In this document: one piece after another, positions 1-53,186 of the stretch
Layout of the letters: each line of letters opens with the position of its first letter
Position numbering within the stretch: the stretch's first letter is position 1
NCBI GenBank assembly: GCA_000934665.2
Contig: JYFJ02002656.1
Location: 1 to 53,186, forward strand
Direction of reading: 5' to 3'
Source: Catajapyx aquilonaris
Taxonomy: Eukaryota
Length of the DNA stretch: 53,186 bases
Program-made: the position numbers and the translations under genes
The notes under the pieces: model-generated
The model's input: only the letters and a program-made list of their open reading frames with translations
Told to the model about the DNA's origin: nothing
Database searches by the model: none

Positions 1-93
1 CGTTTCCGGACACGGGTTCCTATGTCAAAAATGTTTGTCTTGGTCCCCTCTATCACCACTAGAAGTTTGTAAAGTTAGGTCGTAAACACCCTG
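1..93. mobile_element. End of a Tc1/mariner-like non-autonomous element (cut by window edge)
   Basis: Ends ...AAACACCCTG|TA, the typical CAGGGTG terminus plus TA target; other end not in window. Confidence 0.45.
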
Positions 94-153
94 TATACGT
101 GTACATATAGAGAAAGACTCCGTATAAATCGCTCTGTTCGCATATATATATAC

Positions 154-3100
154 CAAAGCCAAGAAGACGAGGGCCTCTCCGACCAGCCCTGCCGCGTACG
201 GATAGACGTGCTTGGCGAAGTACCGGTCCACGCACTCCTTCAGCGCGATGTCCACCATCTCGTCAGCCAGGTGGATGCAGTAGTGCAGGTCGTCTTCCAG
301 TTCCAAAAACTCCTGCCTGTGGACACACACACACAATCGTGACAAATCGAGGACAGCATTGAGCCCCCTAATTTAAAAACGTAGCTGTTCAGTGATCTAC
401 AAATTTTTCTTACCACCTCAACCGCGCACCCACACTCGCGCAGCTCCATTGTTCCGACAACAATGTTGCCAGAGTTACTCCTCAGGGAGCAATATAATAG
501 GCGCATTCGGCAATTCAGATTATTCTGAGATGCGTCACGTGATATCTGAGTTGTTAGCCCTGCCCCCCAGAAGATTATTGCCGAACGGCCGAACTGAGAG
601 ACCCCCCTACCCGCCTGTGCTGCATCCCAGTGATCTGCCAATGTTCGGGTATTTCGGTGCCGTATTTCGGACGTTGGCGGGTAATGGTGCGGGTAAAATG
701 AAAATGCGGGTAAAATCGGGTATTTTCAGGTCCTCTCGCGGGGTTTTTGGTCATTTTGCATTGGCAACACTGCTGCATCCATAACAATAATTTGTTTGTT
801 AATTGTTTCTCAGCAAGTAAGTCAGGTGAGCTTGGGAAGTCAGGTAGGGCGCATGCGCACTTACTTCAGGGGGCGTGGCACCTGATTTGCCGAACATCCA
901 AACTGCCCAGGAAGTCAGATTCCTGAATTGCCGAATACGCCTAATAATTCACACCACTAGAGCCTCTGAGACTCAATCCCAGAGCTTTTGAAACGTCGCA
1001 AACGTCCCCCCTCCCTCCCAGCGTAGCGTTGGAAACAAGTGCAGCGATTTCTTATGATTGCACGTACGAGTAAACGTACGTAAAAACGTACGAGTAAACG
1101 TACGAGTAAACAGTCCAAAATTACTCTTTTCCTCGAGGCTCCCTAACACCCACTATATGCAGAGAGCTTTATTAGCAAGCATCGATAATTCCAACACTGC
1201 ATGCTGCGCGAACTGTGATGCCCAGTCGGTTGCCTTGTAAACCAAAAAAAAAATCATCTATACTGGGGCTATGGAAGTGCCGTAGCCTCGTAGGCTGTAT
1301 CCGCTTCCACCGCACTTAAAAAAAAATATATTATTAAATTTTCAGACTAACTATGCCAAGGGAGTTTAAGTAGGCAATATCCCGTCTTTAACTTAAAACT
1401 TTTGCATCATGGAAACCGGAACTGCAGTTCTCATGTCACAAGTTTTGGGCCCAGAAAACGCCACCATATCGATTCAAGCAAAAGTGACTCACGCTATCCT
1501 ATGACCCCCCCCCCCCTCCTGAATGCACCCTGAGACAAATAGAGTTGCTAATAGACGGGGTAATAGGTACTATAATATGAACCAAAATAAAAAAGTAGGT
1601 CCTATCGCCCATCTCTGGCTGGCACCAAACTTTTTATGTATAATGGTCAATGGCTTTTCCTCAGGGATGGAAATGAGGTATATAAAAAATTGAAGAAGGT
1701 GAGAGAGAGGGGGGCCATTTGGTGAGGGGGGGTTTGTTCAATCGATCACCTGTGTGGGGGGGAGGGTCTTATAGCCAACTGTTTCCCAAGTAGAGAGAAC
1801 GGGTTGCAAAGTTCAGTCCAACTGATGGCGTTGCCATGAGAAGTGCTTGGATATAGACAGGGGGACAGCAATAGTTTCCGGGTAGGTGGAATAAGGACAA
1901 TTTTTTTGGCAAAAAAAAAGGGTGTTGTGTCGCACACTTGGTTGGTCAAAGTGGACAGGCCGAAGGGTCAACGAACTCAAAATCGCCCAAGTACTATAAT
2001 ATTTGCTTCAACTGTAAATGAGGCACTGAATTGTTAGATCAAATTGTTGTAGTAAACATTATATACCCGAAAGCAGCTGAGTCCGGATATAACAGACCTG
2101 GAGGACACCACAGTCTGCTACAGCCACTTTTGCAACGAATGCGCTAATTCTGCTGCTTTCCACATGCTTACAATGCACACTATTGCATTTATTAATGAAA
2201 CTATACACAAACATATGCAAAGGTTTCCAATCGAGGGGCCAGGAAAAATGGTCTGTTATAGCCGAAGTGAGTTGAAAATGAGTATGTTATATCAGGAGTA
2301 TAAAAAAAGTGCACAGTTGGCTGGAACCAGTCTTCGAGTCTGTCATAACTGAAAGTCTGGTTACAGCCGAGGCTGTTATATCCGGATTCAACTGTATATA
2401 TAAAAAAGATGGGTGTTTTTATTTCTTTACGAGTGCAACCGAGTGCGCACCACAGTTTGCGCATCTTGCACGGTTGGTATTATCAATGATAGTTGGTAAG
2501 CCCCATTTTACAGTACTGTGCTACGCTGCTTATTTCCAACGCTAAGTTTGTGGGGATAACTAAATGGCCGACGTTTTCGACGTTGCCGTGAGTCTATGGA
2601 GCGAACCTCAGATGCTTACGCCAACTCTGGCAACGTTGTTGTCAGAACAAAATGGAGCTGCGCGAGTGTGGGTACGCACTTGGGTTGCTCTCGTTAAAAT
2701 AATCGTCTTTATATAGAAGCGATCAGATGATCGCTTTCTGACGTCACGAAGCGATCGCCACAATAATCGCTCGCTTTCGATCAACATGGACTTTTGTATA
2801 AGCGAGCGATTTTTGGACGTGAACTGTCCTCAACAATATTTGGCGAATTGTTAACTTTGTCGCTTCTCTAAAAAATTAGGGGCCGAATTCAGAGAGGTTG
2901 CTTAACGTAAACGCGCCCGATTAAATCCTTTAGTCATCCTCGATTAGAAAATTTAACCAACCTGCTAATATAAAGACGGCGATTAGCGCTAAACGCCCCC
3001 TAATCGCACTTGCTAGCACTTTTAAATTTGCTAATCGAGGACGACTAAAGGATTTAATCGGGCGCGTTTACGTTAAGCAACCTCTCTGAATTCGGCCCTA

Positions 3101-3667
3101 GATAAAAATTTTAACGAGCTAAACTGAGTGCTCATCCTCACTCGCGCAGCTCTGTTGTGACAAACACAGTAGGGGCATATGCGGTTCGTTCCAGAGCCCC
3201 CCCCCCNNNCCCCCCCCAAACGTAGCGTTGGAAATAAGTGCAGGAGCTTATATACCACTACACCTACCATACAGAGAGCCGCTAAGGTTCGTCCAAGAAC
3301 CTTTATATCGGCAACGTCGCAAACGTCTCCGCCCCAAGCGTAGCGTTGGAAATAAGTGCAACTCACCGCAGCAATCATTGATAATGCCAACCCTGTAATC
3401 TGCGCTAATAACTGTGGAGCGCAATCGGTTTCGCTCATGAAAGTTCTGCCAAAAAGTTCATCTTATAACACGACGGACTCCTTGTTCGCCTGCTGTCGAT
3501 CGATGTGATTGATCCGAATCCAATCGGTTTGGTATAGATCTAGCTACTCACCAGCTCGACCATGTCAACAATACTGGTATGATGTCCCCAGGTTTGTTGT
3601 CTTCTTCCGACGCTGCTGTAGCCGACTTCGTACCCTTTTTGGCTGGTTTATTGGCTTTCTTACTCAT
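154..3667 (-). CDS. C2orf81/DUF4639-like protein, first two coding exons (3667-3552, 316-154); continues beyond window start
   Basis: MSKKANKPAKK...PGDIIPVLLTWSS-W splices in phase 2 (TG|G, gtgagt/cacag) to QEFLELEDDLHYCIHLADEMVDIALKECVDRYFAKHVYPYAAGLVGEAL; resembles the recalled C2orf81 N-terminus (DIVPGRLSEAEW...LEEGED...IPF). Gene structure solid, family call moderate. Confidence 0.6.
499..942. mobile_element. MITE, probably PIF/Harbinger-like
   Basis: TIRs AGGCGCATTCGGCAATTCAG ... CTGAATTGCCGAATACGCCT, flanked by AAT on both sides. Confidence 0.7.
628..772. mobile_element. hAT-type MITE nested in the 499-942 element
   Basis: CAGTGATCTGCCAATG ... CATTGGCAACACTG termini with perfect 8-bp TSD CTGCATCC (620-627, 773-780). 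Confidence 0.8.
2074..2394. mobile_element. pogo/Tc1-like MITE
   Basis: Imperfect TIRs CAGCTGAGTCCGGATATAACAG ... CTGTTATATCCGGATTCAACTG followed by TA. Confidence 0.65.
2425..2700 (+). repeat. Dispersed ~250-300 bp repeat family (other copies ~425-1240 split by insertions, 3130-3440 inverted, 23870-24085)
   Basis: Shared blocks GCAACCGAGTGCGCA-CACAGTT-GCGCA, CTTATTTCCAACGCTA, GACGTTGCC and GGAGCTGCGCGAGTGTGG in all copies. Confidence 0.75.
2880..3098. mobile_element. Near-palindromic MITE (Harbinger/Tourist-like)
   Basis: ~65-bp near-perfect TIRs GGGCCGAATTCAGAGAGGTTGCTTAACGTAAACGCGCCCGATTAAATCCTTTAGTC; 3-bp TSD TAG. Confidence 0.85.
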
Positions 3668-4972
3668 GACTACTTGAAAAAGACTTATTGAAAAGACTCC
3701 TTGTTTTTTAAAATTGCAAATTAAAAAATTGGCACAGGCAAAAAAAAATGAAGCCAATAGAAGTTTGAGCAGTAACTGTGGTTACCCTAACTGTTGAACT
3801 GGTTTTTAATTGTGTGTAATTGGCTGCAATGATTAAACAGTTTCTTAGCTACTGACACACATGCTCATTGTTGGTGAGATATACTCATTACAACTTTTTT
3901 TTACACTTCTAATCTGCATGCGAATTAATTGCAATTTTGTACTGCAGCTTTTAACGCTCGTAATTATATACGGAACTGTAATTATTATTGTTACGAAGCA
4001 TTTATTTTCCTCCCACAGAAGATAACAACCTACAGGATTATTGTCACCAAGGTAAATACTACAACAATACATTGTTAAATTGTTGCGGTGATTCACGCCA
4101 TGTTGGTAATTAAGAATACTTTTTTTTAAACTTTCATTAGAAATTAATTAGTGTGGTTAGCACTGCCACATTACAAACGTAGAATTCGTGCCATTTGATT
4201 GTTAACACTGTGTAATGGCTTAATGCATTGTCACAGTGCGACAATTTGTGTCGTTTTTTTTTGTAGAGTAATAACCGATGTTGTGTTCCTAAAAATAAAT
4301 AATTTTGGCTGCTATTTTTATCATTACTTCCGGTTTCGTGTTAAGTGTCGCGTGGATTTTTTTTGATTTGTTCAATGTGTCACAATGACAGGTCCCTGTA
4401 ATTATTTATTTGCGCTGCATGAAGCCAAGGAGGTACTTAATCCGGTGGTGTACTGCATGCATTAAATTAGTCAGTCGTGAAAAAAAATTAATGTGTACCA
4501 AAAATACAAAATAATAATAAGCCTATAAAAATTCATTGGCACATAATAATTTTTTTCCTCCTTAAATTATCATCCATAATTTTACGTAATATATAATTTT
4601 GCTGGAATTATCAAACAAACCAAGGTTCAAAAACAGCGGTTCAAACGCCATCTGCTGTCAAGCATGGCCATTACAACAACTAATTTTTATCACCACTAAT
4701 TAATATTAAGCTAAAAACTTATCGTCACGTCCAGCTGTAAACTCGCGCAATCTTAATTGCAATTTATTAATTAAATTTCAGAGATCTGTTTAATTCCTGT
4801 CAACCCTGATAATTTCACAAGCCAATCAAGACGGAGTCGACAACAAAGCGTGTGATTCTTCCAGCCATAGTTTCCCGCCAATTTTCGAAGGCAAGTCTCG
4901 CAAAAAAAAATTGGCGAAATTTTTTTGCGAACTTAATTTTTTTTTCTTCAGGTCGACAAGTACGACATCAAG

Positions 4973-7443
4973 ATGTCCAGGGCTCCCCAGCGGCCTCCGA
5001 AACCTCCGGCTTGGGAAGGGCCGTTTCCACGCACAAGTAAGTACACATTGCGCGCAAAAAAAAAAACTGGCGGAATTTTTTTTCGCACGCAATTTTTCTG
5101 GTGGGCGTCCAGACGCCGACGCAGTGGACGCCCGAATTTCTGCGCAGGTCCCGGATTTTCGCAGAAACCTGTCCTGGCGAAAATCGACCATCGCCTACTC
5201 ATTTTATATAGTTGCGAAAAAAAAATTTGCGACGCACTTCATAAACCCGCATTGTTTCACTGCTCCTGCTCTAAATTAGTGCGGAAATTGATTACATGGT
5301 AAGCCTGACTGCACTTACTTTTATAGCGAGTTTTCATGGGTCATTAATTTTGCCAAATATGATCTGTAATTATAGTTCAGGATTGATTTTTGATCGTACC
5401 TGTTGCTATATATACAGTGCTGGCATTTTCAATATTGCGAAAAAGGTCAGCCGCTTGCTGCAATGTAATTGGCTTGTCGTTTACTCGTCATGTCTCGTAA
5501 GTTACACTGACATTTCACCTGGGTTCAACCGCAGCAAACGGTACCGTCTTGGTCAAAATATTAATTAGCATTGTTGTCTTGATAAATTCTCAATTAGCAT
5601 TGTCACCTTGGTCAAAATATTAATTAAAAACCATAATATTAATTCAACCGCAGCAAAATGGCAAAATATTAATTGGCGTTGTCGTCGTGGTCAAAAATAT
5701 TAATTAAAAACCGTAATATTAATTCAACCGCAGCAAAATGGCAAAATATTAATTGGCGTTGTCGTCTTGGTCAAAAATATTAATTAAAAACCATAATATT
5801 AATTCAACCGCAGCAAAATGGCAAAATATTAATTGGCGTTGTCGTCTTGGTCAAAAATATTAATTCAAAATCAAAATAACGGTCAAAATATCAATTGGCG
5901 TAGTCATTTTGGTTAAAATACCAATTATGATTGTTGCCTTGGTCAAACTATCAATTAGCCTTGTTGTGTTAGAGCCCTCGACGAAGAACTTCCTGAAGGC
6001 GAACGTGAGGGAGCTGCGTCAGATGCAGGCCCGCAACCGCCAGAAGGAGATCGACATGGAGCAGGAGCGGCAGCAGCAGACTCCGATCAAGCCGTTGCAC
6101 TCCGAGAAGTACAGGCGGGTCAGGTCGAAGGTCGCTGGAATGATCAAGGTAAAATGTTAAAAGCACAGGGCGTGCAGGCAGATGCTGACGGTCTTACCGT
6201 TTCCAGGGCACGGCTGATTCCAATCGTCGCGGTCACTCCCTGACCTCCCTGGACAAGCTGCAGCACCGGTCGTGCGAGTCCGGCCTGGGGGCGTCCCGCA
6301 CCCCATCGCCGGACACCCAGGCAACGGCATCCACTTCGAACATGGCTACGACTGCGGAGTACCCCCGCCAGCTCAGCCAGAGCATGGCGGAGATGAGCAT
6401 GGGCATGGGCGATGACACCCCGGTCGCCCCAACCGCAGGCAGGACCAGGTATAACGGAAGGCATGGTGTAAAGTGAGCACTTTTTTTTTTTCACACACGC
6501 TTTTGAATCGGGTGAGAGCACGCGGTTTCACCCGAGTGGCTTTCCGCAATTTTCTACCACATGCTCCTCCCCCGTGCACCGCAGGCCGATGGTGTCGGTA
6601 GGCACAAGCACTGATGATTTCTGGTACCGTCCCGAATCCGGCGTTGATAGCACTGGCGGAAGCGCAGCACGGACGGCCATTGGAGACGGTCCAGTCCGAG
6701 GCACCATCAGCGACCGGGAGGAGATGAAGACTGCGGCTACCAGCCTCCCATCGCCGATGGGCTTCCCGGCGCCGCCCATGTCCGCAACGTCCTCGTGCCA
6801 AACGGATGAGAAGGATGACGACAGCCACAGGCTACCGGTACGTTACTCTCCCCCCCCTGCTAAGCAAGGTGTTACGACAATGCTTTCCAGCTTCTGGCGC
6901 CATCGGCCGTCACGACAGCTACTTCCGGCCCACCCACAAGGTTTGGGACTACAAAGGGGAGGACCAAGGAGGACGCATCCAAGCCCCCATCCGGATACCA
7001 GCGAGGTGTTGTGCCAAGGTGAGTAACAATTGCGGCGTTATTGCGAATCATTACTGGCGATATCCTACAGGTACCTGCGCGACCGTCAGGAGGGCTGGAA
7101 GCAGGATGAGAAGCGTCGGCAGGAGGAGGAAGCCTTCGCAAAGACGTGCCCGCCAGGACACATACCAGTGTCAGACGAGGAAAGGCTCGACACGTTGCGT
7201 CTACTCAAGACAAGTAAGTGACAAACCGGCATCGTCAAAAATTGGTGTGGATACTTACGTCCCTTTTTGCGGTACTTGCCAGGCTACGAGAAGCTGATCA
7301 AGGAGCTGAACTCGATGCCGCTCTGCAAGGACACTGTCCGCATCCGCCAGCGGAAGGTGGAGATAGAGAAGCAGCTGGTCAAGCTCGAGGAAGGGATCAA
7401 GGTGTTCTCCAGGCCAAAGGTCTTCATCAAGGTCGACTCTTAA
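4973..7443 (+). CDS. ENKD1: Enkurin domain-containing protein 1; exons 4973-5036, 5973-6148, 6207-6448, 6585-6837, 6891-7018, 7071-7213, 7283-7443
   Basis: All junctions GT/AG and in phase; N-terminal NFLKANVRELRQMQ and C-terminal enkurin domain GYQRGVVPRYLRDR...CPPGHIPVSDEERLDTL...RQRKVEIEKQLVKLEEGIKVFSRPKVFIK. Confidence 0.9.
5525..5965. repeat. Intronic tandem repeat, 80-bp period
   Basis: AATTCAACCGCAGCAAAATGGCAAAATATTAATTGGCGTTGTCGTC at 5641, 5721, 5801 with degenerate flanking units. Confidence 0.9.
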
Positions 7444-9372
7444 AAAGTGGGGAGGGGGGGCCAAACCTTTCAAGCGGGAGGAGGAGGGGATGAAGAGCCA
7501 CATAAATTTTTATTCCTCATTTGTACCCTCCCGCCCTCTCCTTCTTTAATGAATTAATTGCCATTACATACAGCTCTCTCAAGTACGACTTCATTCCGTG
7601 CGTTGCCGGCTTAGGGTGAACTTGCCTACGAAACTTTATGCAAATTGGTCGTATCACGAGTAATTAGATGACATTTTTTTTTGCGGTTGGCTCGCATCGA
7701 ATACGGTGGGGATGTAGAAGTACGAAGCAACTGGGGTAATTATGTTTCGACAACGATGCAAGTCTCAGGGCCAAGTCGATGCGAGCCACCTTTTGTTAAG
7801 GGCCTCCTTGCAAAGTATTACGTGCATTACGCATTTTGTAGCGAGTTCTCGAGAAACGTTGGAAATCAGGTCCCGTACCTCGTTAGACGGCCGCGGCTTT
7901 TAAATTTCAATTGTGTGCCTTTTGAAAAGTTTATGCGTTGTTTTGCTGTTGTTTCAGTTGCAAGAGGCGGCCCCACATTCCTTGACAAGAGCATTCCTGC
8001 TTGCCGCATAGGACATATGTTCCTCTTAGTTTTTTAAAATATATATTGTGTTAGTAATTTATTGTTGCCATGTATGGAACACGGGTACTCCTTTTTAAAA
8101 GTATTGCGAGGCAAAAACAAGTTCCAGGTGCTGTCCGCTTTCCGATTACACGATGCCAAGTGGAAAAGAAAAAAATGTTCTGTGACGGAACATTTCGTGA
8201 TGCTTCAAAAGGGGAGGGAAAATGTTGTTGCCAAGTTGAACCGGTCTGCGACATGTTCGAAGGTTGCTAAGTCGAGTCGCAGTTGCAACTCCCCCAAGAC
8301 TGGAGCACGTATTTTTTACTGTTGTAGAAAAGGATGCGATTGAAATCAGTATGAACTCTCCCTCCAAGAAAAATAAATAACTAACCATCCATTTTTGATG
8401 TTGCCAGCTTTTCTTTTTAACGGTCCTAACGAGTTATGTCAATCGTAAAGCACCTTTACCCCCCCCCCCAGCACTGTCGTCACTTATCAATCGATACGAG
8501 TAACTGAAAGGTCACGTTTCGTAGTTGAGCAGTAACGATCCGACCTACTGGGTTTTAATTTTTTGTCAGCTGGTTGTGACCAAATGGTGCCTTTTATGTC
8601 TTTTTCCGATCTCATTTTATGTCTAGAAAGAAAAAAAAAAGCGAGGTTCTCTAGTCAACCTAATCATTATATTTACTTTTTTCTTTTCCGCCGATTTTGT
8701 GCCTCCCATCCAGTGTTTTTACGAATCTTTATCTCTTGTTCTTTTCTTTCCTTGCACCTGTCCATCTTGTTCGAGGCAACATAACGATGCATTCATCCTT
8801 TCGGATCTAGTTAAAAACTGGTATGCAAGAATATATATTAAAAAGTTGTAAGCTCTTATTCGTTTGTATTATTCTGTCGTTAGCATTAGACAAAATTATT
8901 CCTTTCCAGGTGACTTTAATGTCATTTATGTTTGAGGAGATCAAAGGTTATCTTCTTAAGCATTATCTAAATTCCGTTGTGTTGTTGAGTGAAGGTACAA
9001 TTTATTATTAATTATTATATTAGTATGTTCCCATTTAAATGTCTGCTGAGGTCCGTGCGCTACGCATTAATTTTAATTAATTAATTTAAATGCCTGTTGC
9101 CAAGTTAAGCAACGGGTAGTAACGGGGGCCCGGGTAGTATAGCAAATTTTTTAAAGCAGTCATGATAGTGCTTTTAATTAATTAATTAAATTTGAATGCT
9201 TCATTACGCGGTATTGACAGGAATGTTCCTTGAAATCACAACACCACCTATTTAACAGTGAACTAGAATAATTTAATGTGCCAGACTAGAGATTAAAATT
9301 GGGGCGATCATTATTTTTTTTTACATTAATATTACAGTTTAAAATTTGGTTGCTACCTCTGCCATGTAACAG

Positions 9373-11057
9373 TTACGACGAAGGCTGGCCCACTGGAGTT
9401 ACCGTGACTGGCCCCCTGTGCGGCTTGTGAATAAATTCCTCTTCGTCCAGGATGACCTTATTGTTGCGGAACCAGATCTCATGGTCCCGGTACCACAAGC
9501 TGAGGTCAAACTTTGGAAAGAAGAAGCTTATCTCGCATGCCGCCGTTTCAGGTGCATCTAGAATGGATAAGTCATTTATGGACAAACCTATTGCATTGAT
9601 TAGCTCAAGTTACCTGATCCATGTGTTGCATTCCTTGTGTCGCTGAGCCCGTAAAGTCCCCTGAGGGAAGACGGGGCTTCAAAATGAGCCTTGTGCGTCT
9701 TGGTAGGGCCCATCAGATTGCGCCACCTCTCAATAGCTTCCTCGTGGGCCAGCACATGAACATGGATCGGACCACTTCCAACAAAACAAAAGTGGCATTA
9801 AAACAAGCGCACCTACATGATGTGCCCATACATACCTGCACATGAAGGTGACAAGCCTGTCATAGAAGAACCTGCCTTTGTGAACCGAGTAGAACTGTTC
9901 TGCCTCCACCAGGCTCAATCGGCACTGACGTGTCTTCACCACCAAAAATCCATTCTCAAGGATGTGGTTGCGAATACCCTGAAATTTCAACACCCGCAAA
10001 AGTAGTGTAAAAAATCAGATTCCTCTCAATATACGAGGTGTGATCGAAAAGTTCCCGGACTTTTGTTCATAAAAACATTGATATTTACTCCATATGCACA
10101 ATTCCTAAAATGTCAAAGAAAATGATCAGCATCGAGTTGATTTTGCTGCGAACTTGGCGCACCACCTTTGAAGCTGTTAAACCATGTTATTGTTGGCCTT
10201 ACAGCTTCCTCATCAGAAGCCTTGTTCAGCAATCGGTGGGTTGCAGCCGAAGTTTCGTTGAGCTGGACGCAAAATTTAATACAAATCCTTTGCTCCCTAA
10301 CATAAGCCATTTCGAAAAATCGCAGAAGCACAAGAACAAGGTGTCGAGATAACTGGAGAAACTCGGAAACATGTTCACCTATGAAGACAATATTTTTCAG
10401 AATTCCTAGCGTCACAAGTTCGTACCTCCACTGGTTTGCACGGTATATCGAAAGTCCGGGAACTTTTCGTTCACACCTCGTATTATTTAATAACAATAAC
10501 GTCGTATTTGTTAATATTTATTAGTAATTATTCATTGTTCATTGTTTTTTTATTTACTATTGTATCATTTCTGAGACATTTATTGTTAAAGCATTTTTTA
10601 AAAGTGATTATTATTATTTTCATTCTTATTAATTCTGTATTATTTACACATAATTTTGTCTGTATTATTATTATTTACTATTATAGATTATTATACATTA
10701 TTATTTCCCCTTCATAGCTGACTACCCCTCATAGGGAAATGTCGTGATGGTGACGATAATGATACATTATTATTGATTATTATGTCCGCATTATTACTTG
10801 TATACATTATTGTTTAATTATTATTAATTCGTTATTATTTTAAATAACACTTTCCATCATCATTTATATTAATTAATTATAATTTCGGTGACCTTGTTAG
10901 ATGTGGCTCTTCCTGCAAATAAATAACCAGTAGAGAATGATGGGCAAAAATGAATGACCTGCAGTGCCATGGGCCTCTTGACGACGTCTGGCTTGAGTAT
11001 GGCGAGGGTCAGCTCCAGGGCCTTCTGGACCCTCTGGCACAGCCTCCTCACCGACAT
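9373..11057 (-). CDS. NME6: Nucleoside diphosphate kinase 6; exons 11057-10959, 9978-9836, 9774-9614, 9557-9373
   Basis: LELTLAILKPDVV, FYSVHKGRFFYDRLVTFMCSGP, WRNLMGPTK, SLRGLYGLSDTRNATHGSD (catalytic His), EISFFFPKF; in-phase splice sites. Confidence 0.93.
10034..10480 (-). mobile_element. Internally deleted mariner element in NME6 intron 1
   Basis: TIRs CGAGGTGTGATCGAAAAGTTCCCGGACTTT / AAAGTCCGGGAACTTTTCGTTCACACCTCG, TA TSD, remnant transposase N-terminus EQRICIKFCVQLNETSAATHRLL. Confidence 0.9.
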
Positions 11058-11423
11058 CCTGTCTGGCCCAGACTATTCCTTTCTTTCCCCCCGCCAAAAG
11101 TCCTACTAATTATTCCTAGAAAAAACCTTTGCTCCTAATGCTTGGTTAATAATAATTAATTATGCTTCCTTACAATATCTTCTGTGCTTTTCCCCCTCTC
11201 TGCCCAGATAATTCGGTGATGTTACGGACTCAGTTCCATGGCCAGTGTCCAGCCCCGTTCAAATTTTGATGCAGGTAGATTTTTAAACGGGTCAATTTTG
11301 AGATCCCAAAAAAATTTGAAAAGGAAATAAAAATATAAAAAATTCAATGTTCTACGCCGCCATCTTGTAAACGATACGAGATTGTTCGTAGCTTCAAATC
11401 GATACTTTCCAAGCGCCTGAATA

Positions 11424-11434
11424 TTTATCGATAC
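11424..11434. promoter_or_regulatory. DRE element (TATCGATA) upstream of NME6
   Basis: Exact DREF palindrome ~370 bp upstream of the ATG of a housekeeping gene. Confidence 0.45.
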
Positions 11435-11971
11435 CACCCGCGGCGCCAAATTCGATCTGATCAAAATCGTCATTATTTTAAAAAAGTCCAGCCCCGTACG
11501 AGTTTATTAAAGTGAATTAACAATTATCATTATTCCGACAGTTGCTGAATGTTGAACCAATTGTTACCTTCAATTAGTCGTAAAAGGAAACTAATATTAA
11601 TTAAGTTTAAGTAATTAACATAGTCTGTTGTATTTAAGGCTACAAATGTGTATAGAGTATTCGTATTTATTTTTTTAACTTATACCTATCATTTTTTCAT
11701 TTATATTTACTTGCTTATTTTCCTCTTTTTAAATGCGATTTGTTTGTTTTCTTCGTAGTTTGTAACTCATTCTGAAACATGTTGGAGCGGACACATTTAT
11801 TTCTCGGAAGTCGGAGATCACAATTTACCGACTGGCACTTTAGCAATACCATGAATCTCGTGACACGGACACAACAAAGTCAACGCGATATTTTTTTTTT
11901 TAACTTGCAATTAGAATGCAATGGTTGCATTACAACCGTGCACATGTCTCCACTTCAACCATTCCAGCGTG

Positions 11972-13344
11972 TTATCCATCGCTTGGAGTACTACAAAGCT
12001 CCCGTTCGTTAACGCAGCAGTCGCATTTGCTTTTGCTTCCCCAAATGTGTCCACACGTCTTGGATTCGATTGCAGACAATTGACCGCACAGGGATATGGA
12101 TTTCACTCCTTCCACCTCAGGTATCTCACTGCATTGGCAGCCTTCGTACACTCCGCTCTCCAACTGCCAGATAGACCCGTTCGTCCCTTGTCGGACGGCC
12201 TTCACAACGGCAACTCCAACTTCCTCCCACCTGAAGAGAGACATAATAGCTAACAGCATGTCCGCTTAACACTTCAGATTTCACTCACTCGAGTCCTGGA
12301 AGCATGTTGGAAAGTGCCTCGGTCGCCTTCACTACCTCTGGGTTCGACCACACTCCGCGTTTCTGCCAGAATCCGTCTTTGATCTTTCCAGGACACACTC
12401 CCATAATACGCACTCCATTATGCTTGTGAAACATTTCATGCTGGAAACAGGTACAATAGGCATAAAGCCAAAATAAATAACCCAACCCTGCAATACCGAC
12501 CGAAATGCATCTTGTAAACGTAACGACAGCAGCGTTAACAGCCGAATAAGTGGGCAGCAGCGCCATAGGCTTAAGCGCCAAGGAAGACGCAACGGTTACA
12601 ATGGTCCCGCCTTCACCTCCGTGTTTGAGACCCATTATTTCAAGCGCTAGGTAAACAGTTCGGATAACACCTTTCTGTGAAAAGAACGAACATGAGCCAT
12701 CCGCATTGGAAATTACGCGCAAATGTAACATACCAGGCTCAGGTCGACTGTCTTTTCCCAATCTACTTCACAGGCCGTGCGTGTCAGTACGATCACAGTG
12801 TCTACTTGCTGTCCATACTTTTCAGCAGCATCATGAAAAGCCTCTGCAAATACATAACAATGTCAGCAGGGTTTACATGTGAGTGATGTGCAGCGAATTG
12901 TTTGGGAGCGAAACGCAATTGTTACTTTCGACCGAAACAATTTAGGAGTCATTGTTCAACGAATTGCTCACGTGTAAAACATGTCCCTTACAAGATAAGT
13001 ACAATCAATTACTATTGTACAGTACTATGATATTAGGAAGTGTAATGAACAGGTAATACTCACTTTTGAGCAATTCTGGTTCAAACACATCGCCTTGGAA
13101 GAAAGCCACATCCTCGCCATATTTCCAGCCGAGTTGTGTCACCATTTTTTGTCCGGTTCCAGTAACCATGTCACATATAGCCACCTGCAATTATACCAAC
13201 TCGTTTAGATCGTACGCTACAGAAAGTAAAAAACATGTACGGTACCTTGGCTTTCCTATTTAGAAATTGACATGCGATTGTCTCTCCGAGGCCGTCCGCA
13301 CCTATGATCATAACCAGCTTTTTACGGAGCAGTAAATGTGCCAT
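11972..13344 (-). CDS. HPGD/Pdh-like SDR copy A, divergent (probable pseudoenzyme) with Cys-rich tail; 6 exons
   Basis: Same exon layout as neighbours; MAHLLLRKKLVMIIGADGLG, VAICD, GGEGGTIVTVASS, YSAVN, GVRIMGVCPG, NGSIW. Confidence 0.85.
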
Positions 13345-13643
13345 GACTCTTTAAAAAAATTTAGATATTCCACGCAAAAAAAAAAAAAGGAAGATGCTTG
13401 CACAGAAATGTGGAGTAAACAAGCATTGCTTAACGACCTAAAAAAAAATGCATATTATTTCAACCCAACAATTTAATTCTAATAATGATTTTTTGTACAG
13501 AACATTGTGTATCACGCATTTGAAAACAGCAAGTTCATAAGCGCAGGTCACGGCAATAATGAATGTAAATTACAGTACGTCCCATTTGCTGTCAGTAAGG
13601 ATCGTGATTTCGCTTAGATTTTACGCTCAAAATATTTGGTGAG

Positions 13644-14748
13644 CTAAGCTTCTTCGTCAGCGAGTAATGCAAACTTTGCGTTGCGTACAGGCGAACCATG
13701 TTCAATGCGCCAGACGGCACCATTTTGACCTTCGGTCGCTAATTTTAAAATCGCAGCAGCAACTTCAGTTGGCCTGAAAAAATAAATCAAAAAGTAATTA
13801 AAAATCGTGTACTGTTTCAGCATACATGCCAATTATTGTCATCTTACATCATTGGCGCCATTGAGTTCGACATGTCTTCGACCATCTGGCTGAACTGGTG
13901 TCCTTCTCCCCAGACTCCTCTACCGTGACCCAAGTTTGTGTCCACTTTTCCAGGGCATATGGCCATAAAGCGGACACCAGTAACTTCCAAGTGAACGGGA
14001 TCCTGAAAATTTAACGAATTTAAAAAACCGAAACAAAAACGCATTTTTCCATCTGAGCTTACCGACATGCATCGACTGAAAGCAACGACTGCGGACTTGG
14101 TGGTACTGTAAGCTGGTAGTAGTCCTGACGGAAAAAATGTAACGATGCTCCCAATATTAATCACAGTTCCGCCAGAACCGCCTCTGTCTTTTCTCATCAC
14201 ATCGACAGCCATGTAGCTACATCTGATCACTCCAATCTAGCGATGCGAATAAAATATATTGTGAATAGGCACCATTGTCGTCCAATAATGAATACACACC
14301 AAGTTTGTCTCAATTGTCTTTTCCCAATTGGTCTCATCGACGACTCCAGCTGAGTTGATCACAAAGTCCAGCCGATTCCACTTTTCCGTGATTCCATCAA
14401 ATACAGCTGACGTACGAAGAAAATAAGTTACGTTTTCGTGTACATTGCACAGAAACTTATGAATTCCACCTTTTAGTTGGTTTGCACTGCACACGTCTGC
14501 CTGAAAAAATAATGCGCTTCCCTTCTTGAACCTCGAGCCCAAATCGTGCAAGGCGCTTAGACCGGCATCACCATTCACATCGCAAAATGCCACCTGGAAG
14601 AATCAAAACTGTCAGTAAATCAGATGCTCGGTAAGCAAAACCTCAGCTAACAGACCTTCGCTCCTTCCCTCAGGAAATGTGCGACTGTTGCCTTTCCTAT
14701 TCCGTCCGCTCCTCCAGTCACAAGCACCACTTTTCCGTTCAGACACAT
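13644..14748 (-). CDS. 15-hydroxyprostaglandin dehydrogenase-like SDR copy B; 6 exons
   Basis: [34 protein letters not shown]. Confidence 0.9.
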
Positions 14749-15379
14749 TGCTCTTTGGTCTGATCATACAATATTCTTACAGTTGGACGGAGCTCAAAAC
14801 TTTTCCAGCAAGAACTTATGCGAAATATGCGTACTTCACATGAAGCAGACTGAGAGAACTCGAAAAGGTGCAAGTGCTTTTATAAGGTAGCTTCATCGTT
14901 ATCATCATTACCGCATGGCAGCAATTATTTTCTAACGAGAAACTTGGTTCATCAAGACCCTAATCAGCCGCAGTATGACTGACAAAAGGGAAAATGTGCT
15001 GTAGTAACAGCAATTAGTTATTGAAGTGTTGAATACATTACAAAACTGGTTCGATTTGTTGAAATTAATTTTTCAAGTATAATGCTGGAAAACTATGCTT
15101 TTCCTTATTGATGTTGTCCATGTTTGCCGCTGATTCAGTAAAATGCTTCCTTATTGTAGGTTGGCAACTTAACGTTAGCAATGTGACATGGTGGAATATT
15201 AGCCCATAATAATTGCAATGGCATAGCATAGGTTACAGGCGTAGAAGTACAACCAGGCAATTCACGCCTGAATAATTACACGACTGTGAACTAGATAATT
15301 ACTTCACTATTTTCAAGGACATGTGGGCAGTGATGAAACAAATTGTTTGGGGCACAATCACGGTTTGGAAACAAACATA

Positions 15380-16672
15380 TTATGCTTTATGTAGTGGTGT
15401 GCCATGTTGCAAGCACCAAACAGATCCATTCTCGCCTCCTTCAGCCAGTCGGCATATGGCCGCAGCCACTTCATCCGTCCTAAAAATACGAAATACGATC
15501 ATTGTGACAGCCACTTAACGAAGGTGTGATTGTCGGCTTACGTCAAACACGGAAATGTAGCAACTACTTCTTCAAGCAGCCGACTTAGTTCATGACCTTC
15601 TCCCCAGACGTCCTTGCCCTGACCCAATGTGGTGTCAACTCTTCCGGGACACAGCACCAGGAAGGAGACCCCAGTGCGATCAAAATGCACTGGATCCTAC
15701 GAACCAATATTACAAATAGATTATAAAGCATCTGGCTGTGAAATGTAAGTACTTACAGACATGCACCGTGTAAAAGAGACCACGGCGGACTTGGTGGCAC
15801 AGTAAGTCGGGAAAAGTGCAAAAGGATCCAAGGCCATTCCGCTAGCCAAGTTGATCACAGTCCCTCCCGAACCACCTTTCTCTTGGCTCATTAGATCCAA
15901 TGCCATGTAACAGCTTCGAACCACTCCACTCTTAAATGTACAACAATAATTAGCCCAACAATTGTTCAGTAATCTCCCTTTTCAAGTACAAGTAAATGTA
16001 TCGATATTTCCAATGGAGTAAAAAATAATAATTACCAAGTTAACCTCGATGGTCTTCTCCCAGTTGGACTCGCTTGCTATTCCAGCAATGTTGACCAAAA
16101 TATCTAGCCGATGCCACTTCCCTTTGACGCCATCGAATGCAGCTGGAATACGTGCTTCAGTTTAGGTCATATCCGCAAAGTAATTAATGTTTCAGTACCT
16201 AACTTCATGTAAACAGCAATTAACATTGTGTGCTGTAATTTTCTGCAAGGTGTTTCTAATGTAAATTTAAATTCATTATTAGGCGTATCATTCATTGCCT
16301 GTTCATCTCATTAATTTCTTTACGCACCGGATAAATTAGTGGATGAAAATAATGTTACGAATAATTCCTTTTTTTATTTGCCCTAATTGCTGACCTTTTA
16401 GTTGCGAGTCGCAGACATCGGCTTCAAAAAATGCAGCACTATCTGCTCCAAATTTGGCGATGATTTCATCCAGATACTTTCGACCTGCATTGCCATTCAC
16501 GTCACATATCGCCACCTAAAACGCAACATGTATGAACAAAATGGCAAATCATTCACCACATAAAATAAAGAGTCAATACCTTTGCCCCTTCCTTTAAAAA
16601 GTGGGACACTGTCGCTTTTCCAATCCCATCCGCACCTCCAGTCACAAGCACTACTTTCCCACTTAGAGACAT
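15380..16672 (-). CDS. 15-hydroxyprostaglandin dehydrogenase-like SDR copy C; 6 exons
   Basis: [38 protein letters not shown]. Confidence 0.9.
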
Positions 16673-17541
16673 GCTTCTGTGTCACTAGTAATTGCGCTTT
16701 ACTACTCCGGTCACTTCCAATGATTCTCGTAATGATTTCTGTGTAATCTCGACACTTCTGGCAGGATGAACAAATGCGGCACAAAAGAAAGTGTGCGAAG
16801 TATTGGGGGGATTATGTAACCTAAAGTCAAGGCTGCCGTCAAGGTGATCAGTTAATCCTCTTTTTTTTAAAAACGCTACTCAAGGATATGCCTGCTCATA
16901 TCCATTCGACAGAATACATGATCAGATGATGCAATGATTGTGTACAGAGTAAAAAACAAGAGAAAAAAAAAAAATTTATACAGGAGGATATAATTGCATA
17001 GAAATAATTACAATGTACTCTTTCCCATTCGCTCAGGACTATAATGTAATCGACTATAGTTGATCATCGTGCATATGAAAAAAAAATCATGTTGACAAAA
17101 CATGCCATGTAGAAGTTCTTCTAAAGAACCACAACTATTCATCAGAATACGAGCTTAACGATTAATCGGAAATGTTACGTAACCTATGTGCAAAATGATG
17201 CATCGTAATGCTGTAATTACAATACACAACCATTATGACTAATATACAATCGTAAGGCTAATCGCAAACCAACTTATTGCTGCAGATTTCACATGCACTT
17301 TTTTAGCAAATCTCTAGAATATTGAATAACATGGAAACGAGGTAATAAAAATTATGCTAGAAAACTACCAAATGCCGGCAAGACTTATTTACAGCCAGAT
17401 AATTAGAAGGTCTTATATTATACAGAGTAAATTAATTCAACTTGAAATGAATAATTCTAAACATGTTTCAGACACACGGTTCGGTTCAAAAAAAAAAAAA
17501 AAATGCAATGTAAAACTCGTTTCTTCAAGCTGAAGGCAGTG

Positions 17542-18848
17542 TCACTCTGGCTTGTCGCCAAGTTCGTATTGCGAGTTCTGAGACTTGATGAAATTGACGG
17601 GATATGGCGGCGAACCGGTTTCGTAAAACCAAACGGAACCGTTTTCTCCTTCCTTGACCAATCGCACTAAAACATCGGCCAGCTCGTCTGGTCTGGAAGG
17701 TAAAAATTCCAAAGTGTCAATACACACATTAAAGCATACAAACTGGCGTACTTATCAAGAGTAAATAAATTTCCATCTACGACATGGGAATACCTGAGAG
17801 TACTGATGTGACTGGCATCCTGACATCTCTTACTCAAGTCATCATCATCCTCCCAAATCCCAACTGGGGAGGCCATGCGGGTGTCCACTTTCCCGGGACA
17901 AATTCCAAGCACCCTCACGCCACTCCTGTCATAATGCACTGCGCCCTGTAATTGTCAAAAAGATGAACATAAATTTTAAAATGCTCTAAAAATATGCTTT
18001 TCAAAGCTGTAAAAAAAATCAGCATCAACGCAACTTGTAAAATGTACTTTACAAATATCTGACCACTATTTATACTCACCGAAATGCATCTTGTGAATGC
18101 AACTGCGCCTCCCTTTGTCGCAGAGTAGGTGGGAAACAGTTGGAATGGAAATATTCCCAAGTTGGAGCACACGTTTAGAATGGTTCCTCCTGCACCACCA
18201 CGATGCTTCCCCATCATTTCCATTGCCAAGTAGCAGCCACGGATCATTCCTTTCTGTAAAAACCATCATGACATATACATACTGCACATATTTTACATTG
18301 AACCAAGGTCTTACCAAGTTGACATCAATCATCCTTTCCCACTGCGATTCCTTAAGAATTCCAGCATTGTTGACCAGAACGTCCAGTTGGCCCCACTTTG
18401 CTTTTACATACTGAACCGCCTCTGCAAATAAATACGTACAAATTAAAAGCTGCAGCGGACCAAACCCTTGAAGCCGCATACTGTGAAATGACGCCGGACA
18501 GGTGACATCCATGTGGCAGAAAAGGGCCGAGTCCGCACCAAACTCAGCCTGAAACTCAACAGTCGCTGCATCTCCCGCTTGGCAGTCAACATCACAAATT
18601 GCAACCTGTGGAAATAAATAAATAAATACATAACGCAAGTAAATAAGTACAAGTAGATAAAGGTAACTAGATAAATCCAGATAAATGAAAGTAAATAAGT
18701 AATAAGTGAATCCGGTAAAGATGTAATCCGGGCTAAACGTGAATAATGTGAATACCTTTGCTCCTTCCCTAAGGAAATGCTTCCCGGTGCATTTCCCTAT
18801 CCCGTTTGCTCCTCCTGTGATGACCACGACCTTCCCGTTCAGGTCCAT
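17542..18848 (-). CDS. 15-hydroxyprostaglandin dehydrogenase-like SDR copy D; 6 exons
   Basis: TGGANGIG, VNNAG, YSATK, GVRVLGICPG, ENGSVW. Confidence 0.9.
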
Positions 18849-19356
18849 CTCGCTCTAATAATTAATTAATTCCAATTAAATGGCGATTCCGGCCCAACTT
18901 CTTATTCATGCCCTGCTTATGCACCTGGAAAGAATAAAATTGGAAACACGCAATGTAATGACCTGTGATTATGCCCATTTTCGAGCAATACTTCAAGCTC
19001 ACCTGATTCCGCAGCACGATTCTTGGGGGCTTGGGCCTTTCGTGGTGCGGTTAGAAACAAACGCTGGAAATTGGCTTCTTCACAACAATAAAGACAGAAA
19101 AATTATTCCGAAGGAAGGAAACTTAGAAGACATTTTTGTTCGAACCTAGAGACATCTGGAGGCGATCTCTTGAAACTGAATCGATACCCAGGTTATCGCA
19201 GAAAATATCGATCTTTTAAAGGTATCGATCGCGGTATCGATACAGGTTTGGCGCTGCTTTTGAATATTACAATCTAATCGTACAGTAATTTTATTATTTA
19301 AATCATATACTGTATAACATGACCTCATACTTAAATACAAAATTTGGAGCTTCGGC

Positions 19357-19925
19357 TATGTATGTATGTATGTATGTATGTATGTATGTATGTATATGTG
19401 TATGTGTATGTGTATGTATGGGTGTATGGGTGAATGTATATATGTAATGTATTAGTCAATGTATGTAATGTATTAGTCCATGTATGTAATGTATTAGTCC
19501 ATTATGTAATGTATTAGTCAATGGATGTAATGTATTAAGGCCATTTCACAAAAAAAATGTCGCGCGGCAAACGGCGCGACTTGCGGCAAATTTTATTGTT
19601 GCCAACAATTGGCAACAATAAATATAAATAAAAATTTGCCGCAAGTCGCGCCGTTTGCCGCGCGACATTTTTTTGTGAAATGGCCTTTAGTCAATGTATG
19701 TAATGTATTAGTCTATGTATGTAATGTATTAGTCTATGTATGTAATGTTACTAATGTATGTAATCACTGTAATGTTACTAATGTATGTAATGTTACTAAT
19801 GTATGTAATGTTACTAATGTATGTAATGTTACTAATGTATGTAATGTATTAGTCAATGCATGTAATGTTACTAATGTATGTAATGTATTAGTCAATGTAT
19901 GTAATGTTACTAATGTATGTATGTA
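19357..19925. repeat. (TATG)n microsatellite grading into 18/21-bp minisatellite
   Basis: TATG run then units TGTAATGTATTAGTCAATGTA (21) and TGTAATGTTACTAATGTA (18). Confidence 0.9.
19538..19686. mobile_element. Harbinger/Tourist-like palindromic MITE inserted in the minisatellite
   Basis: ~60-bp TIRs AGGCCATTTCACAAAAAAAATGTCGCGCGGCAAACGGCGCGACTTGCGGCAAAT; TSD TTA; same family at 46424-46574. Confidence 0.9.
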
Positions 19926-21507
19926 TTGTGGCTAGTTACAGCAATGCATATGCCTCTGGTTGTTGATCATTATTATGCCAAAATGTTTTCCCACTGGGGT
20001 ATGTTAAAAATGGGGGGAAAAAATTAAAATAATTCAAAAATGAAATTAATACAATATAAATAATAGGCATAAATAGTCAGCAAAATTTTGGGAGTAAGAT
20101 TCTCGTTGATATTAGTATTGTCAGAAATTTATTCCAAGAGCATGCTTGATCATTGTTTCAATAATAATATCGCCCACTGGGGTGTATTAAATGAAAATAT
20201 GGAAATTTTAAAAAAGTTGCCTGTACCATTTTTCTGTTCAGTAGTCAGCATAATTTTTGGAACTTATATTCTCGTAATTAAGCAGCAATTGTGTCCGAAA
20301 TTTATTCTAAGAGCAGCACATGAACTGAATCATCCTTGGTGACCACTTTTTGCCCTATCGGGCCTCATATTTATTTTCTCTTTCATAATATGTAACTAGA
20401 CTAATTGGCTTATATTGCGAACCAGTTTTGCAAGTAAAAACTGCATGATTGCAACCGATCCGATAGTGATTGCATCCATCATTTAATGTCAACACACATA
20501 TTGCGAAATACTCTTCTCTGTCCCACCTCCACGCAATATGCAAATATTTGACACTCATCCGTGACCAGGAAGCGAAAATGGCATTTTGATGAATCACTCA
20601 TATTCTTCCGGGGTCAGTTCCATACATGTTGGGAGAGGTCTCTATATCAACAGTCAAGATGCGTTTTTGCAAACACATGTGCTGCGGAGGAGCGGAATTA
20701 CAGAAGGAAATAGAAGAGAAGAAAGAGAGAGGAAAAAATGAGATGTAATTAAAGTAGGTGAAAAGTTGAGTGACCGAGGCTGGAGGTGAAAACAAGTCTC
20801 CTTCTTCTACTACTTCTTCTTCTTCTTCTTGTGTTGGGATGATGATGTGAAAAGAACCCCGTAGCAAGTCTCCCAACCCAAATTGCATTTTAAAGACTCC
20901 TCCTTGGTTAAACGCAACGAAAGAGAAACACTTTTCCGGAAATACCGGATCCTGTTTGAAGATGATCCATTTTTTTCTGCCTCACTTGTCGTGCTTTTAA
21001 CCATTTAAAAAAAAATGGTATCCAGCTGTTATGGTGACCACTTTCACCTTGATGTTTATCTTCTGGTTTATTCACGTAATCAGGACGTAAATGATGCTTG
21101 AAACGAATGTTGTACAAAAACTGATGTGGACGTGATTACTGCATTGTAATGAATGTGGGTAACCTTTAACGAGTTTTCTAAAAAAAAAAATGCTAAATTT
21201 GAAATGGCCAAATACGAATTTAAATAATCTTGGATTAGGTTTTTCTGAGCAGTTATACATTAATGTGATATTCACATGATATGTGATATTATGAACGAAA
21301 ATGGTTTTATGCGATACATTTTATTCGCATGCGTTGAAAATGAAAAGCTTCAATTCCACTTGAATAAGCATTAAAATATTAAGAAAAATTGGGGGCGAGT
21401 AATGCTATAAACCTTTAGCATATTGATTAGGTAATAATTAATTTTAATCAGTTACTCATGTGTTGCTTACATAGACTACAATAGTATGTTTTGTTATTAA
21501 CAATTGT

Positions 21508-21689
21508 TAAATATTTCTTTAGCAGGTTTAATTAATTATTTAATTAATTGGGCGTTATAGATTTAATTAAGCAGACATGCTAAATTATTTAGCATGTCTG
21601 CTTAATTAAATTTACCATGTTTGCGTAATTAAATTATTTAATTAAGCAGACATGATAAATTTAATTAAGCATGCTAAAGAAATATTTAA
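21508..21689. repeat. AT-rich nested inverted repeat / foldback-like element
   Basis: Outer IR TTAAATATTTCTTTAGCA...TGCTAAAGAAATATTTAA and inner hairpin ATTTAATTAAGCAGACATGCTAAA/TTTAGCATGTCTGCTTAATTAAAT. Confidence 0.7.
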
Positions 21690-24229
21690 TCGTGATTCAT
21701 AACTGCCCATAACTAAGCATACTGTAGCATGTAAGCGATCCATAATTTGCTGCTTAAAATAATTAATTAATCAATTTGTTTATAATTCATTGGTCTTATA
21801 AATTTCGCATTGTATTTCTTTGCAGTATTACCTGTGCCAATTAGAGATCATGCGATTTTTTTCATGCCATTTTTAACCCGCAAATCAATTTCCTTATTGC
21901 TATCATACTTTTCGCATAAACGTCTTCAATTATACTTTGCATGTAGACATGTAGTGTAGATTACAATTTGTCGGGATTAAAATCCTGATGTCGGAACTTC
22001 ATTTGCTATAACGACATCTGTACCAAACAGGTACATGCGCATAAATCTGACACTGGTCATGTCGTAAAGCACTCAATGTCTCATTTTAATGGTTTTTTTT
22101 TGCAGGTTCTTACAGCACAACTACGGAGAAAGCTAGACTGCCCGGGGTGTAAAACGATCTCATTGATGGGAAAGCACTGCTCTTGTGCATTAGGTGTTTT
22201 TTTTATTGCAATGTACTGGACACAGGTTTTTATGCCCTGTAAAGATAATTAGACTAAAGGGAAAATGGCACTTGAGCAAGGGGCGTTTTAAAGTGAGTAG
22301 TCATGCCCACAGGGGACATTATGAGGTGACCAGAGCCAGTTGAACAGGTCAGCAGGTGGTCTAAACTGGACATCAGATGGACCAACCACTGTCACTGCAT
22401 TATATGTACTAGGTCAATGTCACGTGTTTTCTAGCCCAAAGTTTCATGACCAACCCGCATGTTCAAAATAGTTTCCTGTTGGTGAAAGCCCAACCAACAG
22501 TCTTTTCTTGGCAGCAGAATAAGACTGCGAGATTGATGATCATTTTTACCGAAGCTGTCATTGTCCTTATTCGGACGTCGCCACTGGCTATCATTATCTG
22601 GCAAATGGTCGCTCACACTCTAAAATATGCCCCTTTAAAAAATATTCAACTAAATTTTTGCAACTAATTTTTTTGACTGTAACTTTCGGAAGTGCCATTC
22701 ATCCACTCGTTAATAATAGAATATTAATAAATAATAAATGGCTCATAGTAATAGAATATTAATAAATAATAAATATGCAAAACATAAGTATAGCCCACGA
22801 AGTAACCGTAACAAACAAAATAAGACGTAAACTAATAAAATAAACATATTATTATCATAGAAATTATTATTATTATTGAGGAAGTGCCTTTAATTAAAAG
22901 TTAGCTCTTACAGTATTTCTACTTAAATTATTTATTATGTATATGGTGACCTTCTCCAGAATTTGGCGTAGGAGGTCAATGTCTAACTTTTTTTTAAACT
23001 CGTGGATGTGACAATGCATGTAATGAAGGCTAATAAAAATGGTGGAAATACAACTCTCCAAATACGATGCCGGCGAAATAAATAATTAATAGGCTTAGAG
23101 ATGCTGGCTTTCCATCATTTATGGGGGCCATTTGAACCGCCGCCTAATATGTTTATGCCCCCCCCCCCCCCCTTGCAACCTCGTTACTTTCAAGCCAGAG
23201 AAAATGCTGACCTTCTACTGCGCACAATTTGCGCAAATCGCATGAGAAAAATAGTGTTAGCCAAAATGTTCAGTAATTTGCAGTACTTGCTCAGAGAGAA
23301 AAAAATATTTTATTAATGATCAAACAGACTTGATAGATAAGTGTATAGCATGTCCCATAATGTGTGTAATTCAGGGCTGAAGATTTGTGTATGAATTTCT
23401 CTCGTCTCGACACGAAACATTGCCATTAGCCATTTTATTTTCGAAAGTACTTTGAACTTCGCTTAAAAAATTTTTTTAAGGAAAAACATTTAAAGTGCGT
23501 GGCTGAAAGTGCATGAGATGTATGATTATAATATCGGTTTCCATCAATATAACTGAAAAATAAAATAGTGAAACTTTGATCCGTGTAACACGTACAATTT
23601 TTATGAAGACCTTTCGTGCCAATTGACTTTCCCTATAACGTTTTACACCTTGACCATCAAAAAGCTGCGCAGAAAAAGTGGGTCGCACCATCTTCAGATT
23701 CGGTCCAGCACAATGCTTTCACCTTCATCTGTTGCTTCGTATCAATAAGTTAATGACAACACCTCCAAAAAAAAAATTAGACATGATTACAAAACATAAA
23801 CAAATTTATTGGCAAGTTTGTACACGTTTATCAACAGAGCTGAAAAACTGTAGGCCTATGATTTTTTTTTATACGAGCGCAACCGAGTGCGCATCACAGT
23901 TCGCGCAGTTTGCACGGTTGGCATTATCAATAATAAACTTGTAAGCTCTGTATAGTGGCTGTACTGGCAAATAAGAGCTGCACTTATTTCCAACGCTACG
24001 CTCGTTGGGGGGTGACGTTTGCGACGTTGCCATGGCTCTGGAGCTGCGCGAGTGTGGATGCGCACTTGCGATCGTTACAAAAACCATAAACGTTTATTGG
24101 CCTAAATGGTTATTCTTCCTCGGAAAAAAAGTGACTGGCAAATTATTTAACGTTAAAAAATAAATGTTTGTCATTTTGAAGCCTGTTTTTCCAATAACCG
24201 TGACTGCCTGACTGATGATTTTACTTTGG

Positions 24230-25737
24230 TTAGTAGTCCCCGTATTCGTGTCCTCCTAATCCGGATGCTCCAAGTCCCGAACCCGTAAGTCCCTGTTGCT
24301 GATGATGATGATGATGATGCCCGTGATGTTGATGATCTGAACTTTCGCCGAAAAACCTGCTTATAAGGTCAATCATACCTTGCAGGAATCCTCCACCGCC
24401 TCCTCCTAGGTCACCTCCGAGGTCATGGTGGTCATGAAGACCACCACCGATACCGTGAAGTCCTCCGGCACCGTAACCGTGGAGTCCACCGTGACCGTGA
24501 AGCCCACCGTGATCGCCGCCGTAACCTTGAAATCCACCTCCACCGTAACCGTGAAGTCCACCGCCACCGTAACCGTGACCGTAACCGTGACCGTAACCGC
24601 CAAGAGTGTCCGAAAACAGTCCTTTTGATAGGCTGGACGAAGTGTGCGAGTGAGTGTGTACAGTGTGTATCACAGGTACCTTGTGCACTATAGGAATCTT
24701 CTTGATCACTGGCACTTTGTGAATCACAGGTACCTTGTGGATGATCGGCACCTTGTGTATCACAGGGATCTTCTGCACTACTGGGATCTTGTGGATCACT
24801 GGCACCTTGTGGATCACTGGTACAGGAACCTTCTTCACTATCGGAATCTTCACAAAGATCGGTACTATTTGAATCTGGAAAATTAATGTGATTTTGATTA
24901 GTGACATTTGAGTGACATGCGGTAAGATTTACATTTAATTTAATTCATTTAATTTAATTTTTATTGCCGTTTTATTTTATTTTATTTTATTAATGCAATG
25001 TAAGCTAGTTGAATTGATTTTACTGCTTTATTTTATTTTTATTTTATTAATTTCATGTAACGTAATTGATTGTATTTTTATTTTTATTTCTAGCTAATTT
25101 TAATTTAAACCTTTAATTTCTAATTTTAAAATGTCTAATTAATTTTAAAATTCTAATTAATTTCTAATTTAAACTGTCCAATTAATTTCTAATTTAAACT
25201 GTCTAATTAATTCATAATTTGAACTGTCTAATTAATTTCTAATGTAAACTGTCTAATTAATTCATAATTTAAACTGTCTAATTAATTTTAAAATTCAAAT
25301 TAATTTAAAATGTAATATGATTTAAATACATTTCTAATTTAATTTAAGATTAATTAAATTTATGGTAATTTAAGGTAGACTAATTTACATCTGACAACAC
25401 AAGCTTGAACCTTTCCAGAGGGTATAACTTTAAAACATTTTATCGAATGTCCATAATTATGTAGGCTATTAATATTATTTATTGTCCATAATTTATAATA
25501 GTGATAATAATTCTTCTCCTTTAAATATGTACTTGGAGAGACACAGCCATTTAACTAATAAAGAGGAAATAAATGTAACTCACATGTCCTGCCTGCACTA
25601 GCATGACTCCAAACACTGCTATTAACCAGAATAGCACCTGGGACATAATGAGAGATTATTATTTGGCAATTAATAGCAACATAATTATTATGTCCATCTT
25701 ATTATTATTCTAGGTTTTGACTCACGTGGTTGGCCAT
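24230..25737 (-). CDS. Secreted low-complexity cuticle-type protein 1 (VPVIHK repeats + Gly/His tail); exons 25737-25726, 25637-25584, 24874-24230
   Basis: MANH|VLFWLIAVFGVMLVQAGH signal peptide, phase-0 junctions, 4-codon first exon typical of insect cuticular genes; TATAAAA at 25761-25767. Confidence 0.85.
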
Positions 25738-25760
25738 CTTTATTAGGGACGAGGTGACCC

Positions 25761-25767
25761 AAACGTA
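25761..25767 (-). promoter_or_regulatory. Placeholder-free note: see TATA of paralog; TATAAAA upstream of cuticle-type gene 1 (actual site 25821-25827)
   Basis: TTTTATA on + strand following ...TTTACACACC, upstream of the ATG; exact TSS unknown. Confidence 0.2.
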
Positions 25768-28700
25768 CGGTGCCGGAGAAGAGACTGATGGTGACGGGGA
25801 AGGTGACCTCTTTACACACCTTTTATACCAAACTCTCTTTCGTTTAAAAGAGAAGTGGGAGAGGGAGAGGAAAAGAAGAAAGAAGGGGGATGGGTGGGGG
25901 GAAAGATGGGGGATGGGGGGCCAAAAAGATGTAACAAAGGTGGAGAGAAAATGTTGTCTTTACTTCAATAATTGAGGTGTTTTGGGGATGGTAAATGGGA
26001 CTGTAACCACTCCCAGAGTGGTCGTGTGGGTGCCCGACTTTATGACACACTCGCCTTTCTAAAGAGTAGTTCTGATGCCATTGGACACAAAATTAATTGG
26101 GCTGTCATTATCAAGAGAAATACACAATGTTTCATATTAGGCCGGATCCATTGTGTACGATTTTCCCTGTAGATGTTATTAATAATTACATTAAATATTA
26201 ATCCAGGTGGTATGGAATTATACAAAAAAATTCATTTCGAATGTTTAATATTCTCGTTTGATATTATCACAAACTACTTTTAGCTACAAAAAAAATTTAT
26301 TAAGCCATACATATCATTTGTTGATGACTGCATAATTTGGATTTATTTTTAACTCCATATTATTATTATTATATATAATGTAATAATAACGCTGGTTATA
26401 GGGTCATAGAAAAATGATTTCTTTATAATAATTTGTCTTTGCAGCTAATAAATCATTTGGCACGTCATCAAAATTTTATATTATTGCAAATGGCTCATTT
26501 TGGCATGTTCTCTTAGTAACTCCATGTTTAAAAAATTGGCAACTTTCAAGATGATTTGTGCAGTTATAAAATACACAATTTGGTCTATTGTACAACATAT
26601 GTACTTAATATCATAACTATAACATAATTAATACATTGCTATTGACATTAATATAGTGTAATTAATACATTGCTATTCACATTAATATAGTGTAATTAAT
26701 ATATTGCTATTCATATTCATATAGTGTAATTAATACATTGCTATTCATATTATATTATATTAATAGTATAATTTACACAACTCATTTTTCTAAATCCATT
26801 GTCAATAGGAAACATTGAGACTAACTTTGTTATCCACTTCCATCCACAAACATCGTTATTGCAGGTTATTGTATGTATGTCAAGTTCCATTTTTTTGTTA
26901 TTGTTATTTATTTATTTATTGTTGTTAAATTCGACCTCAAAATCGAGTAAAACTCAAATTTTTGGTACAGAGGAAAAATAGGACTGGGCTAAACCAGGCT
27001 AAACCGCAGTAAGTACAGTATACGTGCGGTCATAAGCAGTGAAAGCAATACTGAAATTACTGTAACCCTCGGAAAAACAAGATCCTCAATTACAGTGACC
27101 CTATGGACGTATTCAACACCAAAAGACACTGTCTTACTATAATACGAGTTCAGCTTTCACACGGACTGTTTTAGGCCTTCAACTCCTTTTTGCGTGGGAC
27201 TAAAACAGGTTTTTGGTTGGCCTATCATGCAAATTAGGTTCTGTGATTATAATGAGGGTTTATTGCAGATCAAATGCATCGCTTAGTAATTATTTCGCAA
27301 CATTAGACCGACAGTTATGCAAATGAAAGGATCACGACTTATCGGATGAAAGCTGCTAATGATCAACTATACAAGCAAACATTGTCTCGGTTCCAGAACC
27401 GGATTTCTGATGATTAATTCTAACGAGATTTTAATGAGATTCTAATGCCACTTTATGCGTCACCATAATCTTAACTTGAATCGGTTTTAAAAGAAGGTTG
27501 AAAAGCGTTCATCTGCAATTTTTGTGCAGAAAATGGCCAGAAAATTACTATTGTTACATTTTATTCACATCATATTAAGCAAATCGTAATATATGTAACT
27601 CATAATGCTAATTCTTTCTTCTTTCTTGCTAATCCAAAAGTTTTCGCACAAACCTCCGTGAGTATTGTTCGCGTTGTATAGTGTGACATGTACCGTTCGC
27701 ACAAATGGTATCTACATGCATGATTCCAGAGTGACAGTTGAACCATGCGCGAAAAATTAAGCGATATACAACCTTGCAAAACTTCATAAATTGCAATATC
27801 GCATGTTTCCTTATAAAACATGTCAATTACTCATGTCTTTAGTACATTATTATTGCGTTGGCAGTGCGCAGCAGGTTCCACTCATTTTCTCCGGATTTCA
27901 CTTGCACGACGAATAATAATGTGGCAGAGATCAACCACATTAGCACCTGCAAATATTGGCATGTCAACAGAGCGACAGTTATTGTCAATCACGTTGGCCA
28001 CGGATGATTAATATCCTAAGAGATTTTGCGGAGAGGTTTGGGCCAGTTCCCTTGCGCTATAAGTCTTGTTACTGCAAAATATAATTCTACATAACTGTTA
28101 TTGCTGTGAAGAATATATATGCAAAAAATAATGTCAGATTTTATGCAGTTACGTTTTGCATCAACAATGCAAAATTTAAATGAAAATGTGTTTTATTTTA
28201 TTTCACAGCTGCTTTGTTCGGCTCTTCACATTTACCTGGCATCGAATAAATTGTGTGGATTTGTACGTTTTTGCAAAAAAAATAGTTTTTGATGTAATGA
28301 CACTTTTCAATTATTCAACTTTTAATATTGTGTGCAGCACTGTATGCTGAAGGCATCTTGAAATATGAGAAATTCGCATAAACATAGCCAGAGAGATTCT
28401 CACCTGCAATCTCGTCTAATTGCATGCTGAAAATTTGCAAGACGTAGTAATTAACTGAACCAACAGATGGCTCGCTGTACACTTTATGCCAATTTACTTG
28501 AATCCCATGCGCACGTGCATAGTCCCATCACAGACTAAATTTGCGGGGGGAAATTGCGAAAATTTTGCGAACTATGTTCTATACACGAGCACTGATTTGT
28601 CGACAAGGTGCTAGAAAAATGTGTCTCTGTAGCTTAAATGTAGCCTATACAAGTATGATAATGTTTAATTATTATTACACAGTGCCTATCGTTTATTGAT

Positions 28701-28970
28701 AAAGAAATGAGTATTATAATAAAAAATAGTAAAGGGAGTAATGAGGGAAACAAAAGTGGATAAAACTACAAGACAATTTATTTCTACACACATTGATACA
28801 AAAAATAATAATGATCGCAAATGGTATTTACATAGACCGGCGAATCATCGCCTTTGCACTTTAATGTATAAAGACTCACCAAACCATCACAAAAATTGAC
28901 AACAAAATTCATTGGGATAGTTGTAACTCATGCAGTTACATTAATTACACCAATGAGACGCTCTCATTAA

Positions 28971-31900
28971 TTACCATCCGTGGTGATCAAGTCCGATTCC
29001 GATTCCGTGATCCAGATGACCTCCGTATCCGTGGCCTCCGTAGCCGTGACCTCCGTACCCTCCTCCGTACCCTCCGTACCCGTAACCAATGTGAGCATCG
29101 CCGATGCCCGTGTACAGTCCCTTGTGCAGGCTGGCAGATGTGTGAGAGTGCGTGTGCACCTTGTGGATCACCGGTACCTTGTGTACCACCGGAATCTTCT
29201 TGATGACCGGTACCTCGTGCACGACCGGGTACGGCACCTTCTGCACAACAGGGTACGGAACCTTGTGGATGACCGGGACGTTGTGGACCACTGGAACCTT
29301 GTGGATGACTGGCACCTTGTGGTAGACCGGTACCTTGTGTACAACAGGGTATGGCACCTCCTTCACCACCGGGTATGGCACCTTGTGGTAGACCGGTACC
29401 TTGTGTACCACAGGGTATGGCACCTCCTTGATCACCTCCACAGGTACTTTCTGGACGACCGGGTACGGCACCTCCTTGATCACCTCTACTGGTACCTTGT
29501 GGATGACAGGTACCGGTATCTCCTTAACCACCTCCTTCACGTACACCGGCGGCGCCTCGATCTGAAAGTAAAACAAGCCGTTTCGTACGGGGTGACTCTT
29601 TCAACTTTTAAAGTTATACAGTTGACCAACTGCTAACGAGAATAGTTAAATTATAATCACCGAGTAAAAGGGCTACATGCCAAAAGTTGGGGGGATGAAA
29701 CATTGGATCTTTTTAAGACACACTCTGTCACATCAATGGTGTGTATGGGAGCCAACAAACTGGAATGTAGCTGCGAAACACCCTGTACACAACACCATCG
29801 CATGCAGTAGCCTATATGATACAGTACCACCAAGTAAGTACAAGTACTTATATTGTTAGGTAAAAATCACGATGAAGTACAACACATTTCTATACACTAC
29901 GGTTACTTACACACACCCAGAATATAAACCTTAGCAAGAGCCCCAGTCCCCATTGGTTCCAACACCGTTTCATTTTATTTATTTATAAAAAAAAAATACA
30001 CGTTGTGTTAAAGTCCATTGTTTGAACCGAACTACTCTTATTCCCCGCCTGTACATGTGATGAAGCCTCGTTTTTTAATTTTTTTGAGCAGCCCCCAGCA
30101 ATTATAGCTGGAGAAAACTACTAACCTTGTGACAATCATGGGCGTCCGCAGGATTTTCTCCATAGGAATGCAAACCATCCTGTAGGGCGACTGGAGCTGG
30201 AGTGGGAGGAGGGATGGAGGGCAGCCCATATGTGCGAAGTTGAGGAGATGGAGAGGGCAAAGTGTGGGTCAGAGGAGGAGCTGGAGTGGTGCTGGAGTGG
30301 ACAACAGTGGGTGCTGGAGAACTGGAGTGGTGAATGTCAACAGAAGGAAGAGTTGGTGCTGCTGGAGAAGGCAAACTATATGTGGACTGGAGAGGTGCTG
30401 GAGAACTGGAATGATGGATGTCAACAGAAGAAAGAGTTGGTGCTGGAGAAAGGAAACTGTAGGTTGACTGGAGAGATACTGGAGAACTCGAGTGGTGAAG
30501 GTCAACAGAAGGGATGCCATAGGTTAGCTTGGGAGGAGCTGGAGAACTGGAATGGTGAATATCAACAGAAGAAAGAGTTGGTCCTGGAGAAGGTAAGTAG
30601 GTTGACTGCAGAGGTGCTGGAGAACTGGAGTGGTGAATGTCAAAGGTAGAAAGCGTTGGTCCTGGAGAAGGTAAGTAGGTGGACTGGAAAGGTGCTGGAG
30701 AACTGGAATGGTGAAGGTCAACAGAAGAGATGTCATAGGTTAGCTTGGGAGGAGGTGGAGAACTGGAGTGGTGAATGTCAACGGTAGAAAGAGTTGGTCC
30801 TGGAGAAGGTAAGTAGGTGGACTGGATAGGTGCTGGAGAACTGGAGTGGTGAAAGTCTACAGAAGAGATGTGGCCATAGGTTAGCTTGGGAGGAGCTGGA
30901 GAACTGGAATGGTGAATATCAACAGAAGGGATGTCGTAGGTTAGCTTAGGAGGAGCTGGAGAACTGGAGACAACTAGTGGTGCTGGAGAACTGGAGTGTT
31001 TTATGTCAACATTGGGGATTTGGGGTGCTGGAGAAGGCAGCTCGTATGCCAGTTTATGGGCTGGAGAATGATGGAAATCTACAGAATTAACCAGTGAAGG
31101 ATAGACATAGTGAGGGGCTGGATAATTGTATTGAAGTGTGTGTGCTGGAGCCAGCTCTGGATAACTAGAGTGTTGTATGTCGTATGAAGGAGGCGCTGGA
31201 TATCTGGAGTAATGAGTGTCAATAGCAGGAGCTGGAGAAAGTGAAGCATACGTTTCCTTATGAGGAGCTGGAGTGTCACAAGGGTCAGTTGACGGTGCTG
31301 GAGAAGGTAAACAGCATGGTGGAAGAGGTGCTGGAGAACTGGAAGGTTGAATGGCATACGACTGGAAGGTCGAGGCATACGAATTCTGAGGGGCCACTAG
31401 GGAAACTGGAGGTTGAAGGTCAGGTGAGGGCAAGTAAGAGGCTGACTGAGCAGGCTGGAGGTCAGAGGTCGCTGGAGGATGCTTAGGCGGGTAAAGTGAC
31501 TGGATGAAAGGACAATGGAAATTTTTTCATGTCATTCATTTCCACAAAATAATTTTCATGACAAACTGACTGCGAATGCCCATGACCACGTAATGATGTC
31601 GTTTCATACCAAAAAAAATTGCAAATTGGCAAAAAAAAACCGGATCGGAAAAAGGTGCAAACCTGTCTCATTGATTTGTGTCCTGAGGTAATCCCCACCC
31701 AGCCAGACTCTCGAAAGCAAAGACTTTCACACATCCTCAAGAGAGAGATCGACACTTCGGCCAATGAATTCACAAGCAATGCCATTAAAGGTCATTTCCA
31801 TTTGGCTCCAAAACTTTCTCTTTTAGAAAACCTGCCCAATCCTGACATAATTCATATATAGTCAAGGGCCGCCCTGGATTTTTACGTAACTCCGGGGGGT

Positions 31901-33701
31901 GGTTGTTACCTAGTCAATTCTGTAACAACAAAAGCAGGCGGTTATACTTCGGCTTATTACGTACGCCAGGCATATTATATGAAATTGTGTCGCATGTATG
32001 GGAGACATATACAAAGAAAGTTCGTATAACAATCATTGAAAGTTGATAGTAATTTAATATACAATATTCTTATATCTGTTACTTCCGTTTACACTTCCGG
32101 TGCAATCTTTGCGTAGATTCCCATAGGACATTCACATGCAATTTATTGTTACAGTTTTACGTGCAGCTTATTTTTACAATAGTCTATTACGTCAGGTAAA
32201 AATTCATAAACAAGCCCTGAATACGCGGATAATCAATTTCTTCCTTGAAATTACTGTACGTGAAATTATGAATATATCTATAAAATCACAGCCTACATGA
32301 CATTAGCATCAATAATGTGAATTATAGAGCATAATTATTGCGTATGGCTCTTTAATGTTCAATTTTTTTAAAATATTAACTGCTAATTAATTACAATCCT
32401 AATCTCTTCATTAACGGGCACGTCCTCGCATAAATGAACAAAATATAATGTATTCACATAATTATATTAACTCATTTTAACCAAAAAAAATTGGAAATAA
32501 ATAATATTACTCGATACATATCAACCTCAAGGGTTAAATAACAATTATTGTTAACAGTCCGCGATTTAACAATCACACATACCGAACACCTTATGTACAC
32601 ATGTGCCACTAATTGCATATAATTACAGGGCTGTACTAGAAAAGAAAAAAATTAACCCTGCAATATTCTGTTCATAACCAACCTTCTGTACACATGTGCC
32701 AACTAATTACAACCCCTAATTTTTTTACCATTAAAAAGGTCCGTGGCAAACCGCACTTTGCCACAAAAATTCATACTCCTGCAATTTTCCATCCAACAAA
32801 TTACTTTCACTTATAAGCACCACCAACCTAACAAGCTTTTTTAAAAAAAATGACCTCAAACTTACATGTCCAGCGTCCGAAGATTTGACCAGAACTCCAA
32901 CCACAGCCACCAACCAGAACATCATCTGCAAATTAATTTTAAAAAACAATCACATCAGCTGCAAATATTAACAAATTGATAAATGCAAATTGATAATTAA
33001 TCAGCAAAATTCGGTTGAAAAATTCTTATAAAATAGGTTTGAGAGACTGATGGAAGAGTTGAAACGTGAAAATTTTTTGGATAGCAAATCATCAAATCAA
33101 TTTTAAATTTGTTGATATTTGATTTCCCCTGATTTATTATTAATATTTCAACTCTTCCATTACTCTCTAGCTATTTTATAATAATTTTCACAAAAAAAAA
33201 GTTTTCCTGATTTATTATCAATTTCTCTTCCATCTCCATCTACTCGTATTTTTGAATTGAAAAAATTGATAAGATATCAAGAAATGACATTTTTGTGAAA
33301 AATCGTTATAAAATAGGTCCCAGAGAGAGGGAAGAATAGAAAAATTGATAATAAATCTCTCTCTATTGGGGAAGCAAAAATTATCTTGGAAAATTACTAT
33401 AAAAATATAGGTAGAGATACGAATTGAAAATTAATTTTAAAAAATAAGGACAGAATTTTTTTGCGAAAAATTATTATAAAATAGGTCGAGAGACTTGAAA
33501 AATTGAAAATAGATCAGGAAATCACATTTGTGTGAAAAATTATTACAAAATAAGTAGTGTGTTGGAAAAAAATTGAACAATATTGAAAATAAAATCAGCA
33601 AAACAAATTTCTTTTTAAATTTTTTTTTTTTTAAAAAAAACGTAAGAGAGTGATGGAAGCTTGATATAATAACACTGTGTGTCACTCACATGGTTGGCCA
33701 T
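28971..33701 (-). CDS. Secreted low-complexity cuticle-type protein 2; exons 33701-33690, 32925-32866, 31481-30126 (SSSPAP repeats), 29561-28971 (VPYPV repeats + GYGG tail)
   Basis: MANH|MMFWLVAVVGVLVKSSDAGH; all junctions phase 0; last exon shares VHTHSHTS.SL.KGL with protein 1; TATAAAG at ~33761-33767. Confidence 0.85.
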
Positions 33702-36700
33702 GTTGTTGACTAAAGGGTGATCCAAAACGATGTGAAGGGAAAGGGCAATCGGGTACAAACCTTTATACCAGGAAGAAGGTCGTTAAGTGAAAAGGAGGGG
33801 TGGGTTTGGGGGGGAGGGAGGGAAGGAGAGACGTACTTGGGGAGGGTGGGAGGGAAGGTGAAAAAGGAAGAGAGAGAGAGATATCTTGAACTTTTTTTCT
33901 CTCTCTCTCTCTCTCTCTCTTATGTCGATGGTTGGCTCCAGATGTTATGCTTTGACTTAGCAACTTTTTTCGCCCCCTTTCACATGTAAACTGGTTTACA
34001 CACATGTGGAGCAATACATAAGCAGATTTATATCCCCCCCACCCCTCCTCGTATGACCAGCACTGACCAAACAGCGTAATCACGGTGAAACTCACTCAAT
34101 TAGAAATCCTCCAGGTTTTCCAGCCGAACATTTTGATGGACATAAGTTACCGAAGAAGTGTCGTAATATTTTCCGCAATATGATGGTCATTTTTTTACAA
34201 GTATGATTTACGTTTGTTATTATGACAGGTACAGTGTACACAAACTGCAATTGTCAAGTTTTATTTGAGCTGTACATTTTTTAATGACTTTATAGTGCTG
34301 CAAATAAACAAATAAATATAAAATAATTTGCAAAAAAAAAAGGGTTCATAGCTCTACATATGCATAGATCAGGAATAATGGGTAGGCCCTATTGTATAAA
34401 ATAATTAAGTCAATAAATAATACAAAATAATAGTCAAATAATCGTATGCATAACCAGGAATTATGGGTATTGCATAAAATAATTAAATATTAAATAACAA
34501 ATAAAAATAAAAATAATAAAGAGTTCAAAGATCTACTGTATACGTAATATGCATAATCAGAAAATAATAATGGGTATGTTATACGAGTATGAAACGACCG
34601 ATTTGACGGCAACAATATAAGTCACGAATAATCCGGAAGAATTGGGTACAAAACGGGTATTAAGCGGTGGGATTTGGAGCTCAACCTGAGCATTTCCTGG
34701 GCCATTTTCATGACAAACGTTATGCAAAAAAAAAAAAAAGTTTTTAGTGCCACTAGCTCTCTTATTGTGTCCAGAAGAGAGAAAAAAAAGAGACAGCAAG
34801 TTACATTATTATAAATCCGATCGTAGCTCAACTAATAACAACAATGCACAGTACGTCACGTTATGAACGTTCTGCTCTTAACGAAACACACAAAACATGA
34901 CTACACCCACAAGATTTGTATACTTTGAGTCGAAGATTATGTTTTATCTGCTTCATTAGAGAAGAAAACTGTAATCACGACACGTTGTGCTTCGACTCCC
35001 TATAGTACAACCAAATAACTTTGGCAATGATCCATCAGAGATTATAATGATGAAACTATTGGGAGAGAAAATTATTTATCACAAAGTAGTGTTGTCACTC
35101 TTGCATTACCAGTAATTCAGGTATCATGTTACAGGCTGAATAAAAATTAATGCTGGCAAAAGAAATGATCTGAATTAATTATTATCGGCCACATTTCCTA
35201 CATTACATATGCTAAACATTGGTGTCAATGTTTGTGTTATAGTAATGATAATTATGTTTAAAATAATTAGCCTAAGTTCGTGCAGTGAATCTGTATTCAG
35301 ATTAATTACAAGTAGTTATAATATAAAATTACCAATTAATTACAATGCAATTCATTATCAATTATAGTGAATTATAATTATTTCATGAAAATAATTCTGG
35401 AATTGCACAGGCTCCAGCTGACTAATCTTATTATTTTATTTGTTATGTTAGTTATTAATATAATTAGGTACATTAATCTAATTTAATTATTAATAGCATT
35501 AGGTACATTAATCTAATTTAATTATTAATAAATTACTGTACTAAAATTGATTGTAATTAATTACATTAATTTATAAAAACCATTCTGGAATTTCACAGGT
35601 TCTAGTTGACTAACCTTATTGGTACATTAATTATCACATTAATTATTATTAAGATATGATTGATTATAATTAATTGCATTAATTCATGGAAACAATTATT
35701 CTGGAATTTCACAGGCTCCAGCTGACTAACCTTATTAATCACTAATTAATTAATAATCATAATTACTCATTACATTAGTATATATATTAAATTAATTATT
35801 ATAATTAACAAATGATTACATAAAATATAGTAATTAAATTAATTACAATTAACAAATGATTACATAAAATATAGTAATTAAATTAATTACAATTAACAAA
35901 TGATTACATAAAATATGGTAATTAAATTAATTATAATCAATTACCAAGTACATTAATTCATGGAAACAATTCTGGGATTTCACTTCAGTTGACTAATCTT
36001 CAGGGTATTTTTATATGCCCTTGTAACAATCTATAGGCCATCCGTCCACTTTCAGCAATTAATACATTATTATTGCTCAAACATTGAAAGCGAGCATCGT
36101 CGTGACCTGTCCAAGTGTACATTGGTGATGAGGCAAACAGACTATAAATTAGAAAACGATGCTGAAGTTTTGCCATGGAATTCTTCCAGTTTTAAAAAGT
36201 GACAAATGTGTGAAAGGAGGATAATGCGACGCGCAAGAGAGAGAAAAAAAATATCTAAATAATTGGCAAAAACCATGGGACTGCATCTTGATTCTGAAAG
36301 TTGATTATGGTGCATGGGGGGGCAGGTTTGAACGACCTTCTCTGAACTTGCTGTGTTTGTACGTGGTCATGGCATACGTCGCTTCAACTGTGAGATTTAA
36401 TCAATGCGCATTAATATCCTAACAATATTACAAAAAAATACTTGAACCTCAGTACAACACATTTCATATAGTTATTAGTGGGCGTAGTCAGAAAATTTTC
36501 CCATAAACAAAAATTGTAATCAATTATTGTCAGAGGTTGTCCTCATCTGTAATTTAAATGCTTCATTATTTAATTGCTTTTTATACGACGTTGTACCGGA
36601 CTCACTTTCGCTTCCCCTCAAGTCCACGTCAAGTTATGCAAATGCAAACTTCCGCCACTTTACCTCACACGTCCACATTTTTATTAAAGGAATTTTCTTT

Positions 36701-37209
36701 TTTACTCCAGAATGCTCCTGTAACACAGCCGGTCTAGTGAGATAGAAAAAAATTAGGGCCGTTCAACCCTTCTGTAATTACTAGGACAAAATATTGGTAA
36801 CCTTACAGAGCAAGAAACTCTCGAGGCAAATGTCCTTGTAAAATTGGGGGGAAAAAAAGAAACCAGATTATGTAGAAGTGGTCCATAAAAAATGTAGGTG
36901 ATGGTTGCCCAGGTTTTTTAAAAAATTATGTAAGTTTGACCCCCCCTGTAGCAGGTTCTTCCAAAATTCTTGCAAGTCACACCGAGCAAACATGACACGT
37001 AAAAATGAGGTTTGTGTCATCCTTTCCCTCCGTCAACTTACATATTTTAACTGTAATCTACTAAATGTCAATAGCTGGAAGGCCATACGATAAGCAAACT
37101 ATTGAGAACAAAAATATTGATGATCCGAACCAGTCTTGCCTACGAGCGAAGCTTGTCCCATTATTAACAGTAATAAACCAAATTTTAAATGTCAATATTT
37201 TTTTAAAAA

Positions 37210-37515
37210 ATTAACAGCGTACTGGAAGAATAATATGTTGTCCGATAAGGTACGATGCAATTTTTTAATTCAGAAATATTCGATGCTGAAAAATAATTTT
37301 TAATAAGCGTACTGGAAAAAAAAAATCTCATTAGACACAATGCAATTTTTAAACACAGAAAAACAATTTTTAATAACAGCGTACTGGAAGAAAAATATAT
37401 TAATCCCATAAGGTACAATGCAATTTTTTAATTCAGAAAATTTTTAGTGCATTTTTTAATAGCAGCGTACTGGAAGAAAAAAATTATCCCATAAGGCGTG
37501 ATGCAATTTTTAAAC
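37210..37515. repeat. Degenerate tandem repeat (~70-90 bp)
   Basis: AGCGTACTGGAA...ATAAGGTAC.ATGCAATTTTT recurs four times. Confidence 0.75.
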
Positions 37516-39465
37516 GCTCGGTATGTAATCGGATTTGTCCTGAAAATTAAGTAATCATGTATTACACGGACATGTACATAATCAGGTACGCTTTCGAGCA
37601 AAAATGTTATCTCGTCGCTAATGCCATTAAGTAGTGATATCAAGGCTCTTTTGTTTGAATTGGTCAGGTCAGGCGAGGTTCACAGCTCTTTCCGAAGTCA
37701 GCTTTCCATGGTTTTGAATGGAGAACCTCGCCTCAACTGGATTCTGCACTTCCGCTTTTCTTTACTGCCGGAGAGCAATTTTCTTTTGAAGCAAGCAACA
37801 ATCAGTACCAGCCCTGTAATGGCTCAGACTCAATTTTACACAATTTAGTACAGGTCCATTTTCACTTCATTTTTCGGGGCAGACATACCCACACGGCACA
37901 TAATAATGGTTCCGGCGCATAATTGCTCCGTAACAGGCGCATCAAACCGCTAATCACACCAATTAGTTACAACATATTCTGCTTCCCCTTCATATCAATC
38001 ATGCGCATTCCTTCAGTCAACGTGAAAGCCCCCCTTTTCGACGGAAGTGTGGGAATAGGGAAAGTGTAGGCGAGACGCGCGCACTGGACAAACCAGTTCA
38101 ACCCCGCCTACTCAATTTTACATTATGCCACTGCCCCAAACACTTTAACTGGTTCCTTTTTGCCCATCACTTTGATCCTTGATTGTATTCATGACGAGGG
38201 GGGGAGAAGGTTGAAACGAGACAAAAAAAAGGGGGGGATAAAAAAACTGAAAGCACGGCACACTTTTACGGTTTGAGGGGGTAAGAGCGACTAAGGGGAA
38301 GTGCACACAAAAAAAATAATAGTCGACTCCACCTTTTTCCGGTTGCTTATGAAACATGCCTAGGTGATTTTCTCTCCCGAAAACTGGTCGGTTCCTGGTT
38401 CTTCTCTCGGTTTATTGAAGGACAAGGTTTCGTAACATCAGTCTTCGGGGGGGAAATCGAGTTTTAACGAACTCCGCCTTAATCACAGAGCAGCAATTAA
38501 ATCAACCGAAACCATGCTATCTGAATAATTTATTAAATGTTATCAAAATTATGTGTACAAATAATAACAGAAAATTTGCACGAGAAGAGTTCAGGTGATT
38601 GTCATCAACTCTTATGCTAACTAATCTCCGAATCATAATTACATCCGGATGTAGCTCATAGTATAAAACGACGCATTTGAAAATAAATAAAAATCAGCAA
38701 ATACTATAAAATCAGTTTTAATCGCACGGCAGCTCAAATCAACCGTAACGACCAACACACATTCTATCTGAATAATTTATTGAATATTATCAAAATAACA
38801 AGATGTGTCCAAATGTAACAGAAAATTCACACTCGAAGAGTTACAAAAAAAGATAAATTGCAGACGATTGGCATCATCACCTCTTCACACCAACTGAAGA
38901 ACCTCTGAATGTTAATTGTAATTATATCATGACGGGAGCTCATTAACAGCATAAAATGAGCTGCGCTTTTTTTCAAATATAGAGGTACATTTAAAAAAAT
39001 AAAAATCAGTACATTACTATCATTTGATAGCTCAGACTCATTGCTGTGTGTGTATAAAAAAAGGTTATAATGTATCTAGCCGTTTTTTTTAAATATACAG
39101 AAAGAGGTCTTTTAAAAATGATAGCATTATCTTATAACATTCAAAAATAACTGAAGCAAAATTCTTAGAACTTCAAAAGCCCATTTGGCCCACATGAACA
39201 CACTGTCGGCTTCAAAATGCACTTGTCCGTAACCCGTGATGAACCAAATTGGACTCTACAAGTATTACTTCTTTTTTTGTCCTGTACTTGTATCATTATG
39301 AAAATAAAAAAAGGCACTGAGATCTTCAAGCTATCCTGAGAGGTTGCAAAGTCAGTGAACATCCAACTTCAAAAGCATGACTGCGAACCCCGCCACTTTG
39401 AAGTCTTTCAGACATCTGAATATCCACACTTTGTCTTGTGGCACACACACAAACTCGATCCATCT

Positions 39466-42400
39466 TCACAGGAAGTGAAGCTGGTTCGCCAGGAGCTCTG
39501 ACGGCTGCTTCCGTATGCTCTGGCCCACCAGGTATGCCAACTTGTGTGCGTACTGTAAAGACGGAAAGACAGTTGAGTACATAGTTTCAATGTTCAACGA
39601 AAATACGTGCGCTTCGTAAGAGTTCACCAGCATCACACTTGTACAACCAAAAATACCTAATGTTATTCAAATATGCACTTGACGACATCATTGTGTGCCA
39701 CTGTTAGAAAAATCAAGACCGACGGAAGTATCTGCTCAGAATGAATTTATCGTCAACCCGGAAAATGAGCTGTATTTGGACGCAGGCATTTGTCCGCTCA
39801 AATGACCGTCAGGCGCAATTTACATCATCATCGCAGACACTAAGACATGTGAGTACAAGTTACGAGTGGCTTTCGAGCCCCTGCAGCGGTAAGAACATTA
39901 AAATTTTCGCACCCAATATTAAACCCTGCAACTTGTTTGTTTCATATTTTTTACGTAGCGCGTCACAGCAACACAATTAGAAGGTTACGGCGCACACCTT
40001 ACTTTTGAAATGAGAAAATACTGAATATGAATGTCGTCTGTTCCATACAATAAATACGGGGAATAAGGGTTGGGCAAAATCCCTTTGGAAAGTTTTACAA
40101 CTTTCTTCATATTGCATGTACCGTAAATGGCAATACTTGAACTTGTACCCGTCCTTCTAAAGTGAAACCGGGATGTACAGTATATTCATCATCGTATGTC
40201 TCACCTGACACGGAGCAGGCACACGTACTGTGCCTGGCCAGTTGTAGTACATGTGTGTCATCTTGTACGCAAGTCGCTGGTGATGGTCAGGCAGCATCTG
40301 ATGTGTGTCGAACAGGACGACGTAGTGAGTTGGTGACACTGTTCCCTGCAAAAAAAAACACACACACACAAATATTAATAATAGTATGACCATAACAAGC
40401 AGCTGTGAACGGTACCCACCTCACGTACGTGCTGCGACACAAGGAAGAAGTCATAATACTTCTTGCTCGTGATGGTGTTGTCCATCACGGTTCCAGGTGG
40501 AGGATTGTCAAAATCCTTGCCCTATTGACAAACACATGTATCAACAAATTGCTTAGGAAGAGAAGCACCAAACTGTTGACAAAAATGGGTGGAAATTATT
40601 TGTGTCTTCACTGGATATTTGAGAAAACGTGCTTCGTTGCAATGAAACATTTTCCTTAGATTCATACAACTGGCCGCTAACGAAAGTATCTGCTCAGAGT
40701 GAAATTATCTTCAACCTGGCAAGTGAGCTTTTTGGACGCAGGCATTTGTCCACTCAAAATGCAGTCAGGCGCAATTTACATCATCATTGCAAGTTCAAGT
40801 TTGGTGTCTGTTAAATACTCCAGGAATAAACATACCTGCTTCAAGTACAGCCTCGTGTTGATACGCTTCTGCACCACCACGAAGGAGAACTTCGGATGGT
40901 GGTCTCCACAAACCAACTTGATCGACGCATGAAGCTGCTGTATCTCATGAGCCACAAGTACGTCAAATTGCCCCTCGCTGACCCCGTCCCGGTAAACAAT
41001 AATACGGTCGGGATAACACGAGTTCACCTAACAAAAGACACGATGGCATCAAATACGACGGAGAAAACGATTGCATTATAAGTATAGCTTCAACAATTTC
41101 ATGCACATTTTTATCCCAACTTTATACAACTGAACGCTTTGTTTATCCGCATAATACATGTTATTTGAAGTTGGTTACGACACATGCAGGATACATTGTC
41201 TGAGTGTAAGTCCCTAAAAATAAGGAAACATACCTCGTGATATTTACGCAGTGCTTGCATCATACACCGCTTCAAAGCATCAATGATCTCATGCCCAGGC
41301 TCCTGGAACGCCACGGTTGAGAACCACTGGGTGAGCGTGTTGTTCACCGCGGCCACAAATCCCATCACGCTCTTCTTGTTCTTCGCAATACCCTCATGGT
41401 AGACATCAATGCCGATCACCAGAGCGTTTTTCTGTCACAACGAGAATATTCATTAAAACACAACTTAATTAAAATCGAATCGCATTGCAGCAATGAAGGA
41501 GTCTTACAACAGGCATATCCACGGCCCACAGAGCGCCTCCCAGCTTGCAGTTAATCTGCAACGCAATCTTTTGCGTCACGGCCCTCAGCTTCCGTTCTTG
41601 ACTCAAGGTCCGAGACACAATGACCTGCGATGGAACAGGCTTGTCCGCACCGCACAACTTCTTAATGGCAGAGTAGAGATCGTCTCTGGACGTTGGCATG
41701 ATTATGGTGGCAAACTGCAAGTTTTCGTTGATGCAATCGGACAAGCTGCGGATAAATTCCCCCACTTGGGGACGCTGGGACAGCATCACATCCCTAGGAG
41801 GGGCTATCCTGATTCCCATCTGCTTCGATACCTAAAAATAATAAAAAACCATTTAAGATTCGGCGCAGACAACTTCTAAGAAAAGTCCACCTCAATTTCC
41901 GAAGTACATTGCATTACTAGATATAAAAACTCACCTGCAGAATAGTGGCTGTGAAGTCTTTGGCCTGGCGCTGGTTTGTACCGCTGTAAATCAGCACCCA
42001 ATTGCGCAACTCAACCTACAGAACGAAACCAAACCTCAGGTTAATATAACGCTTAAACTGCCGCAATCCTTGCAGATTATATTGAGACACTGAATAAACG
42101 AGAGGAAGGTAAACAGGGCAATAACTTAGTAATTTGGAATAATTTTAAAAATTAATGTAATTTGGCAACCAAAAAACGCATTCTCAATCTGTAGCTTCCA
42201 CCTGCCGTAAGAGATGAAAACATCCCCCCGGATGATCAGGCGTTGAGCCTAATTACTGTGCGCCCAGGCCCTGTGCAATCAGTCCATATCTTAATGATCC
42301 AAAAGGCTGTGCACCTCGAAACCTCGGCAAAACATTACTCAAAAACGAAACACAGAACAAGATGTAAACCCCCAAAAAAGAGAATGGTTGGGATGCAAAA

Positions 42401-44631
42401 TAAATTGTAACTGACTGGCTGCAAGATGTGGCCTCGGACAAGCATGTTCCCCCAGTCTGCATTGTGGTTCCTGATGTCATTTCCCCTTCCGACGATGATC
42501 CTCTCCGAAGGCAGGATACGAGCTTCCAGAGCTACAGTAGCATTGTCCAAGCTGAGCCCCCAGTTGGCCAGGACATCCTTCGCCTCCTGGCAGTCTGTTA
42601 AAACGCAACAAAACGGTTAAGTAAAAAGCACTCGCCAGCTAAGAACAGGTTTTACCCTCAACGTTCTTCAGAAACTTTTGCAGCGCAATTTGTCTCTGCA
42701 AGGGCGTCAGCTTGGTATGCTTATTAATATCTTTCATCAAATTATAGTTGGATCTTTGGTCATCTGTCAGCCCACTCATGTAACAGAGCTCCGGCACGAG
42801 GCAGACGAGCTGCGTGGTCATCTCCTTCCCACGCTCCTTCTTCTTCAGGTTGTTCATGAGCATGGGCTGAGTCTTGTGTCGGATATCCAGGTTGTACGCA
42901 CTTTTGTAGTAGTCCACATACGACATCTAGGAAGATAGGCTGTTGTTAATAATTTTTCCCAAACAAAACTTCATTCTACAGTAAACCGAAGAACTCACCT
43001 TCGTGCCGTCACTCCGCTCGAAAGTATCGGTCGGGTTCGAGTCCCAGTCGATATCATCTACTCGGTACATTTTGTTGTTGTACCGAGTGAGTACGTGAGC
43101 ACCGATCATCGCTTTCACAATCTCGTCCTTAAAGCTTCCTCTATGGTGTTGCATAATTTCACTCCTGCATAGCACATTACATACATTAACAACGACTCGT
43201 CACATCCCGACAGCAATGAACCAATGACAATGTTCATAGCATCAATTGAACCATGCCAGAAGCATCGCTAACTTACATGACATCATGCACAGTCTGCGTG
43301 CGCAGTACTTTATGCGACACATCGCAGCACAGCATCAGCCCACCCTCGTATTCGTGGACAGCTGTGACGTAACCTGGCCACACTTCCAGTCTTTAAAGAG
43401 AATCAAAATTATCCGATGAGCATCATAGTCGAAATCTACTGTAACGCAAACGTAAAATACTGACTTGTGTTGCGGAATCTGCGACCCATTCGCTGGATTG
43501 TAGTAGTTCCTCATTCCGACTTTGACCAGGTTCAACTTGGACATAATCTTGTTCATGAGCACGTTGTAAAAATGGATTCCGTATTCACTGTTCTTGTGCT
43601 TCAGAGTCAGCCTCAGTTGTACTGCGACCTGGTCTACAGGGTGGGTCGATGTTAAGTACGTGACCTTCTCAGGCAACTCGTACGGCAGGTAGAGTTTGGC
43701 ACCATCGAAATTCCGGGTCGGTCCCAGAAACTCTGATTGTTCTCTCAACAACAAGAAGCGCATGTTCTTCGAATCCACAACAGGATCGAAGGTCACCTCG
43801 TACTCATACATCCCCTTTCCTTCAGCAACTTTGAGATATATGTAGTTGGCCGTTGCATTCACTCTGTAAGCATACGGGTTAAGGTCACAAGATCAATGGA
43901 AGGGTAACGCAGTGCAACTCACTTTTGTCCGGAAGTCCCTCTGCGATTTGCAGGAGGCGGATGCGGCTTTTCCAGCGACATTCTGGACAAATCTTCCGTG
44001 ATGCTTCCGGATGATGTAGGTTGGCGTGTACTGTCGAGAAAGCCGTACATTACAGCATCCCATAATATTTTGATGATCGGTTAGGACTCACCTCCCGCTT
44101 ACTACTGACGCTGCGGCTACCACGCCTGCGATAACTGCTTTCCCGCGGCCACTGGGACCTGAAGAAATCATGCTTCCTGAGATCTTAGATGACGTAGACC
44201 CAGGTGGCGCCACGAATCCTCCGACGGCTCCTCCGACATCACCTCGAGGACCTCGAACAGGTTCGGACGACCCTGCCTGAATCAGAGCCTGCAGCAAGGC
44301 AGCCCTTCCAGCCGGCCTGGCAGGTGAAGCTCTAGGCGGTTCCACTGCCACCGCAGGCTGTGATGGTGTCGGCACCTTGAATCGAGATCATTAATAATTT
44401 CGGTTCAATAAGCGTGGCAAAAATGGGAAAGATGCTGACAACATCTGCCACATAAAATTTTATCTTCAGTCGTAATGTCCTGACATTTTTGACTTTACAG
44501 ACTGGAAAAGGAATGACGTTGATACATACATGGCTTTGGTCAGCCTGTGCTGGTCCCGGCCTTCTTGCCCTCTCCTCCTGCTCCTTCAAGGCTTGCAGCA
44601 AGGCAGCTCCTCGGCCGCCACGACCAGCCAT
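39466..44631 (-). CDS. AGO3: PIWI-clade Argonaute, most like Ago3; coding exons 44631-44530, 44375-44092, 44030-43923, 43863-43465, 43390-43277, 43164-42999, 42926-42656, 42594-42416, 42015-41935, 41831-41508, 41431-41234, 41027-40836, 40521-40420, 40345-40205, 39552-39466
   Basis: N-term [13 protein letters not shown] (Ago3/PIWIL2-type), PAZ ([24 protein letters not shown]), MID ([13 protein letters not shown]), PIWI with intact D-E-D-H (GIDVYH, EIID, YRDGV, YAHK). PIWI clade certain; Ago3 vs Aub/Piwi likely. Confidence 0.88.
39733..39835 (-). ncRNA. SNORD16: Box C/D snoRNA U16 homologue, copy 1 (last Ago3 intron)
   Basis: TGCG-ATGATGA(C)-TGTAAATTGCGC-CTGA(D')...GGACAAATGCCTGCGTCC...GGTTGACGA(C')...CTGA(D)-GCA; terminal stem; colinear with recalled human U16. 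Confidence 0.85.
39845..40002 (-). ncRNA. Candidate H/ACA snoRNA
   Basis: Hairpin 1 (GGTGTGCGCCGTAAC...GTTGCTGTGACGCGCT), H box AAACAA, hairpin 2 (ACAAGTTGC...GTAACTTGT), ACA+3 nt; directly upstream of U16 copy 1. Confidence 0.5.
40691..40791 (-). ncRNA. SNORD16: Box C/D snoRNA U16 homologue, copy 2
   Basis: TGCAATGATGATGTAAATTGCGCCTGA...TGCCTGC...GGTTGAAGA...CTGAGCA inside intron 40522-40835. Confidence 0.85.
42187..42316 (-). ncRNA. Candidate H/ACA snoRNA in Ago3 intron 42016-42415
   Basis: Hairpin GTGCACAGCC...GGCCTGGGCGC, H box ACAGTA, hairpin GGCTCAACGCCTG...CAGGTGGAAGCT, ACA+3 nt; ~130 nt, GC-rich island in AT-rich intron. Confidence 0.6.
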
Positions 44632-45449
44632 CTCTCGCTCCAACTATTCTCTACAAATGCAATAAAGATAAATCAGCATTCTTGGGCCAGTCTAATCAGC
44701 AAATGCCACGAAACACGTTACAAGGTTTTTGTTTTGTTTACCAGCCTGGTTTTGTAATTGAGGTCAGAGTAAAGATAAGTTCATACCAGCAAAAACTCAG
44801 ATAATACAAGACTATAGGCCAGGCCATTTAGACCCAATTTTCTTGGGGCTTAGGCCAATTTTAATAATACAAGTTGAAGCATGATTTCAATGTGCACGAA
44901 TTGGTGCAAAAAATAATTCCATATCAACTGTTTTACAACGTTTCATTATATGCGGATGTTAAGGTGGTTGGGTAGTGAATCAAATCAGAGCCTGTAAAAT
45001 ACATTCCACAAGTTGAACTGGAAATTCGGAACAAGGGCTCCCTACATACACGCCTACTTATAATGTCGGAAACTGCACTGATTTTTAGGTATACACTGCA
45101 AAATATATATGGTTCAGGGAGCTGCCAGCCGGCTTGCCAACCTTGATTAGCTTGTGGCCGTTATGTTTGACATCATCTAAAAAGGCCTTAGTATGGCCTT
45201 TGCATCACGAAATGGACACTAAATTGAACGTACGAACCGAATACAACAAATATGTCCAAGGCCAAAGTCATACTTTAACAATATTCGACATTATTAGCAT
45301 CGCTTTGCGGCACGTCTTTGTGCCTAGGCTGGTAGTGAGGTCCGGCAACAGCGCAACCCCTTACAAAATGGCGGCCCCCGTCCTAAGCCGGACAGGTCAT
45401 TTTACAAAGCAAAGTCTCCCTGCAAGAGCAAGGAAGGCGACCAAGGCGA

Positions 45450-45650
45450 GGTGGGACCCAGGAAACGTTGCCCAAAAACCTCGTCATCCCTTTCTGATGG
45501 CAACAAGTGCGTCATGGAGGGTTTCCGGATTATTAACATTCGGGGTGTTGTCAGTGACGGCATATGGTGTAGATTGTGCGAACGAAGCCTGTGTTTTCAT
45601 GACATAGAGAGGGACAACTCACGGGGTCTGGCTGCGATTTGGACAGTTCG
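45450..45650 (+). mobile_element. Transposase fragment (Mutator-like/Kolobok-type zinc-finger region)
   Basis: MEGFRIINI...CRLC...L...E.D.SRGLAAIWTVR resembles the recalled EG.RIV...CxxC...GLAS motif; truncated. Confidence 0.45.
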
Positions 45651-45875
45651 CTGGACAGTTCCTGGACTTGCAGGAAGTGCACACTTCAAGAACACACGTG
45701 GAACGTGGGCCAAGGGATGCGATATTGATACAGCACCCCTTCCACCGGCGGGGCGTTGCTGCTTCGTACATCCTGCTACCGCACTACGTCCAGTTAATTG
45801 ATAATTACTGCTGAACGGAGCCGGTAACATTGCGATTTTCTGCGACTAATTAACTCTACACAGCTCAAGCTTTCA

Positions 45876-46032
45876 AGGCCCATTCACACAGGCCGTCGAT
45901 GGTTTTGGACCAATCAGCGGGGGCCCTCACGGTAATCATGACGCGTTATTTACGTGAGGGCCCATTCTGATTGGTCCGCGGCGTCGACGAGACCAAAAAC
46001 CAAAACCGTCGACGGCCTGTGTGAATGGGCCT
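45876..46032. mobile_element. Harbinger-like MITE
   Basis: TIRs AGGCCCATTCACACAGGCCGTCGA / TCGACGGCCTGTGTGAATGGGCCT; TSD TCA. Confidence 0.85.
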
Positions 46033-46423
46033 TCAAGAGAATAGTATTTTGTACACATGTTAGGATTTTAAAGTAAGATTTTTGGCCTTTCTTTGCTGTT
46101 TCTTGCCATTTTCCCATTAGGCCAATGATAAAATTAGCTATCTTTAGGTGTCGGTGGTTCAATAAATTGAACGGTAAGTACCCTTTTTCACGGGTTTATT
46201 TTTAAAGAGCACACTTTTTTTCTGTAAATCGTGCAACTTTCATGAACTTCTTAGGATGGGGCCATGACTACCTAACCACCTTAGAGGCCAGTTTCAAAAT
46301 TACCTCTGAAAACAACAAAATACAATTAAAAACGTAAGCACATCATTGCGAGTCCAAACATGCTTCAGCTTTTATACTATTTTTATTTTTATTTATTTTT
46401 ATTTTCAGACTAAGATACCATTA

Positions 46424-46574
46424 AGGCCATTTCACAAAAAAAAAAAAAAAATCGCGCGGCAAACGGCGCGCGTTGCGGCATATTTATTATTTATATTTAT
46501 TATTACCAATAATTAATAATAATTGGCGGGGCACGCGTTTGCCGCTGCCACATAATCTTTTTGTGTTTTGGCCT
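46424..46574. mobile_element. Harbinger-like MITE, older copy of the 19538 family
   Basis: AGGCCATTTCACAAAA...CGCGCGGCAAACGGCGCG left arm, decayed right arm, TSD TTA. Confidence 0.8.
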
Positions 46575-46658
46575 TTATGCTCTATTTATTATTGACTACT
46601 CATTTGTTACTATTGCATCATTAATTTAATATTACTACTTTAAAATAGTTTATAATAA

Positions 46659-46911
46659 GGGCGACACGGTGGCCGAGTGGTTACCGCCGCAGTCTTCCAC
46701 CTCTAAGGTCCCGAGTTCGATCCCCGGGTCGGACGGAGGATGCTTAAGTGGATAGAGTTTCGATGGGTTCTCTCTGTGTTCGCGTGGGTTTTCTCGGGGT
46801 TCTCCCGTTTCCTCCCACAATAAAAATCCATCACATTACAGGCAAATGATTAAAGTCGGTTATTCAAAAGATGATCCCCTAAGAGGCCCAAGGGGCCTAT
46901 CACGGGGTATC

Positions 46912-46969
<58 letters not shown>
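46659..46969 (+). mobile_element. tRNA-derived SINE with V-domain-like core and (ATT)n tail
   Basis: A box TGGCCGAGTGG, B box GAGTTCGATCC, core GCGTGGGTTTTCTCGGGGTTCTCCCGTTTCCTCCCACA, long ATT tail. Confidence 0.85.
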
Positions 46970-46971
<2 letters not shown>

Positions 46972-47589
46972 TTTATTTATTAATTAAAAGTGTGGCGTAG
47001 CAGCAGCACTGAGCTGCCATTATTTGAAGCAGCCCAGTCGCTTACCGCCTACCTGAACAGTTTCCTTTCCCTGGTTGTTTCCACACACTGATCAGCTTCA
47101 GCAGCAAAAAATCAAGCATGTGAGAATACCAGGAGTCATTGAAATGCTAAGAAAAAATCAGCACAATTACTCATTGCAGGTCGTTATCATTATAAAATGT
47201 GCATAACGTTCTTTAAAAATGCTCAGCATTACTTTTAAAAAAAACTGCAGTTTCAATTGCACATGGCCACTTATTATGACCAACAATCACTGGAAGAAAA
47301 TGATTCTTTCCCTTCCCAAAAATAATTAGTTCCATGCTTTTTGGACCCTGCCACACTAGGCCTAGCCCCCTCCTTCTTGTGGTCCTTCCCCTATCCATCC
47401 CTACGTGTTTCTCCCTGGCCCCATGGGCAGCCCAACCAACCTGCCAAAATGCGTCTCTGTGCCTGCGTCTCTCTCATCACCACCAGAGAGGACCCAGGGG
47501 TATCAAGGCAAGGGTAAAGAGAGTCACACCACAGCATGGAACAAAAGGAAAATGGAATAAAAATGGCCTCTGGATTTTGGGCGTCAAAA

Positions 47590-47770
47590 AATAGTGACGT
47601 CACACTTCCGCCGCCCCAAGGAATGTGGTGACGTCACAAACACAAATCTCACAACGCAGCTGTTACACACAAAAAAATAACAGGTTGGTGCAAATAATCA
47701 GCTTTTGATTGTTTTAAAGGTAAGCTGCTATCGATAACGGATTTGTGGCGCATGCGCAATGGGAGCGGGA
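47590..47770. promoter_or_regulatory. Promoter-like motif cluster
   Basis: Two GTGACGTCAC CRE palindromes, CACTTCCG ETS-like site, DRE TATCGATA and NRF1/EWG-type GCGCATGCGC within 180 bp. Confidence 0.55.
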
Positions 47771-47819
47771 AAAAAGTTGTTGGAAATAATGAGGAAATTG
47801 GTGGGATTTTTTTTTTTTT

Positions 47820-48950
47820 TACGTTGGAAATATGAGGGGGGAAAATATTTACCTTAATTGCATTTAGGTTGGAAATGTCAAGAATTTTTTTTTTTCTGCA
47901 CAGTTTGGTTGGAAATATGATTAATTGTGCAAATTTTAGATTGGAAATTAGACGTAATTAAGGTTTGAAAATGTGAGGACGAATTAACTTAATTGCATTT
48001 ATGTTGAAAATGTCAGGATTTTTTTTTTGCAGAGTTTGGTTGGAAATTTGAGGAAATATTAATTTTGCAAATTGAGATTGGAAATTGGAAGTAATTTGGG
48101 TTGAAAATGTGAGGAAAAATTACCACCTTTAATTGCATTTGTTGAAAATGTCAAGAATAATGTTTTTCGCACCGTTTGGTTGGAAATAAGCGGAAATATT
48201 AATTTTGCAAATTGAGATTGGAAATTGGAAGTAATTTGGGTTGAAAATGTGAGGAAAAATTACCACCTTTAATTGCATTTAAGTTGAAAATGTCAAGAAT
48301 AATGGTTTTCCAAAGTGTGGTTGGAAATTTGAGGAAATATTAATTTTGCAAATTGAGATTGGAAATTGGGAAGTAATTAGGGTTGAAAATGTGAGGAAAA
48401 ATTAGGTAATTATTTTTTCCTCACATTTTCAACCCAAATTACTTCCCAATTTCCAATCTCAATTAGCAAAGTTTTCCTGACATTTGTTGAAAATGTCAAG
48501 AATAATGTTTTTCGCAAAGTTTGGTTGGAAATATGAGGAAATGAAGACTGGTTGGAAATATGAGGAAATATTAACTTTGCAAATTGAGATTGGAAATTGG
48601 GAAGTAATTTGGGTTGAAAATTGAGAGGAAAAATTACCATCTTAATTGCATTTAAGTTGAAAATGTCAAGAATAATGTTTTTCGCACAGTTTGGTTGGAA
48701 ATATGAGGAAATTATTAATTTTGCATATTTAGATTGGAAATTATTTAAGTAATTAGGGTTGAAAATGTGAGGAAAAATTCGTCTTTTTACGCACTTTTGT
48801 TGGGAATTAGATGTCATTAGAGCTGGAAATGCAAGAAGCAAAATTCATTTTTTGCCCAGTTTAGTTGGAAATATGAGGAAATTATATTTGGAAATGTGAT
48901 GGAAAAATTTAAGTTTTTCACATTTAAAAGTTGGAAAAGTTGATTAAATT
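47820..48950. repeat. Satellite, ~140-bp unit built of TTG(G/A)AAAT-headed subunits, with a short inverted segment (~48410-48480)
   Basis: TTTGGTTGGAAAT...TTTTGCAAATTGAGATTGGAAATTGG recurs at ~48035, 48175, 48316, 48550, 48690. Confidence 0.9.
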
Positions 48951-49211
48951 GGGGTTGGACATAGGTATAATTTCCGCACATTTAGGTTTCTATAATACGA
49001 GAAAATATCACTGTTGACGCTTGAATGAACAATTGAGAGGCAATTAAATATTCGATATGGCAAAGAATGGTGTGATACCTAGACAAATTGTTTCATGGTA
49101 AATACCTTCCGAATGACAACCAGAGTGTTAAGTGTATTGATTCACTTTTTATTACAATACAGGATAATTCTTTTTAGTGACATAACCACAATTTCTGAAC
49201 CCTGCTTTTTT

Positions 49212-49660
49212 TTACTTGGCGGCCTTGCCCTTCCCTCCCTTTCCGGATGAGGGTGCTGCTGCGGTTGTGGCTGCAGCTGCAGGCTTGGCGGACGCGACCT
49301 TCTTGGGGCCTGGAGGCTTCTTGTGCTTGGCCGCCTTGCTCTGGGCCTTCAGGACCTTCACCACAATCTTCTGCTCCTCAATCAGGAAAGCACGGAGGAT
49401 CCTAAAGAAAGGGGGTTTTCCCATAATCACAACACGGACAATTTATGGTGAAGTCGACTTACTTCTCCCTGACACACTAGTGGCAGAGGACACCGCCATA
49501 GGGCCGCTTGACGGTCTTCAGGCGGAGGCTCAACCTGGACTTCTCAAAGTTGCGGGCTGGCCTGATGCCCTTCAGCTTGGTCTTGCACTGGCCGCATTTG
49601 GGCACACGCTTCAGCTTCTTCTGGTGGGCATATCAGGTGGCCACCAGGGGCCTTGAGGCG
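49212..49660 (-). pseudogene. RpL34: Ribosomal protein L34 unprocessed pseudogene
   Basis: KAPGGHLI / KKLKRVPKCGQCKTKLKGIRPAR...KTVKRPYGGVLCH*CVREK|ILRAFLIEEQKIVVKVLK; in-frame TAG, frameshift near 49628, intron 49402-49462 retained, 5' exon absent. Confidence 0.85.
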
Positions 49661-49940
49661 ACAAAGAGTCCGTCTCGATGGACGAGATTCCTCGCTCAAG
49701 AGGGCTCACGCCTGAGAAACTTTTACGTTGATACCAGTCTTAACATTATGTATGAAAAATAAATTATTAATTTTGTCACATAAATAATTCTCAAAACCGC
49801 GACACTTGTGCTCAAATATGTCAGTTGAGGCTGAGATCTATTTTTTTTTTTAATTATTTTCAAAGCACACAAACAATTCAAAACAATAAATGAGGCACTT
49901 CCACACTTTGTCTTGTGGCACACACAAACTCGATGCATCT

Positions 49941-51535
49941 TCACAGAAAGTGAAGCTGGTTTGCCAGGAGCTCTGACGGCTGCTTCCGTATGCTCTGGCC
50001 CACCAGGTATGCCAACTTGTGTGCGTACTGTAAAGACGGAAAGACAGTTGAGTACATAGTTTCAATGTTCAACGAAAATATGTGCGCTTCATAATAGTTC
50101 AACAGCATCACACTTGTACAACCAAAAATACCCAATGTTATTCAAATATGCACTTGACGACATCACTGTGTGCCACTGTTAGAAAAATCAAGACTGACGG
50201 AAGTATCTGCTCAGAATGAATTTATCGTCAACCCGGAAAATGAGCTGTATTTGGACGCAGGCATTTGTCCGCTCAAATTACCGTCAGGCGCAATTTACAT
50301 CATCATCGCAGACACTAAGACTCCTGAGTACAAGTTACGAGTGGCTTTCGAGCCCCTGCAGCGGTAAGAACATTAAAATTTTCGCACACAATATTACACG
50401 CTGCAACTTGTTTGTTTCATATTTTTTATGTAGCACGTCGCAGCAACACAATTGTAAGGTTACGGCGCACACCTTACTTTTGAATTGAGAAAATACTGAA
50501 TATGAATGTCGTCTGTTCCATACAATAAATACGGGGAATAAGGGTTGGGAAAAATCCCTTTGGAAAGTTTTACAACTTTCTTCAAATTGCATGTACCGTA
50601 AATGGCAATACTTGAACTTGTACCCGTCCTTCTAAAGTGAAACCGGGATGTACAGTATATTCATCAGCGTATGTCTCACCTGACATGGAGCAGGCACACG
50701 TACTGTGCCTGGCCAGTTGTAGTACAAGTGTGTCATTTTGTATGCAAGTCGCTGGTGATGGTCAGGCCGCATCGGATGCGTGTCGAACAGTATGACGTAG
50801 TGAGTCGGTGATACTGTTCCCTGCAAAAAAAACACACACACACACACACAAATATTAATCATAGTATGGCCATAACAAGCAGCTGTGAACGTTACTCACC
50901 TCACATACGTGCTGCGACACAAGGAAGAAGTCATTATACTTCTTGCTCGTGATGGTGTTGTCCATCACGGTTCCAGGAGGAGGGTTGTCAAATTCATTGC
51001 CCTATTGACAAACACATGTATCAACGAATTGCTTAGGAAGTTGACGAAAATTGGTGGAATTTATTTGTGTCTATGCAAGTTTCACCGGATATTTGAGAAA
51101 ATGTGCCTCATTGCAATGAAACATTTTCCTTAGATTCATGCAACTGGCCGTTAACGAAAGTATCTGCTCAGAGCGAAATTATCTTCAACCTGGCAAGTGA
51201 GCTTTATTTGGACGCAGGCATTTGTCCACTCACATGCAGTCAGGCGCAATTTACATCATCATTGCAAGTACAAGTTTGGTGTCAGTTAAATACCACACAC
51301 TATACCAAACTTACAAGTGAAAATACTCCAGGAATAAACATACCTGCTTCAAGTACAGCCTCGTGTTGATACGCTTCTGCACCACCACGAAGGAGAACTT
51401 CGGATGGTGGTCTCCGCAAACCAACTTAATTGACGCGTGCAGCTGCTGTATCTCATGCGCCACAAGCACGTCAAATTGCCCCTCGCTGACCCCATCACGA
51501 TACACAATTATGCGATCGGGATAGCAGTGATTTAC
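49941..51535 (-). CDS. AGO3: Second Ago3-like copy, last four exons (51535-51344, 51001-50900, 50820-50680, 50027-49941); upstream exons not in window
   Basis: Colinear with 39424-41155 including introns; frames and splice sites intact. Confidence 0.75.
50208..50310 (-). ncRNA. SNORD16: U16 homologue, copy 3
   Basis: Near-identical to 39733-39835 with all boxes intact. Confidence 0.85.
51165..51266 (-). ncRNA. SNORD16: U16 homologue, copy 4
   Basis: Near-identical to 40691-40791 with all boxes intact. Confidence 0.85.
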
Positions 51536-51664
51536 CTACGAAAAGACAAGAAGGCATCAAATATGACGGAGAAAACAATTGCATCATAAGTAGAGCTTCA
51601 ACAATTTCACGCACATTTTTATCCCAATTTTATACAACCGACCGCTTCCGTTTATCTGCATAAT

Positions 51665-52140
51665 TAGGGGGCACGGCAGTGCCCCCGCCAAGTTCTCGCC
51701 GCACTGCCGGACCACCTTTACCCGACACAACTCACGTCATTTTGACCCCCTCGAATCTTCGCACTGGTGAACACACGTCGCTTCAAAAATTTCATTTGGG
51801 TAGATAAAAATCGATTAAAAATAATACCCCCTTAATTCCATGTTCATATCTCTTTTCATTTCCGACTTACAAAATCCTAAAAACTCCCAAAACGGCCAAA
51901 ATATGACACTCACTCACTGACTCACTCACTCACTGACTGATCATCAAAATTATACGGTACTTCCCGTGGGCCTAGGATGCTGAAATTTGGTGTGCTGGTA
52001 GAGCTTGTCAAACAAACGTCAGAATAAATCTGAAAACGGCACTTTTTTGAGTCTAAATGCTCAAAAAAAATTATTTTCACGAAGTCCGCTGCTGCTGACC
52101 AGATGCGGCATTTTTAAGACGGATTACTTTTTTACTTTGA
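51665..52140. mobile_element. Non-autonomous Helitron/HINE-like element
   Basis: Terminal hairpin GGGGGCACGGCAGTGCCCCC, (ACTC)n/(ACTG)n microsatellite and CCTAG.A.GCTGAAATTTGG block typical of insect Helitron-like repeats; starts exactly where Ago3 duplicate homology stops. Confidence 0.65.
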
Positions 52141-52601
52141 ATTTCCAGTTATGCTGGTGCTCCTCCTGCCCTCCCCACGTTATCATCTCCTCACTTCCTC
52201 CCCCCTCCTGCATACCGCTAGCCAACGACGTAGCCAGCCCCCCCCCCCCCCCCCNCCCCCCTCCCTCCCCCCGAAATCTTGTGGATTAAAAAAAATCATG
52301 TCAAGGAAATTACTAATTCATGATTTGGGGGTGGGGGGAAGTGCTACCAATTTCATCTAATACACACCCATTCAAATCTCCCATATTCACCTAAGCTTGA
52401 ACCTGAAAAAATTTCGCCTGCGGCGGACCTCCCCCCGAACTGGATTCCTGGCTACGTCACTGCCGCTAGCTATCTGACTGAAGCTGCGATTGCATTTCAT
52501 ACAAATACAAATATTTCATACAAATACAACTACAAATAGGCCTACCTAAATACCCCAAATACAAAATAATACAAATACAAAATTCGAGGTCATCAACAGC
52601 C

Positions 52602-52915
52602 TATGTATGTACAGGGAACAATTCCCAATTTGTGTGGCGTATGCCATTACCATACAGAGGACAGAGCCAAGGCATGAGTCTCACTAATGGACTCATCGAC
52701 ATGGGTTCCTCTGTCTTCTCGTGGCTCTTTCCAGAGTTAAAAGTATCAATGGAGTGCATCTCATCAATGCCTCCTTTACTAACACCAAGGCTCAAGAGTC
52801 AGCTATTCTGGAGTACGATAGATTGAGATCTGTTTACCGACCAGACTTATCCATACTCAAAAGGGCTAATAAGGCATCGACAGAAGTGGTTAAGGATCGC
52901 GAATGGGCTATGTGA
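52602..52915 (+). mobile_element. Decayed PIF1-type helicase C-terminus (Helitron remnant)
   Basis: EQFPICVAYAITI / SQGMSL...DMGSSVFS / VALSRVKSINGVHLI across three frames. Confidence 0.8.
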
Positions 52916-53186
52916 TCAGGTGTAGCTGATGTCCAATTCGCACAACCAGAACAGAAAAAAGGAAGCGTAATATGAGAAAGCAGAAGAAAATCTATTCAGA
53001 GGAAAAGATAGAGTTTTACATACTTTCGTATATAACCTACACACTTTGCTCTAAGTTATTAATTACCTTATTTGGAATATTTAACGGATCATTGCTTCCA
53101 CGCCCAACCGTAGGGGGCTCCCCAAGCTTTCTTATAATTATCCTACACTCCTGCCTACAAAAAGAGGTGAGATCCCACCAAAAACC

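Follow-up and report, generated by a model that had tools for sequence, protein, structure and literature searches.

U16/SNORD16 snoRNA genes in the introns of a PIWI-clade gene and its tandem copy in Catajapyx aquilonaris, an apparently undescribed host

The closest described relatives of the snoRNA units analysed here are vertebrate U16/SNORD16, which is hosted by RPL4, and yeast snR87, which is an independently transcribed gene. According to the account in PMC3035437, depletion of human U16 lowers 18S Am484, and RPL4 harbours the U16 gene in an intron and is host to U18 as well; this is also how an earlier sequence-only reading of the present locus had portrayed vertebrate U16, as an RPL4-hosted guide for Am484. 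The yeast RNA, compared with our units by description, is presented in PMC3116282 as the U16 orthologue with the same conserved extra pairing, an element that contacts the rRNA next to the methylation site; the guide pairing of snR87/U16 is counted there among the shortest and is said to rely on this pairing extension. How one snoRNA family comes to reside in different genes is the subject of the ‘constrained drift’ model (Hoeppner and Poole 2012), which, as set out in PMC3511168 (see also PMC6984369), lets intronic snoRNAs move among hosts with broad expression as the sole requirement. The units described below resemble the situation considered in that model, a deeply conserved snoRNA family found in non-orthologous hosts across lineages, and they differ from it in one respect, since the model as outlined there expects broadly expressed hosts, and broad expression is not what one would readily assume of a PIWI gene.

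We searched the whole 53,186-nt stretch of Catajapyx aquilonaris DNA (contig JYFJ02002656.1), hereafter the window, against Rfam 15 using cmscan with gathering thresholds. SNORD16 (RF00138) was the sole family with matches, in four units that all lie on the minus strand: copy A1 at 39733..39835 (46.5 bits, E 4.6e-06), copy B1 at 40691..40791 (53.8 bits, E 5.2e-08), copy A2 at 50208..50310 (51.0 bits) and copy B2 at 51165..51266 (46.0 bits). Each aligns to the complete model (positions 1-100 of 100), the E-values ranging between 5e-08 and 6e-06, and all exceed the gathering threshold of the family, which is 45 bits. A1 and B1 occupy the last and the third-from-last intron of a complete PIWI gene, and are the two units that the sequence-only reading had assigned to U16/SNORD16; the Infernal search reproduces both the family and the exact limits given there. 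The count of two held for that gene but not for the window, since the pair A2 and B2, at the 3' end of a tandem second PIWI copy, had been missed. When Rfam was searched permissively over the gene region, only sub-threshold matches to other C/D families came up, on the same unit, and no further snoRNA.

Of the elements that had been claimed for the window units, their alignment displays a C box AUGAUGA, a D' box CUGA, a D box CUGA and a UGC...GCA terminal stem, so that a box C fitting RUGAUGA, a box D (CUGA) and a terminal stem, the features by which SNORD16 is recognized, are present in each of the four copies. Common to all four and unchanged are the C box, the 12 nt that follow it and constitute the guide, the D' box CUGA, a hairpin loop TGCCTGC, the D box and the UGC/GCA stem, and in the A-type copies the terminal stem reaches 9 bp in the minimum free energy fold when flanking bases are included. 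The folding energy of the four units is no better than that of shuffled sequences (z from -1.3 to +0.6), which is usual in this class of snoRNA, and an RNAalifold consensus over 28 U16 sequences retained only 4 pairs and no covariation. The units thus share with vertebrate U16 a full-length match to the same model, an intronic sense position, and the same succession of C box, guide before D', central loop, internal GCG(Y)C/GACG pairing, D box and terminal stem. They differ from it in residing in a PIWI gene and not in RPL4, in being four in number, in an A for a U in the guide and in scoring only 46-54 bits. The Rfam consensus has CUUA as its D' box, whereas the D' box in the window is the canonical CUGA. 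We conclude that the window units are real and mechanistically ordinary members of the U16/SNORD16 family, box C/D snoRNA genes encoded in introns.

The intronic position of the first pair follows from spliced contigs of a public run (X5), presumably an RNA library, from which spliced contigs are expected. These contigs join exons across 39553-40204 and 40522-40835, with GT..AG ends on the minus strand. The last intron, which hosts A1, thus spans 39553..40204 on the minus strand (652 nt; joint from 39552 to 40205; CT..AC ends on the plus strand), and the third-from-last intron, which hosts B1, spans 40522..40835 on the same strand (314 nt; joint from 40520 to 40835, with the cut at +1; GTATGT...CAATAG ends). 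Because both stretches are spliced out on the minus strand, A1 and B1 are intronic and sense to their host, and since each skipped stretch holds one SNORD16 match, the earlier statement that the units lie on the sense strand in two different introns stands. The X5 contigs do not cover the snoRNA-holding parts of these introns, and are uninformative either way about the snoRNAs themselves. The distance from the end of the snoRNA to the 3' splice site is 180 nt for A1 and 169 nt for B1, which exceeds the optimum of about 70-80 nt in vertebrate introns, an optimum that is a tendency and not a requirement. While the two snoRNA-bearing introns measure 652 and 314 nt, 9 of the 13 mapped host introns have lengths of 59-112 nt; the remaining two, of 206 and 400 nt, contained neither an Rfam match in the permissive scan nor a C/D motif in a motif scan.

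The host is a complete PIWI-clade gene of the Ago3/PIWIL2-like kind at 39466..44631 on the minus strand, with its stop codon at 39466-39468 and a probable ATG at 44629-44631. The Pfam domains Piwi_N (PF23278), PAZ (PF02170) and Piwi (PF02171) follow one another in this order on successive exons across roughly 39466-44631, and about a dozen exons were mapped by tblastn with four full-length homologues. Twelve introns are taken from the spliced X5 contigs, in which each gap reads CT..AC on the plus strand, equivalent to GT..AG for a minus-strand gene, and none of these splice joints occurs in the DNA run X1. A further intron of 74 nt at 40346-40419, between the two snoRNA-bearing introns, was placed from its GT..AG ends and the reading frame, as the reads are cut at a simple repeat there. 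Once spliced, the host frame is open for at least 813 codons. An upstream ORF with its own start resembles the N-terminus of a homologue by tblastn, which suggests that the gene has at least one more 5' intron beyond those mapped; a homologue search with an N-terminal host exon gave no match. A neighbouring dehydrogenase ORF has only weak matches, to SDR proteins of bacterial type.

The sequence-only reading had called the host Ago3, and of this the assignment to the PIWI clade is borne out by the three domains, while the closest named relatives are indeed Ago3 and PIWIL2; the subclade itself is less firmly placed, as it is judged against no Piwi/Aub outgroup and with mixed scores against PDB structures. 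Among 5.8 billion proteins, the best matches to a Piwi-domain exon are only 45-60% identical, and its insect matches are mostly annotated as Ago3, with some ‘piwi-like protein 1’ or ‘Piwi’ and some automatic ‘piwi-like 1/2’ names; the proteins of this organism thus stand far from any that have been named. We looked up 10 full-length representatives drawn from an exhaustive HMMER search: four are Ago3/argonaute-3 (Chrysoperla, Rhagoletis, Anopheles, Gryllus), one is a lungfish PIWIL2, one a Lineus ‘piwi-like protein 1’, one an ‘unnamed protein product’, and three are nameless. A FastTree phylogeny of 61 rows, made up of the spliced host, 24 named matches and 36 representatives of at least 700 aa (shorter representatives being omitted), places the host in an 8-row clade with the Ago3 proteins of Rhodnius, Plodia and Homalodisca at an SH-like support of 97, in a tree that has no certain Piwi, Aub or PIWIL1 row. 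In the PDB comparison, MILI scored above MIWI for two Piwi-domain exons and MIWI above MILI for a PAZ exon. As judged from these sequence comparisons, a host of Ago3/PIWIL2 type is the best reading, though not a proven one.

The second pair of snoRNAs lies in a tandem copy at 49900..51664 on the minus strand, which comprises the last four PIWI exons together with both snoRNA-bearing introns and is 90-93% identical by blastn to 39423-41155. The copied unit, of about 1.74 kb, is thus the 3' end of the PIWI gene. Its exons lie at about 51344-51535, 50900-51001, 50680-50820 and 49944-50027, and its stop codon at 49941-49943, all on the minus strand. All seven splice sites (four acceptors and three donors) and the stop codon are kept, and over 173 codons shared with the complete gene we count 27 synonymous against 9 non-synonymous codon differences. 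Since this corresponds to a dN/dS of about 0.1, as a rough estimate, the tandem copy has been under coding constraint and is no dead fragment. In the remaining 1.5 kb of the window upstream of it (51500-53186), we found no earlier PIWI exons. The divergence between the repeats, 10-11% at their 5' end, drops to 2-4% at the 3' end, a gradient that is consistent with gene conversion.

The duplications allow the snoRNA bodies to be compared with the intron sequence around them. In the complete gene, 91 of 103 positions are the same in A1 and B1. Over 100 nt of 3' flank the two agree at 60 positions of 100, where shuffled sequence gives 58.9 +/- 2.5, and over the 5' flank at 20 of 44; past the D-box stem, the likeness is limited to the first dozen bases. 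Across the tandem repeat, A2 has 1 difference from A1 in 103 aligned bases, and B2 has 2 from B1 in 100, besides 3 gap columns; together this makes 3 differences in 203 aligned snoRNA bases, compared with 34 in 747 of the flanking intron (one-sided Fisher p = 0.027). The snoRNA bodies have been selectively conserved, and the intron sequence around them has decayed.

One detail of the four copies is unexplained, a guide base that is unique to them. The guide reads GUAAAUUGCG in all four window copies and GUAAUUUGCG in the Rfam consensus, in 24 of 24 Rfam-confirmed U16 sequences from metagenomes, and in all 36 U16-like loci that a motif filter retained from the 63 fetched; a single base is thus A in the window copies, and U in the consensus and in every other aligned U16. 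Since the pattern used in the metagenome search accepted either base, this difference is not a search artefact. By the box D' +5 rule, the methylated nucleotide lies opposite the fifth base upstream of D'. We take the canonical 18S target motif to be GCGCAAAUUAC, with its first A as the methylation target, and both the window guide and the Rfam consensus guide agree with this geometry, their fifth base upstream of D' facing that A. With the same assumed motif, the window guide pairs at 10 of 11 positions and leaves an A-A mismatch two positions from the partner of the target, in an 18S stretch that is nearly invariant. In viral_contigs, this target motif has 0 matches. The central loop TGCCTGC, presumably complementary to 18S, is identical in 28 of 28 aligned U16 sequences (the four window copies and 24 others), and the retention of this loop argues that the same 18S region probably remains the target. 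The loop corresponds to the extra rRNA pairing element that PMC3116282 reports for snR87/U16.

For a view of U16 hosts in other organisms we relied on one pattern scan of metagenome contigs, which yielded 63 loci. When 20 of these were given to Rfam, 18 proved to hold SNORD16, with 26 matches of 53-83 bits; by comparison, A1 (46.5 bits) and B2 (46.0 bits) lie just over the gathering threshold. We then scanned 99 same-strand ORFs from 27 U16-bearing loci against Pfam, bearing in mind that some of the contigs are near-identical, so that the numbers are not species counts: U16 adjoins RPS23 exons in 8 of the 27 loci, exons of an RRM protein in 4 and RPL4 exons in 1, and 14 gave nothing. In the RPL4 locus (L061), one RPL4 exon is flanked by two U16 copies; the RPL4 match was rather weak in the 99-ORF scan but reached 33.2 bits in a further scan, where the cut-off is 25.8, and the locus provides a positive control, since RPL4 is the known host. 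In this material one host often carries two U16 copies in neighbouring introns (L018, L028, L061), and the metagenome animal U16 sequences thus resemble the window units in family, in frequent pairing and in the same invariant loop and boxes; they differ in their ribosomal-protein or RNA-binding hosts, in the consensus U of the guide and in their higher scores. By tblastn, the PIWI protein of the window matched 0 of the 63 loci. The earlier statement that intronic snoRNAs are usually hosted by ribosome or translation genes agrees with what the metagenomes contain, where the U16 hosts are translation or RNA-binding genes, and the remark that a PIWI or Ago3 host was not known to have been described is matched by the open-access full-text literature, where a limited search, which is no proof of absence, turned up no snoRNA hosted in a PIWI or Ago3 gene. 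Because U16 in the metagenome contigs adjoins RPS23, RRM-protein or RPL4 exons and never PIWI exons, the PIWI host appears to be a lineage-specific host switch of a mobile snoRNA, and a U16 that changes hosts between lineages fits the ‘constrained drift’ model as presented in PMC3511168. What the window holds is thus a known snoRNA family in an unusual and apparently undescribed host, in four copies distributed over two tandem PIWI genes or gene ends.

We consider it probable that the four units are U16/SNORD16 genes which entered PIWI introns by a host switch, are released by standard intronic processing and guide methylation at the 18S A484-equivalent. The host pre-mRNA would be transcribed and then spliced, the intron debranched, and exonucleases would trim it down to a particle assembled on the C/D boxes and the terminal stem. 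The mature RNA of about 100 nt would pair with 18S both through the conserved central loop and through the 12 nt that separate the C box from D', and this pairing would place 2'-O-methylation on the equivalent of human 18S A484. A PIWI host would then imply either that transcription of the PIWI locus extends to every place of ribosome production, or that further U16 loci exist. The latter leads to a competing account, which we regard as distinctly less probable while still a serious possibility, in which the units, though genuine U16 genes, are redundant passengers: most of the guide would come from a conventional U16 locus elsewhere, for example in an intron of a ribosomal-protein gene, and residence in a PIWI gene would have no physiological consequence. 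Such an arrangement would be in keeping with snoRNA families that are often multi-locus and whose hosts drift, as PMC3511168 describes, with the RPS23, RPL4 or RRM-gene introns that carry U16 in other animals, and with the window copies having the lowest scores against the Rfam model; but the bodies are selectively conserved across the old intragenic duplication, and conserved again between the tandem copies, which speaks against neutrality. The same conservation, set beside flanks that have fallen to the level of shuffled sequence, makes it highly improbable that the units are dead copies, retroposed or decaying, that sit in introns by chance. Their near-threshold Rfam scores and undistinctive folding energy could be read in that way, yet boxes, guide and terminal stem are intact in all four, and every unit is in sense and alone in its intron, with positions that correspond between the two tandem copies.

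The unique guide base raises a different doubt, namely that the change has shifted or abolished the 18S target, leaving U16-derived orphans or guides for another site. With A in all four window copies against T in 24 of 24 other U16 sequences, and a guide pairing that PMC3116282 places among the shortest, one mismatch could matter; we nevertheless think this unlikely, since the rest of the guide, the canonical D' box and the accessory loop pairing beside the same 18S site are all kept, and a compensating change in the 18S of the organism is equally possible. The sequence-only reading had gone further, purely by inference, in proposing, with a broadly transcribed locus as the alternative, that a germline-restricted host ties U16 production, and with it this rRNA methylation, to piRNA-pathway expression. 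The host is indeed of Ago3/PIWIL2 type as far as sequence comparison goes, and every U16 copy seen in the window depends on PIWI introns, but non-gonadal activity of the piRNA pathway is described as widespread in arthropods (10.1101/185694, PMC11726155), which leaves the premise of a germline-restricted Ago3 outside Drosophila weak, snoRNA hosts are, in the account of PMC3511168, as a rule broadly expressed, and the genome may have other U16 loci. We therefore hold such a coupling to be very unlikely. One could also speculate that the PIWI-hosted copies are the only U16 genes of the genome, so that methylation of the 18S A484-equivalent would depend on Ago3-type transcription, and their unique guide base would have its counterpart in an altered base within an otherwise near-invariant part of 18S, although we give this bolder version of the preferred reading only a small chance of being correct.

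Intronic snoRNAs adopt the expression pattern of their host, and a U16 housed in a piRNA-pathway gene is for this reason a natural test of the rule that such hosts are broadly expressed. Since the PIWI host is not obviously broadly expressed, the case either tests the drift model or implies broad expression of this PIWI gene. If other U16 loci exist, the arrangement would amount to routine snoRNA host drift. The one-base guide change common to the four copies would in turn offer a straightforward test of whether guide and target have co-evolved. Were the PIWI genes the sole source of U16, the PIWI locus would have to be transcribed body-wide, or the 18S methylation would be limited to certain tissues, a concrete case of ribosome heterogeneity: either ribosomes in cells that express PIWI would differ in this methylation from those in cells where PIWI is silent, or the need for U16 would, through selection, keep the PIWI locus transcribed everywhere.

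The second PIWI 3' end, a tandem copy of the last four exons of the Ago3/PIWIL2-like gene, does not differ from the complete gene uniformly along its length. At the 5' end of the repeat, 49900-51664 and 39423-41155 diverge by 10-11%, a figure that declines to 2-4% at the 3' end. A contig from X1, a DNA sequencing run, that aligns to B1 (the U16 copy at 40691-40791, minus strand) carries changes at 40730 and 40757-40758 that resemble B2, the corresponding copy in the second 3' end. The gradient and the B2-like changes each hint that the two PIWI copies have exchanged sequence, by gene conversion or between alleles.

Adjoining the second PIWI 3' end on its downstream side is an RPL34-like gene remnant (49212-49705, minus strand), recognized by a Pfam match to Ribosomal_L34e at 49477-49632. 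A TAG interrupts its reading frame at 49477-49479 and the frame breaks near 49633; a GT..AG intron of 60 nt (49402-49461) is still present. The remnant has the appearance of an unprocessed pseudogene; alternatively, the contig contains assembly errors here.

The 3' flanks of the snoRNAs in the complete gene (39721-39732 and 40679-40690, minus strand) contain a conserved stretch, GATACTTYCGT, which extends about 12 bases past the terminal stem and is common to A-type and B-type copies; beyond it, the flanks of the two types resemble each other only at the level of shuffled sequence. According to the predicted fold, part of this stretch pairs within an extended stem of the A-type copies. One intron of the PIWI gene (42016-42415, minus strand) is 400 nt long, far above the usual 59-112 nt, and scans with Rfam and for C/D motifs returned no Rfam match and no C/D box pair in it; it could yet harbour an H/ACA-type RNA or one of an uncharacterized kind.

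Elsewhere in the window, Pfam identifies several exons belonging to tandem short-chain dehydrogenase (adh_short) genes (12285-18854, minus strand), the nearest database matches of which are weak and of the bacterial FabG type. Minisatellite arrays occur at 30277-31356 (60-87-nt units, within a 474-codon open frame at 30102-31526), 35798-35956 (44-nt units) and 48001-48807 (units of about 140 nt), and their frames gave no Pfam matches.

In other animals, as seen in the metagenome contig loci L018, L028, L030, L008, L024 and L061, U16 likewise tends to be present twice within a single host, in introns next to each other; these hosts are RPS23, an RRM gene and RPL4. U16 appears to have been duplicated within its host gene repeatedly.
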